Of a stretch of DNA of 64,000 bases, positions 1 through 64,000 are shown piece by piece. The translations under genes were made by a program, and so were the position numbers. The stretch spans positions 25,645-89,644 of the forward strand of contig CAZLBB010000002.1 in NCBI GenBank assembly GCA_964557415.1, written 5' to 3'. Below the pieces are notes generated by a model, which did not search any database, was not told the DNA's origin, and saw only the letters and a program-made list of their open reading frames with translations. How positions within the stretch are numbered: the stretch's first letter is position 1; each line of letters opens with the position of its first letter. The DNA comes from an uncultured Rhodospirillaceae bacterium. GTDB taxonomy: Bacteria > Pseudomonadota > Alphaproteobacteria > JAEULC01.

Positions 1-231
1 TTCTACGATTTCCGCTTCACGCCGGAGATGACGAAGGAATTCAACGGCGACGACCGCTTCTACCCGATCACGTACAAGAAGGATTGGGAGGTCGTGCGCA
101 CCGTCGCCGAGGCCAGCGGCACGCCCTACAACAAGGCGCAGTACGAGAAGGAAAGCGCCGCGGAGCACGCCGCCCAGCAGAAGAAGGCGCAGCAGAAGCT
201 GCAGCAACAGCAGCAACCGAAGAAGCAGTGA
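1..231 (+). CDS. phnD: Phosphonate ABC transporter substrate-binding protein, 3' part only (runs off window start)
   Basis: Open frame from base 1 to TGA at 229-231 ([14 protein letters not shown]...[15 protein letters not shown]); directly upstream of phnC-phnE-phnE. Confidence 0.7.
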
Positions 232-1028
232 CGGCAGTCGCCATCGATGCGGGAGCGGTCGCCGGGCAATCCGTCGACCGCTCCCTTGCGCTCAAGGGAC
301 TGCGCAAGGAGTATGTGCGCGGCAAGCCGGTGCTGCGCGACGTCTCGCTCACCTTCGCCGGGCGTGGACTGACGGCGATCATCGGTCCGTCCGGCACCGG
401 CAAGAGCACGCTGATCCGCTGCGTCAACCGGCTGGTCGAACCGACCGCCGGACAGATCCTGTTCCTCGGACAGGACCTGGCGAGGCTGCGCGGCGCCGCG
501 CTGCGCGCGGCGCGTCGACGCATCGGCATGGTGTTCCAGGAGTACAACCTGGTCGAGCGACTGAGCGCGATCGAGAACGTGCTGTGCGGCCGGCTCGGCT
601 ATGTCGCGCCGTGGCGCGCCTGGCTCCGACGCTTCCCGCGCGACGACGTCGAGGGCGCCTTCGACCTGCTCGAGGCGGTGGGCTTGGCCGACCGCGCGAC
701 GCAACGCGCCGACGCGCTGTCGGGCGGCCAGCGCCAGCGCATCGGCATCGCGCGCGCGCTGATGCAGCAGCCCGACCTGCTGCTCGCCGACGAACCGACC
801 TCGTCGCTCGATCCCAAGACCTCGGTCGAGATCATGGAGCTGATGGTCGAGCTTGCGGGCAAGCGCGACATCCCGGTGATCGTCAATATCCATAACGTCG
901 AGCTGGCCAGGCGCTTCGCCCAGCGCATCGTCGGCATGACCGGCGGCGACGTCGTGTTCGACGGCGCTCCAAGCGACCTGCGCGACGAGCACCTGAAGCA
1001 GATCTACGGCGGCGAGGCCTGGCTGTGA
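228..1028 (+). CDS. phnC: Phosphonate ABC transporter ATP-binding protein
   Basis: Walker [17 protein letters not shown] signature, [12 protein letters not shown]; GTG start at 228 overlaps the upstream stop (GTGA). Confidence 0.9.
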
Positions 1029-1834
1029 GCGATACGGCACCGGCCGGCGGCGCGCCGGCCGCGACGCGGCGTGATCCCTTCCCGGCCAACTGGCCGGCGC
1101 GCATCGGCTGGATCGCGCTCGCCGCCTATACGCTCTATGCCGCCTCGCTGTTCCAGCTGACCTGGGCGCGCTTCGTCGAAGGCCTCGACAACGGGGCACG
1201 CTTCATCGTGCGCATGCTGCCGCCCTATATGGGCAAATGGGACCTCCTGTGGCGCGGCCTGTCGGAGAGCCTGGAGATCGCGATCATCGCCACGGTGATC
1301 GGCGTCGCCGCCGCGATGCCGGTCGGCCTGCTGGCGGCGCGCAACCTGATGCCCAACTGGGTCACTTGGCCGGCGCGCGGGCTGATCGCGCTCTGCCGCA
1401 GCTTCCACCCCGTGATCGTGGCGATCCTGTTCGTCAAGGCGGTCGGCTTTGGCGCGCTGGCCGGCATCATGGCGCTGATCGTCGCCTCGATCGGCTTCAT
1501 CGCCAAGTTGTTCGCCGAGGCGATCGAGGAGATCTCGCTCAAGCAGGTCGAGGCGGTGCGAGCGACCGGCGCCGGCTTCGCCAACGTGCTGATCATGGCG
1601 GTGCAGCCGCAGGTGCTGGCGCGCTTCATCGGCTTCTCGACCTACCAGCTCGACTCCAACCTGCGCAACTCCACCATGGTCGGCATCGTCGGCGGCGGCG
1701 GCATCGGCGCCACGCTGTTCACCGCCTTCCAGCGCTTCGACTACGACTTCGTGCTGACCATCCTTATCTTCATCATCACGCTGATCATGATCGGCGAGGT
1801 TCTGTCCGGATGGATCCGGAGGACCTTCCAGTGA
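1025..1834 (+). CDS. phnE: Phosphonate ABC transporter permease
   Basis: Hydrophobic protein with EAIEEI...EAVRATGA and [17 protein letters not shown] PhnE motifs. Confidence 0.88.
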
Positions 1835-1847
1835 TCGGAGCGGGCCA

Positions 1848-2669
1848 GTGACCGCGCAGGCGATCGCCCCCGGGACCGGCATCCGGCGCGAGTGGCAGCG
1901 CTTCACGCCGCGTCAGCGGCTGATGCGCTATGCCTTCTACCTGCTGGCGGTCGCCGCGCTGGTGCAGAGCGTGCGCAGCATCGACATCATCCCCGAGTTC
2001 CTCGAGGACGCACCGGCGCAGGTGGTCGACCTGTTCGTCCGCATGTGGCCGATCGACTGGAGCTACTATCCCAAGACCGTCCACGCGGCCCTGATCGAGA
2101 CGATCCACATCGCCACGCTCGGCACGATCCTCGCGCTGGCGCTGGCGACGCCCGTCGGCCTGATGGCCGCGGCCAACATCACGCCCTGGCCGGCGCTGCG
2201 CCTGTTCGCCAAGTTCATCCTGGTGTCGTCGCGCTCGGTCAACTCGCTGGTCTGGGCGCTGCTGTTCGTGGCCGTGTTCGGCCCCGGCGCGCTCGCCGGC
2301 ACGCTCGCCATTGCCTTCCGCTCGATCGGCTTCGTCGGCAAGCTCCTGGCCGAGGCGCTGGAGGAGGCGCACAAGGGCGCGGTCGAGGCGCTGACCGCCA
2401 CCGGCGCGCCGTGGACCAGCATCATCCTCAAGGGCTACTGGCCGCAGGTTCAGCCCTCGTTCTGGTCGATCGCGCTGTTCCGCTGGGACATCAACATCCG
2501 CGAGTCGGCCGTGCTCGGCCTGGTCGGCGCCGGCGGCATCGGCACGGCGCTCGACGACGCGCTCAACCTGCTCTACTGGGACCAGGTCGCGCTGACGCTG
2601 CTGACGATCTTCGCGGTCGTGATCGCGGCCGAGGTCATTGTCACGGTGATCCGGAGCCGGATCATTTGA
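1848..2669 (+). CDS. phnE: Phosphonate ABC transporter permease (second copy)
   Basis: EALEE...EALTATGA, RWDINIRESAVLGLVGAGGIG motifs. Confidence 0.88.
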   Translation: MTAQAIAPGTGIRREWQRFTPRQRLMRYAFYLLAVAALVQSVRSIDIIPEFLEDAPAQVVDLFVRMWPIDWSYYPKTVHAALIETIHIATLGTILALALATPVGLMAAANITPWPALRLFAKFILVSSRSVNSLVWALLFVAVFGPGALAGTLAIAFRSIGFVGKLLAEALEEAHKGAVEALTATGAPWTSIILKGYWPQVQPSFWSIALFRWDINIRESAVLGLVGAGGIGTALDDALNLLYWDQVALTLLTIFAVVIAAEVIVTVIRSRII

Positions 2670-2680
2670 GGCCGGCCAAT

Positions 2681-2709
2681 TGACACCCTGCGGTCGTTCG
2701 GCCTAGCGT
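2681..2709 (+). promoter_or_regulatory. Putative sigma70 promoter for the 2801-4100 gene pair
   Basis: TTGACA (2681-2686), 17-nt spacer, TAGCGT (2704-2709, TAnnnT). Confidence 0.6.
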
Positions 2710-2800
2710 TTCTGCCAACAACAAGAATATCGGCCCGGCCCGCCAGGACGACGCGGCCGTCCTGACCGTCGGGACGAATGCGCACGGGGGACATCTGCCG

Positions 2801-3700
2801 ATGCATACATGCAGCGCCTGTGCGATCCGGCGTGCCGTCGCTCTTCCGCTTCTGCTCGCCCTCGCGGCATGCGGCGCCACGAACGAGGAGTTCGCGCGCT
2901 TCGCCGGCGCCGGCGTGACCTTTTCCGACTCCCTGCCGTCGACCTACACTTACTATCTCAACCATCAGGCCGAGCGCCGGCTGAGCGCGCTGGAAATCAA
3001 CCGCAGCGGCCGCATCCGCGACGGGCAGGCGCTCGATGCCTCCTTGGCCGGCAGCCTCGACGCGACCGTCGCGGGCCTGAAAAGGACCTCGGCCCTGCTG
3101 CAAAATGCCGAGGAGCACGCGACTGTCCTGCGGTCCTATTTCGCCGCCCTCGCCGGCTTGGCGGCAGACACGGAATCGCAGGCGATCGGCAACAAGGCAG
3201 CCGGCCTTGCCCAGCGCATTGCGACACTGTCCGGCAACCTCGTCCCGAACCTGGCAGGCGTTGCCATCCGCCAGTTCTCGACCCTGGCCGTCGGGGCGTA
3301 TCGCAACGAGCAGCTGCGCAAGCACATCGAGCAGCACTACGTGACGATCGGCAATGCGATCGTACTGCAGCGCACCGTCCTCGAGGTCATGCGCGATACC
3401 GAGGCGAGCGACTGGATCAGCGACGAGCAGGCGCGCGTCGCGAACATCCAGCGCGACGTGCGTGCCGCCTTTCTGGACCCACAACGCCAGTTGCCGCTCG
3501 ACTGGAGGCAGCGCCTGTTGACCGAGCCGCGCACCACCGTGCCGGAGAGCCCGCTGTCGCAGGGCATCATCGCGGCCGAACAGCTCGAGCAGACCTTCGT
3601 CCGTATCGTCGAAGGCAAGCCCGGCGCGCTCGCGCAACTCGAGCAGTCCGTCGACTTCCTCGACAAGATCGCCGGGTCCTTCCGCCTGCTGCAGAAGTAG
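2801..3700 (+). CDS. Hypothetical lipoprotein, predicted mostly alpha-helical
   Basis: Signal peptide ending in lipobox LAAC (Cys24); host-like codon usage; no family recognised. Confidence 0.75.
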   Translation: MHTCSACAIRRAVALPLLLALAACGATNEEFARFAGAGVTFSDSLPSTYTYYLNHQAERRLSALEINRSGRIRDGQALDASLAGSLDATVAGLKRTSALLQNAEEHATVLRSYFAALAGLAADTESQAIGNKAAGLAQRIATLSGNLVPNLAGVAIRQFSTLAVGAYRNEQLRKHIEQHYVTIGNAIVLQRTVLEVMRDTEASDWISDEQARVANIQRDVRAAFLDPQRQLPLDWRQRLLTEPRTTVPESPLSQGIIAAEQLEQTFVRIVEGKPGALAQLEQSVDFLDKIAGSFRLLQK

Positions 3701-3713
3701 AACGAGGCCAGCC

Positions 3714-4100
3714 ATGACGACGGTCAGCGAGCACAGCTTCACCCCGACCGCCATCTCGCCTGCCGACAAGCAGAATCTCGACGCGTTGCTGGAGGCACGC
3801 CATGCCCTCGCGCTGGCCGACGCCCAGTTGCGCGACCCCGCCTTCATCGATGCGATCGCCGACAAGGAGACGCGCTTCCGCGCTCGCGACACCTTCGCGA
3901 AGCTTCAGCCGGCAATCCTCGCCATCGACAACGCCCGCATCGAGATGATCGTCGCCAAGATGGCCGCCAGCAGCACGGAGCTGCGAGAAGCGACAAAGGA
4001 GCTCAAGGTGGCGCTGGCGAAGGTGCAACAGGTGTCCAGCCTGCTCGACACGATCACGCGGGTCCTGGGCGTGATCAGCAATTTCCTGGTCGTGTTCTAG
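3714..4100 (+). CDS. Hypothetical coiled-coil protein with hydrophobic/amphipathic C-terminal helix
   Basis: RBS-like GAGG upstream, 13 nt after the lipoprotein stop; C-terminus VSSLLDTITRVLGVISNFLVVF. Confidence 0.7.
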   Translation: MTTVSEHSFTPTAISPADKQNLDALLEARHALALADAQLRDPAFIDAIADKETRFRARDTFAKLQPAILAIDNARIEMIVAKMAASSTELREATKELKVALAKVQQVSSLLDTITRVLGVISNFLVVF

Positions 4101-4157
4101 ACCCGATGCCGGAGCCATCGCCGGGCCACTCGTGACGCCTGTCCTGGCTACCCGCGC

Positions 4158-5366
4158 TCACCCCCAGCCCCATACCTCGCCGCCGCGCTTCAGGTACTGC
4201 TGCGCCAGCACCATCTTGTGCACCTCGGAGGCGCCGTCGACCAGGCGCGCCTGGCGGGCGTAACGGTACATCCATTCGAGGATCGTGTCCTTGGAGTAGC
4301 CGCGCGCGCCCATGAGCTGGATGCCAGTGTCGATCGCCTTGTGCAGCGTGTCGGCGACCTGGACCTTTGCCATGGAAAGCTCGGTACGCGGCACCTCGCC
4401 GCGGTCGAGCTTGTAGGCGGCCTTCATGGTGAGCAGCCGGCCGACCTCGATCGCCATCACGGCCTCGCCCAGCATCCACTGCACGCCTTCGTGCTCGGCG
4501 AGCGTGTGGCCGAAGCTCATGCGCTCGCGCACGTAGGGACTCGCGATCTCGAGCGCGCGCTTGGCCATGCCGAGCCAGCGCATGCAATGCGTCAGGCGCG
4601 CGGGCCCGAGGCGGATCTGCGTCACGCGCAAGCCGTCGCCGACCTCCATCAGCCGGCTTTCGTCCTTGATCACGAGCCCGTCGTACGCCAGTTCGCAATG
4701 CCCGCCGTGCTCCTCCGGACCCATGATCGGGATGCGGCGCAGCACGCGCCAGCCCGGCTGGTCGCGGTGATGGAGGAATGCCGTCAGGCCGCGGCGCCTG
4801 TCGTCCGACGTGCGCGCGATCAGGATGAAATGCTCGGCCCCGTCGGCGCCTGTGATGAACCATTTGCGGCCGCTGACGACCCATGTGTCGCCGCGCTTCT
4901 CGGCTTTGGTCAGCATCGCCGACGGGTCGGAGCCCGAGCCCGGCGCCGGCTCCGTCATCACGAAGGCCGAGCGCACCTTGCCCTCGACGATCGGCCGGAG
5001 CCAGCGCTCCTTCTGCGCCGGCGTTGCCACGGCATCGAGCAGCATCATGTTGCCGTCGTCGGGCGGCGCCGAGTTGAACGCAACCGGCCCGAAGATCGAG
5101 CGGCCCATCTCCTCGTAGCAGGCCGCCATGGCGACGCGCCCGACACCCATGCCTCCCTGCTCCTTCGATGTCTGCAGCGCCCACAGGCCTTCGGCCCTCG
5201 CCTTCGCGCGCAGGGCCGCCAGCGCCGCCTCGGCGATGTTCTCATGCTCGTCCCAGTTCTTCGGGTCCGCCTCGGCCGGGATGCAATGGCGCTCGACGAA
5301 GTCGCGGATGCGTCGGCGCAGCTGCTCGATTTCGGGAGAAAGGGAGAGATCCATCGGCGTTGCCAT
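4158..5366 (-). CDS. Acyl-CoA dehydrogenase family protein
   Basis: SAFVMTEPAPGSGSD, GRKWFITG, GARGYS, ARLVDGASEVHK motifs; start placed at MATPMDLS. Confidence 0.92.
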   Translation of the reverse strand: MATPMDLSLSPEIEQLRRRIRDFVERHCIPAEADPKNWDEHENIAEAALAALRAKARAEGLWALQTSKEQGGMGVGRVAMAACYEEMGRSIFGPVAFNSAPPDDGNMMLLDAVATPAQKERWLRPIVEGKVRSAFVMTEPAPGSGSDPSAMLTKAEKRGDTWVVSGRKWFITGADGAEHFILIARTSDDRRRGLTAFLHHRDQPGWRVLRRIPIMGPEEHGGHCELAYDGLVIKDESRLMEVGDGLRVTQIRLGPARLTHCMRWLGMAKRALEIASPYVRERMSFGHTLAEHEGVQWMLGEAVMAIEVGRLLTMKAAYKLDRGEVPRTELSMAKVQVADTLHKAIDTGIQLMGARGYSKDTILEWMYRYARQARLVDGASEVHKMVLAQQYLKRGGEVWGWG

Positions 5367-5368
5367 CC

Positions 5369-6148
5369 TCACAAGGTGACCGTCTGCCCGCCATCGATCG
5401 TGATGACCGTGCCGGTCATGAAAGCCGATGCCGGCGAGCACAGCAGCAGCAGCGCGCCGTCGAGGTCATCGAGGCGTCCAAGGCGGCGCTGCGGGATCTT
5501 CTTCACCATCGCCTGGCCGGCCTGCGTCGCGAAGAAGTCGCGGTTGATGTCGGTCTCGATATAGCCCGGCGCGATGGCGTTGACGCGGATGTCGTGGCGC
5601 GCCCACTCAACCGCCAGCGCGCGCGTCAGCTGGATCAGCCCGGCCTTCGACGCGGCGTAGCCGGCGACCCGCGCGGCGGCGCGCACGCCCAGGATCGAGG
5701 CGATGTTAACGATGCTGCCGGCGTGGCCTAGGCGGCGCATGTGACGCGCCACCTCGCCGGCCATCAGGAAGGCGCCCTTCAGGTTGGTGTCGAGCACCCT
5801 GTCCCAGTCGGCCTCGTCCTGCTCCAGCGCCGGCTTGTCCACGACGGCGCCGGCGTTGTTGACCAGCACGGTGATGGCGCCGAGTTCTTCCTCCGCCGCT
5901 TCGACCGCCGCGCGCACGCTCGCCGGTTCGGCGACGTCGACCACGACCGGCAGCGCGCGAGCGTCGAAGGCCTCGATCTCGCCTGCCACCGCGCGCAGGC
6001 GGCCGAGGCGCCTGCCACCGAGCGCAACCTTGGCCCCGGCACGCGCAAGGGTTAGCGCGAAATGCCGGCCGAGCCCTGAACCGGCGCCGGTGACGAACGC
6101 GCAAGTCCCTGACAGATCGACGGAAAACCCGCCTCGCTGGGACATCAT
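5369..6148 (-). CDS. Short-chain dehydrogenase/reductase (FabG-like)
   Basis: TGAGSGLG, NNAG, YAASK catalytic motif, VNAIAPG. Confidence 0.92.
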   Translation of the reverse strand: MMSQRGGFSVDLSGTCAFVTGAGSGLGRHFALTLARAGAKVALGGRRLGRLRAVAGEIEAFDARALPVVVDVAEPASVRAAVEAAEEELGAITVLVNNAGAVVDKPALEQDEADWDRVLDTNLKGAFLMAGEVARHMRRLGHAGSIVNIASILGVRAAARVAGYAASKAGLIQLTRALAVEWARHDIRVNAIAPGYIETDINRDFFATQAGQAMVKKIPQRRLGRLDDLDGALLLLCSPASAFMTGTVITIDGGQTVTL

Positions 6149-6217
6149 CCGGCCTCACGAATCCTTAACGAATGACGCGCATAACTCACCATAAAAGGGA
6201 TTTTGGGAAAAGCCGAG

Positions 6218-7561
6218 ATGCCGCACGCCGCGCATATCCTTCTCGCCGCCGCCCGCGACGCCGAGCGCGGGCGCCTGGCGGTCATGCTGGCCGACCACGG
6301 CTATCGCGTCTCCGCCGCCGCGAGCAGCCTGACGGCCGTGGCGCTCGCGGACGAGCTGAATCCCGATGTCGTGATGTTCGGCGCCTCGCTGCCCGAGTCC
6401 GAAGTCGCGCAGGCGACGGAAGCATTGAAGGCCAGCGCGCGTGGTCGGTCCACCGGCGTCGTTGTCATCGCGACGCAGCCGAGCGAAGCCGCGCGCTGCC
6501 GCAGCGTGCTGGCCGGCGCGGACGACGTGATCGAGGGCAAGTTCAGCGACGCCGTGCTGCTGGCGCGCCTCCGCCCGCTCTGCCGCCTTGCCACCATGCA
6601 GGCGGAGCTCGATCGCCGCATGCTGACCGCACACTCGCTGGGCCTTCCGGTCGCGTCGGAGCCTGCAGGCGGCGAACCCGATTCTCCCTGCCGCGTGATG
6701 CTGGTTGCCCGTTCGGGCAGCACGTCCGAGCACGAGGTGCGCGAGGCGCTCAACGGCGGTTTCGATGTTTCGGTCGAGAGCGACCCGTACCGCGCCGGCG
6801 CAATCGTGGCGGACGAGCGGTTCGACGCCATGGTGCTGTCGGCCGACCGGGCGCAGACCGCCGAGCCGGTGCTGTACCTTGCCAGCCATCTGCGCAACAA
6901 CCCCAGCCTGTTCAATCTGCCGGTGATGATGCTGCACGGCGATGGCGTGTTCACCGACGACTGCGATCCCTATCGCTATGGCGCCAGCATCGCCCTCGGC
7001 CTGCCGTTCGAGAAATCGGCGCTCGCCGCCGGCATCCGCGTGCTGGTGCGCCGCCAGCGCCAGCGCTGGACCATCCGCAGCGCCTACCGAGCGATCCACG
7101 ACGCCGTCCGCCCCGGCAGCGAGATCGAGCTCTACCCCGCCGACTTCCTGAAGCTGCATCTCGGAGCCGCGGTCGACCAGGCGCAGCGCGCGGGCCGGCA
7201 TCTGTCCGTCGCCCTGTTCTCGCTGCGCAACCTTGGCGACATCAAGCGCAAGTATTTCAGCGAGGCGGGCGAGCTTCTGATGACGCAGGCCGCAAGCTGG
7301 ATCGCCGGCCTCGTGCGCACGGAAGACCTGGTCGCGCGCCTGGGCGACGACGAGATTTGCGTCGTGCTGCCCGACAGCACGATCGAGGAATGCCGTCAGG
7401 TGACACAGCGCATCGTCGCCATCCTCTCCGCCTCGGACTTCAACCTGACCGAGGAAGTGATGCAGCCGATCCGCGTCTGGGTCGACGGCGCTTCGGCAAC
7501 GGTTTCGGCGAGCGACACAGCGGACGCGCTGCTGCGCCGCGCGCGGGAGAGCCTCTTCTAG
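6218..7561 (+). CDS. PleD/PopA-like protein: two degenerate receiver domains plus degenerate GGDEF domain
   Basis: REC-REC-GGDEF layout; RTEDLVARLGDDEI (I-site RxxD kept, GGDEF changed to GDDEI). Confidence 0.75.
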   Translation: MPHAAHILLAAARDAERGRLAVMLADHGYRVSAAASSLTAVALADELNPDVVMFGASLPESEVAQATEALKASARGRSTGVVVIATQPSEAARCRSVLAGADDVIEGKFSDAVLLARLRPLCRLATMQAELDRRMLTAHSLGLPVASEPAGGEPDSPCRVMLVARSGSTSEHEVREALNGGFDVSVESDPYRAGAIVADERFDAMVLSADRAQTAEPVLYLASHLRNNPSLFNLPVMMLHGDGVFTDDCDPYRYGASIALGLPFEKSALAAGIRVLVRRQRQRWTIRSAYRAIHDAVRPGSEIELYPADFLKLHLGAAVDQAQRAGRHLSVALFSLRNLGDIKRKYFSEAGELLMTQAASWIAGLVRTEDLVARLGDDEICVVLPDSTIEECRQVTQRIVAILSASDFNLTEEVMQPIRVWVDGASATVSASDTADALLRRARESLF

Positions 7562-7789
7562 GCTGCTCTTTTCTCGCCGGGATATGCTCGGGATCGCCAA
7601 CGCATCTCTTCGGTGATCCACGTCCTGAACGATACCGCTTCGCAAGCCGGCGCGTGCAAGATCGATTGGCCGGCCGCCATCCACCGTCAGTTCAACGCCT
7701 GGGACGTGCGCCAGGTTGCGCATATGCCCGAAGCCGGGTGGAAAATGTGAAACCCGCTGAGCGACGCCGGTCCTAGGCGTCCGCGGGCT

Positions 7790-8185
7790 CTAGACCGTGC
7801 GTCCTTCCTGCGGCAAGCCATCCGTGATCTCGTAGTAGTCGCCCTTGTCGGGCACGTAGATGTGCTTGGTCGGGCGCAGCCCCGTCGGGCCGTCGAGCGT
7901 GCCGGCCGCTATCGAGATCGTGTCGCCCTGGTTGCGGCGCCAGAACAGGCTCGATCCGCATTTTCGACAAAAGCCGCGCTGGGCGAAGTCGGACGAGGCG
8001 AACCACGCCAGGTCGTCGCCGCGCACCAGCTTGAAGCGGTCCAGCGGCGCGTTGGTGTAGGCGCCGACATGTCCGTGCCATTTGCGGCACTGGCCGCAGT
8101 GGCAGAAGGCGACTCCGCGCAGCGGCGCCACCGCCTCGTAGCGCACGGCGCCGCACATGCATCCTCCGGTCAGCCGATCGGCCAT
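7790..8185 (-). CDS. GFA family (glutathione-dependent formaldehyde-activating/CENP-V-like) zinc protein
   Basis: GGCMCGAVRY, CHCGQCRK, RGFCRKCGSSLF cysteine motifs. Confidence 0.9.
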   Translation of the reverse strand: MADRLTGGCMCGAVRYEAVAPLRGVAFCHCGQCRKWHGHVGAYTNAPLDRFKLVRGDDLAWFASSDFAQRGFCRKCGSSLFWRRNQGDTISIAAGTLDGPTGLRPTKHIYVPDKGDYYEITDGLPQEGRTV

Positions 8186-8268
8186 GTCGCTCTCTCCTTG
8201 ATGCGGTGGCGGCATTATAGAGAGCCGGCGCGCTTGCGCGACATCGCCCGCAGGCGCATTCTTTCCCA

Positions 8269-8925
8269 ATGCGCATCGACATCTTCAGCGACGTGATCTG
8301 CCCGTGGTGCTTCATCGGCAAGCGCCGGCTGGACAAGGCCCTCGCGCTTCGCCCGCAGCCCGATCTTCAGCTGCACTGGCGCGCGTTCCAGCTCAACCCC
8401 GGCATGCCCGCGGAGGGCATGGACCGCCAAGCCTATCTGGCCGCCAAGTTCGGCGGGGCGGAATCGGCCCAGCGCATCTACGACACGGTCGGGGCCGTCG
8501 GCGCGCGCGAAGGGATCGCCTTCGCCTTCGAGCGCATCCGGCGCACACCCAACACGGTCGCGGCACACCGCCTGATCCGCTTCGCCGAGGCGCGGGGCAA
8601 GCAGGACGCCGTGGTGGAGGCCCTGTTCCGCGCCTATTTCCTCGCCGGGCGCCTCGTCGGCGAGAAGATGGTGCTGGCGGAGATCGCCGGCGAGTCGGGG
8701 CTCGACGCGGCCGAGGCGCACGCCTTCCTCGAGGGAGCGGAGGAAACCGAAACGGTACTGGCCGAAGACGCGTTTGCCCGCCGCCTGGGAATCGGCGGCG
8801 TGCCGTGCTTCATCATCGACGGGAAATATGCGCTGTCCGGCGCCCAGGAGCCCGAGGCCTTCCTGCCGGTCTTCGACCTGGTGGCCGGCGAAACCGCTGC
8901 CGCCGCGGCCGCGGCGTTGGGCTGA
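8269..8925 (+). CDS. DsbA family oxidoreductase (FrnE-like)
   Basis: SDVICPWCFIGKRRL CxxC motif, GVPCFII. Confidence 0.9.
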   Translation: MRIDIFSDVICPWCFIGKRRLDKALALRPQPDLQLHWRAFQLNPGMPAEGMDRQAYLAAKFGGAESAQRIYDTVGAVGAREGIAFAFERIRRTPNTVAAHRLIRFAEARGKQDAVVEALFRAYFLAGRLVGEKMVLAEIAGESGLDAAEAHAFLEGAEETETVLAEDAFARRLGIGGVPCFIIDGKYALSGAQEPEAFLPVFDLVAGETAAAAAAALG

Positions 8926-8946
8926 TTCATCTAAACGGGGGTAAAG

Positions 8947-9585
8947 ATGGGGGATCCGATCGTCTATGGTCCGGCCTACAGCACCTACACGCGCAGCGTG
9001 CGCATGGCGCTGGCGGAGAAGTCGCTGTCCTACAAGCTGGTCGAGGTCGACGTGCTGAAGGGCGAAGGCGAGAGGCCGGAGCACCTGCGCCGGCATCCCT
9101 TCGGAAAGGTACCCGCGTTCGAGCATGACGGGTTCGCGCTGTACGAAACTGCGGCCATCAATCACTATATCGATGACGTCCTGGCCGGACCGAAGCTGAC
9201 CCCGGTCGACCATATGCGCAAGGCGCGCATGAATCAGATCATCGGATTGATCGACTCGTATCTCTATCAACCGGCGATCCATGGCGTATTCATTCCGCGC
9301 GTGATCGGACCGATGATGGGTGAGACGGCCGACGAACTGAAAGTCGCGGAAAAGGCCGCGACCGCCGACAAGGCGCTCGGCGAGATCGAGAGGCTGGCGG
9401 GAAGCAACGCCTTCCTGGCCGGTCCGTCGGTCTCCCTCGCCGACGTGCATCTCGCGCCGGTCATCGCCTATTACTCGCAGACGCCCGAAGGCGAGCAGGC
9501 GTTGAAGAAGCATCCGAAACTCGCCGCGTGGTGGTCGCGCGTCAAGGACCGCCCGAGCTTCAAGTCGACCGCGCCAAAGCTCTGA
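8947..9585 (+). CDS. Glutathione S-transferase family protein
   Basis: HPFGKVPAF, LYETAAI, SLADVHL motifs. Confidence 0.9.
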   Translation: MGDPIVYGPAYSTYTRSVRMALAEKSLSYKLVEVDVLKGEGERPEHLRRHPFGKVPAFEHDGFALYETAAINHYIDDVLAGPKLTPVDHMRKARMNQIIGLIDSYLYQPAIHGVFIPRVIGPMMGETADELKVAEKAATADKALGEIERLAGSNAFLAGPSVSLADVHLAPVIAYYSQTPEGEQALKKHPKLAAWWSRVKDRPSFKSTAPKL

Positions 9586-9587
9586 CC

Positions 9588-9687
9588 CAGAGGTCAGAGG
9601 TCAGAGGGCAGATGCCAGATGTCAGAGGTCGAATGCCGGAACTCTCCTCGTCCTCTCTGACATCTGCCATCTGCCCTCTGACATCTG
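9588..9687. repeat. Inverted-repeat element built of 7-nt tandem units (CAGA[G/T]G[T/G/C])
   Basis: Six heptamers at 9588-9629 and five reverse-complement heptamers at 9653-9687; 9601-9627 pairs with 9655-9681 at 26 of 27 positions. Confidence 0.9.
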
Positions 9688-11333
9688 ATGCCGATGTCCT
9701 GGTGATCGGGTCCGGCGCGGCCGGGCTCGCCTGCGCGCTGGTGGCCGCGGTCGGCGGCCTCAAGGTCACCGTCATCGAGAAGTCGCGTTACGTCGGCGGC
9801 ACGTCGGCGATGTCGGGCGCCTGCACCTGGGTGCCGGCCAATCACCACATGGCCGCGCTTGGCGAGGCCGACTCGGTCGAGGAGGCGCTGACTTACATCC
9901 GCGCCGTGTCGCCGCCGGGCTGGCGGGAGACGGAGGACGCGCTGTGGCAGGCCTTCGTGCGCCACGCGCCGGACATGCTCCGCTTCGTCGAGGCGAAGAC
10001 GCCCCTCCGGTTCGCCGTCGGCCTGGAGCCCGATCCCTATGCCGAGGCGCCCGGCGGCAAGAAGCGCGGGCGCTGCGTCTCGCCTCGCCCCCTGCCGATG
10101 CGCGTCGCCGGCCCCTTCGCCGGCCGCATCCGCCCGTCGACCATGATGCAGAGCTTCAACTACGACGACCTGGCCGACCACCATGCGGCCGCGCAACCCT
10201 GGCCGGTGCTGCGGCGCTTCGGCCCGCGCGCGCTCTGGAACAAGCTGAGCGGACGGCGTTCGATGGGCGGCGCGCTGATCGCGGGCCTGGTGCGCGGCTG
10301 CCTCGACCACGGCGTGGAGCTCAGGCTCGAGACGCCGGCGCGCGGCCTGGTCGTCGAGGACGGGCGCGTCGTCGGCGCGCGCGTTGATCCGCGCGCGCAT
10401 CCATTTGAGTCCGGCGCCGAGGTCGAGAGCGAAGGCCGGACCGAGACCTTGCGCGCGCGCCGCGGCGTCCTGCTGGCGACCGGCGGCTTCGAGTGGAACC
10501 CCGAGCTGATGGCCCGCTACCTGCCCGGTCCGGTCGAGCTGACGGCCTCGCCGAGCACCAACACCGGCGACGGCCAGTTGATGGCCGCGGCGGTCGGCGC
10601 CGCGCTCGCGCACATGGACCAGGCGCTGATCCATCCGGTGAAGGCGGCGACCTATGAAGGCCGGCCGGCCGGCGCGCCGAGCTCGGACCTCAAGCTGCCG
10701 CACATCATGCTGGTGAACCGGCACGGCAAGCGCTTCGTCAACGAGGTGCAGGTGAACATCGGCCTCGCCTTCGCCGAGCGCGATCCGGCCACCGGGCACC
10801 CGGTCAATTTGCCGGCCTGGCGCATCTTCGACCGGCAATACGTGCGCAAGTATCCGCGCGTCCTGCCACTGAGCCGTGTGCCGCCCGGCTTCTACACCGC
10901 CGGCAGCCTGGCCGAGCTGGCGCGGCTGATCGGCGTCGACGCGGCCGGCCTCGAGGAAAGCGCGCGCCGCATGAACGAGTTCGCGCGCGCCGGCCGGGAC
11001 GAGGATTTCGGCCGCGGCAGCCACTATTGGGACGTGACCACCATCGGCGATCCGAGGCACGGCCCCTGTCCCGTGCTCGGCACGATCGAAACGCCGCCCT
11101 TCCACGCCATCCCGTATCATGCCGCCTATCTCGGCACGAAGGGCGGCCCCAGGACCAACGAGCACGGCCAGGTGCTGCGGCCGGACGGCAGCCGCATCGC
11201 CGGGCTCTACGCCGCGGGCAACGCCATGGCGAACCCGATCGGCTCCAAGGGCGTCGGCACCGGCACGACGATCGGCCCGTGCCTTACCTGGGGCTATATC
11301 TGCGGCTTGAGCATGCTGCGCGAGAACGCGTAG
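9633..11333 (+). CDS. FAD-dependent oxidoreductase, KstD/fumarate-reductase flavoprotein-like
   Basis: DVLVIGSGAAG dinucleotide fold, GGTSAMSGA, LATGGFEWN, GTKGG...GLYAAGN; start uncertain because it lies inside the repeat element. Confidence 0.85.
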   Translation: MPELSSSSLTSAICPLTSDADVLVIGSGAAGLACALVAAVGGLKVTVIEKSRYVGGTSAMSGACTWVPANHHMAALGEADSVEEALTYIRAVSPPGWRETEDALWQAFVRHAPDMLRFVEAKTPLRFAVGLEPDPYAEAPGGKKRGRCVSPRPLPMRVAGPFAGRIRPSTMMQSFNYDDLADHHAAAQPWPVLRRFGPRALWNKLSGRRSMGGALIAGLVRGCLDHGVELRLETPARGLVVEDGRVVGARVDPRAHPFESGAEVESEGRTETLRARRGVLLATGGFEWNPELMARYLPGPVELTASPSTNTGDGQLMAAAVGAALAHMDQALIHPVKAATYEGRPAGAPSSDLKLPHIMLVNRHGKRFVNEVQVNIGLAFAERDPATGHPVNLPAWRIFDRQYVRKYPRVLPLSRVPPGFYTAGSLAELARLIGVDAAGLEESARRMNEFARAGRDEDFGRGSHYWDVTTIGDPRHGPCPVLGTIETPPFHAIPYHAAYLGTKGGPRTNEHGQVLRPDGSRIAGLYAAGNAMANPIGSKGVGTGTTIGPCLTWGYICGLSMLRENA

Positions 11334-11480
11334 CGCAGGGATCGGGCCGCGCCCGCCTTGCCGGGCGCGCTGCTGCCGAACGTCGCCGCCCTTCGTCCGC
11401 ACGCCGTGGCCGCGATGTCACGGCGGCGACCGCATCAATCCGGAAATGCGCTCATTAACCTGTGATCGCGGATGACGACT

Positions 11481-11509
11481 TTGACATGCAATCGTCGCGG
11501 TCCTACCTT
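11481..11509 (+). promoter_or_regulatory. Putative sigma70 promoter of the TRAP operon
   Basis: TTGACA (11481-11486), 17-nt spacer, TACCTT (11504-11509). Confidence 0.6.
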
Positions 11510-11584
11510 CGGGCGACCCTCGTCGTGCTTGGGGGCAATGAATTGCGCCACAACAAGCGGCGCGCCTTAGGGAGGATTAACGTC

Positions 11585-12703
11585 ATGCGCAGTCGTTCTG
11601 TGATCCTGTCCGCTTTGGCGGCGGCCAGCCTTTTGCTGACCGCCCCGTGCCCGGTGGAGGCGCAGACCGCGCCGAAGCCGATCGTTCTCAAGGGCCAGTC
11701 CTCGCATCCGGCGGCGGCCAACCTGCACCTCATCTTCAAGATGTGGGCGGAGACGACCGAGCGGATGTCGGGCGGCCGGCTGAAGATCGAGACCCTGCCC
11801 GCCGGCGCCATCGTCCCGGCGTTCGAGGTCTTCGACGCGACCTCGCGCGGCGTGCTCGACGTCGGCATGGCGCCGTTCGGCTACATCCTCGGCAAGAGCC
11901 TGGTCGGCATCCCGCTGTCGCACGGGCCGCTGTTCGGCATGGACGGCATCGACTATTTCGGCTGGTACTATGACGGCGGCGGCATGGCGCTGCTGGAGGA
12001 GTTCTACCGCGACGTCATCAAGCTGAACCTCGTCGCCTTCCCGATCCCGACCGACTACCCGCAGGGCATGGGCTGGTTCAAGAAGCCGATCAAGAGCCTG
12101 GCCGACCTCAAGGGCATGAAGTACCGCATCTACGGCATCGGCGCCGAGACCTATGGCCGTCTCGGCGTGTCGGTCGTGACCCTGCCCGGCGGCGAGATCG
12201 TGCCGGCGCTGGAACGCGGCGTGATCGAAGGCGCCGAGTGGATCAACTGCCTCGAGGACAAGAAGCTCGGCCTGCACAACGTCGCCAAGCACTACTACAC
12301 GCCGGGCATGCACGAGCCCGTCACCGGCGGCCAGCTGATGTTCAACAAGTCCGTGTGGGCCAAGCTCACGCCCGACCTGCAGGAGATCGTCAAGGTCGCC
12401 AGCGTCTTCGCGACGACGCAGCGCAACGCCATGTTCGTGCGCGAGACGGCGGAAGCCTGCCAGGATTTGATCAAGGGCGGCACCCAGCTGCACCGCACGC
12501 CGGACGAGATCTTGAAGAACTTCCTCGACGAGTGGGAGAAGATCCAGGCCGAGTACGCGGCGAAGGACCCGTTCTACAAGAAGGTCATCGACAGCCAGAA
12601 GAAGTACGCCGAGCTGGTCGTGCCGTTCCGCATGTCGTGGTATCCGCCCTACGACTTCGCGGGCAAGTACTACTGGAAAGACAAGATCTACCTCAGCGAG
12701 TAG
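11585..12703 (+). CDS. dctP: TRAP transporter substrate-binding protein (DctP/TakP-like)
   Basis: GGAGG RBS, signal peptide, MSGGRLKIE, LKGMKYRI, EIVPALERGVIEGAEW, YYTPGMHEP. Confidence 0.9.
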   Translation: MRSRSVILSALAAASLLLTAPCPVEAQTAPKPIVLKGQSSHPAAANLHLIFKMWAETTERMSGGRLKIETLPAGAIVPAFEVFDATSRGVLDVGMAPFGYILGKSLVGIPLSHGPLFGMDGIDYFGWYYDGGGMALLEEFYRDVIKLNLVAFPIPTDYPQGMGWFKKPIKSLADLKGMKYRIYGIGAETYGRLGVSVVTLPGGEIVPALERGVIEGAEWINCLEDKKLGLHNVAKHYYTPGMHEPVTGGQLMFNKSVWAKLTPDLQEIVKVASVFATTQRNAMFVRETAEACQDLIKGGTQLHRTPDEILKNFLDEWEKIQAEYAAKDPFYKKVIDSQKKYAELVVPFRMSWYPPYDFAGKYYWKDKIYLSE

Positions 12704-12804
12704 ACGCGGCACCGACTTCCGCGGTGCGCCCGCCCTCGCGGCAGGCGCATCGCGGGCGCGGGTGCGCGTAACGCACCCGGTCGCTCTGGAGGGGAGGAGC
12801 GGAC

Positions 12805-13362
12805 GTGGCTGATCCGATACCGCGCGGCGTGGCCGGCGACATGCCGCCGCCGGCGCTGGTAGGGTTCGTGCGTGGCATCGACACCGTCGCCATCTGGAGC
12901 GGGCGCCTCTTCTGCTGGCTTGCCATCCCGCTCGTCCTCGGCCTGACCTACGAGGTCATCGCGCGGTATCTGTTCCACGCGCCCACGATCTGGGCCTTCG
13001 ACGTCACCTACATGCTGTATGGCAGCCACTTCATGCTGGGCGCCGCCTACACGCTCTACAGGGGCGGGCATATCCGCACCGACATCTTCTATCAGAACTG
13101 GTCGGTCCGCACGCGCGGCCTCGTCGACGCGGGACTTTATCTGTTCTTCTTCTTCCCCGGCATGATCTTCTTCTTCTGGATGGGCCTGCAAGAAGCGCTG
13201 CACGCGATCGACATCCGCGAGGTCTCCGACCAGAGCCCCTGGCGGCCGCCGCTCTACCCCTTCAAGACCGTAATTCCTATCGCAGCAGCCCTGCTCATGG
13301 TGCAAGGCACCTCGGAGTTCCTGAAAGCCGCCTATGCCGCGATGAAGGGCCGTCCTCTATGA
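12805..13362 (+). CDS. dctQ: TRAP transporter small permease
   Basis: Four-TM pattern, YEVIARYLFHAPTIWAFD, GHIRTDIFY. Confidence 0.9.
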   Translation: MADPIPRGVAGDMPPPALVGFVRGIDTVAIWSGRLFCWLAIPLVLGLTYEVIARYLFHAPTIWAFDVTYMLYGSHFMLGAAYTLYRGGHIRTDIFYQNWSVRTRGLVDAGLYLFFFFPGMIFFFWMGLQEALHAIDIREVSDQSPWRPPLYPFKTVIPIAAALLMVQGTSEFLKAAYAAMKGRPL

Positions 13363-14678
13363 GCGGCGAAATTCTGGGACTCGTTCTGCTCGGCGCCCTG
13401 CTGATCGGCATTTTCGCCGGGTTCCCGATCGCCTTCACTCTGATCGTCCTGTCGGTGGTCTTCGGCTATATCGGCATGGGCGAGACGGTCTTTTATCTGA
13501 TGGTGTTTCAGACCATCGGGTTGATGAAGGAGGAGACGCTTGCGGCTGTGCCCCTGTTCATCTTCATGGGGCATGTGCTGGAACAATCCGGGCTGATGGA
13601 GCGACTGTTCAAGTCGTTCCAGCTGATCCTCGCGCCGGTGCGCGGCTCGCTCTATCTCGGCGTGCTGCTGACGGCCACTCTCTTCGCCACGGCCACCGGG
13701 ATCATCGGCGCCTCGGTGACCGTCATGGGCATGATGGCGGCGCCGGCGATGATCAGGGCCGGCTACGACGCCAAGCTGTCGGCCGGCACGATCGCGGCCG
13801 GCGGCACGCTGGGCATCCTGATCCCGCCGAGCGTGATGCTGGTCGTGATGGGCCCGATCGTCGGCGTATCGATCATCAAGCTGTTCGCCGCGGCGCTGAT
13901 GCCCGGCCTGCTGCTGGCATGTCTCTATATCGGATACACGATGATCCGCAGCAATCTCGACCCGACACTCGGTCCGCCGCTGCCGCGCGACCAGTGGGCT
14001 ACGTCGGTCGGCCAAATGGTGCGGGAGTTCCTGTCGGGCATCGTGCCGATGGCGACGATCATGTTCGCCGCCCTCGGCAGCATCATCTTCGGCCTGGCGA
14101 CGCCGACCGAGGCGGCCGCCATGGGCGCAAGCGGCGCGCTGCTGCTGATGATCTTCTACGGACGGTTCTCGTTCCGCGCGATCCGAGACGCGTGCCTCAA
14201 CACGCTCGAGACATCCAGCCTGGTGCTGTTCCTGGCGGTCGCCTCGAACATCTACGGGTCGGTGTTTACGCGCCTCGGCACCAGCACGATGATCGCAGAC
14301 GCCATGCTGGCGCTCGACCTGCCGGTCACCGCCATGCTGATCGTGCTGATGGGCGTGATCTTCCTGCTGGGCTGGCCGCTGGAATGGCCGGCGATCATCT
14401 TCATCTTCCTGCCGATCTTCCTGCCGGTCGTGGAGGCCTTGAAAGTCGACCTGCTCTGGTTCAGTACGCTGGTCGCAGTCAACCTGCAGACGGCGTTCCT
14501 GTCGCCGCCGGTCGCCATGGCCGCCTACTACCTGAAGGCGGTCGCGCCCAAATGGGAACTCTCCAGCATCTATCGCGGCATGGTCGACTTCATGATCCTG
14601 CAGATGATCGGCTTGGCGATCGTGTTCTTCTATCCGCCGATCGCGCTCTGGCTGCCGACGGTGCTGTTCGGGAAGTAA
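13359..14678 (+). CDS. dctM: TRAP transporter large permease
   Basis: LAAVPLFIFMG, GTLGILIPPS, ATPTEAA, FLSPP; overlaps dctQ stop. Confidence 0.92.
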   Translation: MSGEILGLVLLGALLIGIFAGFPIAFTLIVLSVVFGYIGMGETVFYLMVFQTIGLMKEETLAAVPLFIFMGHVLEQSGLMERLFKSFQLILAPVRGSLYLGVLLTATLFATATGIIGASVTVMGMMAAPAMIRAGYDAKLSAGTIAAGGTLGILIPPSVMLVVMGPIVGVSIIKLFAAALMPGLLLACLYIGYTMIRSNLDPTLGPPLPRDQWATSVGQMVREFLSGIVPMATIMFAALGSIIFGLATPTEAAAMGASGALLLMIFYGRFSFRAIRDACLNTLETSSLVLFLAVASNIYGSVFTRLGTSTMIADAMLALDLPVTAMLIVLMGVIFLLGWPLEWPAIIFIFLPIFLPVVEALKVDLLWFSTLVAVNLQTAFLSPPVAMAAYYLKAVAPKWELSSIYRGMVDFMILQMIGLAIVFFYPPIALWLPTVLFGK

Positions 14679-14870
14679 GGCGAGGGGAGCGCCGGCAGGC
14701 CAAGGCTGGCGCTCCTCCATGCCAAAGCTGTCGCGCTCGCCCGTTTCGAGAATCCGCGCTTGAAAGGCACCGCAGGGCCGCTTTCCTATGTTGGGGGCGC
14801 AAGCCTGGATGTCGAGCGTCCATGAAGCCACGATGTGGACGGCGGCGCGCAGAATGGGAACGAGTGCAGC

Positions 14871-15722
14871 ATGAAACTGGCGAGCTACACGCTATCGGGC
14901 GGTGCCTCCTACGGCGTAGTGGAAGGCGACGGCGTGATCGACATCGGACGGCGGCTCGGCGCGCGAGCGTCCAGCCTGCGCGCGGCGATCGCGGCCGACG
15001 CCCTCGCAGAGATCGCCGACATGGCGCGCGGCGCGAAGACGGACTACGCGCTGGCTGAGGTCAAGCTGCTGCCGCCCTTGCCCGACGCCGGCAAGCTGAT
15101 CTGCGTCGGCCGCAACTACAAGGCCCATGTCGGCGAGATCGCCGGCGCGCCGCTGCCCAGGTTCCCGCGCCTGTTCGTGCGCTTCAACGACACCGTGGTC
15201 GGTCACGACAGCCCGATCACGCTGTCGAAGCTGTCGTCGCATTACGACTACGAGGGCGAGCTGGCGCTGGTGATCGGCAAGCACGGCCGCCACATTCCGC
15301 GGGAACGCGCGCTCGAGCATGTCTGCGGCTATTCCTGCTTCAACGAGGCCTGCTTTCGCGACTTCCAGTTCGAGCACTCGCTGACCGCCGGCAAGAACTT
15401 CGCCGCCAGCGGCTCGTTCGGTCCCTGGCTGGTCACCGCGGACGAGATTCCCGACCCGACGCAGCTCGAACTCCGTACGCGGCTCAACGGCGTCGAGATG
15501 CAGCACGCCAGAACCGACGGGATGATATTCGACATCCCCTACATCCTCGCCTACGTGTCCGGCTTCACGCCGCTCAGCCCCGGCGACGTGATCGTCACCG
15601 GCACGCCCGAAGGCGTCGGCTTCGTCCGCAAACCGCCCTTGTGGATGAAGGGAGGCGACACGGTCGAGGTGGAGATCTCTACGATCGGCGTGCTGCGGAA
15701 CAAGGTCGTGGCGGAGACGTGA
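14871..15722 (+). CDS. Fumarylacetoacetate hydrolase family protein
   Basis: CVGRNY, YDYEGELALVIG, GKNF, PGDVIVTGTPEGVG. Confidence 0.92.
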   Translation: MKLASYTLSGGASYGVVEGDGVIDIGRRLGARASSLRAAIAADALAEIADMARGAKTDYALAEVKLLPPLPDAGKLICVGRNYKAHVGEIAGAPLPRFPRLFVRFNDTVVGHDSPITLSKLSSHYDYEGELALVIGKHGRHIPRERALEHVCGYSCFNEACFRDFQFEHSLTAGKNFAASGSFGPWLVTADEIPDPTQLELRTRLNGVEMQHARTDGMIFDIPYILAYVSGFTPLSPGDVIVTGTPEGVGFVRKPPLWMKGGDTVEVEISTIGVLRNKVVAET

Positions 15723-15724
15723 CC

Positions 15725-16513
15725 ATGTCCCTGCCCTCCCCCCTGTTCGATCCCGCGCGCGAGGCGGCCCTGGTGACCGGCGCGGGCAACGGCATCGGCC
15801 GCGCCATCGCCAAGGCCCTGGTCGGCGAAGGTGTCAGGACCGTGTTCGCCGATCTGCACCAGGATGCCGTGGCCGCCGCGATTGCCGCTTCACCCCGGCC
15901 GGAGCTGGCCGTGCCCTGGGTCGGCGACCTGGCACGTCGCGACGCATACGACGCGCTGGCAGCCGATGCGCGTTCCGCCCTCGGCCGGGTGACCCATTTC
16001 GTCCATAGCGCCGCGCCGCCGAGACGGGAGGCCGACCACGCGCTGGCGGTGACAGACGAGAGCTGGGAGCGGATGCGCGCGGTCAATGTCGATGCCGGTT
16101 TCCATCTCGCCCGCGAGCTCGCGCGCCCGCTGATCGCCGCCCGCGAGCCCGGCTCGTTCCTGATGGTCACATCGCTGCACGCCGCGACGCCGCGCAACCT
16201 GCCGCACTACAGCACCGCCAAGGCGGCGCTGACGATGCTGGTGAAGGAGCTGGCGAAGACGCTGGGGCGCTTCGGAATCAGGGTCAACGCGCTGGTACCC
16301 GGCGCCATCGCCGGCGGCGGCTTCGTCGCCAATCCGGTGCTGGCACGGCATGTCCCGCTGGGCCGGCTCGGGCAGCCGGAAGACCTGGCGCCCATGGCCC
16401 TGGCCGTGCTGTCGAACCGCGTGTCGGCCTATGTGACCGGCGCCGAGATCGTCGTCGACGGCGGCATATCGCTGACCAACTGGTTCGATCCGCCGGCGCT
16501 CGATGGCTTGTGA
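15725..16513 (+). CDS. Short-chain dehydrogenase/reductase
   Basis: TGAGNGIG, YSTAK catalytic motif, VNALVPG, VDGG. Confidence 0.88.
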   Translation: MSLPSPLFDPAREAALVTGAGNGIGRAIAKALVGEGVRTVFADLHQDAVAAAIAASPRPELAVPWVGDLARRDAYDALAADARSALGRVTHFVHSAAPPRREADHALAVTDESWERMRAVNVDAGFHLARELARPLIAAREPGSFLMVTSLHAATPRNLPHYSTAKAALTMLVKELAKTLGRFGIRVNALVPGAIAGGGFVANPVLARHVPLGRLGQPEDLAPMALAVLSNRVSAYVTGAEIVVDGGISLTNWFDPPALDGL

Positions 16514-16527
16514 GCCGGATGCCCTCG

Positions 16528-16542
16528 CCCGCCGCAGGCGGG
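16528..16542. terminator. Hairpin between the SDR stop and the displaced mfd 3' fragment (probable pre-insertion convergent terminator)
   Basis: CCCGCC-GCA-GGCGGG stem-loop between two convergent stop codons; weak U-tract. Confidence 0.4.
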
Positions 16543-16552
16543 AAAGGACAAG

Positions 16553-16683
16553 ACTCACGCCGCAAGCTGCTTCAGCTCCCCCAGCAGCGTCGCCAGGCCC
16601 TTGAGGCGCGTCGGCGCCTCTTCCCAGTCGCGCTGGAAGACCACGCGCTGGTCGGGGCGGATCTTGGTCGTCGTGGCGTTGCG
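16553..16683 (-). repeat. 131-bp copy of the mfd 3' end including stop codon (att-like left junction)
   Basis: Identical by eye to 22793-22923 (ACTCACGCCGCAAGC...GTGGCGTTGCG), offset 6240 bp. Confidence 0.95.
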
Positions 16684-16708
16684 AGTTACGCCTGCGATCG
16701 GTCGCCTA

Positions 16709-17743
16709 TCACAGGGCGTGTGATCGCGAAGCGCCCGCGGCTCGTGGCAGTCTCAAACGACGAGAAGCACGCAACTTCCTTGTGTGGGACTTGCGGGCCG
16801 CCAACCGAGATTCATCGTGTCCGTTGAGGGACGTCCGCCTTTTCTTGATCTCTCGCTGCACCCAGTCGAAAAACGTCTGTGCGGCCGGTGACAGGGTGCT
16901 GGACGACGGAACGCAAAGAAAGAACGCGCGACGCTTCGTTGCACGCCGGCGAAACAGCGGTACCAGCGAGCCTTTCCACAGCAGTTGGCTGATTGCCGGC
17001 GGGCCCATTAGGGCGATTCCGAGTCCGTCCAGAGCGGCCTGAACCAAGTTGGTATAGGCGTTCACACGAATGCCACGCAACGGCTCGTCCAAGAAGATGC
17101 CCTGCTTCTTGAACCATACCTCCCATCTCGTATCGGGATCATATCGTCCCTCCAGATGCACCAGTCGGTGCAGCAACAGGTCCTTCGGCGATCTGGGTAC
17201 AGATGTACTGCGCAGATACGCCGGTGAGCACACGGGGAAGATACGCTCACGTACGAGGAACTTCGATTTGACACCAGGCCAGGATCCATCGCCGTAGCGG
17301 ATGGCAATGTCGACGCCGTCATTCGTGAGATCGAGGTACGAGTCCGACACTAGCAATTGAAGGTCGATGTCGCTGTGCAGCCGGCGAAACGTACCTATGC
17401 GCGGCAGTAACCAGTAGGTGGCAAAGCCGGTGGATGTGGTTACGGTCACGCGGTTCCGAGCATATGGGTTTCTTACCTTCTGCACGCCCTCGCGAATGCG
17501 ATCTAGGCCCCCGGCCACAGCCTCCACCAGCGTCTCTCCTTCCCGTGTGAGGCGTAGTGAACGGTGCTTGCGAACGAATAGCGCTACCTGCAGGAATTCT
17601 TCCAGCAGTTTGATCTGCTGGCTGACGGCCACACGCGAGACATTGAGCTCGGTCGCTGCGACGGTAAAGCTCAGGTGACGCGCAGCGACACCGAAGGTAG
17701 CGAGTGCCTTAAGCGGCAACGACCTTGGTGGCTGCCATCGCAT
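16709..17743 (-). CDS. LysR-family regulator, GcvA-like
   Basis: LKALATFGVAARHLSFTVAATELNVSRVAVSQQIKLLE helix-turn-helix; divergent from mttB-like gene. Confidence 0.9.
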   Translation of the reverse strand: MRWQPPRSLPLKALATFGVAARHLSFTVAATELNVSRVAVSQQIKLLEEFLQVALFVRKHRSLRLTREGETLVEAVAGGLDRIREGVQKVRNPYARNRVTVTTSTGFATYWLLPRIGTFRRLHSDIDLQLLVSDSYLDLTNDGVDIAIRYGDGSWPGVKSKFLVRERIFPVCSPAYLRSTSVPRSPKDLLLHRLVHLEGRYDPDTRWEVWFKKQGIFLDEPLRGIRVNAYTNLVQAALDGLGIALMGPPAISQLLWKGSLVPLFRRRATKRRAFFLCVPSSSTLSPAAQTFFDWVQREIKKRRTSLNGHDESRLAARKSHTRKLRASRRLRLPRAAGASRSHAL

Positions 17744-17844
17744 AAAGATATTCTTAACCTATGTCGTCACTTTTAAGCAAGTTGCCATGCGTGACACCGC
17801 TGCGTACGGTCCGCGAAAGTCGGAAATGCTCGCGGAGGAACCGT

Positions 17845-19374
17845 ATGTCGAGACGGGGCGCGGACACGGCGCAGGCGCGAGCGCAGCGGCGGCGAATTGC
17901 GGGCCGCGTTTCTGCCACTACCAATCGATTTTGGCGCACCATCCCCGCGTATGACCTGCTCGACGATGGGGCCGTCGACGCCATCCATGCCACGTCTCTG
18001 CGCATCCTAGAAAAAATCGGCATCGACTTCCGTGAGCCACAGGCGTTGGAGGACTGGCGCAATGCCGGAGCCATCGTCGACGGGCAGCGCGTGCGCATTC
18101 CGTCCTCCCTGCTGATGGCACTTGTCGGCCAGGCGCCGGCCGAATACGTGCAGCATGCCCGAAACCCAGAGCGTAGTGTTCGCATCGGCGGACCGCATAT
18201 GGCTTTCGCGCCCATCTACGGATCGCCCTACGTCCGCGACTTGACTGGCGAGCGCCGCTATGCGCGCCTCGAGGACTTCGAGAACTTCGTAAGGCTGGCC
18301 CACATGACGCCGGCGTTGAACATGTCGGGCGGTACCGTCTGCGAACCGACGGATGTTCCCGTTCCGAAACGGCATCTCGACATGCTGTACGCGCATATCC
18401 GGCTGACCGACAAGCCCTTCATGGGATCGGTCACGTCCGAGACGCGGGCGCAGGATTGCGTCGATATGTGCCGTATTGTCTTTGGCGACGAGTTCATCAA
18501 CCACAACACGGTGATGACCTCGCTCATCAATTGCAACTCGCCGCTGGTGTGGGACGCGAGCATGATCACGGTCATGCGAGTTTATGCGGCGAACAACCAA
18601 GCATGCCTGATTTCACCGTTCATCATGCAGGGAGCGAACACCCCAACCACGACGGCTGGCGCCATGGCGCAGCTGAACGCAGAAGGACTGGCCGGCGTCG
18701 CCTACACGCAGTTGGTGCGGCCCGGCGCCCCGGTCGTATATGGCGCCACACTGTCCACCGTGTCGATGCAATCCGGCGCGCCGATGTACGGCACAACCGA
18801 AACGCAACTGCTTATGTTTGCCACGGCCCAACTGGCACGGCGCTACCGAATCCCCATGCGAACCGGCGGGATGCGCAATGGCGCCAAGAACTGCGATGCG
18901 CAATCCGCGTTCGAATCCATCCAGACAATGCTTCCGGCGATGCTTGCCGGCGGTAATCTTTTCCTGCACTCGGCCGGCTGGCTCGAAAGCGGGCTGTCTG
19001 CCTGTTTCGCGAAATTCATGATGGATGTCGACCAGTTGACAATCCTTCAACGCATGATGGGTGGGCTCGAAATCAGCGAGGACAGCCTTGCCTTCGACGC
19101 GATCGCCGGCGTCGGCCCTGGCGGGCATTTTTTCGGTTCGGAGCACACGCTGCGCCACTATGAGGATGCCTTCTACGTGCCGGAGACGCCCGACAACAAC
19201 ACCTACGAGCAGTGGCTCGAAGACGGTGGGAAGGATATGCGCGATCGAGCGCTCGATCTCGCCAAGCGGAAATTGCAGGAATACGAACAGCCGCCCCTTG
19301 ACCCGGAGATCGATGCGCGCCTTGCTTCTTTCATTGCCCAGCGAAAGGCGGAACTGCCCGACGATGTCCGTTGA
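17845..19374 (+). CDS. Trimethylamine methyltransferase (MttB) family protein, non-pyrrolysine; probable glycine betaine:corrinoid methyltransferase
   Basis: GGAGG RBS; INCNSPLVWD, QLVRPGAPVVYG, HSAGWLESG, VGPGGHFFGSEHT motifs; no in-frame TAG. Confidence 0.88.
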   Translation: MSRRGADTAQARAQRRRIAGRVSATTNRFWRTIPAYDLLDDGAVDAIHATSLRILEKIGIDFREPQALEDWRNAGAIVDGQRVRIPSSLLMALVGQAPAEYVQHARNPERSVRIGGPHMAFAPIYGSPYVRDLTGERRYARLEDFENFVRLAHMTPALNMSGGTVCEPTDVPVPKRHLDMLYAHIRLTDKPFMGSVTSETRAQDCVDMCRIVFGDEFINHNTVMTSLINCNSPLVWDASMITVMRVYAANNQACLISPFIMQGANTPTTTAGAMAQLNAEGLAGVAYTQLVRPGAPVVYGATLSTVSMQSGAPMYGTTETQLLMFATAQLARRYRIPMRTGGMRNGAKNCDAQSAFESIQTMLPAMLAGGNLFLHSAGWLESGLSACFAKFMMDVDQLTILQRMMGGLEISEDSLAFDAIAGVGPGGHFFGSEHTLRHYEDAFYVPETPDNNTYEQWLEDGGKDMRDRALDLAKRKLQEYEQPPLDPEIDARLASFIAQRKAELPDDVR

Positions 19375-20431
19375 CAGCCGGGACAAACATCACGCGACCG
19401 CATCGCCGCAAGTCGAGTGCGATGATGTCTGGAAGGTCTTCGGTCGATCCACGTCGGCCGTGATCGATGCTCTGCGTCACGGCGTTTCGAAACAGGACGT
19501 GCGGGCCAGATACGATAGCGTCGTCGCCGTCGCCGGCGTTTCGCTCCGGATTCCGCGAGGCGAGATGCTCTGTGTCATGGGCCTGTCAGGTAGCGGAAAA
19601 TCGACCCTCCTGCGCATGATCAACCGCCTAATCGACCCAACCAGCGGGGCGGTGCGCATCGACGGTGAGGACATTGCGCGGCTCGATAGCGCCGCGCTGC
19701 GCCGCCTGCGATCACAGAAGATCGGCATGGTGTTCCAGCACATGGCGCTGTGGCCACACCGGACGATTCGCGACAACGTCGCCTACAGCCTGGAGGTTCG
19801 CGGCGTCTCGAAGAATGTCCGATATGAGGCTGCCAGTCGCGCGCTCGCTGAGGTCATGTTGTCCGGCTGGGAGAACCAGTATCCCGATGAGCTGTCAGGC
19901 GGGATGCAACAGCGCGTGGGCCTAGCGCGGGCCTTGGTCGGGGACCCGGACATTCTCCTCATGGACGAACCGTTCAGCGCCCTGGACCCGATCATTCGCA
20001 GCGAGCTGCAGGATCAGTTCGCCGCCTTCTCGGCCAAAGTCCGCAAGACGACGATCTTCATCACGCACGACCTCGAGGAAGCAATCAAGCTCGGGCATCG
20101 CGTGGCTATCATGAACGAGGGAAGGATCGAGCAGATCGGCACGCCCGTCGAGATTCTGGCCAACCCAAGCAACGACTATGTGGCGCGCTTCGTTCGAGGC
20201 ATCTCGCAGCTGCGCCAGCTGCGGGCCAGTCGCATGATCGATCGTAACGCCGCGATACCTGGCCCGCAGCCAGACGGAGAGCAACACTGTATCGACCCCG
20301 ATGCCGATTTGAAGACGGTTCTCGGACGTCTCGCGGACGACGGCTACGTCCTCGTCAAGGCAACAGGGCATGTGCTCGGCTGCATCACCATGCATTCAGC
20401 CATCAATTCGATCCGTCACTGTCTCGGTTAG
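19364..20431 (+). CDS. proV: Glycine betaine/proline ABC transporter ATP-binding protein
   Basis: MGLSGSGKST, LSGGMQQRVGLARAL, LMDEPFSALDP, ITHDLEEA. Confidence 0.88.
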   Translation: MSVDSRDKHHATASPQVECDDVWKVFGRSTSAVIDALRHGVSKQDVRARYDSVVAVAGVSLRIPRGEMLCVMGLSGSGKSTLLRMINRLIDPTSGAVRIDGEDIARLDSAALRRLRSQKIGMVFQHMALWPHRTIRDNVAYSLEVRGVSKNVRYEAASRALAEVMLSGWENQYPDELSGGMQQRVGLARALVGDPDILLMDEPFSALDPIIRSELQDQFAAFSAKVRKTTIFITHDLEEAIKLGHRVAIMNEGRIEQIGTPVEILANPSNDYVARFVRGISQLRQLRASRMIDRNAAIPGPQPDGEQHCIDPDADLKTVLGRLADDGYVLVKATGHVLGCITMHSAINSIRHCLG

Positions 20432-20462
20432 CAACCGGGATAATATATTCAAGCAGGCTCCC

Positions 20463-21449
20463 ATGAACTGGCATTGGCTTCTCGACCCGTTCTCCTTGAT
20501 ACAAGTCCCTCTCGGAGACTGGGCGCAGTCCCTCCTCGACTGGCTCGTGCAGAACCACCGCGAATTCTTCCAGTTGCTGAAGCAGCCGGTCCAATTTCTC
20601 CTGAACGCGTTCGAATCCGGCCTGCGAGCGGTTCCTCCGCTGGTCATGCTGCTCGTAATCTTCGGCGTCGCTTGGCAGGCGGGTGGACGGCGGGTCGGCA
20701 TCACCGCCCTTTCCTGCATTGTCGCGATCGGCCTGATCGGCGCCTGGACGAACGCGATGACGACCCTGGCGATCGTCCTGACTGCTGTCAGTCTCTGCGT
20801 TCTGATCGGAGTCCCGCTGGGGATCGTCGCATCGCAGAGCGATCGCTTCGAGCGCGTACTTCGGCCAATCCTCGATCTGATGCAGACGGTCCCGTCATTC
20901 GTCTACCTGGTGCCGGTGGTGATGCTCTTCGGTATCGGCAACGTGCCTGGCGTGATCGTGACGGTGTTCTATGCGATGCCGCCAGTGATCCGACTGACGT
21001 CCTTGGGCATAAGGCAGGTCCGCAGCGACTTGGTCGAGGCATCGGTCGCGTTCGGTGCCAGCCGTTCACAGTCGCTATTCGGCGTCCAGATCCCGCTGGC
21101 GATGCCGGTTATCATGGCCGGAGTGAACCAGACGGTCATGATGTCGCTGGCAATGACGGTCGTTGCCTCGATGATCTCCGTCACCGGACTTGGCCAGATG
21201 GTGCTGCGTGGCATCGGCCGGCTGGACATGTCGCTGGCGACTACCGGCGGGCTTGGCATCGTGCTTATGGCAGTCATGATCGACAGAATCTCGCAAGGCC
21301 TTGGACGATCGCGCCGAGAGCGCGGCGGACTGGCATGGTACCGGACCGGACCGGTGGGTCTGCTGGTGGCCTGCTGCCGTCGGCCGCGGCAGTTGGAGCA
21401 GTCACGGCTGCTCGAACCGACCGAGGGACGGAAGCCAGACTTACGCTAA
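20463..21449 (+). CDS. proW: Glycine betaine/proline ABC transporter permease
   Basis: LDLMQTVPSFVYLVP, EASVAFGA, GVNQTVMMSLAM; start uncertain. Confidence 0.88.
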   Translation: MNWHWLLDPFSLIQVPLGDWAQSLLDWLVQNHREFFQLLKQPVQFLLNAFESGLRAVPPLVMLLVIFGVAWQAGGRRVGITALSCIVAIGLIGAWTNAMTTLAIVLTAVSLCVLIGVPLGIVASQSDRFERVLRPILDLMQTVPSFVYLVPVVMLFGIGNVPGVIVTVFYAMPPVIRLTSLGIRQVRSDLVEASVAFGASRSQSLFGVQIPLAMPVIMAGVNQTVMMSLAMTVVASMISVTGLGQMVLRGIGRLDMSLATTGGLGIVLMAVMIDRISQGLGRSRRERGGLAWYRTGPVGLLVACCRRPRQLEQSRLLEPTEGRKPDLR

Positions 21450-21514
21450 CCGTAATCCTTTTCGACGTTCACTCGCGGCCAGGATTCGGGGACGATCGTC
21501 AGAGGTCGCAATGT

Positions 21515-21533
21515 CGGGCGAGACTCTCGCCCG
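21515..21533. other. Intergenic palindrome before proX (possible mRNA-stabilising hairpin)
   Basis: CGGGCGAGA-C-TCTCGCCCG. Confidence 0.45.
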
Positions 21534-21554
21534 CGCGATCGAGGGGGAGTATCG

Positions 21555-22565
21555 ATGACGCAGCATTCCAAGCGGTCGGCGTTCCTGGCGGGACTGATCG
21601 GAGTCGCAATGCTGGCATGCGCGCCAGCGGCGGAAGCTGCCGGTCCAGGCGAGGGAAAGACGATCCAGCCGATCTCGACCGGCAGGGCGGATCATTATTT
21701 CCAGCACTTCGTCGTGCAGATCGGGCTCGAACGCCTCGGTTACAAGGTGAAGCCACACCTGGAAGCGCAGTTCCCCGCGATGCATGTCGCAATTGGTCAG
21801 GGCGATGCTGACTACACCGCGGTTCATTGGGAAAAGCTGCACATCAAGTTCTACGAGAACGCTGGCGGCGAGAAGGCAATGCAGCGCGTCGGCGTCCTGA
21901 TCCCGGGTGTGTTGCAGGGGTACCTGATCGACAAGGTCACCGCGGACAAGCACAAGATCAGCAATCTCGGCCAGCTCAAGGATCCGGCTGTTGCGAAGCT
22001 TTTCGACTCAGCCGGCGACGGCAAGGCCCATCTGACGGGATGCAACCCCGGCTGGGGTTGCGAGCGCGTCATCGAGCATCAACTCGACGCCTACGGGCTG
22101 CGAGCGACGATAAAGCACGAGCAGGGTGAATACTTCGCGCTGATCGCCGACACGATCACGCGATACAAGGCCGGCAAGCCGATTTTCTACTACACTTGGA
22201 CGCCGCTGTGGGTCAGCTCGGTCTTGAAACCTGGGATCGATACGGTCTGGCTGGACGTTCCGTTCACCTCGCTGCCGGCGGAACAGGCCGGTGCGGAAAC
22301 CAAGCTGCCCGACGGCAGGAACCCGGGCTTCGTTCCTGATGCGATACGCGTGATGGCAAACAACAAGTTCCTGGCGGCTAATCCGGCCGCGAAGAAGTTT
22401 TTCGAGGTGGCGGCCCTGCCGATACAGGATGTCAACGCCGCGATCCTCCGCCAACAACAGGGCGAGAGCAAGGTCGAGCAGATCCGCGTGCATGCCGAGG
22501 AATGGGTTCGCGCAAACGAAGACACCTTCAAGAAGTGGGTCGCGGAGGCGACGACGGCGAAGTAG
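21555..22565 (+). CDS. proX: Glycine betaine/proline betaine-binding periplasmic protein
   Basis: Signal peptide; GCNPGWGC motif; three Trp positions of the ProX cation-pi box appear kept (HWEK, PGWG, YTWTP). Confidence 0.88.
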   Translation: MTQHSKRSAFLAGLIGVAMLACAPAAEAAGPGEGKTIQPISTGRADHYFQHFVVQIGLERLGYKVKPHLEAQFPAMHVAIGQGDADYTAVHWEKLHIKFYENAGGEKAMQRVGVLIPGVLQGYLIDKVTADKHKISNLGQLKDPAVAKLFDSAGDGKAHLTGCNPGWGCERVIEHQLDAYGLRATIKHEQGEYFALIADTITRYKAGKPIFYYTWTPLWVSSVLKPGIDTVWLDVPFTSLPAEQAGAETKLPDGRNPGFVPDAIRVMANNKFLAANPAAKKFFEVAALPIQDVNAAILRQQQGESKVEQIRVHAEEWVRANEDTFKKWVAEATTAK

Positions 22566-22792
22566 TGGGGACCGAGTTCATCATCTTTCGTGAGCGAGCC
22601 TCCTCCGGGTTTGTGCGTCTATTTGCTTCCCGTCCTTCCTCTCGTGAGGAGAGGGATAGCAAAGAAAGCGCCCGGATCTCAGGCCAAACCATCCATAGTG
22701 TTTCAGATTGACACGTTCTGCTTGTCGCATGGGAGCAAATCGCGGTATCCGGAGGAGTAATCGTCCCGATGAATACGGAGTGCCGTCGCCTC

Positions 22793-22923
22793 ACTCACGC
22801 CGCAAGCTGCTTCAGCTCCCCCAGCAGCGTCGCCAGGCCCTTGAGGCGCGTCGGCGCCTCTTCCCAGTCGCGCTGGAAGACCACGCGCTGGTCGGGGCGG
22901 ATCTTGGTCGTCGTGGCGTTGCG
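22793..22923 (-). repeat. 131-bp repeat forming the current mfd 3' end (att-like right junction)
   Basis: Identical to 16553-16683. Confidence 0.95.
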
Positions 22924-25900
22924 CGAGATGTAGCGCACGAGCTTCTCGGGCCGGGCGAACTTGTTGTCGCGGAAGGCGATCACGGCTCCCTTCGGACCCG
23001 CCTCGACCTTCTCCACGCCGGCGTCGCGGCACAGGCGCTTGATGGCGATGATCTCGAGCAGGTTCTCGACCTCCTGCGGCAGCTTGCCGAAGCGGTCGAT
23101 CAGTTCGGCGGCGAAGGCGTCGATCTCCTGCCGGTCGACCAGCAGCGCGATGCGGCGGTAGAGCGCCAGGCGCACGTCGAGGTCGGGCACGTAGCCCTCG
23201 GGGATCAGCACCGGCGTGCCGAGCGCGATCTGCGGCGTCCATCCGGCCGCCGGCACCCGCGCCGCCGCGCCCTTGGCCTCGGCCACCGCTTCCTCCAGCA
23301 TCTGCTGGTAGAGTTCGATGCCGACCTCGCGGATATGGCCTGACTGCTCCTCGCCCAGCAGGTTGCCGGCGCCGCGGATGTCGAGGTCGTGGCTCGCCAG
23401 CGTAAAGCCGGCGCCGAGCGTGTCGAGCGTCTGCATGACCTCGAGCCGGCGCGTCGCCGCCGGGGTCGGCGCCTTCTCGCCCGGCAGCGTCAGGTAGGCG
23501 TAGGCGCGGATCTTGCCGCGGCCGACGCGGCCGCGCAGCTGGTAGAGCTGCGACAGGCCGAACATGTCGGCGCGGTGCACGATGATCGTGTTGGCGGTCG
23601 GGATGTCGAGGCCGGACTCGATGATGTTGGTCGACAGCAGCACCTCGTAGGCGCCGTCGTAGAATCCCTCCATCGCCTTCTCGAGCTCGCGCCCGCCCAT
23701 CTGCCCGTGCGCGACAGCGACCTTCACCTCGGGCACCAGGCGCCGGAGGCGCTCCTCGACCTTGGGCAGGTCCTCGATGCGCGGGCAGACGTAGAACACC
23801 TGCCCACCGCGATGCTGCTCGCGCAGGATCGCCTCGCGGACCACCACCGGGTCGTAGGGCAGCACGAAGGTGCGCACGGCCAGGCGGTCGACCGGAGGAG
23901 TAGCGATCAGGCTCATTTCGCGCACGCCCGACAGCGCGAGCTGCAGCGTGCGCGGGATCGGCGTCGCGGTCAGCGTCAGCACGTGCACGTCGGCGCGCAG
24001 CTGCTTCAGGCGTTCCTTCTGCTTGACGCCGAAATGCTGCTCCTCGTCGACGATCAGGAGGCCAAGGTTCTTGAACGCGATGCCCTTGCCGAGCAGTGCG
24101 TGTGTGCCGATGACGATGTCGATCCTGCCGTCGGCCAGCTCCGACTTGATGCGGCTCGCCTCCTTCGCCGCGACCAGGCGCGACAGCTGCGCCAGGCGCA
24201 CCGGCAGGCCGGCGAATCGCTGCGCGAAGGCGCGATAGTGCTGGCGTGCCAGCAATGTGGTCGGCACCACCACGGCCACCTGCGTGCCCGACATGGCGGC
24301 GATGAAGGCGGCGCGCAACGCCACCTCGGTCTTGCCGAAGCCCACGTCGCCGCAGATCAGCCGGTCCATCGGCTTGCCCGACGTCAGGTCCGACAGCGTG
24401 TCGCCGATCGCGCGCTCCTGGTCCTCGGTCTCGGCCCAAGGGAAACGGGCGCAGAACTCCTGGTACATGCCGTCGGGCGGCTCCAGCACCTCGCCTTCGC
24501 GCACCTGCCGCTCGGCGGCGATGCGGATCAGCTCGTCCGCCATGTCCTTCAGGCGCTGCTTGACCCGCGCGCGGCGCGCCTGCCAGGCAGCGCCGCCCAG
24601 CCGGTCGAGCACCGCGCCCGACTCGGCCGAGCCGTAGCGCGACAGCACCTCGAGGTTCTCCACCGGCACGAACAGCTTGTCGCCGCCGGCATAGAGCACG
24701 CGCAGGCAGTCATGCGGCGCGCCGGCCACCTCCAAAGCGACCAGCCCGTCGTACTGGCCGATGCCGTGGTCGACATGGACGACGAAGTCGCCTTCGCTGA
24801 GCGCCGACAGCTCACCGATGATGCGGTCGGCGCGCTTCTTGCGCCGCGACGGCCGCGCCAGCCGTTCGCCCAGGATGTCCTGCTCGCCGATCACCGCCAG
24901 GCCGGGTGCCGCGAAGCCGTGCTCGATCGGCAGCACGGCCAGCGCCGTCGTGCCCGGGGGCAGCGCCTCGGCCTCGGGCCAGGCCTCGACCGATTTCTGT
25001 GCCGCGAGCCCGTGGCTGCGCAGCAGCGTGCCCAGGCGCTCGCGCGCGCCCAGCGTGTAGGCGGCGACCACCGTCCGCCGCCCTGCCGCGATCTCGGCGG
25101 CGATGTGCTCGCGCACCGTGTCGAGCAGCCGCCCGTCCGGCCGCGCGCGCGCCTCGGCGAAGTCGCGGCCAAGTCTGCCGCCGGCGTCGATTCCCGCGCC
25201 TTCCGGTGGCACGAACGGCGCCAACTCGAACACCGCACGCGCGCCGAGCGCTGCCGCCAGTTCGCCGCTGCTCAGGTACAGGCTGTCGGGCGGCAGCGGG
25301 CGGTAGACCGGTGCGCCCTCCGCCGCGCCGGGCGCGGCGGCGATCTCGCGCCGCTGGCGATAGAACTCGGCGATCTGGTTCTGCCGCTCGGCCGCGGCGT
25401 CGGCCACGCCGTGGTCCAGGCTCAGCGGCGCTCGCGGCAGGTAGTCGAACAGCGTCTCGAGCGTCTCGGCGAACAGCGGCAGCCAGTGCTCCATGCCGGC
25501 GTGCCAGTGCCCGGCGGTGACGGCGGCGTAGAGCGGGTCGTCGGACGCGTTGGTGCCGAAGGCAGCGCGGTAGCCGGTGCGGAAGCGATGGATCGACGCC
25601 TGGTCCAGCATCACCTCGCTGACCGGCTGCAGGCGAAATGCCTCGCGCCGTTCGCCCGAGCGCTGCGTCATCGGGTCGAAGGCGCGCACGCCCTCCAGCA
25701 CGTCGCCGAACAGGTCGAGGCGCAGCGGCTCGTCCGTGCCCGGCGGGAAGACGTCGACGATGCCGCCACGCTGGGCGTATTCGCCGGCCTCGCGCACCGT
25801 GCCGGCGCGGCGATAGCCGTTGCGCGCCAGGAACGCGAACATCGCCTCCGCATCGAGCTTCTCGCCCGCGCGCACGGCGAACACCGCACCCTCGAAGCTC

Positions 25901-26277
25901 GCGCGCGCCGGCACGCGCTGCAAGAGGGCATTGACCGTGGTCAGGACCGCGCAGGGCCCCGATGGCTGCGCGGCGCGTTCGCTTGCCGCCAAATCGCCCA
26001 GCGCCGCGATCCGCCGGCTGACCACCTCGCCGTTCGGCGAGACCCGGTCGTAGGGCAGGCAGTCCCAGGCCGGCAGCGAGACGACCTTGAGGCCTGGCGC
26101 GAAGAAGGCCAGCCCCTGCTCCAGCTTGGCGAGGCGGGCATCGTCGCGCGCGACGTGCAGGACGGGCGCGCCACGCCGCAGCGCCAGCGCCGCCAGCACC
26201 ATCGCGTCGAAGCCTTCGGGCACGCCACCGATCGTTTCCCGTCCGGCGGCGAGATCGATGTTATCCAGGAAATTCAA
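22795..26277 (-). CDS. mfd: Transcription-repair coupling factor
   Basis: 1160 aa; CarD-like domain, CGDVGFGKTEVA, DEEQHFG, TATPIPRT, QLRGRVGR, C-terminal TRCF domain; TTG start. Confidence 0.97.
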   Translation of the reverse strand: MNFLDNIDLAAGRETIGGVPEGFDAMVLAALALRRGAPVLHVARDDARLAKLEQGLAFFAPGLKVVSLPAWDCLPYDRVSPNGEVVSRRIAALGDLAASERAAQPSGPCAVLTTVNALLQRVPARASFEGAVFAVRAGEKLDAEAMFAFLARNGYRRAGTVREAGEYAQRGGIVDVFPPGTDEPLRLDLFGDVLEGVRAFDPMTQRSGERREAFRLQPVSEVMLDQASIHRFRTGYRAAFGTNASDDPLYAAVTAGHWHAGMEHWLPLFAETLETLFDYLPRAPLSLDHGVADAAAERQNQIAEFYRQRREIAAAPGAAEGAPVYRPLPPDSLYLSSGELAAALGARAVFELAPFVPPEGAGIDAGGRLGRDFAEARARPDGRLLDTVREHIAAEIAAGRRTVVAAYTLGARERLGTLLRSHGLAAQKSVEAWPEAEALPPGTTALAVLPIEHGFAAPGLAVIGEQDILGERLARPSRRKKRADRIIGELSALSEGDFVVHVDHGIGQYDGLVALEVAGAPHDCLRVLYAGGDKLFVPVENLEVLSRYGSAESGAVLDRLGGAAWQARRARVKQRLKDMADELIRIAAERQVREGEVLEPPDGMYQEFCARFPWAETEDQERAIGDTLSDLTSGKPMDRLICGDVGFGKTEVALRAAFIAAMSGTQVAVVVPTTLLARQHYRAFAQRFAGLPVRLAQLSRLVAAKEASRIKSELADGRIDIVIGTHALLGKGIAFKNLGLLIVDEEQHFGVKQKERLKQLRADVHVLTLTATPIPRTLQLALSGVREMSLIATPPVDRLAVRTFVLPYDPVVVREAILREQHRGGQVFYVCPRIEDLPKVEERLRRLVPEVKVAVAHGQMGGRELEKAMEGFYDGAYEVLLSTNIIESGLDIPTANTIIVHRADMFGLSQLYQLRGRVGRGKIRAYAYLTLPGEKAPTPAATRRLEVMQTLDTLGAGFTLASHDLDIRGAGNLLGEEQSGHIREVGIELYQQMLEEAVAEAKGAAARVPAAGWTPQIALGTPVLIPEGYVPDLDVRLALYRRIALLVDRQEIDAFAAELIDRFGKLPQEVENLLEIIAIKRLCRDAGVEKVEAGPKGAVIAFRDNKFARPEKLVRYISRNATTTKIRPDQRVVFQRDWEEAPTRLKGLATLLGELKQLAA

Positions 26278-26546
26278 ACGCGTACTGTCTTGTTGCTGAA
26301 GTTCTGCAGCAACATCACCATGTTGTCGTGGGCCGGCGGCGGCGCCTGCCGGCCGGTGACCCAGTCATAGATATCCGGGTCGCTCTCGGTCAACAGTGCC
26401 TCGAAGCGGTCGAGTTCGGTCGGCCCGAACGCCGGGACGTGCACGTCGGCGAAGCGCCCGAGCAGCAGGTCGGCCTCGCGCGTGCCGCGATGCCAGGCGC
26501 GGAACATCAGGCGGCGGCGGCGCGTGTCGGGATCGGTTGTGGGCAT
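26274..26546 (-). CDS. sdhE: Succinate dehydrogenase flavinylation factor (SdhE/Sdh5)
   Basis: RRLMFRAWHRGTREADLLLGRFAD motif; usual position upstream of mfd. Confidence 0.9.
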   Translation of the reverse strand: MPTTDPDTRRRRLMFRAWHRGTREADLLLGRFADVHVPAFGPTELDRFEALLTESDPDIYDWVTGRQAPPPAHDNMVMLLQNFSNKTVRV

Positions 26547-26691
26547 TGAGGGCCTTGGACAACGCTTCGGGCACGATCTTGGCGGCCGTCCCCGCTTCCG
26601 CCGACGGCCAGGACGCGGTGACCGCGCAATTCGCGGCATTCCCCCTTAGGATGGCAAGACCCGCGGCAACTTTCCAACCCGTCCTGCTCCC

Positions 26692-28773
26692 GTGCGTCCC
26701 ACGATCCTGTTTCCCCTGTTCGCCGACGTCTCGGCGCTACCCGGCATCGGGCCGCGCAATGCCAGGCTGTGCGAGAAGCTGGCGGGGCCGCACGTGGTCG
26801 ATCTGCTGTGGCACTTGCCGACGGGACTGATCGACCGCCGCTTCGCGCCCAAGGTGATGGAGGCGCCCGAGGGCGCGGTCTGCACGCTGACCTTGCGCAT
26901 CCACAAGCACGAGCCGCCGAGCGCGCCGCGGCGCCCGTACAAGATCACGGCGTCGGACGACAGCGGCTTCATCAGCCTGGTGTTCTTCCACGCCCATACC
27001 GACTGGCTGCGCCGCGCCCTGCCGGAGGGCGAGATACGGGTCGTCAGCGGCCGGATCGAACGCTTCGCCGGGCGGCCGCAGATGACCCATCCCGACCATA
27101 TCGGCACGCTGGAGGAACTCGCGACGCTGCAGGCGGTGGAGCCGGTCTACCCGATGACCACGGGGCTGACGCCGAAGGTCCTGCGCAAGGCCGTCCGCGC
27201 CGCGCTCGAGCGCACGCCCGAGCTGCCGGAGTGGCAGGACGCGGCCCTGCTGCAACGGCGGTCCTGGCCGCCGTTCCGCGCCGCGCTGCGGGCCGCGCAT
27301 GCGCCGGAAACCGATGCCGACCTGCTGCCCACGGCGCCGGCGCGCCAGCGCCTTGCCTATGACGAGCTGCTGGCCAACCAGCTCGCTCTCATGGTCATCC
27401 GCGCGCGCCAGCGCAAGCAGGCCGGCCGCAGCCTCGCGGGCGACGGGCGCCTGCGCCAGGCGCTGCTCCGCGCCCTGCCCTTCCGCCTGACCGGGGCGCA
27501 GTCGCGCAGCATTGCCGAGATCGAGGCCGAGATGGCGGCGCCCACGCGGATGCTGCGGCTGCTGCAGGGCGACGTCGGCAGCGGCAAGACCGTGGTCGCC
27601 CTGTTCGCGATGCTCGACGCCATCGAGTGCGGCACCCAGGCGGCGCTGATGGCGCCGACCGAGATCCTGGCGCGCCAGCACCACGCCACGATCGCCCCGC
27701 TGGCGGAGCGCATCGGCCTCGGCGTCACGCTGCTGACCGGGCGCGAGAAGGGGCGCGCGCGCGACGCGGTTCTGACCGGCCTCGCCGACGGATCGACCCA
27801 GGCGGTCGTCGGCACGCATGCGCTGTTCCAGGAAGACGTGGCGTTCAAGGACCTCGGCCTCGCCGTGATCGACGAGCAGCACCGTTTCGGCGTGCACCAG
27901 CGCCTGGCGCTGGCCGGCAAGGGGCAAGGCACCGACGTGCTGGTGATGACAGCGACGCCGATCCCGCGCACCCTGGCGCTCACAGTCTACGGCGACATGG
28001 AGTCGTCGCGGCTCGACGAGAAGCCGCCGGGCCGCAAGCCGATCGCGACGCGCACCGTGCCGCTGGAGCGGCTGGACGAGGTGATCGACGCCGTGGCGCG
28101 CGCGCTCGCGGGCGACGCCAAGGTCTATTGGGTCTGCCCGCTAGTCGAGGAATCCGAAGTCAGCGACCTGGCGGCGGCGACCGAGCGCCACGCGCTGCTC
28201 GCCGAGCGGTTCGGATCTCGCGTCGGCCTGGTGCACGGCAAGATGAAGGGCGCCGACAAGGACGCGGTGATGCAAGGCTTCGCCCAAGGAGGCGTCGACC
28301 TGCTGGTCGCCACCACGGTGATCGAGGTCGGCGTCGACGTGCCCGCCGCGACCGTGATGGTGATCGAGCATGCCGAGCGCTTCGGCCTGGCGCAGATGCA
28401 CCAGCTGCGCGGCCGCATCGGGCGCGGCGACAAGCCCTCGTCCTGCCTGCTGCTCTACGCCAAGCCGCTGGGCGCGGCGGCGAAGGCGCGGCTTGCGATC
28501 ATGCGCGAGACCGAGGACGGGTTCCGCATCGCCGAGGAGGACCTGCGCCTGCGCGGCGCCGGCGAGCTGCTCGGCACGCGCCAGAGCGGCATGCCCGAGT
28601 TCCGCCTGGCCGACGTCGCCGCCCACGGCGACCTGCTGGCGGTCGCGCGCGACGATGCCAGGCTGGTCATGGAACGCGACGCCGCGCTCGGCAGCCCCCG
28701 CGGCCAGGCGCTGCGCGTGCTGCTCTACCTGTTCGAGCGCGACGCGGCGATCCGCTTGCTGCAGTCGGGATAG
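26692..28773 (+). CDS. recG: ATP-dependent DNA helicase RecG
   Basis: QGDVGSGKT, DEQHRFG, TATPIPRT, QLRGRIGRG, LGTRQSG. Confidence 0.97.
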   Translation: MRPTILFPLFADVSALPGIGPRNARLCEKLAGPHVVDLLWHLPTGLIDRRFAPKVMEAPEGAVCTLTLRIHKHEPPSAPRRPYKITASDDSGFISLVFFHAHTDWLRRALPEGEIRVVSGRIERFAGRPQMTHPDHIGTLEELATLQAVEPVYPMTTGLTPKVLRKAVRAALERTPELPEWQDAALLQRRSWPPFRAALRAAHAPETDADLLPTAPARQRLAYDELLANQLALMVIRARQRKQAGRSLAGDGRLRQALLRALPFRLTGAQSRSIAEIEAEMAAPTRMLRLLQGDVGSGKTVVALFAMLDAIECGTQAALMAPTEILARQHHATIAPLAERIGLGVTLLTGREKGRARDAVLTGLADGSTQAVVGTHALFQEDVAFKDLGLAVIDEQHRFGVHQRLALAGKGQGTDVLVMTATPIPRTLALTVYGDMESSRLDEKPPGRKPIATRTVPLERLDEVIDAVARALAGDAKVYWVCPLVEESEVSDLAAATERHALLAERFGSRVGLVHGKMKGADKDAVMQGFAQGGVDLLVATTVIEVGVDVPAATVMVIEHAERFGLAQMHQLRGRIGRGDKPSSCLLLYAKPLGAAAKARLAIMRETEDGFRIAEEDLRLRGAGELLGTRQSGMPEFRLADVAAHGDLLAVARDDARLVMERDAALGSPRGQALRVLLYLFERDAAIRLLQSG

Positions 28774-28845
28774 CGGTTTTCCCCGCTCGCCTCGCGGGCC
28801 CGGACCGGCTATCAAGTCGTGCATCGGCAATGCACAAGGACCCTC

Positions 28846-29424
28846 ATGGACCTCGCGCAGATCTTCGAGCTGATCCGGGAGCACGGCGACGTCGCCTATG
28901 CGTTCGTGTTCGCCCATGCGCTTTCGAACAGCCTGCTGGCGCTCCTGTTCGCCGGCTACGCCGCGCATGTGGGCGCTTTCGACCTCGCGACCGCGATCCC
29001 GGTGTGCTGGGCCGGCGGCTTCGCAGGCGACACCGTGCGGTTCTGGATCGCGCGGCGCTGGGGGCACAGGCTCGCCCGGCATTTCCCGCGCGTTCGGAAC
29101 GCCGTGAACGCGATCGTCAAGCTGATCGACCGGCACCACGCCTGGATGATCCTGGTGCACCGCTATCCGCACGGCATCCGCGGCATCGCAGGATTCGCCT
29201 TCGGCGTGTCGGCCGTGCCTTGGCCGCGATTCCTGGCGCTTAATGTCGTCTCGGCTGGCATCTGGTCCGGTGCGGTGGTCATGGCCGGCTACGGCTTCGG
29301 CCACGTGTCGGAGAAGGCGCTGGGCGATGCCGCTTCGGGCGCCAGCTTCGTCATGCTGGTGGCGTTCCTGGCCCTCGCCTGGCTGCTGTCGAAACGGCTC
29401 GAGCGCGCGATCGCGCAAGGCTAG
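28846..29424 (+). CDS. DedA family membrane protein
   Basis: GGFAGDTVRFWIARRWG; GFAFGVSAVPWPRFLALNVVSAGIW. Confidence 0.8.
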   Translation: MDLAQIFELIREHGDVAYAFVFAHALSNSLLALLFAGYAAHVGAFDLATAIPVCWAGGFAGDTVRFWIARRWGHRLARHFPRVRNAVNAIVKLIDRHHAWMILVHRYPHGIRGIAGFAFGVSAVPWPRFLALNVVSAGIWSGAVVMAGYGFGHVSEKALGDAASGASFVMLVAFLALAWLLSKRLERAIAQG

Positions 29425-29444
29425 GCGGCACGCCCCGGCGCCGA

Positions 29445-32081
29445 CTAGCGTCCGGCGCCGCCTTCGCCGACCAGCACGAACGGCGCCCAGAACATCGGGT
29501 GGGTCATCTGCCGCGGCGTCTTCGGATCGTCGAGCAGCGCCAGCATGGAGCGGCGCAGCGCCTCGGCGCGGCCGATGCCCGGCTCGCGGTCCAGCGCCGC
29601 CACCGCCCCGGTCGTCAGCTTCACCGCCGCGTCGCTCGCCACGTACCAGTTCGACACCAGCAACGAGCGCGCGCCCGCGTAGAAGAACGCCTTGGCCAGA
29701 CCCGACAGGCCCTCCGCCCCCGGCGTCGCGTCGGGCGCGGCGGTGTTGCAGGCGCTCAGGATCACCCAGTCGGCGTCGAGCTTGAGCTGCGCCACTTCCG
29801 AGGCGGTCAGCAGCCCGTCGTCCTGGGGCGTCCCGGTCTCCGGCGGCGTCAGCACCAGCGAGGGCTCGGCGAAGTCGACGATCTCGCCCGCCATCAGGCC
29901 ATGCGTGGCGAAGGCCAGCACGCGGAAGCGCGACAGGTCGGTCGACTTCACCCTGGTCTCGGTCGCGTCCTTGCCCGTCCAGACATGGCCGGGCGAAGCC
30001 CGCATGTAGCGCGCGAGCTCCGCCAGCTCCTTGCCCGATTCCGGCAGCGGCTCGAGCTGCTGCAGCGCGCCGGAGTCGACGACGAAGCCGCGCATCACGA
30101 TAGCAGGGCCGCCCCGGCTCGGGCCGGGCGTGGATTCGCCGCGCCCGGCGAGCGCGGGGTCGCCGAAGCCCGCGAACGGTTCGCGCTTGGCCGACGCGGC
30201 GGCGGTCGCCCGCAGCGCCTGCAGCGACGACACCGAGGGCAGCACCGAGATGGCATACTTGCGCGACAGCCAGTCGGCGCCGCGGTAATCCGGGTCCGCC
30301 GCCTTGCCCTTCGGTGCGCTTGACGTGAGCAGGCCGAAGGGCAGGCTCTGCAGCGGCCCGTCCGGCACGACCAGCAGATGGCGCACGCCGGCAAGAGCAG
30401 CTTCGCCCGGCGCGATCAGGTCGCGATAGAGCAGGTGCGCCTGGTCGAGCGGCACGGATTGGAAGTCGCGGTTTTCGGCCGGATTGAGCGTCGCGCGCAG
30501 CGCCTTCACCGCCTGCTCCAGCGACGCGCGCGTCGTCTTGAGATGCAGCCAGAGGGTGCGCTCGCGACGCACGATCCATACGAACGCGTCGTCGTCGCGC
30601 ACCAGGTAGAGCAGCAGCGCCTCGTCGGGACCGAGGAGTTGCTTGGTCTGGCTGAGCTTGAGCGGCCGCGCCGCGGCGAGTTCGGCGTAGCCGGGAAAGT
30701 CCCTGGCGAGCGTCTTGTCGAGGGAGGCGAGGCGCCGGCCGAGCGCGACGACCTCTTCGCGCGCGGCGGACTCCTCTGCGGCGTTGCGCTCCTGCGGCGG
30801 CTTCGAGAGGAGCTCGAGCAGCGTCCGGTCGAGGAACTGCCGCCGCGCGAGCGCGTCCTCGCGCTCGCGGACCAGCTGGGCGAGCGGCCCGGTGCCCGAG
30901 GCGAAGCGCGCGGACATGCGCGCGAGCGCGCCGGCAACGCCGCCGGTCTGCGCCCATTGCGCCATCTCATAGGCTTCCGACATCAGCTCGTCCTTCTGGG
31001 CCGGAGCCGCGCGCAGCGATGCGAGGTGCGCCAGCCCCGCATGGGCCGCAAAGAGGACGCGCGCCGAACGGCGCTCGGTCTCGGCGCCCTCGTCGTAGCG
31101 CTGGTCGTCGTTGTCGCGCCGGGCGCGCGCGATCTCGGTGGCGCGGCGGATCGCCACGAGCGCTTCCTCGGGCCGGTTCAGCTGCGCCAGCGCACGCGCG
31201 TGACCGCCGTAAGCCCGGGCGGTCTCGGGATGCTGGGGCCCGAGCGACTCCTCGCGGATCACCGCCACCCGGCGGAACAGCGCCTCGGCAGCGACATGGT
31301 CGCCCTGGGCCAGCTTCACCTGCCCTAGCGCGAACACGGCCAATGCGGTTCGCGCATGCCGCGGCCCCAGCTTGCCTTCCTGGATCTTGACCGCGCGTTC
31401 GGCGGACGCGGCCGCCTCGTCCAGCCGGCCCAGCCCGCGCAGGGCCATGGAAAGGCCGATCAGGTTCACGCCGACATAGGTGTGATCGCGCCCGAGCTTC
31501 TCCTCGCGGATGGCCAGCGCGCGCCGCAAAACCGACTCGGCCTCGTCGAAGCGCTTCAGCTGCCGCAGCACCCGCGAATAGTGGCCGAGGGTGCTCGCGA
31601 GGTCGTCGCTGCCCGGCTGATGCTGCTCGCGCAATTCCACGGCGCGGCGCATCAGGGGCTCGGCTTCCAGCGCCCGCCCCTGCAGCCACAGATTGTTACC
31701 GAGCACCGTCAGCGCCCCGCCGACCGCGCGGGGATCGGCGCCTTCCCGTTCCGCAAGCATCAGCGAGCGGCGCAGGATGGGCTCGGCCTCGGCGTAACGG
31801 CCCTGCTCGGCGATGCTGTAGCCGAGACGGTTCAGGATGGCCGGCAGCGGCGGGCCGCGCGTGACCCGGCCCTGCTCGCGGTCCTCGAGCAGCCGGCGGA
31901 ACAGCTTCTCGGCCTCGACGAAGTTGCCCTTCTCGTAGACCGCGAGCGCCTGCTCGAATGCCTGGCGCTGGCCGCCGGCCTGTCCCTGTCCGCGGCCGAT
32001 GCCTTCCCGGTTCTGCGCCAGCGCGGGCGGAGCGCACAGCGCCACGGCGAGCGCGATGCCCGCCAAGAGCATGCGAAGCAT
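29445..32081 (-). CDS. TPR-repeat plus CHAT (caspase-like) domain protein with predicted signal peptide
   Basis: About 879 aa from MLRMLLAGIAL (AGGA RBS); kinesin-light-chain-like TPR repeats; CHAT His (FATHG) and Cys (LSACNT). Confidence 0.88.
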   Translation of the reverse strand: MLRMLLAGIALAVALCAPPALAQNREGIGRGQGQAGGQRQAFEQALAVYEKGNFVEAEKLFRRLLEDREQGRVTRGPPLPAILNRLGYSIAEQGRYAEAEPILRRSLMLAEREGADPRAVGGALTVLGNNLWLQGRALEAEPLMRRAVELREQHQPGSDDLASTLGHYSRVLRQLKRFDEAESVLRRALAIREEKLGRDHTYVGVNLIGLSMALRGLGRLDEAAASAERAVKIQEGKLGPRHARTALAVFALGQVKLAQGDHVAAEALFRRVAVIREESLGPQHPETARAYGGHARALAQLNRPEEALVAIRRATEIARARRDNDDQRYDEGAETERRSARVLFAAHAGLAHLASLRAAPAQKDELMSEAYEMAQWAQTGGVAGALARMSARFASGTGPLAQLVREREDALARRQFLDRTLLELLSKPPQERNAAEESAAREEVVALGRRLASLDKTLARDFPGYAELAAARPLKLSQTKQLLGPDEALLLYLVRDDDAFVWIVRRERTLWLHLKTTRASLEQAVKALRATLNPAENRDFQSVPLDQAHLLYRDLIAPGEAALAGVRHLLVVPDGPLQSLPFGLLTSSAPKGKAADPDYRGADWLSRKYAISVLPSVSSLQALRATAAASAKREPFAGFGDPALAGRGESTPGPSRGGPAIVMRGFVVDSGALQQLEPLPESGKELAELARYMRASPGHVWTGKDATETRVKSTDLSRFRVLAFATHGLMAGEIVDFAEPSLVLTPPETGTPQDDGLLTASEVAQLKLDADWVILSACNTAAPDATPGAEGLSGLAKAFFYAGARSLLVSNWYVASDAAVKLTTGAVAALDREPGIGRAEALRRSMLALLDDPKTPRQMTHPMFWAPFVLVGEGGAGR

Positions 32082-32159
32082 GTCCCGTTTCCTAGAGATG
32101 CGAGGCCCCGCGTTCCTCGATTTCGGTTGCCGGCTCTTCGGCGGTCCTTCGACAATACC

Positions 32160-32202
32160 AAAATAGCAGCGATCCGCCCGCAGCGCTGTGACGCGCGACA
32201 CA
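32160..32202 (-). promoter_or_regulatory. Putative class II CRP-type promoter of the TPR-CHAT gene
   Basis: TGTGA-CGCGCG-ACACA at 32187-32202 (9/10 to TGTGA-N6-TCACA); minus-strand TATTTT at 32165-32160 fits -12..-7 for a site centred at -41.5. Confidence 0.6.
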
Positions 32203-32212
32203 CGCGGGCGCA

Positions 32213-32938
32213 TCAGTCCTCGATCCGCTCCGCCAGGTGGCGCGCGCCGGCCTGCCCCGCGGCGGCCGTGTCGGGCGGCGTGACGATGCCGCCGGAGACG
32301 ACCAGCTTGATGCCGTCCTCCACCGACATCGACAGCGGCACGATGTCCTGCCGCGGCACGAACACCAGGTAGCCCGAGGTCGGATTCGGCGTCGTCGGCA
32401 CGAAGACGTTCACCACCTCGTCCTCGGTCAGGCGCTGGATCTCGCCCTTGGTCACCCCGGTGATGAAGCCGATGGCCCAGCATCCGCGCCGCGGGAACTC
32501 GACCAGGACGACCTCGCGGAAGCTGGTCGCGTTCTGCCCGACGACCGTCTCGATCACCTGCTTGCTGGCCGAATAGATGCCGCGCACGATCGGCATGCGC
32601 GCGACGATGCGCTCGCCCAGCCGGATCATCGCCCGGCCCAGGAAGCCCGCGGTCAGCATGCCGATCATCGTCAGCCCGATCAGCAGCGCGATCAGCCCGA
32701 GGCCGGGGATGCTGAACGGCAGGTAGGTCTCGGGATTGTAGATCGCCGGGATGAGCGGCTTGATCTTGTCGTCGACGAAGACGAGGAACAGCCAGGCGAG
32801 GTAGGAGGTGATGCCGATCGGCGCCGTGACCAGCACGCCGGCCAGGAAATAGGCGCGCAGCCGGCCCAAGGGGCCGATCTTGCCGGGCGGCGCCTCCTCC
32901 GGCGCGGGCGGCACGGTGTTGGACGGCAGTTCCGTCAT
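32213..32938 (-). CDS. DUF502 family membrane protein
   Basis: YFLAGVLVTAPIGIT, PIVRGIY, VLVEFPRRG, VFVPTTPNPTSG, VVSGG. Confidence 0.9.
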   Translation of the reverse strand: MTELPSNTVPPAPEEAPPGKIGPLGRLRAYFLAGVLVTAPIGITSYLAWLFLVFVDDKIKPLIPAIYNPETYLPFSIPGLGLIALLIGLTMIGMLTAGFLGRAMIRLGERIVARMPIVRGIYSASKQVIETVVGQNATSFREVVLVEFPRRGCWAIGFITGVTKGEIQRLTEDEVVNVFVPTTPNPTSGYLVFVPRQDIVPLSMSVEDGIKLVVSGGIVTPPDTAAAGQAGARHLAERIED

Positions 32939-32992
32939 GGCGCAGCAACTATCACCAAGCGCGGCCCTGTCGCAATGCGGCCGTTTGCGCCG

Positions 32993-33865
32993 TCATTGCT
33001 GGAAGAACGCCAGCAGCGCATCGGCGGTCTCGCCCGGCGCTTCCTCGGGCAGGAAATGCCCCGAGTCGACCGCCCGGCCGCGCACGTCATCGGCCCGCCG
33101 GCGCCATTCCGCCAGCACGTCGTAGCGCCGGCCGACGAAGCCCTTCGCGCCCCAGAGTGCCAGCAGCGGCATGGCGAGCTTGCGCCCGAGATCGGCCGCG
33201 TCGTGCGCCAGGTCGATGGTCGCCGCGGCGCGATAGTCCTCGCAGCTGCCGTGGATCGCGGCGGGATCGGAAAAGCAGCGGATGTACTCGGCGCGCGCCT
33301 CGGGCGTGACGGCGGCATCGTCCCGGCCCCAATGGCCGAGCTTGGTGTTGATCCACCAGGCCGGGTCGGCGCCGATCAGCTTCTCCGGCAGGGGCGCCTT
33401 CTGGATCAGGAAGAACCAATGGTAGTAGGCCGTGGCGAACTCCTTGTCGGTGCCCGCATACATCGCATGCGTCGGGCTGATGTCGAGAACGGCAAGCTTC
33501 GCGACCCGCTCGCCGTGATCGAGCGCCAGCCGATGCGCCACCCGCCCGCCGCGGTCGTGACCGGCGAGGCCGAAGCGCCGGAAGCCAAGCGCCTCCATGG
33601 CCTCGATCTGGTCCTTGGCCATGGCGCGCTTGGAATATCCGGCGTGGTCCGGCCCCCCGGGCGGCTTGAAGCTGTCGCCATAGCCGCGCAGATCGGCGCA
33701 GACGACCGTGAAGGTCCGGGCCAGGACCGGCGCCACCTTGTGCCACATGACATGCGTCTGCGGATAGCCGTGCAGCAGCAGAAGCGGCGGTCCGGAGCCA
33801 GCGACGACCAGGTTGATCTCGCCTTCGGCGACCGGGACGCGCCGATGCCGAAATCCCTCGAACAT
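32993..33865 (-). CDS. Haloacetate (probable fluoroacetate) dehalogenase, alpha/beta hydrolase
   Basis: HGYPQT, GHDRGGR nucleophile elbow, LDI, YYHWFF, EDYRA, GHFLPEE. Confidence 0.82.
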   Translation of the reverse strand: MFEGFRHRRVPVAEGEINLVVAGSGPPLLLLHGYPQTHVMWHKVAPVLARTFTVVCADLRGYGDSFKPPGGPDHAGYSKRAMAKDQIEAMEALGFRRFGLAGHDRGGRVAHRLALDHGERVAKLAVLDISPTHAMYAGTDKEFATAYYHWFFLIQKAPLPEKLIGADPAWWINTKLGHWGRDDAAVTPEARAEYIRCFSDPAAIHGSCEDYRAAATIDLAHDAADLGRKLAMPLLALWGAKGFVGRRYDVLAEWRRRADDVRGRAVDSGHFLPEEAPGETADALLAFFQQ

Positions 33866-33978
33866 CCGTCCTCCAAGACCCTTCGCGCTCGCGACCTTAA
33901 CACCCTGGAATCCGGCTCGCCAATCGCCCGGCTGGCGTTATAAAGTCCCGCGAAAGCAGGGGGCCGGAGGCTAGGTCG

Positions 33979-34680
33979 ATGTCGGACGCGGCGGAACGCA
34001 GCCTGAACGGGATTCCGCTGTTCGCGGACATGAAGCCGGAGCAGCGCGCGGCGCTCGAGCAGCAGGCCGTGTTCCGACGCTACATCGCCGGCGAGCAGAT
34101 CATCGACCGTCAATCCGACAGTCGCGACATGTTCTGCGTCGTGCGCGGCACCGTGCGCGTCGTGATCTACTCGGCTTCCGGACGCGAGGTCAGCTTCGAC
34201 GACATCGACGCCGGCGGCTACTTCGGCGAGCTGGCCTGCCTCGACAGCCGGCCGCGCTCGGCTTCGGTCGTGGCGCTCACCAACACCGTCGTCGCCGCCA
34301 TATCGCCGCCGGTGCTGGAGCGGGCGCTGCTCGAGCACCCGAAGATGGCGCTGATCCTGATGCGCCGCCTCGCCAAGGTGATCCGCCAGTCAACCGACCG
34401 CATCCTCGACCTCAGCACGCTTGGCGCCAACAACCGCGTCTATGCCGAGCTGCTGCGCCTGTCCAAGCCGAACGCCAAGGACATCGGCAGGACCGCGGTG
34501 ATCCGGCCGGTTCCCATTCACGGCGATATCGCCGCGCGCGTGAGCACCACGCGCGAGACGGTCGCCCGCGTGCTGAGCGACCTGTCGAAGAAGCAGCTCG
34601 TGATCAAGGAAGGCACCAGCCTGGTGATCAAGGACATCGACCGGCTGCGCGACATGGTCGAGCAGTTCCGTGGCGACTGA
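33979..34680 (+). CDS. Crp/Fnr family transcriptional regulator (cNMP-binding)
   Basis: FGELACLDSRPRSAS phosphate-binding cassette; HTH recognition helix TTRETVARVL. Confidence 0.9.
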   Translation: MSDAAERSLNGIPLFADMKPEQRAALEQQAVFRRYIAGEQIIDRQSDSRDMFCVVRGTVRVVIYSASGREVSFDDIDAGGYFGELACLDSRPRSASVVALTNTVVAAISPPVLERALLEHPKMALILMRRLAKVIRQSTDRILDLSTLGANNRVYAELLRLSKPNAKDIGRTAVIRPVPIHGDIAARVSTTRETVARVLSDLSKKQLVIKEGTSLVIKDIDRLRDMVEQFRGD

Positions 34681-34703
34681 CCGGCTTGCCGTGGGCCGCG
34701 GGC

Positions 34704-34746
34704 TGTGACGGCCGTCACTGCCAGCCGGGGGGGCCCATGCCATCCT
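34704..34746 (+). promoter_or_regulatory. Putative class II CRP-type promoter
   Basis: TGTGA-CGGCCG-TCACT at 34704-34719 (9/10 consensus; core 34705-34718 is a perfect palindrome); CATCCT at 34741-34746 fits -12..-7; predicted +1 A at 34753. Confidence 0.6.
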
Positions 34747-34752
34747 TGGTCC

Positions 34753-34932
34753 ATCGATGGGGTTTCCTGTCGATGTGAGAACCGGTGGGGCGGCCCGGCC
34801 TATCCTCAGCCAAGGCGTAAGTCGGTCCATCCCATTGGCTCTCCGGACAATCACCCGCGATTGTCCGACCTTTCGAAGCAGCCTCCTAGACGCACTTGGG
34901 AGCCAAGGCAACTTGGCTCCCAATTTTCTTTT
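34753..34932 (+). ncRNA. Candidate structured RNA (sRNA or attenuator/riboswitch leader)
   Basis: 9-bp hairpin 34844-34867, CCTCCT stretch, strong terminal hairpin with U-tract, alternative AGCCAA/TTGGCT pairings; 5' end inferred from promoter geometry; no family recognised. Confidence 0.5.
34896..34932 (+). terminator. Intrinsic terminator
   Basis: TTGGGAGCCAAG-GCAA-CTTGGCTCCCAA perfect 12-bp stem, GNRA loop, then TTTTCTTTT. Confidence 0.85.
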
Positions 34933-34958
34933 GTAACAATGAGTTCAAAGGTGATCCT

Positions 34959-36287
34959 GTGACAACGGTTGCAGTCCGCCCGAACATCGACCTGGCCAGT
35001 GCCGCCGCCGAGGCGGCAGCGCTCTACACCGAAGCCAATCCCAAGAGCCTCCAGCGCCATCACGCCGCGGCCGAAAGCATGCCCGGGGGCAACACCCGGA
35101 CCGTGCTGTTCTTCGCCCCCTATCCGCTCTGCTTCGTGCGCGGCGCGGGAGCCAGGCTCTGGGATGTAGACGGGCACGAATATGTCGATTTCCTGGGCGA
35201 GTACACGGCGGGCCTCTACGGCCACTCGCACCCGGTCATCACCGACGCCATCCGCCGGGCGCTCGACGACGGCATCGCGCTGGGCGGGCATACCCCGCAC
35301 GAGGCCGTGCTGGCCGCCGCCGTCAAGAGCCGCTTCGCGTCGGTCGATCTGATGCGCTTCTGCAATTCGGGCACGGAAGCCAATCTGCTGGCGATATCCG
35401 CCGCGCGGCTGTTCACCAGGCGCGACAAGATCCTGGCCTTTGCCGGCGGCTACCACGGCAGCGTACTGAGCTTCCCGTTCACCGCCCCGCCGGGCGGCAC
35501 GATCAACGTGCCCTTCCCCGTCGTCCTTGCCCCCTACAATGACCTCGCCGCGACCGAGGCGCTCATCGCGGCACACGCCAAGGACCTCGCGGCGATCATC
35601 ATCGAGCCGATGCTCGGGGGCGGCGGCTGCATCCAGGCCGCGCCCGAGTTCCTGGCGGCGCTGCGCCAAGCCTGCGACCGGCACGGGATCGTGCTGATCT
35701 TCGACGAGGTCATGACCTCGCGCCTGTCGCCCGGGGGCTTGCAGCAGCTGCGCGGCATCCGGCCCGATCTCACCAGCTTCGGCAAGTACCTGGGCGGCGG
35801 CTTGCCGACCGGCGCGTTCGGTGGCAGGGCCGACATCATGGAGCGCTTCGACCCGCGCCGGCCGGACGCCGTGGCCCATGCCGGCACGTTCAACAACAAC
35901 GTGCTGACCATGGCCGCCGGTGCCGCCGGCCTCACCCGCGTCTACACGCCCGAGGCGGCCGTGGCGCTCAACCGGTCGGGCGACGCCCTGCGCGAGCGGC
36001 TGAACGAGCTCATCCGGCGCCGCGGCGCCAGGGCCGTGGTCTCGGGCTGCGGCTCGATGATGAACTTCCATCCCGGGATCGACCGGCTGCCGCGGGCCCC
36101 GGCCGACATCGCGAAGATTCCCGGGCCGCTGCGCGACGTCTTCCATTTCGACATGCTGGCGCGCGGCATCCACGTCGCGCGCCGCGGCATGATCAACCTG
36201 TCGCTGCCGATGACCGAGCGGGACTTCGACCGCCTGGCCGGCGCGTTCGACGAGTTCCTGTCGGCGCGGGCTGGGCTCTTGGCCTAG
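34959..36287 (+). CDS. Class III PLP aminotransferase, beta-amino-acid (beta-phenylalanine-type) transaminase-like
   Basis: MPGGNTRTVLFFAPYP, NSGTEAN, FDEVMTSR, SFGKYLGGG (PLP Lys), HAGTFNNN; GTG start. Confidence 0.85.
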   Translation: MTTVAVRPNIDLASAAAEAAALYTEANPKSLQRHHAAAESMPGGNTRTVLFFAPYPLCFVRGAGARLWDVDGHEYVDFLGEYTAGLYGHSHPVITDAIRRALDDGIALGGHTPHEAVLAAAVKSRFASVDLMRFCNSGTEANLLAISAARLFTRRDKILAFAGGYHGSVLSFPFTAPPGGTINVPFPVVLAPYNDLAATEALIAAHAKDLAAIIIEPMLGGGGCIQAAPEFLAALRQACDRHGIVLIFDEVMTSRLSPGGLQQLRGIRPDLTSFGKYLGGGLPTGAFGGRADIMERFDPRRPDAVAHAGTFNNNVLTMAAGAAGLTRVYTPEAAVALNRSGDALRERLNELIRRRGARAVVSGCGSMMNFHPGIDRLPRAPADIAKIPGPLRDVFHFDMLARGIHVARRGMINLSLPMTERDFDRLAGAFDEFLSARAGLLA

Positions 36288-36344
36288 GCTGCCGCTGATC
36301 CAGCCGCCGGCTCTATGGGAGGCGTGCACGGATCGACCCGCGCG

Positions 36345-38876
36345 CTAGCTCCCGTTGGCGCGCAGCTTGTCGGCGCTCGACAGCGCCGCGTCGATCGCGG
36401 CGAGGAACCCCTTCACGTCGATCGGCTTGGTCAGGTAGCGGAAGAAGCCGGCTGCCTGGCCGCGCTTGATATCTAGCGGCATGGCCGCGGCGGTCAGCGC
36501 GATCACCGGGATGTGGCAGGTCTCCGGCATCGCCTTGAGACGCGCCAGGACCTCGTAGCCGTTCATCTCCGGCAGGTTGAGGTCGAGCACGATCACGTCC
36601 GGGCGGTGCGCCACGGCGAGGTCCAGCCCAAGGCTCGGCCTGCTCGCCGACAGCATGACCACCTCGGGAATCGTCGATATCAGGTGCTCCATGAGGCGCA
36701 GGTTGGTCGGGTTGTCCTCGAAGTACAGCAGCGAGTAGCCGCCGGCCAACGCGCGCGCCGCCGCCGTATGTCTCGGCTTGGCCGCAGGCCGCCCGCCGCT
36801 CGATGCGGCGGTCTCCATGGGGATGTCGACCCAGAAGCTGCTGCCCTCTCCGAACTTCGTCTCGTAGCCGAGTTCGCCGTCCATCGCCTCGGCCAGGCGC
36901 TTGCATATCGACAGCCCGATGCCAGCGCCTTCGATTGCGGTGTATTCGGCACCCAGCCGCTTGAACGGCTGGAACAGCTCGGCCTCGCGCTCCTTGGCGA
37001 TGCCAATGCCCGTGTCGCGCACGAGCAGGCGAACGCGTCCGTTCGGCATCTGGGCGGCCGCCACCACGACCGATCCCCCGGGGCGGTTGTACTTGACCGC
37101 ATTGGAGACGAGATTGATCAGGATCTGGCGCAGCCGCAGGTCGTCTGCCCGCACGTCCGGAACCGCATCTGCGTTCCGCACGTCGAGCGCGATGCCCGAC
37201 TTCTGCGCCAGCGCCGACATCGTATTGCGCAGGCTGGCGAACACGTCCGCCACCGCGACGCGCTCGATCGACAGTTTCATCTCCCCGCTCTCGATCCGCG
37301 CGAGATCGAGCACCTCGTTGACGAGAGCCAGCAGGTGGTGTCCGGAGTCGTTGATGTGACGGCTATACTCCAATTGCGACCCGGTCAGGTTCACGGGACG
37401 GTTCAACTCCAGCATTTGCGCGAAGCCGATGATCGCGTTCAAGGGCGTGCGCAGCTCGTGGCTCATGCGCGACAGGAATTCGGACTTCGCCCGGTTCGCC
37501 TTGTCCGCCGCCTCGGTGGCGGCCGCCAGCTGGGCTTCGCGGCGCTTCCGCTCTGTGATGTCGGTATGCGTTATGGCAAGGTACCCGTTCGGCATCGGCG
37601 ACCATTGCACGGCGATCACGGTTCCGTCGCGACGCCGGCGCTCGTAGCGCCTGTGCTCGCCCGATGCCGCGTATTCCAGCCGGTCCGTCACTGCCCGTGC
37701 CGGATCTTCTCCGTCATACTCGCCGCTATCGCGGATGGCACGCAGCAAGTCGTCCAGCGGCGCTCCCTTCGCGATCATTCCGCTCGGGAGGCTGAAGAAC
37801 GACGCCAGCTTGGCGTTCCAGGCCACCAGCCGGCGATCGCGGTCGAACACGGCGACTGCCTGGTCGATGCTGGCGAACACCGATTCGAGCAGGGACGACT
37901 TCTCCGCCGCAGCTTTGGCGAGTTGCTCGCGCCGCCTGACCAACACGAGCAGCAGCCAGGCGCCGAGCCCCGTCGCGGCGACCACCAGCGCCGCCACGGG
38001 CACCGTCACCGAGAGCTGCCGGCGAAAGCCGGCCAGGGTGTCGCCTCGCGAAATCGTCGCGGTGACGACCAACGGATGCCCGGGCACGGCGCCATAGCTG
38101 ATGATCCGGTCGGACCCGTCGAACGCGCTGTTGCCGTGGTAGGTTCCGGACGCGGCGCGTGGGAGATGCTCGCGAAACAGTCTGCCGTCGGCGAACGTCC
38201 GGCCAGCAAGCGATGGAATGTCCGGATTGCGCGCCAGGATCGTGCCGTCCCGGCGCAGCAACGTCACCCTTCCGTCGCCGCCGATATCCAACGAGTGATA
38301 ATAATTCGTGAAGTACTCCAGCGCGACGATCGCGTTGACGATGCCTGCGAAACGGCCTTGCGCATCGTCATAGCGGCGTGAAACGGTGATAATCCAGCTT
38401 CCATCCACGACCGAGCGGATCGGCGATGCGATGTGCATACCGTCGACGGAACGGTTCGCGTGGACGACGAACTGCTCCTGGTCGGCGATGTTGAGCGCGG
38501 CCGGATGGCGAAACTCCGACGAATACAGCCGATTTCCACGTGCATCGGTCCAGCCCAGGCGACGTACGACCGGAGAACCGCCGACGATGCCGCGCAGTAC
38601 GTCGTGAGCGGACGCGTTGCTCTTGAGCGGCTCCGATTCCGTTTCGCGGCGCAGTTCCACCGTCGCCGCAAGCGCGCGCGACACAACCTCGAAGGTGCGC
38701 GCCGTGCTCTCGACAAGCAGGATGCGCACGTTCTGCGCCTCGCGATCGGCACGCGCGAGCGCGCGCTGGTAGCTGTCGTAGGCACCGTAGGTGAGCCAGG
38801 CGAGCACGGCGCCGACAATGAGCGACGCGACTGCGCCAATTGCTCGCGCAGGACTCGGCAGGCCGGTACTCGGCAT
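36345..38876 (-). CDS. Hybrid sensor histidine kinase (periplasmic Cache-like, one PAS-like domain, HisKA, HATPase, receiver)
   Basis: Two TM segments, [42 protein letters not shown] receiver. Confidence 0.92.
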   Translation of the reverse strand: MPSTGLPSPARAIGAVASLIVGAVLAWLTYGAYDSYQRALARADREAQNVRILLVESTARTFEVVSRALAATVELRRETESEPLKSNASAHDVLRGIVGGSPVVRRLGWTDARGNRLYSSEFRHPAALNIADQEQFVVHANRSVDGMHIASPIRSVVDGSWIITVSRRYDDAQGRFAGIVNAIVALEYFTNYYHSLDIGGDGRVTLLRRDGTILARNPDIPSLAGRTFADGRLFREHLPRAASGTYHGNSAFDGSDRIISYGAVPGHPLVVTATISRGDTLAGFRRQLSVTVPVAALVVAATGLGAWLLLVLVRRREQLAKAAAEKSSLLESVFASIDQAVAVFDRDRRLVAWNAKLASFFSLPSGMIAKGAPLDDLLRAIRDSGEYDGEDPARAVTDRLEYAASGEHRRYERRRRDGTVIAVQWSPMPNGYLAITHTDITERKRREAQLAAATEAADKANRAKSEFLSRMSHELRTPLNAIIGFAQMLELNRPVNLTGSQLEYSRHINDSGHHLLALVNEVLDLARIESGEMKLSIERVAVADVFASLRNTMSALAQKSGIALDVRNADAVPDVRADDLRLRQILINLVSNAVKYNRPGGSVVVAAAQMPNGRVRLLVRDTGIGIAKEREAELFQPFKRLGAEYTAIEGAGIGLSICKRLAEAMDGELGYETKFGEGSSFWVDIPMETAASSGGRPAAKPRHTAAARALAGGYSLLYFEDNPTNLRLMEHLISTIPEVVMLSASRPSLGLDLAVAHRPDVIVLDLNLPEMNGYEVLARLKAMPETCHIPVIALTAAAMPLDIKRGQAAGFFRYLTKPIDVKGFLAAIDAALSSADKLRANGS

Positions 38877-39067
38877 CACGCGACCCCTCCGGCATCGCAT
38901 CGAGTGCGTTCGAGGGGCGCCTCGTTACGCGAGTTTTCGCGCGAATGCACGGCAAAACCCACGCCAAGGCAGCTGACCGAAATCAAGCTGGAATTCCCGC
39001 GTGCATGCAAGCGCTTACACAGCGCGGAGCCGCCGCTTCGCCCTGCTGCATGCGACGCAGCCCGCCG

Positions 39068-42000
39068 CTAGGCCGTCTCGGGAAGGTTCTTATCGCCGCT
39101 AGCGAGCGCTTCATCGACCGCGGCGAGAAACGCCTTCACGTCGAGCGGCTTGGTCACGTAGCGGAAAAAGCCGGCGGCAAGACCGCGGGCGATGTCGACT
39201 GGCATGGCGGCCGCAGTCAGCGCCAGGACCGGAATGTCGCGCGTCTCCGGTTTCGACTTGAGCCGGGCGAGCATGTCCAGTCCGCTCATCTCCGGCATGT
39301 TGAGGTCGAGCACAATGACGCTCGGTCGGTGCGCGACCGCCAGGTCCAGGCCCAGCCGCGGCGTCGCCGCGGACAGCATGACTACATCGGGCAGCGTCGA
39401 GATCAGGTGCTCCATGAGACGCAGGTTGACCGGGTTGTCTTCGACATAGAGCAACGAATAGCCGCCCGCCGTCGCCCGCGACTCGGGCAATGCCCCCGCA
39501 GACGCGCCTTGCGCCGTCCGAGACGCGCTCTCGGCCGTCTCGATCGGCAGTTCGATCCAGAACGTGCTGCCTTGGTCGGGAACGCTCGAGAAGCCGATCG
39601 TGCCGCCCATCGCCTCGATCAGGCGCTTGGCGATCGCCAGGCCGATGCCGGTCCCTTCGATCGCGGTGTATTCGGCGCCCGCGCGATTGAAGGGGACGAA
39701 GATGTCCTTCTGCTGCTCGGGCGGGATGCCGATCCCGGTATCGAGCACGATGAAGCGCACGCGTCCGCCAGGCGTGCCCATGGCCGACAGGAAGACCGAG
39801 CCGCCCGGACGATTGTACTTGATGGCGTTCGAAACCAGGTTGATCAGGATCTGGCGCAATCGCAGATCGTCCGCGCGGATGTCCGGGACATGCGCGGCAT
39901 CGGCGATCTCGAGCGCGACGCCCGCCTTGGCGGCAAGCGGCGCCATGGTGTCGCGCACCCCTTCCAGGGCGTCGCCGACCGAGACCCGCTCGATCGAGAG
40001 CTTGAGGTTGCCCGATTCCACGCGCGAGAGATCGAGGATGTCGTTGACGAGGCCGAGCAGATGGCGCCCGCCACGCTCGATGTGGGCGCAGTACTCCTTC
40101 TGCCGCTCCGTCAGGGTCTGCGAGCGGTCCAGCTCGAGCATCTGCGCGAAGCCGATCACGGCGTTGAGCGGCGTGCGCAGTTCGTGGCTCATGCGCGACA
40201 GGAAGTCGGATTTGGCGCGGTTCGCCTGCTCCGCCGCCTCGCGCGCGGCGGCCAGTTCGGCCTCACGCTGCTTCAACTGGGTGATATCGGTGCGGATCGC
40301 GACCACGCCGCCTTCCTGCGTCGGCCGCTCGCGCAGCGAGATCCAGCGGCCGTTGGCGAGCCGGTGCAGGTGCGGCCGCGTCGGCGGCGCCCGGTGCAGC
40401 GCGACCCGCTGCCGGATGTATTCCTCCTCGCGCCCCTTGGCGGACTCGACCAGCCCCGCCCGCACGCGCTGTTCCATGACCTCGCGGAACGTGACGCCAG
40501 GAACGAGGCGCCGCGCCATGTCCGGATCGCCGTCGCTCGCCGCTTCATTGCACAGGACCAGGCGGTCTTGCTCGTCCCACAGGATGAACCCGTCGGACAT
40601 GCTCTCGATCGCGTCGCGCAGGTGCGCATGCGCCTTGGCCGCGCGCGCCTCGCTGGCGCGCAGGTCGGCCTCGGCGGCGCGCAGCCGGGCCTCGGTCTCC
40701 TTGAGCCTGGTAATGTCCATGGCAACGGTGATCACGTACTCGACCTGGCCGCGCGCATCGCGCAGCGGCTGCTTGGCCGTGATCCAGTTGCGCCGGACGC
40801 CGTCGACGCCAGCATACTGCTCCTCGAACAGCCCCGCCGCTTCGCCGGACTCGATGACGCGCCGGTCCAGTTCGCGCGTGTAGCTGCCGTAGCGTGCGCC
40901 CAAGAGTTCGGCCGCTGTCTTGCCGACGGCTTCCGGCGGCGTGGTTCCGTAAAGCTCGGCCTGGTACGAGTTCATCAGCACGTAGCGGGAGTCCAGGTCC
41001 TTGGCGTTGATCATCGCCGGTATGGCATCGACTACCGCGCGCAGCATCGCCGCGGCCTCTATCTCCTTCGTCATGTCGCGGCCGGTGCCGCGGTAGCCGC
41101 GGAAGCGGCCCGTTTCGTCGAACACCGGCACGCCGCTGACCGACAGGTGCCGCAGCCGGCCGTCGGGTCCGATCTGCTGGTAGCGGAAGTCGTGCAGCGG
41201 TTTGCGCGCGGCCAGGGTCTCGTCGTGAATCCGCCATTCGTCTTCGGTGACGCCCAGCTTTGTGGTCTCGCGCCGTGTCTTGCCGTAATTCCCTTCCGGC
41301 GTGATCGACGCATGCTGCCCTTTCGCCGACGAGATGGCGGTGAAGCGCAGGTTCTCGTCCTGCTCCCAGTACCAGTCCGCCGAGGACAGGGCGAAATCGC
41401 GGAAGCGCTTCTCGCCTTCGCGCAGCGCCGCTTCGGCCCGCTTCTGTTCGGTGACGTCCGTATGGATGATCGTCAGGAACCCGTTAGGCATCGGCGTCCA
41501 TTGCACCTCGACGATCGCGCCGTTGCGCCTGCGCCGCTCGTAGCGGCGCGGCTGGCGCGCGCGCGCGGCAGCGATCAGCTCGTCGACGGCCGCATCGGCA
41601 GCCCCGCCGTCCCCGAAGTCCCCGCGCTCGGCGAAGTATCGCAGGCGATCCTCGAGCCGGGCCCCGCGATGCAGATGCACGCCACCGGCATAGTCCATGG
41701 CGGCGAGATGCTCGTTCCAGGCGACCAGCCGGAGCTCCGTGTCGTAGACCGAGACGCCCTGCCGCATGGTCTTGAAGACCGACTCGAGCAGCGCGGTCTT
41801 TTCCGCCAGCAGCATGGCTTGCGCTTCGATTTCGCGCTCGCGCTGCTTGCGCTCGGTGATGTCCAGATGCGTGACCGCCATGTAGCCGTTGGGCATCGGC
41901 ACCCATTCGACTTCCATGTCGATGCCGTTCGGGCAACGGCGCTCGTACCGCCGATGTCGCCCCTCGCGCACGATCGCCACGCGATCGCGCACGGCCTGCT

Positions 42001-43924
42001 CGGGATCCTCGCCCGCGTATTCGCCGTTGGCGGCGAGGGTGCGCAATCGCTCCTCCAGGCCCATGCCATAGCGCAACGGTGCGATCGCGGTATTGAAGAA
42101 TTTGCCGATATGCTCGTTCCAGGCCACAACCTTGAGGTCGGGATCGAAAACGACGACGCCCTGCTTGATGCTGGTGAAGACCGACTCGAGCAGGGCCGTC
42201 TTCTCGGCCAGCATGGCGCGCTGCGCCTCGATTTCCGCTTCGCGTTGCCGGCGCTCGGTGACGTCGCGGATGGCGCTGAACACGAGCAATCCCTCGGGCG
42301 CCTGCATCGGGCTCAGGCTGATCTCGATCGGGAACTCCGTGCCGTCCTTCTTCAGGCCAAAGAGCTCCGTTGCGTTGCCCATCTTGCGCACTTGGGGCGT
42401 TCCGGAGTACTGCGCCCGATGCTCCGGGTGACGGGCGCGGAACCGCTCGGGCATCAGGCTCTCGACCGGCTGGCCCAGCAGCTCGTCGCGCCGGTAGCCG
42501 AAAAGCCGCTCGGTCTGCGCGTTGACGAGTACGATCCGGCCCTGCTCGTTGGCGATGACCATGGCGTCGGGCGCCAGCTCCAGTACGCTCCGGAACTTCG
42601 CTTCGGCACGCTTGCGCTCGGTGACGTCGCGGGCGATCGTCGACGCGCCGATGATCGCCCCGCCGGCATCGCGCACCGGCGACACGGTAATCGAGACATC
42701 GACGCGCGTGCCGTCCCTGCGCAGCCGGACCGTCTCGCAGTTCGCCAGAACCTCTCCACGCCTGACGAGATCGGTCAACCCGGCTTCCTCGTCGGCGCGA
42801 TCCGGCGGCACGATTGCGTCGACACGCCGGCCGAGCACCTCCTCGGCGCGGTACCCGAACATGCGCTCGGCTGCGGCATTCCAGCTCGTGATCGTGCCAT
42901 CGAACCGCTTGGTGACGATCGCGTCGTCGGTCGACTCGACGATGGCTGCCAGCGAGGCCTTGGCCCGGAACGCCTCCTCTTTTCGCCGCAGCAGCATCAG
43001 AAGGACGGCAGCCGCGGCCATCACGGCGGCGACGGTCAACGCCGTCCGGAACAGGGAACCCGCGAGGCGCTGACGGAAGCCGGCCAGCGCGTCGCGCACG
43101 CTGATGCTCGTGGCGACCACCAGCGGCAGCCCCGGCACCGCGCCGTAGCTGACGAGGCGGTCCAGGCCGTCGAGTGGGCTGACCGCGCGATACGCACCCG
43201 TGGGCGCGTCGGATAGACGCTCGCGAAGCCAGGTCGTATAGGCCGTCGATGCCTGCCCGTCCGCCGGCAGCTCCGGATCGCGTACCAGCACCGTACCGTC
43301 GCGCCGCATCAGGAGGATGCTGCGGTCGGCCCCCAGCTCGAGCGATTGATAGAAATTGGTGAAATACTCGTGCAGGACGATGCCGTTGACGACGCCGACG
43401 AACCGTCCACTGGCGTCGCTGGCGCGCCGCGAGACCAGGATGATCCGCGAATAGTCCAGCAGTGAGCGCACCGGTGCAGCGATGTAGAGGCCCGTATCGG
43501 GCGAGGCGGCGTGGACCCGGAAGTGATCCTGGTGGGCCGAGTTGAGCGGCGGCGGATCGCGAAAGCGCGAGGAGTAGATCCGCTCGCCCACCTCGTTGGT
43601 CCAGCTCAGGCCCTGCAGCACGGGCGATCCGCCGTGGATCGCCTTGAGCATGTCATGGACAGCCGATCTCGGTATCAGCCCGGCTTCTGCTTCCTTGCGC
43701 ATGTCGATTGCTGCATTGAGCGCGCGCGACACGGATTCGAAGCTGCGTGCGGCATGCTCGACCAGCATGTTCCGCGCATTGTCCGCGTCGCGCACGGCGC
43801 GAGCGATGGCGGCGCGGTAACCGGAATAGGCCTCGTACGCCGCCGCGCCGCAGATTGCGGCGATCAGCAGCGCGGTTCCGGTCAAAATCAGCGTTCTTGG
43901 ACTCTGCCCCGATGCGGCGCCCAT
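39068..43924 (-). CDS. Large multi-PAS hybrid sensor histidine kinase
   Basis: Same N- and C-terminal architecture as 36345-38876 with about seven PAS/PAC-like segments; [14 protein letters not shown]; start placed at MGAASGQ. Confidence 0.92.
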
Positions 43925-44012
43925 ACCTGTCACCTCGGATCTGGAGAGGTGCGCCGCCCCCAAGGCCGCACCGCGATCCCGAACCGCGATAGGTAGGGAT
44001 AGCCGGAATAGG

Positions 44013-44028
44013 GTTAATAAAAGCTGAA
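44013..44028 (-). promoter_or_regulatory. Possible CtrA box upstream of the large kinase
   Basis: Minus strand TTCA-GCTTTTA-TTAAC, one mismatch to TTAA-N7-TTAAC, in an AT-rich patch about 90 bp upstream of the start. Confidence 0.4.
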
Positions 44029-44116
44029 GGGCCGACTGCCTGCCGGTCGGCGATGTCAACGACCGACCGATGTCCAGCTCGGCGGCATGCGGCCTTGAGC
44101 TGGATCAACTTCGGCG

Positions 44117-45610
44117 TCAGGCCACCCGTCCCACCGCGATGTGACGGAACGCATGGCCGCCGTCGTGCTTGGCCGCGTACATGGCGGCATCGGCTTGGCG
44201 TATCAGGCTCTCGCGGTCTTCCGCCGCATCCGGATAGAGCGCGATGCCGATGCTGGCGGAAATGCTCACGCGATGACCGTCGGCATCGATGGCCCGACGC
44301 ATCGACTGCAGGAACCGCTCGGCCGTAGGTTCGGCGTCCTGGCGCGCCTTGAGGCCCTCCAGGAGCACGACGAATTCGTCGCCGCCGAGCCGCGCCACGG
44401 TGTCGGTCTCGCGCACCGAGGTGCGCAGCCGGTTGGCCACTTCCTTCAAGACGGCATCGCCGGCTTCGTGACCATGGGTGTCGTTGACCGCCTTGAACCG
44501 GTCGAGATCGATGAACAGCAGCGCGACGCTGGTCTTGGCGCGGCGCGCGCGCGCCAAGGCGCCCGCCATACGGTCAAGCAGCAGGGCGCGATTGGCGAGG
44601 CCGGTCAACGAATCGTACTGCGCCAGGGCCCGCAGCGCCCGTTCGACTTCCTTGTGGACGAGCGCGGTCAGGAACGCCTCGCCCACCAGGGACAAGAGGC
44701 GCGCGGTGTCGGGATCGGCCACCGCCGCTTCGTCGACGCCGGCCAGCTCCAGGAAGCCGACGATCTCGCCGCGCTGCGCCGCCGGCACGCGCAGCACCTT
44801 GCCGCCGTCCGGGTCCGCGGCAACGATGGTGCCGCCGGCGCGCAGCTGCGCCCACCCCAACGGCGCCAGGTCGGGCAAGGGCAGGGCATCCAGGCTCGCG
44901 CCGCGCACTCCGTCCCAGCCGAACAGCCGGCGTGCGCCATCGGCATCCTGCCCGTCCCCGTCCCCGGCGGTATTGCGCGCGCTGACCAGCGAAGCCGCGC
45001 GGGCGCGGAAGAACCCGGCCAGGAGCTTCAGCGAGTCGACGATACGGCTGTCCACCTGGTCCGGCTGGATGTTGATGAACGTGCGCAGGAACGACACGAT
45101 GATCTCGCCCAGCCGCGCACGATCGATCCCCGCCTCGCCGGCATCGTCGCCGCGCCGGCGCGCCACCTCGCGCGCCAGCAGCCGGTTCACCTGCATGAGG
45201 TAGCTCGAGCTGGCGGCGGACAACCGGTCGAGCACGCGGATGCCGTTCTCGCCGCTCATCTTGAGCGCTTCGCGCACCACGGCGCCGTCGACGGCCAGGA
45301 GTGCGGCGCCCGCGAGGATCCTCGCATTGCTCGTCCGCTCGGGCTTGCCCTCGACCAGGGCCTCCCAACCGAACACGAAGCCGCGGCGTTCGGCGCGCGC
45401 CACCTCGCGCGCGTCCGGCTCGTCTCCGACCGTCAGGACCACGCCGCCCTCGAGCAGGACGAACAGATCGGAAGCGCTGTCCCCCATCTTGTGGATCAAC
45501 GCGCCCGCCGGCTGCCGCGAGACGCGCGCGACCCGCGCGATCGCAGCGAGGGTCGCCGGCGGCACCCCTTCGAGCAGTCCCAGTTCGACCAGAATTGCCG
45601 CCATGTCCAC
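44117..45610 (-). CDS. Diguanylate cyclase with N-terminal cNMP-binding domain and central GAF-like region
   Basis: FGWEAL...ERTSNAR cNMP-like cassette; YDSLTGLANR, DLDRFKAVNDTHGH, RETDTVARLGGDEF. Confidence 0.88.
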   Translation of the reverse strand: MDMAAILVELGLLEGVPPATLAAIARVARVSRQPAGALIHKMGDSASDLFVLLEGGVVLTVGDEPDAREVARAERRGFVFGWEALVEGKPERTSNARILAGAALLAVDGAVVREALKMSGENGIRVLDRLSAASSSYLMQVNRLLAREVARRRGDDAGEAGIDRARLGEIIVSFLRTFINIQPDQVDSRIVDSLKLLAGFFRARAASLVSARNTAGDGDGQDADGARRLFGWDGVRGASLDALPLPDLAPLGWAQLRAGGTIVAADPDGGKVLRVPAAQRGEIVGFLELAGVDEAAVADPDTARLLSLVGEAFLTALVHKEVERALRALAQYDSLTGLANRALLLDRMAGALARARRAKTSVALLFIDLDRFKAVNDTHGHEAGDAVLKEVANRLRTSVRETDTVARLGGDEFVVLLEGLKARQDAEPTAERFLQSMRRAIDADGHRVSISASIGIALYPDAAEDRESLIRQADAAMYAAKHDGGHAFRHIAVGRVA

Positions 45611-45757
45611 GCCGCGACTCCGTCGAAGCCGTTCGGGCTGTTGCTACCAGAAAAGCCGCGGCGCGCGTAATGGAATGTTGCGCCGGGGTCGGCGGGAAGC
45701 GCGATGCCGCCGCGCCCCGCGTTGCCCGGGCCCGGGGTCCGCGGTAGAGTTTCGCCG

Positions 45758-46099
45758 ATGCCGAAGCGCCTGGCCCTTATCCTTGCCGTCGCGCTGATCG
45801 CCGCGCCTGCGCTGGCCGGTGCGCCGTTGCCTGCGAAGGACAGAGGCGACGCCGTTCCGCCGGCTCGGCCGGCCAGCGAGTCGGTGCAGATCGGGGTCGG
45901 CGGGTACTACGGCCATCCATACGGCTACCGTTACGGACATTGGGGCTATCCAGCATGGTATTACGATCCCTGGCCGCGCACCGCGTTCTACTACGGCCCG
46001 CCGCGGCGCTGGTGGAACTATCCGCCGCCGCAGCCGCTGTGGAACGGATCGGCCGTTCTGTGGCTGCATCCGGCGCCGCCGGCCGCGGTCGCGCCATGA
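45758..46099 (+). CDS. Small secreted Gly/Tyr/Trp/Pro-rich hypothetical protein
   Basis: Signal peptide MPKRLALILAVALIAAPALA; GGYYGHPYGYRYGHWGYPAWYY. Confidence 0.65.
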   Translation: MPKRLALILAVALIAAPALAGAPLPAKDRGDAVPPARPASESVQIGVGGYYGHPYGYRYGHWGYPAWYYDPWPRTAFYYGPPRRWWNYPPPQPLWNGSAVLWLHPAPPAAVAP

Positions 46100-46350
46100 T
46101 CCGACTGCTCCTGCTGGCGGTTGCCATGGCGGCGACTGCCGGCGCCGGCAGCGCCGGTGCGGTGGAATCGTGGAACTCGCCTTGCCTGCTCGACCTCCGC
46201 CAGATCAAGGAGGATTGGACGCGCCTATCCAATCCCGAGCTCAAGGCCGCGGTATCGCGCGAGGTCACCAAGGCGGAGCAGAATTACCGCCGCGGCCAGG
46301 AAGAGCGCTGCCAGCAGCGCGTCCAGCAGATCAAGGCGATGATGAAATAG
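46096..46350 (+). CDS. Small secreted helical hypothetical protein with two Cys
   Basis: ATGA overlap with previous gene; signal peptide MIRLLLLAVAMAATAGA. Confidence 0.65.
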   Translation: MIRLLLLAVAMAATAGAGSAGAVESWNSPCLLDLRQIKEDWTRLSNPELKAAVSREVTKAEQNYRRGQEERCQQRVQQIKAMMK

Positions 46351-47761
46351 GCGGCGCCCGGTCGGTGCAGCCCGTCTCGCGCTCGTAGGCGCGCGCCCAG
46401 CGGATTACCCGCGCCTCCGCGAAGGGCCGCCCGACCAGCTGGAATCCCGCCGGCAGGCCGTTGCGCGTCTGTCCGCAGGGCACGGATACCGCCGGCAGGC
46501 CGAGATAGTTGATCGGCCGCGTGTTGCGGGCGACACGCACCACGACGCCAAGCGCGCTCGGATCGCCGTCCGCATCGGTCGCCGCGATCGTCGGCACGGG
46601 CGCGGACAGCACCGGCGCCAGCATGGCGTCGGCACGTCCCATCACCTCCGCAAGGAACCAGTCCAGCACGCGCGCGCGCAGCCTGAGCGCCTCGACGTAG
46701 CGCACGCCGGGGTAGAGCATGCCCTGCTGGATCCGGGTCCGCACGGCGTCGCTGTAGTCCTGCGGCCGCTCGCGCATCCAGGCGCCGTGATAGCTCGCCG
46801 CCTCGACGGCAGTGATCAGCATGCCCATGTCGTTGACTTGATCGAGCGACGGTACCTGGACGCGCTGGATTCGCGCACCGAGCCGGCGATAGACCTCCGC
46901 GGCCGCATCCAGCAGGTGCGCGACCTCTTCGCTCATGCCGTCGCGGAACCACCCGTCGGCAATGGCGATCGTGCGGCCCTTCACGCCCTTGTCGAGCTCG
47001 GCGCGGAAATCTGGCACGCGGCGCGCCACCGTCGTCGGGTCGTCAGGATCCGGGCCGGCGATCGCCTGCAGCATCAGCGCGGCGTCCTCGACCGTGCGCG
47101 TGAGCGGTCCGACGTGATCCTGGCTGAACGAGAGCGGCATCGCGCCGAACCGGCTGACCAGGCCGTAGGTCGGCTTGATCCCGACCAGCCCGCAGCACGC
47201 GGCCGGGAGGCGGATCGACCCGCCGGTGTCCGAGCCGAGCGTGCCGTAGACCAGTCGCGCCGCCACCGAAGCCGCCGGGCCGCTCGACGAGCCGCCGGTG
47301 ACATGCGCCGTATTCCACGGGTTGCGCACATGGCCCGTATGCGGGTTGTGCCCGGTCGGGCCGAGCGCGAATTCCACCATGTTGAGCCGGGCGATATCGA
47401 GCGCGCCGGCGGCATCGAGCCGGCGCAGCACGGTTGCCGTCACGCTCGGCACGTAGCCCTTGCGGATGATCGAGCCGCATTCGCTGAGGCGCCCCTTGCG
47501 GTAGTACATGTCCTTGTGCGCCAGCGGCACGCCGTGCAGGGGACTGCGCCGGCGCCCCCGGGCCCGTTCGCGATCGGCGCGCCGCGCGTCCTTGATCGCC
47601 TGCTCGGGATCGACTCCCGCCACGGCGTTGAGCCGGCATCCGACCGAGTCCAGCCCCTTCAGGCTCGCCGCGGTCGCCTCCACCGAGGAAACCTTGCCAC
47701 GCGCAATCGCCTTGGCGAGCGCCGTCAGCGTCATGCCGGCGAGTTCGCCCACAGCGCTCAT
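46331..47761 (-). CDS. Amidase signature family enzyme (AtzE/GatA-like)
   Basis: HGVPLAHKD (Lys), TGGSSSG, GSDTGGSIR catalytic triad motifs. Confidence 0.92.
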   Translation of the reverse strand: MSAVGELAGMTLTALAKAIARGKVSSVEATAASLKGLDSVGCRLNAVAGVDPEQAIKDARRADRERARGRRRSPLHGVPLAHKDMYYRKGRLSECGSIIRKGYVPSVTATVLRRLDAAGALDIARLNMVEFALGPTGHNPHTGHVRNPWNTAHVTGGSSSGPAASVAARLVYGTLGSDTGGSIRLPAACCGLVGIKPTYGLVSRFGAMPLSFSQDHVGPLTRTVEDAALMLQAIAGPDPDDPTTVARRVPDFRAELDKGVKGRTIAIADGWFRDGMSEEVAHLLDAAAEVYRRLGARIQRVQVPSLDQVNDMGMLITAVEAASYHGAWMRERPQDYSDAVRTRIQQGMLYPGVRYVEALRLRARVLDWFLAEVMGRADAMLAPVLSAPVPTIAATDADGDPSALGVVVRVARNTRPINYLGLPAVSVPCGQTRNGLPAGFQLVGRPFAEARVIRWARAYERETGCTDRAPPISSSP

Positions 47762-47964
47762 GGCTTCGCCTCGGCAAGGCGTACGAGCGCCGCGACATAG
47801 GACGCCGGTTCGTCTTCCATCTCGAGCTTGGCCGTGCCCGCCGCCACGCCGGCGCAGGCCGCCCCGGTCGCCTGCGCGTAGCCGGGCAGTCGGTCCGGCG
47901 GCAGGGCGATGCCGGCATGCGACCTGAGCCAGGCAGCGATACCCGGTTCGTTTCCGTTCGTCAT
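47758..47964 (-). CDS. Small amidase-associated protein (AtzG/GatC-like small subunit, tentative)
   Basis: 68 aa, translationally coupled to the amidase, AGGGG RBS; GIALPPDRLPG and EDEPA segments. Confidence 0.6.
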   Translation of the reverse strand: MTNGNEPGIAAWLRSHAGIALPPDRLPGYAQATGAACAGVAAGTAKLEMEDEPASYVAALVRLAEAKP

Positions 47965-47997
47965 TTCATTCCCCCTGGTTGGAGCGTCGGCAGTTTT

Positions 47998-48387
47998 CTA
48001 GTTCTCGCCGGCGGCGACGTCCGCCGTCAGCACCGCATCGACGGCTTGCTGGATATCCTCCGCGGTGAACGGCTTGGCCAGGGCGAAATGGGCGCCAAGC
48101 GCCTTCGCCATGCGCAGGAAATCCATGTTCTGGGTGCGGCCGCCGCCGGAAATGGCAATGACCTTCAAGCCAGGCGCCCGCTTGCGGAGCGCCAGGATGA
48201 GGCCGATGCCGTCGACCTCGGGCATGATGATGTCGGTCACCACCGCGTCGACCTTGGCACGGTCGAGCGCTTCGATGGCCTCGAGCCCGTCCTGCGCCTC
48301 GACGACCTCGTGCCTGGCCCGCTGCAGCGCGAGCTTGAGAGTCATGCGGACGAGACGATCGTCGTCGACGACCAATACGCGAGCCAC
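47998..48387 (-). CDS. Single-domain response regulator (CheY-like)
   Basis: VLVVDDD, VVTDIIMP, ISGGG, LAKPF; GTG start. Confidence 0.9.
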   Translation of the reverse strand: MARVLVVDDDRLVRMTLKLALQRARHEVVEAQDGLEAIEALDRAKVDAVVTDIIMPEVDGIGLILALRKRAPGLKVIAISGGGRTQNMDFLRMAKALGAHFALAKPFTAEDIQQAVDAVLTADVAAGEN

Positions 48388-48598
48388 GGCCTTGGCAATC
48401 CTCTTCGTCCCCAGACAACAGGCATGGCTTCCGCAAGCACACTCGCGGACCCGTTCGGCCATGCCGCGATCGACGCAACGATTCCTAGACCATGGCTTGC
48501 GCTACCGGTCGTTTTCCGCCGGCGCGTTCCCTGCCCGACGCCGCGACGCTTCGTCAGCGACAGGCTGAGATTGAGTCGCATCATATCAAAGCCCGCTT

Positions 48599-48967
48599 TT
48601 GCAGCCAGTCGAATTTAGGGCTCCGAACGCCGTCGCTTGCGCCGCCGCACCGGGGAATGGCGCGCGCAGCGGAGGACGGCCACCGTGGCGCACGCCGGCG
48701 GTCGGTGTCGCGGCCGGTGGCGCGGCGATCATCGCCGTGGTCGGTTCCCCGCAGTCGGCCAACTTTTTCGATGCCTGGGATACGACAATCACCGTCGTCC
48801 CTCGCGATGCCGCCAACCAGGCGCTCGCGAGCGAGGGCCATAAGCCGCACGGTTTCCAGAGGATCACTCTTGCGCGCGGCGCGGACGTCGATGCGTTCGC
48901 GCCGGCGGCGGATGGCGCGGTACGGACGATCCGGCGCGGTGTGCGGGAAGCGCTCGACCCGCTCTAG
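48599..48967 (+). CDS. Possible small hypothetical membrane protein
   Basis: TTG start without clear RBS; one hydrophobic stretch; fills an otherwise empty gap. Confidence 0.3.
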   Translation: MQPVEFRAPNAVACAAAPGNGARSGGRPPWRTPAVGVAAGGAAIIAVVGSPQSANFFDAWDTTITVVPRDAANQALASEGHKPHGFQRITLARGADVDAFAPAADGAVRTIRRGVREALDPL

Positions 48968-49001
48968 GCGGCGGCAGGCGCGGGCATTGCCTCGGCAAGC
49001 T

Positions 49002-49029
49002 TTGATGGCGGGAGCGGCCCTGCTATAAA
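49002..49029 (+). promoter_or_regulatory. Putative sigma70 promoter of trpGDC-moaC-moeA
   Basis: TTGATG, 16-nt spacer, TATAAA. Confidence 0.5.
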
Positions 49030-49060
49030 CCGTTCAGGGAGCCAGACAAACGGCCGCGCA

Positions 49061-49648
49061 ATGTTCCTGCTGATCGACAACTACGACAGCTTCACCTACA
49101 ACCTCGTCCATTTCCTGGGCGAGCTTGGGGCCGAGACGGTCGTGCGCCGCAACGACGCGCTGACCGCCGATCTGGCCATGGCGATGCGTCCGCAGGGCAT
49201 CGTGATCTCGCCCGGGCCGTGCGATCCCGACCGCGCCGGCATCTGCCTGGAGGTCGTCGGAAAGGCCGCTGCCGAGCGCATGCCGCTGCTTGGCGTGTGC
49301 CTCGGCCATCAGGCGATCGGCCAAGCCTTCGGCGGGCGCGTTGTGCGCGGGCCGGTGCCGATGCACGGCAAGCTCAGCAAGATCCGCCACCACGGCTCGG
49401 ACATCTTCGCCGACCTCCCCGTTCCGTTCGAGGCGACGCGCTATCACTCGCTGGTTGTCGAACGCGCCACCATGCCGGACGTGCTCGAGGTTACCGCCGA
49501 GACGGCCGACGGGCTGGTCATGGGCCTGGCGCATAAGGAGCTGCCGATCTTCGGCGTGCAGTTCCATCCCGAGAGCATCGCCTCGGAACACGGGCACAAG
49601 CTGCTGGGAAACTTCCTTGCGCTGGCGCGCCAGTTCGGCCGCGCCTGA
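49061..49648 (+). CDS. trpG: Anthranilate synthase component II (glutamine amidotransferase)
   Basis: [32 protein letters not shown]. Confidence 0.95.
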
Positions 49649-49669
49649 ACCCGCGGCAGGCACTGCACC

Positions 49670-50716
49670 ATGCCCGACATGACGGAGCTCAAGAAGCTTC
49701 TGGGCGTCGCCGCCGCCGGCCAGCCGTTGACCGAAACACAGGCCGAAGAGGCGTTCGACATCATGATGTCGGGCAACGCGACGCCGGCGCAGATGGGCGG
49801 GTTCCTGATGGCGCTCAGGGTGCGCGGCGAGACGGTCGACGAGATCACCGGCGCGGCGCGCGCCATGCGGGCCAAGGCCGTGCGCATCGAGGCACCGGCA
49901 GGCGCCATGGACGTAGTCGGCACCGGCGGCGACAACGCCGGCACGTTCAACGTGTCGACCACCACCGCGATCGTGGTCGCCGGCTGCGGCGTGCCGGTAG
50001 CCAAGCACGGCAACCGCGCGATCTCGTCCAAGTCGGGCGCAGCCGACGTGCTAACCGCGCTGGGCGTCAACATCGACTGCGATTTCGCCCTGATCGCCCG
50101 CGCGATCCGCGAGGCCGGGGTCGGCTTCATGATGGCGCCGCGCCATCACGGCGCCATGCGCCATGTCGGCGGCACGCGGGTCGAACTCGGCACGCGCACC
50201 GTCTTCAACATCCTGGGTCCGCTCACCAACCCCGCCTTCGTCGAGCGCCAGCTCGTCGGCACGTTCGCCCGCCAATGGATCGAGCCGATGGCGCGCACGC
50301 TCGGCAACCTGGGCTCGGAGCGCGCCTGGGTCGTCCACGGCTCCGACGGAATGGACGAACTGACGCTGACCGGCCCGTCCTTCGTGGCCGAGCTCAAGGA
50401 CGGTGCGATCAAGACCTTCGAGGTTTCGCCCGAGGATGCCGGGTTGAAGCGCGCCGCGGCCGAGGATCTCAAGGGCGGCGACGGCGCGGTCAACGCGGTG
50501 CGCATTCGCGCGCTGCTCGCCGGCGAGCACAGCCCGTTGCGCGACTTCGTACTATACAACGCCGCAGCCGCGCTTTTGGTGGCCGGCCGTGCGGCACACC
50601 TGAAGCAGGGCGTCGCGCTGGCAGCGGAGTCGATCGACCGGGGCCGCGCAGCCGCGGCGCTGGACCGGCTGATCGAGATCTCGAACGCGCCGGCGCCCGC
50701 GCCGCTGGCGGCCTGA
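49670..50716 (+). CDS. trpD: Anthranilate phosphoribosyltransferase
   Basis: [31 protein letters not shown]. Confidence 0.96.
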
Positions 50717-50726
50717 GCATGGCGCC

Positions 50727-51524
50727 ATGAGCGATACGCTGCGCCGCATCTGCGCCGACAAGCGCGCCCATGTCGCCCGGCGCAAGGCGGCGGTACCCGA
50801 GGCCGCCGGGAAGACGCGCGGGTTCGAGCGGGCGCTGCGTGCCGCGGTCGCCCGCGGCGCGTACGGCCTGATCGCCGAGATCAAGAAAGCCTCGCCCAGC
50901 AAGGGCCTGATCCGCGCCGATTTCGATCCGCCCACCCTGGCCCGCGCCTACCGGCAGGGCGGCGCGACCTGCCTGTCGGTCCTCACCGACACGCCCTATT
51001 TCCAGGGCGAGGATGCGCATCTCGAGGCGGCGCGCGCCGCCGTCGACCTGCCGGTGATCCGCAAGGATTTCATGGTCGATCCCTACCAGGTCGTCGAGGC
51101 GCGCGCGCTCGGCGCCGACTGCATCCTGGTCATCATGGCGGCCGTGGACGACGCGCTCGCGCGCGCGCTGATCGCCGCCGCCGGCGCGCTCGGCATGGAT
51201 GCGCTGGTCGAGGTGCACGACCGGCCCGAGCTCGAGCGCGCCCTCTGCCTGCCGGCCGGCATGGTCGGTGTCAACAACCGCAACCTGAAGACGCTGGCGG
51301 TCGACTTGGCGACGACAGAAGTCCTGGCGCCGCTTGTGCCGCAGGACCGGCTGCTGGTCGCCGAGAGCGGCCTGTTCACCCCGGCCGACCTCGCGCGCAT
51401 GGCCGCCGTCGGCGCGCGCTGTTTCCTGGTCGGCGAGTCGCTGATGCGCCAGCCCGACGTGGCCGCGGCTACGCGGGCCCTGCTGGCGACCGATGTCCCG
51501 GCGGCGCGCCGCGCCGCCCAGTAG
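50727..51524 (+). CDS. trpC: Indole-3-glycerol phosphate synthase
   Basis: [35 protein letters not shown]. Confidence 0.95.
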
Positions 51525-51534
51525 CGCGGACCCC

Positions 51535-52017
51535 ATGCCGTCCGGCTTCACCCATTTCGACGCCGAGGGTCGCGCGGTCATGGTCGACGTCTCCGCCAAG
51601 GCCGAGACGGAGCGGATCGCCGAGGCACGTGGCTCGGTGATCATGCGACCTGAGACGTTGCGCCTGATCCGCGAGGGCCAGGTGAAGAAGGGCGACGTGC
51701 TCGCCGTCGCCCGACTCGCCGGGATCATGGCCGCCAAGCGCACCGCCGATCTGATCCCGCTGTGCCATCCCGTGGCGCTTACCGCCGTCGCCGTCGACCT
51801 GACCCTGGACGAGGCCCGGCACGCGGTCGACATCGTCGCCACATGCCGGATCACCGGCCGTACGGGCGTCGAAATGGAGGCAATGACAGCGGTTTGCGTC
51901 GCAGCGCTTACCATTTATGACATGTGCAAGGCGGTCGACCGCGGCATGCTCATCTCAGATGTTAGGCTAACCTATAAATCCGGCGGTAAATCAGGAATTT
52001 ACGAGGCAAATTCGTGA
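51535..52017 (+). CDS. moaC: Cyclic pyranopterin monophosphate synthase
   Basis: [43 protein letters not shown]. Confidence 0.96.
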
Positions 52018-53228
52018 TCTCAGTTGAAGAGGCGCGTGCGCGGATCCTGGCGACCGTGGCGCAGCTACCAGCCGAGCAGGTCGCGCTCTCGGGCGGCCTG
52101 GGGCGAGTGCTGGCCGAGGACGTCGTCGCCCGCGTCACCCAGCCGCCCGTCGCCGTCTCGGCCATGGACGGCTATGCCGTCAGGTCTGCCGACGTCGCGC
52201 GCGTCCCCGTCACGCTGGCGGTCATCGGGAGCGTTCCAGCCGGCGCGCGTTTCGAAGGCCGAGTCGGCGCCGGCCAGGCCGTCCGCATCTTTACCGGCGC
52301 ACCGGTGCCGGGGGGTGCCGACGCGATCGTCATCCAGGAGGACACGGAGGCCGCGGCGGGCAACGTCACCGTCAAGGAGGCCGCGCGCGCCGGGCAGTAT
52401 GTGCGCCCAGCCGGGCTGGACTTCCGCGCCGGCGATGTCGGCGTTCGCGCCGGGCGTCGCCTGACCGCGCGCGACATCGGGCTGGCCGCAGCAATGAACG
52501 TGCCCTGGCTCAAGGTCCATCGCCGCCCCCGGGTGGCGATCCTGTCCACCGGCGACGAGCTCGTGATGCCCGGCACGCCGATCGGGGTCAGCCAGATCGT
52601 CTGTTCGAACGGCATCTCGCTCGCCGCGCTCATTCAGGCGTGCGGCGGCGAGGCGATCGACCTGGGCATCGCCGCCGACAACCGGGACGCGCTGGCTGCC
52701 ATGGCGACCGGCGCGCGCGGCGCCGATATCCTGGTCACCACCGGCGGCGCCTCGGTCGGCGAGCACGACCTGGTGCGCGAGGTGCTGGGCCAGCAAGGGC
52801 TTGAGCTTGATTTCTGGAAGATCGCCATGCGCCCGGGCAAGCCGCTGATCTTCGGGCGCATCGGCGGCGTGCCGATGCTCGGCCTTCCCGGCAACCCGGT
52901 GTCGACCCTGGTCTGCGCCGCGATCTTCCTGGTGCCGGCGCTCGAGCGGATGCAGGGCCTGGCCCAGTCGGATGCTCCGGGCCCGAGCGCCATCCTCGCC
53001 ACGCCCCTGCCGGGCAACGACCGGCGCCAGGACTATCTGCGCGCGACCCTGTCGCGGCGTGACGACGGCGCCCTGGTCGCGACGCCGTTCGAGCGGCAGG
53101 ACAGCTCGATGCTGGCCACGCTCGCCCATGCCGATTGCCTCGTGGTACGGCCGCCGCTCGCCCCTGCCGCCGCGGCCGGGGCTCTGGTGGAGATCCTGCG
53201 ATTTCCGACAGGCTTGGGCGGACTGTGA
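52014..53228 (+). CDS. moeA: Molybdopterin molybdenumtransferase
   Basis: [41 protein letters not shown]. Confidence 0.96.
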
Positions 53229-53288
53229 TCGCCACCCGGACGAGGAGCGCCGGCCGGTCGTCAGCTTCGTCGGCGCCCCGGCCGCTCC

Positions 53289-53873
53289 TCAAAGCTTGGC
53301 GAGCACGCCCTCGAGGTAGGCGATGCGCGCGCGCAGCAGCCGCACTTCGTCGCGCAGGCGCATGACGAGATAGTTCTGGACCAGCATCGGGTCGATCTTC
53401 TTCGCGCTGGCGCCGTTGCCGCCGTTAGCGGCGTCGGCCGGGCCCTTGCCGTCTTTCGCTGACCCGGCATCGGCGTCCTTCGCGTCGCCCGCCTTCGCCT
53501 TCTGGCCGGCCCCTTTGCCGCCATTCGCCCGCTTGCCGTTGCCGGCCTGCGCCGCGGCGTACTTGGCCTTCAGCGCCTTCTCGGCCGCAGCCGCCTTGGC
53601 CGCCTCTTCCTTCTCTGCCGCGATCTGCGCCAGATCGCGGCGCTGCGCGGCCATCTCGTCGTAGCGCTTGGCCTGCTCCCGCAGCTCTTCCTCGAGGACC
53701 TTGACGCGCGCCTGGCGCTGCTCGAGCTCGGCCAGGATCTGGTTGCGCAGCACGGTCCGGTCGTCCGGACGCACGACGCGGCCGACAACAGGCCCTTCGG
53801 CCTGAACGGCAAGGGGCGCCACAAGGCAGGCGAGCGCGAAGGCGCAGGCCCAAAGATAGCGAGCCAGCAGCAT
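53289..53873 (-). CDS. Secreted coiled-coil hypothetical protein
   Basis: Signal peptide; long coiled coil; Ala/Lys/Gly/Asp low-complexity linker; C-terminal leucine zipper-like helix. Confidence 0.7.
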   Translation of the reverse strand: MLLARYLWACAFALACLVAPLAVQAEGPVVGRVVRPDDRTVLRNQILAELEQRQARVKVLEEELREQAKRYDEMAAQRRDLAQIAAEKEEAAKAAAAEKALKAKYAAAQAGNGKRANGGKGAGQKAKAGDAKDADAGSAKDGKGPADAANGGNGASAKKIDPMLVQNYLVMRLRDEVRLLRARIAYLEGVLAKL

Positions 53874-53949
53874 GGCGCGATCGTCGCTCGCGTCCTGTAA
53901 ACGAAGCGTGAATCCGGTGCTGTGGAAAATCCTTCTTGACCCGGCGCCG

Positions 53950-53964
53950 GAACCAAACTAGAAC
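53950..53964. promoter_or_regulatory. LexA (SOS) box, alphaproteobacterial type
   Basis: GAAC-CAAACTA-GAAC = GAAC-N7-GAAC, downstream of TTGACC (-35-like) at 53936. Confidence 0.85.
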
Positions 53965-53974
53965 AAGCGCACCC

Positions 53975-53989
53975 GTTTAGGTTTTGTTC
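53975..53989. promoter_or_regulatory. Second, inverted and imperfect LexA box
   Basis: GTTT-AGGTTTT-GTTC, one mismatch to GTTC-N7-GTTC. Confidence 0.65.
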
Positions 53990-54036
53990 TATATGTTGGG
54001 GTCCGCATACCGATACGGCCCCATGGGGAAAGGTCG

Positions 54037-54828
54037 ATGCTCACCCGCAAACAGTACGAGCTACTGATGTTCATCCAGGAGCGGCTGCGCCAGACCGGCG
54101 TGTCGCCGTCCTTCGACGAGATGAAGGAAGCGCTGAACCTGCGCTCGAAGTCCGGCATCCATCGCCTGATCACCGGCTTGGCCGAGCGCGGTTTCATCCG
54201 CCGCCTGGCGCACCGCGCCCGGGCGCTCGAGGTTGTGCGTCTGCCGGAGAACGCCGGCGCGCCGGAGCGCCCGACCGCCTCGGCGACGCTCCCGCCGTCG
54301 AGCATGCCGGCGCCGGCCGCCAACACGCCGAGCTTCGCCGCGCCGCCCTCGGGCGGTGCCGCGCCCGCGTCCTTCACGCCGAACGTCATCCGCGGGAATT
54401 TCCAGCCGCAACTGCCGGGCGCGACAGTGAGCGCGGAGGCGGCCGAGTCCGTGCGCCTGCCACTGCTCGGCAAGATCGCCGCCGGCGCACCGATCGAGGC
54501 CTTGAGCAATCCCGCGAACTCGATCGACGTCCCGGCCGCCCTGCTCGGCCGCGGTGAGCATTTCGCGCTCACCGTCGAGGGCGACTCGATGATCGACGCC
54601 GGCATCTTCGACGGCGACACGGCGCTGATCCAGCGCTGCGACACGGCCGACAACGGCGCGATCGTCGTGGCGCTGGTCGACAGCAACGAGGTGACGCTGA
54701 AGCGGCTGCGCCGCAAGCACGGCTCGATCGCGCTGGAACCGGCCAACGAGCGGCACGAGACCCGCATCTTCGGGCCCGACCGCGTGCAGGTGCAGGGCAA
54801 GCTGGTCGGATTGCTGCGGCGGTACTGA
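54037..54828 (+). CDS. lexA: SOS repressor LexA
   Basis: [23 protein letters not shown] (Ser), VTLKR (Lys); long Pro/Ala linker. Confidence 0.97.
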
Positions 54829-54839
54829 AGCTCGCTGGC

Positions 54840-55457
54840 ATGCCAACCGAGATCGAACTCCTGGCGACCGCAGTTGGGAGCGCGCTTGGAGGTGGTGTTC
54901 TCGCGGTTGGCGGGCAAGAGTTGGTTCGATGCTGGAAACGGCCGCGTTTGCATTTGTCGTTCGAGGATAAGACCGCGTTTTTTGCAAGGACGCCGATCAA
55001 TTGGCCGAACGACCTTGCTAACCCGGCAGCCGGAACGACCGAGTATGAAGCGATCTACGTGCGGGCCAAGGTGGTCAATGGTGGACGGTCGATTGCGCGC
55101 GACTGTCGTGCTTACATGTCACAGATCACCTGCCATAAGCTCGATGGCAGCGTCGAGAGGATCGAGGAGCAAGACGCGATACCGCTCAGCTGGTCGCTGA
55201 ATCCAGATTTGTTCAGGCCGATCGATATTCCTGTCGGCATCAACCAATTCGTAGACATTGCGTTCACGATCTCGAAGGAGCAGCCGCCCAAATTGTATCC
55301 ATCGGGGAATTTTCCGAATCGGTTTCGGAGGTCCTGGAACAACCCGGGCACCTTCGAAATCGACCTAATTGTAACGGCGCAGGACATCCAGCCGAGCCGA
55401 GCAACAATCAAGTTTAAGTGGCTCGGGCCGTGGGATTCTCTGCAATTTGCGGAGTGA
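54840..55457 (+). CDS. Hypothetical protein, N-terminal membrane anchor plus predicted beta-rich domain, lower GC
   Basis: 205-aa ORF 11 nt after the lexA stop; spot GC 31/60 at 55261-55320. Confidence 0.7.
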   Translation: MPTEIELLATAVGSALGGGVLAVGGQELVRCWKRPRLHLSFEDKTAFFARTPINWPNDLANPAAGTTEYEAIYVRAKVVNGGRSIARDCRAYMSQITCHKLDGSVERIEEQDAIPLSWSLNPDLFRPIDIPVGINQFVDIAFTISKEQPPKLYPSGNFPNRFRRSWNNPGTFEIDLIVTAQDIQPSRATIKFKWLGPWDSLQFAE

Positions 55458-55548
55458 TGGTCAGGTTGCCCGCAATTGTGCCCAACTGCCAGATAGGCGC
55501 CGCGCTCATCGGAATCAGCGCCAGCACCAGTCGATAGTGAGTTTTTCA

Positions 55549-57735
55549 CTATGGCGCAGGCGCTCGCGCATTGCGCCGCGCCACCCAGGGGCGCTCGCCC
55601 CGTCTTGCGGCGACATGCTCGATCAGGGGCGCGGCGCCGCGCTGCAGCCAGATCGCGTGCGCGCCGTTGCGCCACAGCGCAAACCGGTCGATCACCGCCG
55701 CGGGCGCGCGGCAGCCGCGCCGGATCGGCACGAAGCTGACCACGACGTCGGCGCGCGCGCATTCCTCCACGACGGCCGCCTGGTCGCGCACCAGCGCCGC
55801 GACACGGCCGTGGCGACGATAGACGCACGCCAGCGCGTCGCAATGGAGCGACGCGTCGGGCGACTCGAGCGAGGCGCTGGCGGGATCCGGCCCCCTGCCG
55901 TTGCGCGCCTGGTCGATGCGCGACTGGCCGGCGCGGCGCAGCCAGGTCTCGATCGTGATGCGGCTGGCGCCCTTGTCGGACAGCAGCACCAGCCCGTCGG
56001 TGCCGCGCACCGCCATCAGGCGCGCGTCGCCCGCCACGAGGATGTCGGGTCCGCGCGCGAGCGCCATCGACGTCAGGCCGAGCAGCATCGGCGCAAGACC
56101 GAGGGCGCGCCACGCGCCGCGCCACAGGCAAAGCCAGACGAGCCCCGCGCTCGCGACGAGGAGCCCCCACAGCGGCATCGCCGGCAGCAGCGCCACGGCG
56201 CCCGGCCAGGCGGCGACCGTCTCTGCGGTGGCGATGACGGCCGCTGCGCCCCAGCCCATCGGCACCAGCGCCCAGTGCTCGAGGCCGAACGGCATCAGCG
56301 CCAGCGCCAGCATGCCCAGCGGCATGATCCAGTGCGCGGTGATCGGCACGGCGACCAGGTTGGCTACCAGGCCGTAGAGCGGGAACCGGTTGAAGTGATA
56401 GGCGGCGTAGATGCCGGTCGCGGCGCTGCCGATCAGCGTCGTCAGCAGCACCGCTGCGACGTAGAGGCCGGCGCGCCCGAGCGGCCCCGCGCCGTCGCGC
56501 CAGGCGGCAAGACGGTCGCGCAGGCCCTCATAGGCGGCGACGAGCCCCAAAACGGCGGCGAAGCTCATCTGGAAGCTCGCTCCCATCAACACCTCCGGCA
56601 GCACCAGCAGGATCGCCGCCGCCGCCCAGGCGACCAGCCGCATCGAGATCGCCTCGCGGTCGACCAGGACACCCAGCAGCACGATGCCGATCATCAGGAA
56701 GGCGCGCTCGGTCGGCGGCGTCGGACCCGCCAGCAGGAAGTAGAAGGCCGCCCCGGCGAAGGCCGCCACGGCGGCCCATTTCTTGATCGGATAGCGCAGC
56801 GCCACCGGCTCGACCAGGCACAGCGCGCCGCGCACGACGAAGAACAGGATGCCGGCGACCAACGCGAAGTTGAGCCCGGAAATCGCGATCAGATGCGCAA
56901 GGCCGGCGTCGCGCATCGCCTCCTGCACGTCCTCCGGGATGCCGGCGCGGTCGCCGATCAGCAGCGCCGATGCCAGCGGCCCGGCTACCTTGTCGCCGAT
57001 CCCGGCGCGGATGCGCTGGCCGACGTCCTCGCGCAGCTGCTCGAGCGCCAGCCAGAACGACCAGCGCGGCGCGTCGTCGCGCAGGCCGCGCGCCGGAGCG
57101 ATCGAGAACCCGGTGGCGCCGATGCCCTGGAAGAATGCGTGGCGCTGGAAATCGTAGGCGCCGGGTGCCACCGGCGGCGACACCGGCTGCAGCAGCGCGC
57201 GCACGGCGATGCGGCGGCCGAGCGCAGCCTCCTCGCCATGACGCGCGTTCAACCGCAGCCGGACGCGCCGCGGCGTCTCCGCCTCGCCCAGCCCGGGGAT
57301 CGAAAGCTCGCCCAGGACGACGCGCTTCGCCCCATCCGCCAGCAACTCGCGGTCGACAATGCGCCCCGTGACCTCGACCGGCCCCAGCCGCTCGGCGAGC
57401 AACGGCGTGGCGACCACGGCGGTGCGAAGCTGCGCCGCCGCGAAGCCCGCCCCCGCCGCGCCGATCGCCCAGGCCAGCAGGTAGGCGCCCAGGCGCGCCG
57501 GACCGGCGAGCAGCGCAAGGGCCGCGGCAGCGAGGAGCCAGAGCGGGCCGATCCACCAGGACGGCTCCACCGGCAGCGCGAAATAGACCGCGACGCCCGT
57601 GCCGATCGCCACCGGCAGCCACAGCACCCATTGCTCGCGCTCGGCGAGGAATGCGGCGGCGAGGCGGGCGGTAACGCGACCGAAAGGTTGCGACCCCGCC
57701 CAGCCCGGATTGCCACCGACGCTGCCGATGGTCAT
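55549..57735 (-). CDS. comEC: ComEC/Rec2 family competence protein
   Basis: [24 protein letters not shown], multiple TM segments; start uncertain. Confidence 0.92.
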
Positions 57736-57924
57736 GCGGCGCTCCCCCAATTCGAGCATGCCCGCCGCCGCGCCCCTGGTCAAAGGCGGTGCGGGACGTT
57801 CCCAAACGCGTCATGCCCAGGCTCGGGTGTCCGCTTCGGGCCGGCGGCAAACTCGCGGCGCGTGTGCTATGCAACGCCGCGGGGCCGGTTCACCGCATCG
57901 CCGCCACTGGCTCCCGAAGCCGTC

Positions 57925-57952
57925 GATGCCCGGGACAAGCCCGGGCATGACG
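57925..57952. repeat. Alphaproteobacterial REP-like palindrome
   Basis: GATGCCCGGGACAAGCCCGGGCATGACG, 9-bp stem ATGCCCGGG/CCCGGGCAT; resembles the common GTCATGCCCGGGCTTGTCCCGGGCATC repeat (from memory). Confidence 0.7.
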
Positions 57953-57997
57953 AAATCGTGGGGCCGACTGAACGAACAAACGATCGAGATTCCACCC

Positions 57998-59401
57998 ATG
58001 ACCGTCACCGTCCGCTTCGCCCCATCGCCGACCGGGTTCCTGCATATCGGCGGCGCGCGCACGGCGTTGTTCAACTGGCTGTTCGCCCGCCATCACGGCG
58101 GGAAGTTCCTGCTGCGCATCGAGGATACCGACCGGCAGCGCTCCACCCAGGCGGCGATCGACGCGATCGTCGACGGCTTGAAATGGCTCGAGCTCGACTG
58201 GGACGGCGACATCGTCTTCCAGTTCGCGCGCTCGCCCCGGCACGCCGAGGTCGCCCGCCGCCTGCTGGCGGAGGGCAAAGCCTATTGCTGCTACGCCTCG
58301 CCGGAGGAGCTCGAGCAGATGCGCGCCGAGCAGAAGGCCAAGGGCCTGTCGCTGCGCTACGACGGACGCTGGCGCGACCGCGACCCCAAGGAAGCGCCGC
58401 CCGGCGTCAAGCCGGTGATCCGGCTGAAGGCGCCCCAGACCGGCGACACCATGGTCGAAGACCGCGTGCAAGGCCGCATCACCGTCGCCAACGAGCAGCT
58501 CGACGACATGGTGCTGCTGCGTGCCGACGGCACGCCGACCTACATGCACTCGGTCGTGGTCGACGACATCGACATGGGCATCACGCACGTGATCCGCGGC
58601 AGCGACCACATGACCAACACGTTCCGCCAGGTCCAGCTCTACCGCGCGATCGGCGCGGAGCCGCCGCAGTTCGCGCACATCCCGCTGATCCACGGGCCGG
58701 ACGGCGCCAAGCTGTCGAAGCGCCACGGCGCGCTTGGCGTCGAGGCGTATCGCGACATGGGCTACCTGCCCGAGGCCATGCGCAACTACCTGCTGCGGCT
58801 CGGCTGGGCGCATGGCGACGACGAGATCATCCCGACCGACAAGGCGATTGAATGGTTCGACCTCGACGGCGTCGGCCAGTCGCCGGCGCGCTTCGACTTC
58901 GCCAAGCTCGACAGCGTCAACGCGCACTACATGCGCGAGGCGCCGGATGCGCGGCTGGCCGCCCTGATGCGCCCGTTCCTGGAGAAGAAGCGCGGCAAGC
59001 CCGTCGACGCGCACGGCTTCGCCCGCATCCTGCGCGGCATGCCCGGCCTGAAGCCGCGCGCCCATACATTGGTCCAGCTGGCCGACATCGCCGCCTTCTA
59101 CGTCGCCGACCGCCCGCTGCCGATGGACGACAAGGCGCAGAAGCTGCTGACGCCGGAGGCCAAGGCCATGCTCGGCCGCCTGCGCGCGGCGCTCGCTTCG
59201 GTCGCGACATGGGAGGAAGCCGCCATCGAGCAGGCCGTGCGCGCCTTCGCCGAGGCCGAAAGGGTGGGGCTGGGCAAGGTGGCGCAGCCGCTGCGCGCGG
59301 CGCTGACCGGCACCACGGCCTCGCCCGGCATATTCGAGGTGATGGCGGTGCTGGGCAGCGCGGGATCCCTGGAAAGAATCGCCGATCAGGCAAGCGTTTG
59401 A
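57998..59401 (+). CDS. gltX: Glutamate--tRNA ligase
   Basis: [25 protein letters not shown]. Confidence 0.97.
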
Positions 59402-59546
59402 ACGGACTTGCCTCTATCGGCGCCTCCGCGCCGGGCGGCGTTGCCTATAGTGCCGCGCGAATTGCCAACGTTCCCGCCCTCGCGCTATGCTGCGATGCAG
59501 CGCCGGAAACGCCGTCGACGACCAGATTTCTGGGGGATAGGGACGC

Positions 59547-60887
59547 ATGGCCACCACGACCAAGACCGCAGCCGCGCCCAAGGCGGGAAAGAACGAGCAC
59601 ACGGTCACCCTGACCGACAACGCCACGGGCAAGAGCTGGACCTTCCCGGTGATGGGCGGCTCGATCGGGCCCAAGGTGATCGACGTCCGCAAGCTCTACG
59701 CCGACACCGGGTTCTTCACCTACGACCCGGGCTTCACCTCGACCGGCTCGTGCCAGTCGGCGCTCACCTTCATCGACGGCGACGAGGGCGTCCTGCTGCA
59801 TCGCGGCTACGCCATCGAAGACCTGGCCGAGCACAGCGACTTCATGGAGGTCTGCTACCTGCTGCTGAACGGCGAGCTGCCGAACGCGACGCAGAAGGCC
59901 AAGTTCGAGCACGACATCACCTACCACACGATGGTGCACGAGCAGCTGCAGTATCTCTATCGCGGCTTCCGCCGCGACGCGCATCCGATGGCGGTAATGG
60001 TCGGCGTGGTCGGCGCACTGTCGGCCTTCTATCACGACTCGACCGACATCAACGATCCGCACCAGCGCATGGTCGCCTCGCACCGGCTGATCGCCAAGAT
60101 GCCGACCATCGCCGCGATGGCCTACAAGTACTCGATCGGCCAGCCGTTCGTGTACCCGCGCAACGACCAGGACTACGCGACCAACTTCCTGCGCATGTGC
60201 TTCGCCGTGCCGTGCGAGGACTACAAGATCAATCCGGTGCTGTCCAAAGCGATGGACCGCATTTTCATCCTGCACGCGGACCACGAGCAGAACGCCTCGA
60301 CCTCGACCGTGCGCCTAGCCGGGTCGTCCGGCGCCAACCCGTTTGCCTGCATCGCCGCCGGCATCGCCAGCCTCTGGGGCCCGGCGCATGGCGGCGCGAA
60401 CGAGGCAGTCCTCAACATGCTGCGGCAGATCGGCAGCAAGGACAAGGTCCCGGAATACGTCAAGCGCGCCAAGAGCAAGGACGACAGCTTCCGCCTGATG
60501 GGCTTCGGCCACCGCGTCTACAAGAACTACGACCCGCGCGCGGCGGTCATGCGCAAGACCTGCCACGAAGTGCTGGAAGAGCTCGGCGTCAAGGACGAGC
60601 CATTGCTCGAGCTGGCGATGGAGCTCGAGCGCGTCGCGCTGGAGGACGACTACTTCGTCAGCAAGAAGCTGTACCCGAACGTGGACTTCTATTCGGGCAT
60701 CATTCTGAAGGCGATGGGCTTCCCGACCTCGATGTTCACCGTGCTGTTCGCGTTGGCACGCACCGTCGGCTGGGTGGCGCAGTGGAAGGAGATGATCGAG
60801 GATCCCTCGCAGAAGATCGGCCGGCCGCGGCAGCTCTATACCGGCCCGACCAAGCGGGCCTATGTTCCGGTGGCCAAGCGCCGCTAG
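59547..60887 (+). CDS. gltA: Citrate synthase, type II
   Basis: [40 protein letters not shown]. Confidence 0.97.
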
Positions 60888-60926
60888 GCAGGCGGCGGAC
60901 GGCGCGCACGCGAGAGAGGAACTCGA

Positions 60927-61136
60927 ATGGCGCAGAGACGGCCCTATGACCGGGCGCGGCCGGAGGCCCGCGGGCAGGCCGTTGCGATCGGGATGGGCTG
61001 GCTGGCCGCGCTGAGGCAGCGCGGCGCGACGGCCAACGACAATCGTCCGTCGCCGTGGACGGCACGCCTGACGACGACCGTGCTGCTGGCGCTGGCCCTC
61101 GCGCTGATCTACGCCAGCATCCGCTGGCTGCCCTGA
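60927..61136 (+). CDS. Small hypothetical membrane protein
   Basis: GAGGA RBS, 69 aa, ANDN segment, C-terminal TM helix. Confidence 0.55.
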   Translation: MAQRRPYDRARPEARGQAVAIGMGWLAALRQRGATANDNRPSPWTARLTTTVLLALALALIYASIRWLP

Positions 61137-61170
61137 CCGCTGTCCCCCCCCACGATCGGGGAGCGGCCGC

Positions 61171-62796
61171 CTACTCCGCCGCCCGCCGCGCCGCCCGGCC
61201 GGCGTGCCATTCCGATACGCGCTCGCTGCGGTATTGCCTCGGCTTGCCCGCAAGGTCGCCGGAAAGCCCCATTGGCTCGGGGCGAAACAGGCGCGCGTCC
61301 ATTTCGCGCAGGTCGGGTGCGATCCTGGGCTCGAACGCCATGTGCGCCAGCACATCGCGCTTCACGTCGACGCCAGGCGCGATCTCGATCAGCTCGAGGC
61401 CGTCGGCGACGCGGCGGAGCACGGCGCGCTCGGTGACGTAGAGCACCTGCTGCCGGCGCTGCCAGCCATAGTCGCCGTTGTAGGAGAGCTGCTCGACGCC
61501 GGCGATGAACTTGCGGTGCTTGCCCTCGCGCGCGATGCGCGTGCGCCCGCCGGGCCAGGCGATCTCGAGCCCCCCGGCGGTGAAGGTGCCGCCGAAGACG
61601 ACCTTGCGCGCGTTCTGCGAGATGTTGATGAAGCCGCCGATGCCGACGATCTTGCCTTCGAAGCGGCTGATGTTGACGTTGCCGCGTCCGTCGACCTGCG
61701 CGAAGGACAGGAAGGCGAGATCGAGCCCGCCGCCGTCGTAGAAGTCGAACTGGTAGGGCTGGTCGATCATCGCCTGGAAATTGCGCGCGGCGCCCGCCTC
61801 GGCGCCAATCGCCGGCGCGCCGCCGATCAGCCCCTGCTCGTTGGTCAGCACGATGCGCTCGAGGATCGCCTCCTCCGCGCCGACGATGCCGATGCCGGTC
61901 GAGATGCCGGAGCCGAGGTTGCAGACCGCGCCGGGGAACAGCTCCATCGCGCCGCGGCGCGCCACCACCTTGCGCGCGTCGAGCGGCAGCGGCGCGAACG
62001 ACGACAGCGGCTCGCGCAGCTCGCCGGCATAGGACGGCGAATACTCGGTCACGTAGGTCTGGCGCTGCGCCGGGTCGAGCACGACGAAGTCGACCAGCAT
62101 GCCCGCAATCTTCACCTGCTTGCCCGGCAGCGTGCCGCGGTTGGCCAGCCGCTTGACCTGGACCACGACCGTGCCGCCGGCGCGGCGCGTCGCCTGCGCC
62201 ATCGACAGCATCTCGCCGTAGATCGCCTCCTGCTCCATCGTCACGTTGCCGTCCTCGTCCGCGGTCGTGCCGCGCAGGAAGCACACGTCGACCGGCATCG
62301 GCTTGAAGAACAGCCACTCCTCGCCCTTGAGCGTGACCAGTTCGACGAGGTCCTCGGCGGCGCGCCTGCTCTGCCGGCCGCCACCGTGGCGCGGGTCGAC
62401 CAGCGTGTGGAGGCCGGTCTTGGTGAACAGGCCGGGCCGCCCGGCCGCCATCTCGCGCATCAGCTGCGACAAGGCGCCCTGCGGCAGGGTATAGGCCTCG
62501 ATCTTGTCCGCCATCGCCATGTCGGAGATCGGCGGCGAGTCGACATAGGTGCCGCAGACGATGCGCTTCAGCATCCCGTCCTGGGCGAAATGCCCCGCGC
62601 CGCGCGTGGCGCGATCGCCGAGCCCGACGGGATGCAGCGAGGTGATGGCGCGCGGATGCCCGCTCTCGCGGAAGCGCGTCCCGAGCGCGGCCATCAAGGC
62701 CTCCGGCACGGCGTGCCCGCCGCCGGAGCCGCCGATCAGCACCGTGTCGCCGTCGCGCACCAGCCGCGCCGCCTCGGCGGCCGAGATCACCTGCAC
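61171..62796 (-). CDS. Acyl-CoA:acetate/3-ketoacid CoA-transferase (Pct/YdiF family)
   Basis: GGSGGG, NEQG (catalytic Glu), FDFYDGGGLD, GFINISQNA, YVTERAV; GTG start with GGAGG RBS. Confidence 0.9.
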   Translation of the reverse strand: MQVISAAEAARLVRDGDTVLIGGSGGGHAVPEALMAALGTRFRESGHPRAITSLHPVGLGDRATRGAGHFAQDGMLKRIVCGTYVDSPPISDMAMADKIEAYTLPQGALSQLMREMAAGRPGLFTKTGLHTLVDPRHGGGRQSRRAAEDLVELVTLKGEEWLFFKPMPVDVCFLRGTTADEDGNVTMEQEAIYGEMLSMAQATRRAGGTVVVQVKRLANRGTLPGKQVKIAGMLVDFVVLDPAQRQTYVTEYSPSYAGELREPLSSFAPLPLDARKVVARRGAMELFPGAVCNLGSGISTGIGIVGAEEAILERIVLTNEQGLIGGAPAIGAEAGAARNFQAMIDQPYQFDFYDGGGLDLAFLSFAQVDGRGNVNISRFEGKIVGIGGFINISQNARKVVFGGTFTAGGLEIAWPGGRTRIAREGKHRKFIAGVEQLSYNGDYGWQRRQQVLYVTERAVLRRVADGLELIEIAPGVDVKRDVLAHMAFEPRIAPDLREMDARLFRPEPMGLSGDLAGKPRQYRSERVSEWHAGRAARRAAE

Positions 62797-62848
62797 GGTC
62801 GTTTCCTCCGATTGGGCGCCGTGGCCGGCGGTTTCGCCGGCGGCGCTC

Positions 62849-63292
62849 CTACTTCCGCTCGATCAGCTCGATCTTGTAGCCGTCCGGGTCCTCGATGAAG
62901 GCGATCACGCTGCCGCCGTGCTTCATCGGCCCGGGCGGACGCGGGATCTTCACGCCTTCCTTGGCGAGATTCTCGCACGTGCCGTAGATGTCGGGCACGC
63001 CGATGGCGAGATGGCCGAAGCCGCTGCCGATCGTGTACGGCTCCTTCTGCGGCCAGTTGTAGGTCAGCTCGATGACCGTGTTCTCCTCCTCGCTGCCGTA
63101 GCCGACGAAGGCGAGCGTGAACTCGCCGCTCGGGTAGTCCTTCTTGCGGATCAGGTTCATGCCGAGCAGGCGCGTGTAGAAGTCGAGCGACTTGTCGAGG
63201 TCCTTCACGCGGATCATCGTGTGCAGCAGGCGAAACTTGGACGCGTCGGTCGCGGCCGGTTTCCTGGTGGCGCCAGGGGTGACATCGTTCAT
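62849..63292 (-). CDS. gloA: Lactoylglutathione lyase (glyoxalase I)
   Basis: LHTMIRV, IELTYNW, GFGHLAI, EDPDGYKIELI. Confidence 0.95.
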   Translation of the reverse strand: MNDVTPGATRKPAATDASKFRLLHTMIRVKDLDKSLDFYTRLLGMNLIRKKDYPSGEFTLAFVGYGSEEENTVIELTYNWPQKEPYTIGSGFGHLAIGVPDIYGTCENLAKEGVKIPRPPGPMKHGGSVIAFIEDPDGYKIELIERK

Positions 63293-63467
63293 GGCGGTCC
63301 TCCACAGGGGTTGCGGCCAGTATAGCGCCAGCGCCCAGCCTGGGTAGAGTGGCGCGGGTCCGCGGATCGGCCCGCCCGGCTCGCCGGAAGACGCGCTCTC
63401 CCGCCCCCGACGGGAAAATGCCAAGGTAGAAGCCGCCCGTCGAACCGGCCACGAGGAGCCACACAGC

Positions 63468-64000
63468 TTGCCGCCATCCGCCGGGATTGCACGAGGTGTC
63501 ACAGGCGGATATTGCGGCCTCGCCGCGGCCCTGCTGCTGACGCTGTCGGCCATTCGCTATGACAAGGCGATCGTCGGCCTCTGCCTGGCGTTCTGTGCGC
63601 TGCGCTGGCGCGACGGCGTGGCCGTGTTTCGGCGTCGACGCGGGTTGATCGTGGCGACTCTCGCACTGCTGGCCTGGATCGCCGGCTTGACCTGGTTCCG
63701 CGACGACCGCATTTCGTATGTCCTCTTCTACCAGTACGCCGCGTTCGCCCTGTGCTTCCTCGCCGCGCTGGTCGCGCTCGAACGTCTCGACGACGCCGCG
63801 CCGGCGGCGCGCATCATGCTGCTGTTCAGCCTGCTGCCGGTGATCTTCGTCTTCATCCCGGAACCGGTCATGCAGGCGGAATACTTCAGGGTGTTACACC
63901 CGTTCGCCCTGCAGCACGGCCGCTGGACGTCGATCTTCAACAACGCCAACAACTACGGCATCGCCATGGCCGCCGGGATCGGGCTGGCCGCCTCGCTCTG
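63468..64000 (+). CDS. O-antigen ligase-like membrane protein, 5' part (runs off window end)
   Basis: Not in the ORF track; open frame from TTG at 63468 after GAGGAG RBS; several TM segments; GRWTSIFNNANNYG. Confidence 0.6.
   Translation, partial: MPPSAGIARGVTGGYCGLAAALLLTLSAIRYDKAIVGLCLAFCALRWRDGVAVFRRRRGLIVATLALLAWIAGLTWFRDDRISYVLFYQYAAFALCFLAALVALERLDDAAPAARIMLLFSLLPVIFVFIPEPVMQAEYFRVLHPFALQHGRWTSIFNNANNYGIAMAAGIGLAASL

Follow-up and report, generated by a model that had tools for sequence, protein, structure and literature searches.

Insertions with long target duplication are a pattern whose description and criteria are given by Furuta, Abe & Kobayashi (2010, NAR; PMC2853133) and Nobusato et al. 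(2000, Gene 259:99). They are recorded in many bacteria with no mechanism assigned to them, are shorter than 20 kb, contain no integrase or transposase, and are bounded by direct repeats of 46 to ~420 bp, well beyond the target duplications of transposons (PMC2853133). A route via homologous recombination has been put forward as an alternative (PMC3457768). Two other processes give a similar product. Islands that use tyrosine recombinases to target gene 3' ends (tRNA/tmRNA, guaA, prfC and others) restore the gene, leave the displaced end at the far side, and show direct repeats and a lower GC. Similarly, in Campbell-type single-crossover integration a circular DNA with one region of homology ends up flanked by direct repeats of that region.

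At the locus described here, DNA has been inserted behind the 3' end of mfd, the gene for the transcription-repair coupling factor, in a stretch of 64 kb from an uncultured Rhodospirillales-like alphaproteobacterium that was analysed as a whole (the window). It is very probably an insertion with long target duplication, formed by integrase-independent recombination or repair, and not a site-specific element. As such it adds a clean case to a known, poorly understood pattern and does not constitute a new kind of element. The name of this pattern is missing from the preliminary description of the locus.

The duplicated mfd end and the empty site

The two copies of the repeat are identical at 131 of 131 positions, lie 6240 nt apart from start to start, and each comprise the final 43 codons of mfd, stop codon among them, and 2 nt more. 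They form the sole perfect long repeat within the window, and identity over 131 nt by chance is effectively impossible. Similarity breaks off abruptly at all four repeat edges. Because the terminal 131 nt of the host's mfd are present on both sides of the insert, the gene stays intact, and its product contains all Mfd domains (TRCF, CarD_TRCF_RID, UvrB_inter, DEAD, Helicase_C and MFD_D3). The enclosed DNA is compositionally foreign, with a GC of 0.609 against 0.674 in the left 10 kb and 0.715 in the right 10 kb, and a GC3 of 0.67-0.79 in its genes against 0.86-0.94 in the flanking host genes. The insert ends show neither inverted nor direct terminal repeats above the chance level, the inserted segment gives no match in Rfam, and no microhomology is seen at junction 16683/16684, where an assessment would require the donor sequence. 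The window contains no tRNA genes; it also encodes a ComEC homologue. The coordinates of all features are collected in Table 1.

Table 1. Features of the insertion and its flanks, with window coordinates
Feature	Coordinates	Strand	Basis
SDR-family oxidoreductase gene	15722..16513	+	Pfam adh_short_C2, adh_short; synteny with L081, L082
Ancestral mfd/SDR intergenic spacer, imperfect palindrome	16514..16552		RNA fold
Orphan mfd 3' end (last 42 codons, stop, 2 nt)	16553..16683	-	Identical to 22793-22923
Inserted segment, 6109 bp (DNA between the repeats)	16684..22792		Absent from L081, L082; GC3 shift
GcvA-like LysR-family regulator, divergent from operon	16709..17743	-	Pfam HTH_1, LysR_substrate
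MttB-superfamily methyltransferase without pyrrolysine, 509 aa (database call)	17845..19374	+	PF06253 E 3e-206
ProV-type ABC ATPase	19367..20431	+	TIGR01186 proV, Pfam ABC_tran
ProW-type permease	20463..21449	+	Pfam BPD_transp_1; ORF open from 20370
ProX-type (OpuAC) periplasmic substrate-binding protein	21555..22565	+	NF008334, Pfam OpuAC
Non-coding right end of insert, 227 bp, GC 0.55	22566..22792		Between convergent proX and mfd
Repeat copy completing functional mfd	22793..22923	-	Repeat identity, mfd ORF
mfd (transcription-repair coupling factor), intact, 1160 aa	22795..26277	-	Pfam; 92% identical to P0002

The closest relatives are two MAGs (L081 and L082) whose Mfd is 92% identical to that of the window. 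In both, mfd is followed directly by the same convergent 262-aa SDR gene and then by DctMQP. Window positions 26999-22797 align to 6052-10271 of L081, and positions 16683-15633 align to 10145-11161 as one block that spans the orphan tail and the SDR gene, so that beyond the insert the contig rejoins the L081 order in perfect synteny. The empty site in these relatives demonstrates that the insertion is real and recent. The repeat is 100% host-type and differs from the L081 mfd tail at ~10 of 131 positions; the two copies show no difference from each other (95% upper bound 2.3% divergence), and 15.6% of mfd third codon positions differ between the window and L081. Up to the very edge of the gene-completing copy, mfd remains 92-95% identical to that of L081, and therefore no imported diverged mfd block is visible.

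The SDR gene, for which the listed ORF begins at 15641 and the likely start is that in Table 1, was convergent with mfd in the ancestral arrangement, as judged from the gene order of the relatives. The outer hairpin stem of the palindrome between them extends into the mfd stop codon. Folded as RNA on the minus strand, which is the mfd strand, positions 16505-16565 reach -35.9 kcal/mol (z -4.2); with DNA parameters the same hairpin is unexceptional (z -1.2). The spacer is missing from L081, in which the mfd and SDR stop codons lie 6 nt apart. These data bear out what the preliminary description had read from the locus, namely an exact duplication of the mfd end 6240 bp apart around 6.1 kb of lower GC, an insertion at the mfd 3' end with the outer (left) copy as the displaced original, a hairpin that separates the orphan tail from the SDR stop, and an original convergent SDR/mfd junction. 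Gene content 3' of mfd differs in every relative examined, with an FAD oxidoreductase in L168, DSBA in L169-L171 and, by gene list only, in the P0007 contig, and Golvesin and RHS in L083. The site behind mfd has gained genes repeatedly in this clade.

The inserted operon

Five genes fill the island, and their only Pfam matches are LysR, MTTB, ABC_tran, BPD_transp_1 and OpuAC. The mttB-like ORF is open and uninterrupted from 17761; its product scores 686 bits against PF06253 and 295 bits, under the cut-off of 525, against TIGR02369, the model of the pyrrolysine-containing trimethylamine methyltransferase. Among solved structures the nearest chains are 4yyc (E 2e-166), 2qne and 9yce; 9yce is named 'Glycine betaine methyltransferase'. 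Of the transporter subunits, ProV (TIGR01186, 339.5 bits, cut-off 326.6) and ProX (NF008334, 431.7 bits, cut-off 215) exceed their thresholds and ProW (NF008196, 407.9 bits) falls just under that of 439; the N-terminus of ProX is signal-peptide-like. The regulator scores 269 bits against the NCBIfam GcvA subfamily, under the cut-off of 288. No gene for a corrinoid protein or a reductive activase is present within the insert. By homology the cargo is a candidate uptake and demethylation module for a glycine-betaine-like quaternary amine.

The LysR protein has an atypical C-terminal extension of ~40 aa that reaches to 25 nt from the repeat, whereas its counterparts in L084 and L087 (309 and 315 aa) terminate soon after a common REIKKRR motif, and DNA homology to L084 ends at 16836. 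The right end contains no ORF and has no similarity to the other loci examined or to the mfd tail; two terminator-like hairpins (22594-22614 on the plus strand and 22689-22670 on the minus strand) are consensus matches only.

The closest relative of the cluster is in L084 (MttB 86% identical), followed by L087 (71%). The five-gene order is kept in L087 and the first four genes in L084, where the contig ends inside proW. The nearest operon relative is only 78% identical in DNA and does not adjoin mfd. The clusters of L084 and L087 neighbour genes for a MoCo dehydrogenase, an FMN oxidoreductase and a membrane protein, and their ends differ from those of the insert. These contexts are unrelated and non-mobile, and the operon is therefore not a dedicated mobile element. 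As a consequence of the insertion, lysR would now read on into the stranded mfd tail and the former hairpin, and mfd would end facing proX. The 131-nt repeats would permit RecA-dependent precise loss, restoring the empty site, or tandem amplification.

Gene-tail duplications elsewhere and the origin of the insertion

A census of 167 related loci (2.2 Mb) for dispersed direct repeats of at least 100 nt within contigs yielded three repeats, all of which are gene 3'-tail duplications around integrase-less inserts. In L024, a 32-kb contig, the mfd tail is duplicated over 209 nt (88% identical) around an insert with a transglutaminase-like gene, with no hairpin at the duplication. In L021, a complete genome, it is the recG tail (130 nt, 86% identical) around an insert with a DUF1353 gene, for which L020 provides the empty site. 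In L014 it is a methyltransferase tail (107 nt, 85% identical) around an insert with a higBA pair. All three repeats end at the stop codon plus 0 to ~20 nt. The L021 case concerns another genus and another gene than the mfd insertion. Of the seven changes private to its gene-contiguous copy, six fall in the 25 nt next to the stop (~3e-4 under uniform positions), the end of the RecG protein is unchanged, and the orphan copy retains the outgroup state. This pattern indicates that a recG end came in together with the insert, and such an import is a mark of homologous recombination.

It is highly improbable that the arrangement is an assembly artefact or a population mixture, in which the chromosome would be empty and the 6240-bp unit a separate circle or part of another strain, threaded in via the 131 nt. 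The window apparently stems from a contig of 111.5 kb from an uncultured organism, a graph with k < 131 would leave a loop on a 131-nt node ambiguous, and clear chimeras at the mfd end exist in related collections, as an inverted copy in L147, whose differences leave the encoded tail nearly unchanged, and as an internal join in L158. However, the novel junctions 16683/16684 and 22792/22793 must both exist in the reads for any assembler, the contig returns to the same genome, and independent analogues occur in a complete genome and in a 32-kb contig. The earlier caveat on k-mer length is weak, as 131 is neither a standard k nor k-1 (neither 127 nor 141). A mixture, too, presupposes that foreign operon and host mfd tail are linked on one molecule, and the biology would be nearly the same. 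Least probable of all is an ancestral operon that the relatives lost by recombination between the repeats. Such loss would leave exactly the site seen in L081 and L082, but the island differs from host genes in GC3, the operon is missing in all relatives examined (Mfd 78-92% identical), its nearest homologues sit in other genomic contexts, and the orphan copy, although free to drift, has not diverged. Site-specific integration is also very unlikely. Here the insert would be the remnant or passenger of an element with a tyrosine or serine recombinase that used the mfd 3' end as attB and itself supplied the gene-restoring tail. The restored gene, the far-side displaced end and the repeat stopping at the stop codon are the geometry of islands that target 3' ends, and the second mfd-tail duplication in L024 and the repeated gene gain behind mfd would agree with it. 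Against this, Pfam finds no recombinase or transposase among the five island ORFs, as the preliminary description had stated for an integrase, and no gap in the island exceeds 227 bp, so that an integrase gene does not fit; nor is a recombinase found among the window ORFs scanned, which cover part of the window. A tail supplied by an element should be diverged, the cluster relatives have no mfd tail and no common ends, and no old orphan tails are left at older module boundaries. The same geometry with unrelated cargo at recG and at a methyltransferase gene argues against an mfd-specific recombinase. In E. coli the mfd tail is found at 5427 places in 5426 genomes, and a literature search found no report of an mfd attachment site, in line with the earlier remark that mfd is not known as a described target. 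The suggestion that an element, decayed or mobilised in trans, used a new attB is therefore unsupported: the insert is a catabolic and transport operon only, with non-mobile relatives and a host-type repeat.

Two mechanisms are live, Campbell-type homologous integration, which was the second option of the preliminary description, and de novo duplication of the target. The latter, somewhat unlikely, would involve foreign linear DNA joined illegitimately at both ends to a staggered break, or copied in when a stalled fork switches template. The new strand would leave the chromosome 2 nt beyond the mfd stop, where the hairpin has its foot, and return 131 nt upstream, so that both repeat copies would be the recipient's own sequence. 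One event would then yield 131/131 identity, host-type copies and abrupt edges with no diverged mfd block, and foreign DNA next to a repeat that is native throughout agrees with capture directly from another species. One junction lies within the outer stem of a hairpin that is strong at the RNA level, lysR lacks its normal end and has 152 bp of unplaced sequence there, as expected for an illegitimate end, and the documented pattern likewise has no assigned mechanism. However, de novo duplication gives no reason to end at a stop codon (here at +2 nt, and approximately so in the three analogues), the hairpin is unexceptional as DNA and has no counterpart in L024, and the imported gene end of L021 is not produced by this model.

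Campbell-like, RecA-dependent one-sided recombination is tentatively favoured over de novo duplication, at slightly less than even confidence, and taken as a whole the explanation built on it is the best available, with a probability of about 0.5. A conspecific donor fragment would have carried the operon directly behind mfd, including the last 131 nt of mfd. Homology to the recipient would have been confined to the mfd side, because the region downstream of mfd varies between lineages. The fragment ends would have been joined illegitimately, giving junction 16683/16684, and a single RecA crossover within the 131-nt homology would of itself place a copy of that homology on either side of the insert, in direct orientation. 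A homology of 131 nt is sufficient for RecA. The imported gene end of L021 may resemble such an outcome, and its support for homologous recombination is by analogy. Against the Campbell-like route, at least two events are needed (within the species the operon must first reach its place by mfd and then be transferred), no donor was found that carries the operon behind mfd without the duplication, and the metagenome collection gave no match to an exact 30-mer from the repeat. The absent imported mfd block is compatible with a conspecific donor and equally with no donor tail.

Comparison with known systems

The insertion differs from islands that target 3' ends in having no recombinase, in a repeat that is far longer than the usual cores and perfectly host-type, in the non-mobile relatives of its cargo, and in sharing its geometry with inserts at unrelated genes. 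In comparison with Campbell integration, no replicon, vector or circle is seen, and a circle would need end-joining of a conspecific chromosomal fragment. Illegitimate integration of DNA that a cell has taken up usually deletes recipient DNA and does not duplicate it. Homology-facilitated and double illegitimate recombination (Hulter & Wackernagel 2008, cited in PMC12359135) involve no element-encoded enzymes, as here, and a possible likeness lies in one homologous anchor with one illegitimate junction, or in two illegitimate ones; the ComEC homologue in the window would fit such uptake. The cargo resembles systems of non-pyrrolysine MttB methyltransferases and ProVWX/OpuA-type betaine transporters in its PF06253, ProX and ProV scores and in chain 9yce; it differs from them in having no corrinoid protein or reductive activase gene.

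The closest likeness is to the insertions with long target duplication. The published cases emerged when genomes were screened for restriction-modification genes, and double-strand cuts made by their cargo have been invoked for them, whereas the operon inserted here serves transport and catabolism and encodes no nuclease. Here the genome used for comparison belongs to a different species (Mfd 92%), in place of a strain of the same species, and the repeat, unlike those published, is nearly all coding and ends 2 nt past a stop codon. Common to both are a related genome with one repeat copy and no insert, repeats that touch gene 3' ends, a repeat length in the same range and, often, an atypical composition of the insert; amplification and loss via the repeats have been proposed for the published cases (PMC2853133).

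The duplicated mfd tail and the enclosed operon

The mfd gene encodes an ORF with the full Mfd domain set (see table). A repeat search identifies a direct repeat of 131 nt whose two copies are 100% identical and lie 6240 nt apart from start to start, exactly as the preliminary description had stated for the mfd end. As mfd ends at 22795, the repeat holds 42 codons from the end of the gene, its stop codon and 2 nt beyond it. One copy completes the gene, while the other lies orphaned beside an SDR gene. This is the sole perfect long repeat in the 64-kb window, where it occurs in these two copies only, the other repeat families being diverged paralogues. It is neither a tRNA gene nor a known attachment site, and no tRNA genes were found in the 64-kb window. 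Among the paralogues are two adjacent hybrid histidine kinases on the minus strand (dCache, PAS, HisKA, HATPase and receiver domains), whose common stretches of about 300 nt are 71-77% identical (repeat families D1-D3).

Features of the window and gene-tail duplications at other loci
Feature	Sequence	Position	Strand	Remarks
mfd tail, orphan copy	window	16553-16683
LysR regulator, GcvA-like	window	16709-17743	minus
MttB-family methyltransferase	window	17845-19374	plus	PF06253, E 3e-206
ProV	window	19367-20431	plus
ProW	window	20463-21449	plus
ProX	window	21555-22565	plus
mfd tail, gene-contiguous copy	window	22793-22923
mfd	window	22795-26277	minus	1160-aa ORF
Hybrid histidine kinase	window	36345-38900	minus
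Hybrid histidine kinase	window	39068-44059	minus
mfd-tail duplication (L024)	MAG Kiloniellaceae OFTM340, JAJFGP010000180.1	13237-14977		209 nt, 88% identical, 1532 nt apart
recG-tail duplication (L021)	Algihabitans albus ac2, complete genome, NZ_CP159482.1	6500-7619		130 nt, 86% identical
Methyltransferase-tail duplication (L014)	MAG Thalassospiraceae, CAYFMP010000075.1	3009-3878		107 nt, 85% identical

The enclosed segment (16684-22792) is 6109 bp long with a GC content of 0.609; in the adjoining 10 kb on either side it is 0.674 and 0.715. The lower GC content noted earlier for this segment therefore stands, and it extends to third codon positions (GC3 of 0.67-0.79 in the insert genes, and 0.86-0.94 in the genes on either side). 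At a GC content of 0.70, the repeat has host composition. As RNA of the mfd strand, the spacer between the SDR stop codon and the left copy is predicted to form a strong hairpin (-35.9 kcal/mol, z -4.2). The idea of a stall at this hairpin is a weak point only, as the fold is unexceptional under DNA parameters and the analogous mfd-tail duplication L024 has no hairpin.

The insert is filled by five ORFs, separated from each other and from the repeats by non-coding gaps of 25, 101, 31 (up to the likely proW start), 105 and 227 bp. With no gap above 227 bp, a recombinase gene could not be accommodated; no tyrosine or serine recombinase was found in the island, nor in the subset of other window ORFs that was scanned. 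The MttB homologue scores 295.5 bits against the pyrrolysine trimethylamine methyltransferase model TIGR02369 (cut-off 525) and contains no internal stop codon. Assignment to the pyrrolysine MttB equivalog was rejected on this sub-cut-off score and the lack of an in-frame amber codon, which leaves Pfam MTTB as its sole family assignment. Among solved structures the nearest chains are 4yyc, 2qne and 9yce, of which 9yce is named a glycine betaine methyltransferase. With NCBIfam models ProX scores 431.7 (cut-off 215) and ProV, with a subfamily model, 339.5 (cut-off 326.6), while ProW falls slightly under its cut-off (407.9 vs 439). The cargo can be read as a regulated module that would import and demethylate a quaternary amine resembling betaine, both the substrate and the methyl acceptor being putative, and the organism probably gains such an osmolyte as a methyl-group or nitrogen source.

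The ends of the insert show no terminal inverted or direct repeats beyond chance (28-30% of shuffles score equally), and no Rfam family matches within it. A transposon or insertion sequence was rejected, as the terminal matches are at chance level and there is no transposase domain. The two non-coding ends have no similarity to any of the loci compared.

The empty site and relatives of the operon

The species-representative genome collection holds no Mfd above 66% identity to that of the window. A protein search recovered an Mfd that is 92% identical (P0002) and present in two MAGs (loci L081 and L082), which at this level of identity are a different species. In both, 6 nt separate mfd from a convergent SDR gene, beyond which come DctM, DctQ and DctP; the window has these same genes on the left side of its orphan tail. 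Using blastn, window 26999-22797 aligns to L081 6052-10271 and window 16683-15633 to L081 10145-11161. The L081 mfd tail (10145-10273) aligns to both window copies, and L081 lacks the insert. These alignment blocks identify the orphan tail and SDR gene as the ancestral junction, with 6.1 kb missing from the relative. The earlier proposal of an insertion at the mfd 3' end, with the gene restored and no integrase, is thus borne out by the empty sites and the recombinase-free insert. That the outer copy marks the original convergent junction with the SDR gene is upheld by the single L081 block that holds both. Rather than the same genes without a duplication, L081 and L082 have no operon and one tail.

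The two window copies have about 10 differences from the L081 tail in common and none between them. Divergence between the copies is below 2.3% (95% confidence), and mfd third codon positions differ by 15.6% between the window and L081. It follows that the insertion is young, or that gene conversion keeps the copies identical. Exact-sequence look-ups for the window Mfd and ProX returned no record, and an exact 30-mer from the repeat had no match in metagenome contigs; in a metagenome scan the best match to the Mfd C-terminus was 72% identical.

The nearest MttB homologue (86% identical) is carried by three Logan contigs of up to 5 kb (L084-L086), which are 78% identical to the window at the DNA level and in which the genes lie away from mfd. 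They have the lysR-mttB-proV-proW order of the window, next to a molybdopterin dehydrogenase gene. A more distant relative, L087 (MttB 71% identical), has all five genes of the cluster, flanked on one side by an FMN oxidoreductase gene and on the other by a gene for a membrane protein. No mfd tail is present on L084 or L087, the flanks of which differ from those of the window, and a plasmid collection gave only distant proVWX matches (~69% identity). Judged from its gene content and relatives, the insert does not qualify as a dedicated mobile element. Homology of L084 to the window ends at 16836. The window LysR is about 40 aa longer than its L084 and L087 homologues, its frame reaching to 25 nt from the repeat. 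As the homologues end earlier, the left 152 bp are not the normal downstream region of lysR, and this stretch is as expected of an illegitimate junction. The same 152 bp (16684-16835), which encode the extension of about 40 codons, match no locus compared.

The region behind mfd differs among all lineages examined. In the window it consists of SDR, fumarylacetoacetate hydrolase and DctMQP genes (9528-16513), and directly behind mfd there is an FAD oxidoreductase gene in L168, Golvesin and RHS genes in L083, and DSBA in L169-L171 and in a P0007-bearing contig for which the gene list was used. Within the clade, new genes have repeatedly been added here. Older orphan mfd tails at the earlier module boundaries of the window, L081 and L083 were not found. 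The gene sets behind mfd appear nested, with the newest genes nearest to mfd. The fumarylacetoacetate-hydrolase-family gene of the window (14835-15722) is intact at 295 aa, and in L081 and L082 it is cut to a 96-aa ORF (L081 11072-11362), window 15080-15633 having no counterpart.

Duplicated gene tails at other loci

The preliminary description had called for mfd 3' ends in related genomes to be surveyed for duplications, and a search of 164 mfd loci for a second tail copy yielded one solid further case, L024. Next, 167 loci (2.2 Mb) were searched for dispersed repeats of at least 100 nt and at least 85% identity, with tandem arrays, contig-end repeats and palindromes set aside. The remainder consists of three within-contig direct repeats, all of which have the geometry seen in the window, namely a duplicated gene 3' tail around an integrase-less insert. 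In each (L024, L021 and L014) the edge of the repeat lies at the stop codon plus 0 to ~20 nt.

The L024 insert is 1.3 kb long, with a GC content of 0.58 vs 0.66, and contains a transglutaminase-like gene (13853-14698) and no integrase; its downstream orphan copy carries an in-frame stop codon. In L021 about 42 codons of recG and the stop codon are repeated around a DUF1353 gene (6727-7386), and the corresponding site is empty in a relative (L020, 7470-7640). The L014 insert is a higB-higA toxin-antitoxin pair (3443-3721 and 3132-3509, minus strand) next to the methyltransferase gene (3769-4683), and similarity between the copies begins at the stop codon. Two short JGI metagenome contigs were rejected as mfd cases and are most likely assembly chimeras. 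One (L147, 68-773) has an inverted tail copy of 90% identity in place of the mfd body, with differences that hardly alter the encoded tail. The other (L158, 1-1124) has an internal join of a tail fragment onto mid-mfd at 98% identity.

The last 321 nt of E. coli mfd were found at 5427 places in 5426 genomes. One genome has this tail at two places, and five places are on plasmid-typed records. Since duplications also occur at recG and a methyltransferase gene, and E. coli has about one tail per genome, the phenomenon is general to gene 3' ends in these bacteria and not specific to mfd. A role for mfd as a general hotspot is unsupported, as one solid extra case in 164 loci is insignificant when set against the events at other genes. 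The literature searched does not describe mfd as an attachment site.

Origin of the repeat and comparison with a known class

The L021 duplication can be polarised with its empty relative L020. Of 7 changes private to the recG-contiguous copy, six fall no more than 25 nt from the stop codon, a clustering with a chance of about 3e-4 under uniform positions. These changes leave the end of the protein unaltered and the orphan copy retains the outgroup state at the same sites, carrying 11 private changes of its own that are scattered along the repeat. The L021 insert therefore came with its own recG end, through recombination inside homologous tail sequence. If the tail is where recombination takes place, the edge of the repeat falls at the stop codon because homology between donor and recipient stops there.

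The window structure is compatible with a Campbell-type integration, which we favour at a probability of roughly 0.45. A conspecific donor fragment carrying the mfd tail and the operon would have had its ends joined illegitimately, and a single RecA crossover within the 131 nt would then have integrated the joined fragment. Such an integration would account for the edge at the stop codon and, by analogy, fits the imported gene end of L021. It requires a donor state, with the operon behind mfd, of which no example or donor molecule was found. As the window copies are identical, a signal of the L021 type cannot exist there. No imported, diverged mfd block adjoins the repeat, so the donor tail, if any, came from the same lineage. 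The window also encodes a ComEC/Rec2-type competence protein (Pfam Competence and DUF4131, 55549-57783, minus strand), which is compatible with DNA uptake and no proof of transformation.

Duplication of 131 nt of the target de novo, during break repair or template switching, would need a single event and leads directly to perfect, host-type repeats; it does not predict an edge at the stop codon, and we regard it as somewhat unlikely. An island mobilised by its own integrase is at odds with the lack of a recombinase in the island and with cluster relatives that have neither common ends nor an mfd tail. The decayed or trans-mobilised element on a new attB that was proposed earlier has likewise found no support, and a recombinase acting in trans on the mfd 3' end is very improbable: the insert holds cargo only, the relatives of the cluster are non-mobile, the repeat is perfect and host-type, and an identical geometry is seen at unrelated target genes. 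The probability that the duplication is an assembly artefact is slighter still, as this would need reads linking the operon to the mfd tail at both sides. An ancestral operon that the relatives lost fits neither the composition of the insert nor a repeat with no divergence, and can be given hardly any credence.

Tail-restoring duplications around integrase-less cargo might, at a stretch, have been left by some general, as yet uncharacterised process through which Alphaproteobacteria acquire genes, a reading based on four cases at three genes in about 2.3 Mb; we consider this improbable. Cargo behind a conserved gene would spread by means of the last 100-200 nt of that gene, which would serve as an 'attachment site' for host recombination, with the repeat always trimmed at the stop codon and the site behind mfd as a recurrent landing place. 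If so, of the four cases that in the window would be the youngest and also the cleanest, seen at a stage when divergence had yet to begin.

The insertion in the window shows that an entire catabolic and transport operon, together with its regulator, can be placed behind an essential-type housekeeping gene without element-encoded machinery and leave the gene intact, and the remaining 131-nt repeat makes the gain reversible or amplifiable. Such events would escape island-finding tools that rely on integrases, tRNA genes or transposases. [quoted passage not shown] The class is defined by direct repeats of >30 bp, an insert of <20 kb, no mobility genes and a related genome in which the site is unoccupied; repeat lengths in the published cases run from 46 to about 420 bp, these cases came from screens of restriction-modification genes, and the mechanism is unresolved (Furuta 2010; PMC2853133). 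A later paper adds a homologous-recombination pathway (PMC3457768). The window has a repeat of 131 nt, an insert of 6109 bp without mobility genes, and empty sites in L081 and L082. In contrast to the published insertions, its cargo is a transport and methyltransferase operon and not a restriction-modification system. Restriction-modification cargo is a property of the published screens rather than of the pattern itself, and from this small census the pattern would appear to reach beyond restriction-modification genes and naturally competent pathogens. The structure in the window represents a fresh case of a known, poorly understood class, with a cargo that is unusual for the class and a repeat that is unusually clean and undiverged.

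Follow-up and report, generated by a model that had tools for sequence, protein, structure and literature searches.

A Crp-family regulator gene and an adjacent, putatively Crp-controlled small RNA in Alphaproteobacteria

What does the Crp/Fnr-family protein encoded at this locus control? The initial annotation of the 64-kb stretch of DNA analysed here (the window) proposed a local, cyclic nucleotide-responsive Crp regulon that joins a caspase-like protease to a regulatory RNA. Its statements on the boxes, their spacing, a third site and the Crp motifs were all verified on re-checking the sequence (Table 1). The reading that we favour, and consider quite probable, is that a CRP-type factor activates an adjacent small RNA (sRNA) from a box centred at −41.5, and that the genes for a TPR-CHAT protein and an aminotransferase were added as outputs within this lineage.

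Table 1. Features of the crp locus (window coordinates).
Feature	Position	Strand	Basis or remark
TPR-CHAT protein, 878 aa	29445-32081	-	Pfam CHAT 184 bits + TPR repeats
Extended -10 (TGC TATTTT), predicted CHAT promoter	TGC 32168-32166, TATTTT 32165-32160	-	predicted G start 32153
Box 1, putative Crp site, TGTGACGCGCGACACA forward, TGTGTCGCGCGTCACA on minus strand	32187-32202	-	centre -41.5 of predicted CHAT promoter
DUF502 membrane protein	32213-32938	-	Pfam DUF502; ancestral divergent neighbour of crp
Alpha/beta hydrolase, dehalogenase/epoxide-hydrolase-like	32993-33865	-	Pfam Abhydrolase_1; divergent from crp
Crp/Fnr-family regulator, CRP-type, 233 aa	33979-34680	+	Pfam cNMP_binding 61.9 bits + HTH_Crp_2
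Box 2, putative Crp site, TGTGACGGCCGTCACT	34704-34719	+	centre -41.5 of predicted sRNA promoter; best PWM score in window
Extended -10 (TGC CATCCT) of predicted sRNA promoter, without -35	TGC 34738-34740, CATCCT 34741-34746	+	implied A start 34753
Small RNA, ~180 nt	34753 to ~34932	+	predicted start, fold, terminator
sRNA SL1	34753-34774	+	
sRNA SL2	34777-34843	+	
sRNA SL3	34844-34867	+	
sRNA single-stranded seed, GACCUUUCGAAGCAGCCUCCUAGACGCAC	34868-34895	+	contains CCUCCU (anti-Shine-Dalgarno)
sRNA intrinsic terminator and U-run	34896-34923 plus U-run	+	
Third box, TGTGACAACGGTTGCA, 8/10	34958-34973	+	overlaps aminotransferase GTG; PWM 10.0 bits
Class III aminotransferase, GSA-aminomutase-like	34959-36287	+	Pfam Aminotran_3; GTG start 34959
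cNMP-binding GGDEF protein	44117-45610	-	Pfam GGDEF + cNMP_binding; context only

Crp-type boxes and their promoter layout

Escherichia coli CRP reads TGTGA-N6-TCACA through R180, E181 and R185 (in the helix RETVGR), and activates class II promoters from −41.5. Searching the whole window for this sequence with at most one mismatch returns two sites, each matching at nine of ten positions: Box 1, whose end lies 1777 bp upstream of the crp ATG, and Box 2, which begins 24 bp past the crp stop codon (annotated as about 1.8 kb and 24 bp, respectively). The bare number of boxes, taken alone, is weak evidence for real sites; 0.56 are expected, and at least two occur in 14 of 100 shuffles. The case for the two boxes is strong because (i) both are intergenic, in the ~17% of the window without called coding sequence, (ii) they take the first and second PWM ranks in the window (Box 2 26.1 bits, Box 1 15.4 bits; the next scores are 10.0 and 7.6), the PWM having been trained on 41 non-redundant orthologous sites with the window and its nearest relatives left out, and (iii) the TG/A/T promoter geometry common to both has a frequency of 0.00083 of positions. 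Per window, 0.165 matches as good as Box 1 are expected.

The layout is identical at both boxes: the box, 18 nt, TGC, and a −10 hexamer with A(−11)/T(−7), TGC and hexamer occupying offsets 19–27 past the box. From these offsets and the implied starts, which are purines as annotated, both box centres fall at −41.5. The −10 hexamers are weak (CATCCT at Box 2), which leaves the start sites as implied ones; no sigma-70 −35/−10 pair was found in 31900–35100. Taken together, the sequences support Box 1 and Box 2 as Crp-type sites in a class II-like arrangement.

Conservation in relatives, proposed as a check of both boxes, is broad for Box 2 and, for Box 1, extends to the nearest relative. Across 87 Crp-orthologue loci (Crp identity 46–97%), 46 carry a perfect GTGA-N6-TCAC core within 150 nt past the crp stop, where the background rate in the same loci is 0.008 per 150 bp (21 matches in 400 kb elsewhere). 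Orthologues share invariant GTGA/TCAC half-sites around a variable N6 spacer and within variable flanks. Spacing to the −10 element is kept: 31 of the 46 loci have A at offset 23 past the box and 34 have T at offset 27, and in most deviating loci the hexamer is displaced by one base. The geometry is repeated at further boxes in L056 and, as two tandem box-plus-sRNA units, in L009. Judged by this conservation, Box 2 is almost certainly functional, and its annotated tie to the structured RNA downstream is strongly supported. A perfect core is missing downstream of crp in the other 41 loci, and the cultured Niveispirillum and Indioceanicola have a crp-adjacent sRNA-like gene with a TTGACC...TATATA-type promoter instead, so that the RNA is not universally under Crp control.

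Box 1 recurs in L001 alone, a 96%-identical relative whose whole intergenic region is ~89% identical, so that conservation of the box is uninformative; no box lies upstream of the CHAT gene in L002 (a 91%-identical relative; CHAT identity 56%). Both observations, together with the finding that 14% of simulated windows contain one match scoring 15 bits or more, would fit a chance or non-functional match, with the crp–sRNA pair alone as the real regulatory unit. We give this some weight but think it unlikely, given that Box 1 is intergenic, holds the second PWM rank and repeats the exact TGC-plus-hexamer geometry of Box 2 on the CHAT-facing strand, a combination with a joint expectation of about 0.165 x 0.00083 per window. 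Box 1 is probably real but, being seen in the nearest relative only, probably recent. The annotated TPR-CHAT target accordingly keeps its geometry (the predicted 5' UTR is 72 nt) and loses its place in a conserved module. The protein begins with a signal-peptide-like segment, MLRMLLAGIALAVALCAPPALAQ, and its gene matches no PADLOC defence model.

By synteny, the conserved unit is crp plus sRNA on an sdhE-recG-DUF502-crp-sRNA backbone, into which the CHAT, alpha/beta hydrolase and aminotransferase genes are lineage-specific insertions, the CHAT and aminotransferase links being recent. DUF502 likewise adjoins crp in L121/L122, L041, L044, L054 and L064. The hydrolase stands beside crp only in close relatives (group A; Crp 84–97% identical), and, relative to Indioceanicola, the TPR-CHAT gene is inserted between recG/VTT and DUF502. 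The crp and sRNA pair recurs in many Rhodospirillales-like Alphaproteobacteria, uncultured and cultured. Of the regulon first proposed, the link between crp and RNA stands, whereas that to the protease is lineage-specific.

The regulator and its possible signal

Crp carries the annotated FGE...RSA nucleotide-binding cassette and RETVAR recognition helix, with which the domain matches and residue alignment agree. Aligned with E. coli CRP, G71/E72 and R82/S83 are kept, T127/S128 appear as S138/T139, and R180/E181/R185 are kept as R192/E193/R197. Invariant among Crp orthologues are the motif SRVSTTRETVARV, the T127/S128 equivalents and the phosphate-binding cassette. Of the solved structures, Sinorhizobium meliloti Clr is nearest (7PZA; E = 1.5e-19, the best full-length match). 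Cassette and helix are intact in Crp, a CRP-type transcription factor that would bind both boxes, activate at them and take a cyclic nucleotide as its signal. The protein bound there could also be a different Crp/Fnr paralogue encoded elsewhere in the genome.

The sites may also be real while the regulator responds to a different ligand, or to none, or represses at them. Crp falls far below the NCBIfam CRP equivalog cut-off (77 bits vs 266), so the effector could differ. As annotated, the window holds no cAMP/cGMP cyclase; tblastn with a cyclase from a related locus detected no class III cyclase there. Furthermore, group C relatives have a box 2 nt upstream of a TACAAT hexamer before crp, a repressor-like position, so the Crp family is probably able to repress too. 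We nevertheless hold this set of possibilities to be unlikely: the invariant cassette and T127/S128 equivalents speak for a cyclic nucleotide, as does the CHASE2/class III cyclase that adjoins the crp–sRNA pair in two sub-lineages (L005–L007 and L047–L049), and a −41.5 site on a promoter without a −35 is an activator position. The cNMP-domain diguanylate cyclase annotated nearby is indeed present but has no predicted box, there being no PWM match near its upstream region.

The small RNA and the gene behind it

The RNA predicted to start downstream of Box 2 is strongly folded (MFE −83.8 kcal/mol, z = −5.7). The same four-element fold was recovered in ten homologues, each folded independently; 85% of cells are paired, where slid controls give 32–59%, and double changes are seen at 11 pairs. 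Within the seed, a 24-nt portion shows no variation across 10 loci. Among 48 box-bearing loci, a terminator lies within 320 nt in 35, and a CU-rich stretch stands directly 5' of the terminator in 32. No reading frame is conserved across the RNA, relatives differing in length by 16 nt, and by this comparison it is non-coding. An Rfam search returned no family at its gathering score. Duplex predictions between the seed and the 46 translation-initiation regions of the window were no better than those for shuffled seeds, so no target was identified among these regions.

The initial annotation paired the structured RNA with the aminotransferase gene as a target, and it is conceivable that the RNA is a cis-acting leader of that gene (a riboswitch or attenuator), with Box 2 as the aminotransferase promoter and the terminator as the expression platform. 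The RNA is long and highly structured, the GTG start follows its U-run by 22–26 nt with a Shine-Dalgarno sequence of its own and no space for a promoter in between, and the same order of RNA and aminotransferase is found in L001, L046, L003 and L039. Beyond the window and these four loci, the aminotransferase is not found 3' of the RNA: in L004, L041, L042 and L044 the same RNA, with its invariant seed, precedes unrelated small secreted proteins or an opposite-strand gene, and the related RNAs of L005–L007 are followed by a convergent gene. Since the same RNA exists in relatives without the aminotransferase, it appears to be a terminated, stand-alone sRNA with an anti-SD seed and not primarily an aminotransferase leader. 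The lack of a riboswitch family match, a conserved part that is single-stranded CCUCCU rather than a core resembling a ligand pocket, and linkage to crp rather than to the downstream gene likewise make the leader quite improbable. The structured RNA of the initial annotation stands.

For the stand-alone sRNA, the aminotransferase (best NCBIfam match hemL-like, below cut-off) is probably expressed by terminator read-through; its start lies so near the terminator that only read-through from the sRNA promoter would be able to transcribe it. The third, weaker box annotated at its start codon is present in sequence and position, and its significance is at chance level: the expected number of matches scoring 10 bits or more is about 1.5 per window, the site has no promoter geometry, and it is degraded in L001 and missing in L003, where the aminotransferase start differs. 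It is probably a chance match.

That the palindromes are instead RNA hairpins or terminator-like ends of the crp and DUF502 transcripts is very improbable, for although both lie just past stop codons (crp 34680, DUF502 32213) and the −10 region of Box 1 coincides in part with a weak terminator-like match, L001 does not preserve that hairpin, Box 2 has no U-run behind it, the spacer from crp to the start folds no better than shuffles (z = +0.32), and the GTGA/TCAC sequence itself, not mere complementarity, is invariant in orthologues.

A proposed mechanism and its relation to known systems

Under the favoured reading, Crp would activate a −35-less promoter directly 3' of its own gene, from GTGA-N6-TCAC at −41.5 in a class II-like manner and aided by the extended −10 (TGn). 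The product would be a highly structured ~180-nt RNA, ended by a strong intrinsic terminator, that exposes an invariant single-stranded CCUCCU. This stretch is complementary to Shine-Dalgarno sequences, and the sRNA is therefore most likely a trans-acting base-pairing riboregulator, which would block ribosome binding on target mRNAs. Two outputs would have been added: (i) the class III aminotransferase, dependent on read-through from the sRNA promoter, and (ii) the presumably secreted TPR-CHAT protein, through acquisition of a second promoter with an identical layout.

Regarded at first as an undescribed system, the locus follows a known regulatory logic, that of a Crp-family activator beside its cognate sRNA; the new elements are the sRNA family and the fact that, in Alphaproteobacteria, it is linked to crp. 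E. coli CRP likewise controls sRNAs, activating CyaR and repressing Spot 42. The present locus resembles that system in its half-sites, recognition residues and intact cNMP cassette, in a site at −41.5 of a promoter without −35, as in class II promoters, and in an output that is a small RNA with a terminator. It differs in that Crp is 26% identical to E. coli CRP and scores far below the equivalog cut-off, the sRNA gene is attached to crp, and the RNA sequence is unrelated.

Regulator genes beside a cognate sRNA are known from enterobacteria (OxyR/OxyS, GcvA/GcvB, SgrR/SgrS) and Alphaproteobacteria (VtlR(LsrB)/AbcR); the regulators of such pairs are mostly LysR proteins in a mostly divergent arrangement, and alphaproteobacterial regulator-adjacent sRNAs (AbcR) use C/U-rich anti-SD seeds. 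As in these pairs, a transcription factor gene and the sRNA that it would control form one conserved two-gene unit, and the seed is C/U-rich and anti-SD as in VtlR(LsrB)/AbcR. Unlike them, the locus has a regulator of another family and an sRNA that is co-directional, directly past the regulator's stop codon. There is no terminator between the two, which means that the crp mRNA could also yield the sRNA as its 3' end.

Among alphaproteobacterial 'cluster G' CRPs are the cGMP-specific CgrA of Rhodospirillum centenum and the cAMP/cGMP-binding Clr of S. meliloti (PMC4681086, PMC10127613). CgrA leaves a footprint at TGTGA-N6-TCACA, Clr recognises the motif GTNNCNNNNGNNAC, its promoters having sites at −42 to −76, and no sRNA partner is reported for either protein (PMC4681086, PMC10127613). 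All three are Crp proteins of Alphaproteobacteria, with cNMP response predicted for the present one, and the CgrA footprint matches our box consensus, whereas both the motif and the helix of Clr differ. Whereas a gcyB-gcyC-cgrA cyclase operon ends with cgrA (PMC4681086, PMC10127613), crp here stands alone between DUF502/hydrolase and sRNA.

Finally, the RNA recalls the short sRNAs of the alphaproteobacterial families suhB/MmgR (alpha-r8, RF00519) and BjrC68 (RF02353) in its hairpin, CU-rich single-stranded stretch and terminator. Matches are weak: crp-linked RNAs of relatives score 26.7 (L009) and 25.1 bits (L099) against suhB, and the window RNA 24.2 bits against BjrC68, mostly over the terminator, none of these scores reaching the gathering thresholds (41 and 39 bits). 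At ~180 nt the window RNA far exceeds members of both families in length, and it carries two additional hairpins.

The Crp regulator and its two predicted operators

The Crp/Fnr regulator of the window combines a cNMP-binding beta-barrel with a C-terminal Crp-type helix-turn-helix (Pfam PF00027, 61.9 bits; PF13545, 43.2 bits; PF00325, 23.5 bits). BLASTP aligns it with E. coli CRP (reference sequence checked against PDB 1G6N, 210 residues) at 26% identity (E = 1e-18). The alignment bears out the initial annotation's reading that the nucleotide-binding cassette and the recognition helix RETVAR are kept: E. coli residues G71/E72 correspond to G83/E84, R82/S83 to R93/S94, T127/S128 to S138/T139 and R180/E181/R185 to R192/E193/R197, the last three within RETVAR. 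The phosphate-binding cassette is unchanged across 10 Crp orthologues, and the recognition-helix region, SRVSTTRETVARV, is likewise unchanged across Crp orthologues. Among full-length solved structures S. meliloti Clr matches best, ahead of GlxR, M. tuberculosis Crp and CAP. No NCBIfam equivalog was obtained for the window protein, which reaches 77.3 bits with the CRP model PRK11753 (cut-off 266) and belongs to a subfamily distinct from the E. coli CRP orthologues.

The surrounding genes and RNA elements are listed in the table. Farther from crp, one flank holds mfd, sdhE and recG, and the other a PAS kinase, a cNMP-GGDEF protein, an amidase and a receiver; signalling genes are crowded beside the crp locus (36345-48462). 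The G+C content of the window is 68%, there are no tRNA genes in its 64 kb, and its nearest relatives in a genome-collection scan are uncultured Alphaproteobacteria/Rhodospirillales MAGs. One segment, 16500-22800, has a G+C content of 0.61-0.63 (against 0.68-0.72) and may have been acquired; with genes for a LysR regulator, an MttB-family methyltransferase and an OpuA-type betaine ABC transporter, it resembles a cluster for the use of quaternary amines.

Genes and predicted RNA elements around crp in the window (SL, stem-loop)
Feature	Positions	Strand	Basis
VTT-domain protein	28819-29424	+	ORF + Pfam
TPR-CHAT protein, 878 aa, signal-peptide-like N-terminus	29445-32081	-	ORF + Pfam
DUF502 protein	32213-32938	-	ORF + Pfam
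Alpha/beta hydrolase	32993-33865	-	ORF + Pfam
Crp/Fnr regulator	33979-34680	+	ORF + Pfam
Gap between crp and aminotransferase gene, 278 nt	between 34680 and 34959
SL1	34753-34774	+	fold
SL2, long	34777-34843	+	fold
SL3	34844-34867	+	fold
Single-stranded stretch GACCUUUCGAAGCAGCCUCCUAGACGCAC	34868-34895	+	fold
Terminator hairpin, 12 bp	34896-34923	+	fold, U-run after
Class III aminotransferase, GTG start 34959	34959-36287	+	ORF + Pfam
Hybrid histidine kinase, large, dCache/PAS	36345-38900	-	ORF + Pfam
Second large dCache/PAS hybrid histidine kinase	39068-44059	-
cNMP-binding GGDEF protein	44117-45610	-
Single-domain receiver protein	47998-48462

When no more than one mismatch is allowed, the motif TGTGA-N6-TCACA has exactly two occurrences in the window: 32187-32202 (Box 1, facing the CHAT gene) and 34704-34719 (Box 2, downstream of crp). 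These are the two 9/10 boxes of the initial annotation, confirmed as the sole matches of this quality. The count alone is weak evidence; 0.56 such boxes are expected by chance, and two or more arose in 14 of 100 shuffles. Downstream of both boxes follow 18 nt, the triplet TGC and a hexamer with A in second and T in last position (CATCCT; TATTTT), a combination that makes an extended -10 whose distance from the box is constant. The implied purine starts are 32153(-) for Box 1 and 34753(+) for Box 2, and box distances, hexamers and starts are all as originally described. No sigma-70 -35/-10 pair was found at either promoter. Both boxes are thus predicted to stand in a class II CRP-type arrangement, with the site near -41.5 and without a -35; in DNA site, recognition helix and -41.5 position the window matches E. 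coli CRP class II promoters.

A position weight matrix was built from 41 non-redundant orthologous sites, with the window and its two nearest relatives excluded. Across both strands of the 64 kb, its best two hits are Box 2 (26.1 bits) and Box 1 (15.4 bits), and the scan finds no box before crp. Per window, first-order Markov simulations predict 0.165 hits at 15 bits or more and 1.5 at 10 bits or more, and the TG/A/T promoter geometry is found at 0.00083 of positions. The third, weaker site suggested initially (an 8/10 match at 34958-34973(+)) does lie over the aminotransferase start codon. Its score of 10.0 bits is at chance level, and the site is degraded in the nearest relative, L001, and absent from L003, where the aminotransferase start differs; it is best read as what chance gives. 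All remaining hits score 7.6 bits or less and fall inside genes.

Comparison among relatives involved 87 usable loci (of up to about 10.7 kb) with Crp 46-97% identical, collected by a genome-collection scan and a metagenome scan with orthologue alignment. In 46 of these, a perfect GTGA-N6-TCAC lies within 150 nt of the crp stop codon, against a background elsewhere in the same loci of 21 per 400 kb (0.008 per 150 bp). Within the orthologous sites the half-sites are invariant while spacer and flanks vary. Offset 23 after the box is A in 31 and offset 27 is T in 34 of the 46 loci, and in most other box-bearing loci the hexamer is displaced by one base (TATGAT). A reading of Box 2 as a hairpin or terminator was rejected, as the spacer between crp and the start folds no better than shuffled sequence (z = +0.32). 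Given the conservation in orthologous loci, the matrix rank and the simulations, we regard Box 2 as a real site. In one locus, L045 (Crp 85% identical), the box is reduced to its left half (TGTGACGCCCG, at 1510-1560), after which the sequence diverges and the sRNA is missing; here the operator is interrupted by a rearrangement or an assembly break.

A predicted small RNA downstream of crp

From its implied start, the predicted RNA runs for ~180 nt to a G+C-rich terminator hairpin followed by TTTTCTTTT; no terminator was found between the crp stop and this hairpin. For the 180-nt RNA the folding energy is -83.8 kcal/mol (z = -5.7). Its four-element fold was recovered independently in 10 homologues from close relatives with 84-97% Crp identity (group A). 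In the alignment of the 10 homologues 85% of cells are paired, compared with 32-59% when the partners are slid, and 11 pairs have changed on both sides, a number reached by one in 500 shuffles (with the structure taken from the window sequence). A ~45-nt stretch containing the single-stranded segment does not vary among the homologues, in contrast to the helices. Homologue lengths differ by 16 nt, which breaks the sole long reading frame, and no small ORF preceded by a Shine-Dalgarno sequence is present in the group A RNAs. The gene thus presents its own predicted promoter, an intrinsic terminator, a conserved single-stranded seed and no coding capacity. On the grounds of the fold, the terminator, the invariant stretch, the broken frame and the missing small ORF, we describe the ~180-nt transcript as a putative base-pairing sRNA with the seed CCUCCU, a complement of Shine-Dalgarno sequences. 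Pairing of the seed with 46 initiation regions of the window (RNAduplex) gave a best value of -37.4 kcal/mol, indistinguishable from shuffled seeds (mean -33.3, sd 2.6).

At gathering scores, Rfam yielded no match in the window or in the loci of two cultured species (L119 and L121), and a single tRNA in 20 related loci; relaxed thresholds yielded sub-threshold BjrC68, suhB and SorY matches alone. Two known identities were rejected: (i) suhB/MmgR (RF00519), which has no match in the window RNA and 25-27 bits in relatives (against 41), and (ii) BjrC68 (RF02353), for which the window RNA reaches 24.2 bits where 39 are required, mostly through its terminator.

The initial annotation had paired the structured RNA with the aminotransferase as the target of Box 2. 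The RNA stands; a role as riboswitch or cis-leader of the aminotransferase, which would call for constant linkage to that gene, is unlikely. The aminotransferase gene follows the RNA in the window, L001, L046, L003 and L039 only. The same RNA precedes small secreted proteins in L041, L042 and L044; in L004 it precedes dubious ORFs and then an opposite-strand gene, and in L007 a related RNA abuts a convergent gene. The RNA would thus not be primarily an aminotransferase leader. In the window lineage the GTG start, with its own Shine-Dalgarno sequence (AAGGTGA), lies ~25 nt past the U-run and leaves no room for a promoter, so that read-through of transcripts begun at the Box 2 promoter is the most likely route to aminotransferase expression. 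The secreted protein after the sRNA in two of these loci (L042:2982-3392, L044:3998-4390) is rich in Gly, Tyr and Pro (GYGYGYYHGPYRPYWRGYYHPYYYP).

Diversity of the RNA gene among relatives

Transcripts downstream of the box sort into four groups: (i) group A, RNAs of ~165-185 nt as in the window, (ii) group B (L005-L007), ~125 nt with GAGCCUCCUCUCCAAGACGCA, (iii) group C (14 loci), ~85 nt with UUCCCUCAAGAGA, and (iv) group D, a Shine-Dalgarno sequence and a hydrophobic ORF of ~31 aa, e.g., MSTLKALGVAVTLTFLSLAMMPGGSVLFGNF. A terminator lies within 320 nt in 35 of 48 box-bearing loci, with a CU-rich stretch just before it in 32; a small ORF is present in 13 of the 48, and among the others are several truncated contigs. 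Motifs common to groups A, B and D recur in one order: a 5' AUCG...CGAU hairpin, AACCGG(C/U)GGG, and GCCUCCU...ACGC. Because an nhmmer search of all loci with a group A sequence HMM recovered group A only, we infer common descent of group A with the more distant loci of groups B-D from position and motif order, which carry no statistical score.

Peptides of ~31 aa are encoded in L047-L051, L008, L068, L077, L085 (3878-3973, for example), L091, L104 and L115. Their consensus is M-TLKALGVAVTLTFLSLAMMPGGS-F-G-F, and neither Pfam nor NCBIfam has a family for these hydrophobic peptides. In L047-L051 the small ORF is followed by GGAGCCUCCUCUCCAAACGC and a terminator, and the transcript also has the CCUCC stretch; these transcripts are therefore candidate dual-function RNAs. 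In a Magnetospirillaceae MAG (L009, 7078-7335), two tandem box-plus-sRNA units stand 1.4 kb past crp on its downstream side, beyond genes for a ZIP transporter and a ferritin-like protein. In each unit the Crp box is followed by a -10 at the usual spacing and then by a short hairpin, a CU-rich stretch and a terminator; the first scores 26.7 bits with suhB/MmgR, below the gathering score of 41. Many distant orthologous loci have one or two genes for single-domain receivers after crp and the small transcript.

The cultured species Niveispirillum irakense and Indioceanicola profundi encode Crp proteins 57-58% identical to that of the window. Directly after crp, both carry an sRNA-like gene (ACCUCCUUAUGAGGCUCCCUUCAU plus terminator; L119:5790-5900 and L121:5760-5870) with a sigma-70-like promoter, TTGACC...TATATA, and no Crp box. 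Since these crp-adjacent genes lack the box, the crp-sRNA linkage is older and wider than the Crp box itself.

The backbone sdhE-recG-DUF502(-)-crp(+)-sRNA is present in Indioceanicola. Relative to it, the window contains insertions of the VTT and CHAT genes (between recG and DUF502), the hydrolase gene (between DUF502 and crp) and the aminotransferase gene (after the RNA). The CHAT domain (PF12770, 184 bits) spans residues 548-873, with TPRs N-terminal to it; together with the signal-peptide-like N-terminus, the TPRs make the protein look like a predicted secreted or periplasmic protease. A role in anti-phage defence was rejected: the protein has no PADLOC match and its neighbours are recG, the VTT-domain protein and DUF502. 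The sole PADLOC hits are trivial ones of the Crp cNMP domain to Pycsar effectors.

Conservation, which holds for Box 2, could be assessed for Box 1 in L001, the other close loci having no CHAT gene beside DUF502 or ending too early. L001 retains Box 1 and TGC TA(T/A)TTT in an intergenic region that is ~89% identical overall, and is thus little informative. In L002 (Crp 91%, CHAT 56% identical) there is an extra gene between DUF502 and CHAT, and no box upstream of CHAT. A chance match is nevertheless unlikely for Box 1, given its matrix rank, its intergenic position and, on the strand that faces CHAT, a geometry identical to that of Box 2. The proposed Crp link to CHAT is therefore kept as probable, as a recent local addition; the aminotransferase connection is also a recent local addition. 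If the CHAT promoter is borne out, a Crp regulon would have recruited a secreted caspase-like protease.

Signal input and known systems

CgrA of R. centenum footprints the same motif as that of the window, TGTGA-N6-TCACA, but its crp gene lies in a gcyB-gcyC guanylyl cyclase operon (PMC4681086), a gene context absent from the window. CgrA is cGMP-specific, whereas Clr responds to both cAMP and cGMP and has TT at the T127/S128 position (PMC10127613). Window Crp has ST at this position, and the Clr motif differs from the window box; the ST motif as such would not tell which nucleotide is bound.

As first noted, the window contains no cyclase detectable with a cyclase query from a related locus. 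Six loci of two sub-lineages (L005-L007, L047-L049), all with the Crp box, carry a gene for a CHASE2/class III adenylate/guanylate cyclase within a few kb of crp and on the other strand; in L007 (3961-6183(-)) it directly abuts the sRNA terminator. From these neighbouring cyclases in relatives, cyclic-nucleotide control of window Crp is a plausible hypothesis.

Regulators encoded beside their sRNA are known (OxyR/OxyS, GcvA/GcvB, SgrR/SgrS, VtlR/AbcR), as are CRP-controlled sRNAs in enterobacteria (CyaR, Spot 42), so the arrangement is not a new kind of system. To our knowledge, cyclic-nucleotide/Crp signalling in Alphaproteobacteria is poorly understood beyond Sinorhizobium (Clr) and R. centenum (CgrA), and the transcriptional input is known for few alphaproteobacterial sRNAs. 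The literature covered, which was incomplete and does not prove absence, gave no account of an alphaproteobacterial sRNA linked to crp. A Crp regulator with an attached, predicted Crp-box-driven anti-Shine-Dalgarno sRNA is a conserved feature, and probably an undescribed one. The original observation is thus confirmed and its interpretation as an undescribed module partly supported, with CHAT and the aminotransferase no longer core members.

A tentative joint reading, held with slightly less than even confidence, is that a broad clade of Rhodospirillales-like Alphaproteobacteria possesses one Crp subfamily with a rapidly diversifying RNA output gene on its own 3' end. The outputs would be either pure anti-Shine-Dalgarno sRNAs (~85-180 nt) or dual-function RNAs with a ~31-aa hydrophobic peptide, cyclic-nucleotide signalling would be routed largely post-transcriptionally, and in the window lineage a secreted TPR-CHAT protease and an aminotransferase would also have been drawn into the circuit. 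The regulator-sRNA pair offers a defined operator, a predicted start, an invariant seed and ~50 natural variants, with Crp orthologues in the cultured genera Niveispirillum, Indioceanicola, Aestuariispira and Arenibaculum. New to the catalogues are an RNA family absent from Rfam and a conserved ~31-aa peptide without a family.

A box also lies directly upstream of crp in some relatives (L082:122-137, L099:1063-1078, L101:294-309, L078:1367-1382). In L082, L099 and L101 it stops 2 nt before a TACAAT/TAGAAT hexamer. Group C has such an extra box 2 nt upstream of TACAAT just before crp, a placement that suggests crp autorepression in these loci.

Follow-up and report, generated by a model that had tools for sequence, protein, structure and literature searches.

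The crp-aminotransferase spacer

The stretch of DNA analysed here (the window, 64 kb in length, within which all positions below are counted) carries a gene for a Crp-family regulator followed on the same strand by a gene for a class-III aminotransferase, and the two are separated by a spacer of 278 nt (34681-34958). Both flanking genes had been named as such in the original prediction, and the Pfam domains of their products agree with these assignments (Table 1). The top NCBIfam match of the Crp-family protein was CRP, at 77 bits and below the cut-off of 266, and its recognition helix reads TRETVAR, a helix of the RE..R type. From its sequence, this protein is a candidate activator of a promoter within the spacer, and recognition of the Crp box listed in Table 1 is predicted.

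Table 1. Features of the spacer and its flanking genes, in window coordinates
Feature	Position	Strand	Remarks
crp-family regulator gene	33979-34680	+	233 aa; cNMP_binding and HTH_Crp_2 (Pfam)
Crp box TGTGACGGCCGTCACT	34704-34719	+	15/16 matches to TGTGA-N6-TCACA
Predicted extended -10 (TG, c, CATCCT)	34738-34746	+	hexamer CATCCT at 34741-34746
Predicted RNA, ~180 nt	34753-34932	+	predicted +1 (A34753) to end of U-tract
SL1 hairpin	34753-34774	+	6/8 pairs with double changes across homologues
SL2, long irregular hairpin	34777-34843	+	basal helix: 6/12 pairs with double changes
SL3, 9-bp hairpin CGGACAATC/GATTGTCCG	34844-34867	+	6/9 pairs invariant, 1 double change
Invariant 32-nt stretch CCGACCUUUCGAAGCAGCCUCCUAGACGCACU	34865-34896	+	mostly unpaired; CCUCCU at 34882-34887
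Intrinsic terminator	34896-34932	+	12-bp stem, GCAA loop, UUUUCUUUU
Class-III aminotransferase gene	34959-36287	+	in-frame GTG at 34959; Aminotran_3 (Pfam)

The spacer is predicted to encode an RNA of about 180 nt, whose 5' end at 34753 we infer from promoter geometry. The covariance model matched the window at 34752-34932 with 184.6 bits, and a search of the minus strand with the model gave nothing significant. The folding energy of this region was far below that of shuffled sequences, with a z-score of -5.64 for 34753-34934 and of -5.88 for 34681-34940, and in each case none of 200 shuffles folded equally well. The RNA would fold into three hairpins (SL1-SL3), an invariant single strand with CCUCCU and a strong terminator at about 34932. 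The terminator stem (34896-34923) consists of TTGGGAGCCAAG and CTTGGCTCCCAA on either side of the GCAA loop and is followed by a T-tract at 34924-34932 (TTTTCTTTT), and it was the only terminator-like site in a terminator scan of 33500-36500.

The sequence elements on which the original prediction was built were all found in the window as described. These are the 12-bp GCAA-capped terminator whose U-tract ends 26 nt before the aminotransferase start, the separate 9-bp hairpin now named SL3, the nonamer AGCCAAGGC in two copies (34808-34816 and 34901-34909), and the short segments AGCCAA (34808-34813), TTGGCTC (34835-34841) and GAGCCAA (34900-34906). The CCTCCT noted ahead of the terminator was also present, and it falls in an unpaired stretch of the centroid fold. 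TTGGCTC lies in the 3' strand of SL2, and the SL2 apex carries CCUAUCCUCAGCCAAGGCGUAAG, which includes AGCCAA.

Homologues and structural covariation

A first search with the aminotransferase against species-representative genomes returned relatives of at most 60% identity, and no RNA was detected upstream of these relatives by BLAST or with the covariance model. A second search, against metagenome assemblies, returned aminotransferases 71-96% identical to that of the window, on contigs with the order crp, spacer, aminotransferase. When the aminotransferase-linked spacers were aligned, a block of about 57 nt was nearly invariant, exceeding the conservation of the flanking coding sequence. An exact 22-mer of this block yielded 7 further loci from the metagenome collection, and contigs reached via the Crp protein yielded 3 more. 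The set comprises 12 distinct versions of the RNA in total, and all of their sources are metagenomes or metagenome-assembled genomes (MAGs) labelled Rhodospirillales or Alphaproteobacteria. The MAGs GCA_020846275.1, GCA_964409735.1 and GCA_023266845.1 are among the carriers. A distant-mode search of the plasmid collection gave no match, and a full-text search of the literature with strings of the seed sequence gave nothing relevant. The more distant crp orthologues, of 58-62% identity (L104-106, L107/108, L109/110), were without the RNA; in one of these loci the DUF502-crp synteny is kept despite its absence.

When folded singly, every homologue adopted the same layout of SL1, long SL2, SL3, single strand and terminator. 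The original prediction had proposed that homologous intergenic regions be collected and examined for covariation, and this analysis showed that the shared fold covaries. In the alignment of all 12 versions (A4), 98.6% of the cells were standard pairs and 20 of the 49 pairs had changes on both sides, compared with 1-7 when the 3' partners were slid, and none of 500 shuffles attained any of five measures. Since this alignment was fitted to the model it leans towards the model, but a separate MAFFT alignment gave an agreeing result, with RNAalifold returning 49 pairs on it, 13 of them with compensatory changes.

Three parts of the RNA carry the covariation, namely SL1, SL2 and the terminator. 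Apart from the closest relative, homologues are only 33-67% identical to the window in the stems of SL1 and the terminator, and double changes were found in 6 of the 9 modelled terminator pairs. The energy of the terminator hairpin was -20 to -28 kcal/mol and the U run was 7-9 nt in all homologues. SL3 pairs in every cell of the alignment and is almost invariant in sequence. Six homologues have a near-identical SL2 apex, L100 has a diverged one, and in 5 homologues the apex is deleted. Several conserved G-U pairs together with the U-tract are consistent with the plus strand only, and an RNA on the minus strand was rejected for this reason. Taken together, the comparison of sequences indicates that the spacer region is a real, conserved and structured RNA element.

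A 4-bp hairpin predicted inside the single strand was invariant and hence unsupported. Coding functions of the element were also considered and rejected, since the SL2 indels, of 16-22 nt, do not come in multiples of three and the ATG in SL1 is not conserved among homologues, which speaks against a conserved small ORF or leader peptide. For a small ORF on the minus strand, an AGGAGG is present with no start codon after it.

All 12 versions share the 32-nt stretch without a single change, while the third codon positions of crp are only 59-75% identical across the set, and the centroid fold leaves the stretch unpaired. A frozen unpaired segment next to stems that change while their pairs are kept is a seed-like pattern, so the stretch is presumed to be a seed and its CCUCCU an anti-Shine-Dalgarno (anti-SD) motif. 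CU-rich motifs were also found in the loop of SL3 (CACCC, CUCCC or CCCCU), which is C-rich throughout (ACCCGC in the window, UCCCGC or CCCUCGCG in the other homologues), and at the SL2 apex (AUCCUCAG), the apex being present in 7 versions and deleted in 5. Trans-acting sRNAs of alphaproteobacteria typically carry CU-rich anti-SD motifs in their unpaired regions (PMC7143759).

Promoter geometry, gene order and cis-acting alternatives

The Crp box is the sole exact TGTGA-N6-TCAC in the 64-kb window (34704-34718), and in all RNA loci that reach far enough upstream a box occupies the same place, just after the crp stop. The distance from box to TG is 18 nt, variable in sequence and constant in length, with no indel between box and hexamer. 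The TG and the second and sixth bases of the hexamer (A and T) are invariant in 11 aligned homologues, and the twelfth, L103, has the same spacing, so that a box and TGn-nAnnnT at fixed spacing occur in 12/12 homologues. Seven bases past the hexamer lies a purine that forms the first base of SL1 (A34753 in the window). In class II CRP-dependent promoters of E. coli CRP, the box is centred at -41.5. The promoter is predicted to be of this class II Crp type with the box centre likewise at -41.5, a geometry that depends on placing +1 at A34753 from the weak -10 hexamer CATCCT. A second Crp box was found at 32187-32202 on the minus strand, upstream of a TPR-CHAT gene, where exactly 18 nt separate it from TG, C and TATTTT, and judged by its sequence it is an internal replicate of the promoter geometry. 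The Crp-family protein whose gene lies directly upstream probably binds the box in the spacer. CgrA, a Crp homologue of Rhodospirillum centenum, binds and protects TGTGA-N6-TCACA (PMC4681086).

This promoter geometry bears directly on the reading in which the element is only the 3' UTR and terminator of crp, has no promoter of its own and uses its structure for the stability, termination or autoregulation of crp mRNA, with the box acting as an operator. The element always follows crp, and the stretch from the crp stop (34680) to 34896 is free of predicted terminators, which means that the sequence is also crp 3' UTR and that the RNA could arise by processing. In addition, the crp start region GGAGGCU is complementary to AGCCUCC in 6 of the 7 aminotransferase-linked homologues examined. 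However, this complementarity is not kept in the second clade, and without a promoter it is hard to see why a TG and A2/T6 should stay at a fixed distance from the box while the spacer in between varies. The arrangement of box and hexamer is repeated before another gene, and a structured UTR of 215 nt with an invariant 32-nt single strand exceeds what termination needs. A promoterless 3' UTR is for these reasons regarded as very improbable.

The identity of the Crp-family protein was 82-96% across all RNA-bearing loci, and in the same homologue set the crp gene had 80-90% nucleotide identity, falling to 59-75% at third codon positions. The RNA follows crp in every locus with upstream flank present. 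The aminotransferase gene lies downstream in 8 of the 12 versions (window, L081, L082, L085, L086, L087, L098, L100), starting 26-45 nt after the U-tract, and is absent downstream of the RNA in the 4 other distinct versions (L094, L095, L097, L103). In this other clade (L094/L101, L095, L097, L103 and the 5'-truncated L096), a small ORF follows at 67-168 nt, with a length of 83-85 aa where gene calls exist and with no family match. The spacer before this small ORF contains a conserved, -10-like GCGCGCTAGACTCC (TAGACT) in L094-L097, and L103 has TAAACT there. Amidase, response-regulator and histidine-kinase neighbours are common to both clades. Since crp is constant and the downstream gene variable, the RNA element goes with the regulator rather than with the aminotransferase, and the aminotransferase gene appears, from this gene order, to have been placed directly behind a pre-existing terminator.

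The original prediction had offered as its first possibility a riboswitch or attenuator in which the RNA is the leader of the aminotransferase gene and a ligand or protein decides whether the terminator forms or an antiterminator takes its place, with TTGGCTC paired to the terminator left arm (the 2:3 helix) and AGCCAA sequestering TTGGCTC in turn (1:2). The terminator lies 26 nt before the aminotransferase start with no promoter detected between them, and similarly tight spacing was observed in the other aminotransferase-linked homologues. The 2:3 duplex reaches -15.6 kcal/mol in the window, and in register 89% of its cells are able to pair, compared with 28-69% for slid partners; this potential stems from G-U wobble, one strand being rich in U and G and the other in G. 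The competing 1:2 and 2:3 pairings can be drawn in the window, as had been claimed, although they lie outside the minimum-free-energy fold.

Across the homologues, these alternative pairings were not conserved. No pair of the 2:3 helix has double changes, and its pairing is equalled or exceeded by 468 of 500 shuffles; the 1:2 helix is likewise without covariation and matches the shuffle expectation. The 2:3 duplex has -14.3 kcal/mol in L081 and only -4 to -12 elsewhere, with shifting registers, against -24 to -39 kcal/mol for the competing SL2 and -20 to -28 for the terminator. Since only the window and its closest relative, L081, have strong pairings of this kind, the three-segment switch is a trait of the lineage of the window rather than of the RNA family. 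For the terminator 5' arm, the best upstream partner does no better than those of shuffled arms and shifts its position between homologues, and segment 1 (AGCCAA, at the SL2 apex) is absent in 5 of the 12 homologues. TTGGCTC is instead the 3' strand of the covarying SL2 basal helix, where its partner in each homologue is GAGAACCGG. In four distinct homologues the place of the aminotransferase gene is taken by an unrelated small ORF, and no conserved leader peptide was found, the SL1 ATG being unconserved. With neither covarying alternative helices nor a constant downstream gene, regulation of the aminotransferase by a riboswitch or attenuator is unsupported, and we consider it distinctly unlikely.

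In the aminotransferase clade, the 26-45 nt between terminator and start leave no room for a separate promoter, and a scan of this region in the window gave no promoter-like site for the aminotransferase gene. In this clade the gene is therefore probably transcribed by read-through of the terminator, and in formal terms the RNA element is a terminator-containing 5' leader as well. This arrangement raises a reading in which one Crp-driven transcript has two outputs, being mostly terminated to give the sRNA and partly read through, with CCUCCU masking the aminotransferase SD in cis. Besides the missing promoter space, minimum-free-energy folds of the read-through transcripts predicted pairing of CCUCCU with the aminotransferase SD in L082, L085, L087 and L100 (4 of 7 folded), and the SL3 loop varies with the SD, CACCC occurring with GGUGA and CUCCC with GGGAG or GGAG. 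However, any anti-SD pairs with any SD, so that such pairing is expected from composition, and it was not predicted in the window, L081 or L086. The correlation between loop and SD corresponds to a single evolutionary event, and the terminators are strong, with 7-9 U. Dual output overlaps with the sRNA reading that is preferred below, to which it adds a cis function in one clade, and as a separate explanation it is rated as unlikely. The fuller form of this idea would have one signal feeding either a trans-acting anti-SD sRNA, with possible feedback on crp, or a read-through mRNA with a cis-masked SD, termination being regulated by an unseen factor and the whole arising by insertion of the aminotransferase gene behind the sRNA terminator; it is put forward tentatively, as a speculation of low probability.

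Relation to known RNAs and proposed function

At the gathering thresholds of Rfam 15, no family matched in the window or in 10 homologous loci, in agreement with the original prediction, which had recognised no known riboswitch class and had called for an Rfam search. The best sub-threshold match in the window was to BjrC68 (RF02353), an sRNA of Bradyrhizobiaceae, at 34835-34931 with 24.2 bits (E 4e-4; gathering score 39). It was rejected, as the alignment contains 5 non-canonical pairs in the first hairpin and a 26-nt insertion where the model has 6; the likeness consists of a hairpin and a GCAA-loop terminator, with the similarity essentially in the terminator, and in L103 the BjrC68 score was 21.1 bits. 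MmgR (RF00519) reached 29.3 bits in L103, where 41 are required, mostly via the terminator, and gave no match in the window at E<=10. A match to Hrs13 in a Niveispirillum locus was likewise sub-threshold and driven by the terminator.

DapZ-type 3'-end sRNAs of enterobacteria share the terminator of the upstream gene and have a promoter of their own. The RNA of the window resembles them in sharing the crp terminator and in having a dedicated promoter predicted just upstream, but this predicted promoter lies after the stop codon and not within the coding sequence, and the upstream gene encodes the presumed activator of the RNA promoter. With riboswitches of the terminator/antiterminator kind it shares a structured leader and, in one clade, a terminator shortly before a gene, and it differs from them in having neither a conserved alternative pairing nor a conserved downstream gene.

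AbcR1/2 (alpha-r15), NfeR1 (alpha-r14) and MmgR (alpha-r8, RF00519 'suhB') are stem-loop sRNAs with CU-rich anti-SD motifs (PMC7143759). The present family is similar to them in its CU-rich motifs at the SL2 apex, in the SL3 loop and in the single strand, but differs in size, hairpin layout and predicted regulator, and none of them reaches its Rfam threshold. CyaR is a CRP-dependent sRNA that has a conserved seed, a variable 5' part and an intrinsic terminator and that pairs with the SD of ompX (PMC11795201). Like CyaR (RyeE, enterobacteria, RF00112), the RNA of the window has a Crp box, an invariant stretch with CCUCCU, variable 5' hairpins and a terminator. Unlike CyaR, it has no Rfam sequence or model match, has three 5' hairpins, is found in MAGs of alphaproteobacteria and has its gene immediately behind that of the regulator. 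It is also roughly twice as long as CyaR. By analogy, the resemblance to CyaR is one of function and not of descent.

The element is best explained as a Crp-activated trans-acting sRNA with anti-SD motifs that would work much as CyaR does while being unrelated to it, a reading we hold to be probable. As its second possibility the original prediction had offered a trans-acting sRNA of about 180 nt that is induced by Crp and has a CCUCC seed, and this alternative fits the promoter, the covariation, the invariant stretch, the terminator and the linkage to crp. Most likely, judging from the comparisons above, the RNA represents a new sRNA family of uncultured alphaproteobacteria, outside the curated Rfam families.

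For the mechanism, we infer transcription, Crp dependence, action in trans and read-through as the successive steps. A Crp-family protein would bind the box and transcription would proceed from the class II type promoter, with +1 near 34753; if the box is bound by the Crp encoded upstream, the RNA would be made when this regulator carries its cyclic nucleotide. In the folded RNA, the anti-SD motifs would most likely pair in trans with ribosome-binding regions, by which the translation or stability of target mRNAs would be altered. Transcripts escaping termination would also serve as aminotransferase mRNA in that lineage. A scan for target duplexes within the 64-kb window gave no discrimination, the sequence being GC-rich and the window too small. 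The crp gene itself was considered as a conserved target and rejected, because its complementarity amounts to the SD plus two bases in one clade only.

Since the RNA is tied physically to crp and its 32-nt seed has stayed unchanged while neighbouring genes diverged, the RNA is likely to be a fixed partner of the Crp-family regulator. For free-living alphaproteobacteria, the targets of Crp and cyclic-nucleotide signalling are poorly known, and to our knowledge no sRNA arm of a Crp regulon has been described. The RNA offers an entry point to the post-transcriptional part of such a regulon in a lineage known from metagenomes alone, and it would, if the proposal is true, be a convergent counterpart of the enterobacterial CyaR. 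To a specialist the proposal may seem plausible more than surprising, its value lying in clean comparative evidence, and for annotation a new RNA family could be founded on the alignment and covariance model. An enzyme gene can also gain the control of a regulator by landing behind the terminator of an sRNA, and such a capture is apparent in the aminotransferase clade.

Possible pairing partners and the apex of SL2

The AGCCUCC of the RNA is complementary to GGAGGCU in the translation start region of the crp gene. Among the aminotransferase-linked homologues, seven were examined at this position and six have GGAGGCU there, the exception being L086 (GGAGGCA), and this complementarity hints at feedback of the RNA on crp. 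It is not conserved in the other clade of RNA-bearing loci, where the crp start region reads GGGGUGGG. A second match was observed between the loop of hairpin SL3 and the aminotransferase Shine-Dalgarno sequence, the loop being CACCC where the latter is GGUGA (window and L081) and CUCCC where it is GGGAG or GGAG (L082, L085, L087, and L100); as this is a single correlated change, it could have arisen by chance. The apex of SL2 is almost invariant where present (window, L081, L094, L095, L097, and L103). L100 has a diverged version, and a clean deletion has removed the apex from L082, L098, L085, L086, and L087. The apex has the appearance of an optional RNA module.

Features of the window and of the comparison loci
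Feature	Sequence	Position	Strand
Second Crp-type box	TGTGTCGCGCGTCACA	window 32187-32202	minus
Promoter-like site of that box	TG-C-TATTTT	window 32161-32169	minus
ATG of TPR + CHAT domain gene		window ~32081	minus
crp translation start region	GGAGGCU	window 33960-33978	
SL2 apex	CCUAUCCUCAGCCAAGGCGUAAG	window 34808-34830	
SL3 loop	CACCC	window 34853	
Aminotransferase Shine-Dalgarno	GGUGA	window 34947-34955	
Box upstream of crp	TGTGA-N6-TCAC	L104-L106:2860-2874	
sRNA-like element		L107:3800-3910	
Tandem terminator modules		L103:3907-4047	
Element between terminator and small ORF	GCGCGCTAGACTCC	L094:3815-3830	

Crp-type boxes and other crp loci

The second Crp-type box of the window is followed after exactly 18 nt by TG, C, and TATTTT, a box-to-hexamer geometry identical to that of the RNA promoter, and the gene encoding TPR and CHAT domains starts about 70 nt downstream of this promoter-like site. 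The box is missing from the equivalent spacer of L087. In L104-L106, which carry crp relatives with 62% identity, autoregulation is suggested because a box sits 127 nt upstream of the crp start codon; no RNA was found downstream of crp in these loci, where the crp stop is overlapped by a PTE-family gene.

A different sRNA-like element lies downstream of the more distant crp orthologue on L107, the contig with Niveispirillum irakense Crp (58% identical). Its features are a -10-like site (TATATA), the motifs CCUCCU and CUCCC, and a strong terminator. Its Rfam matches were only weak (26 bits for Hrs13 and 24 bits for MmgR), covariance model R1 did not match it, and it may be a positional analogue of the RNA.

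Downstream genes and aminotransferase relatives

In the clade without the aminotransferase, L103 carries three tandem copies of the RNA terminator module (GGGGGCCGGGTAACCGGCCCCCTGTTTTTTG plus about 25 nt) ahead of the downstream small ORF. The conserved element between terminator and small ORF in L094-L097 contains a -10-like TAGACT, and the small ORF of these loci encodes 83-85 aa where gene calls exist, with a signal-peptide-like N-terminus and no NCBIfam family match.

Aminotransferase relatives with 68-69% identity were observed in L089-L093, loci with neither crp nor the RNA, in an operon of GntR, BKACE (beta-keto acid cleavage enzyme), and aminotransferase genes adjoining ABC or TRAP transporter genes, an arrangement that hints at the metabolic role of the aminotransferase.
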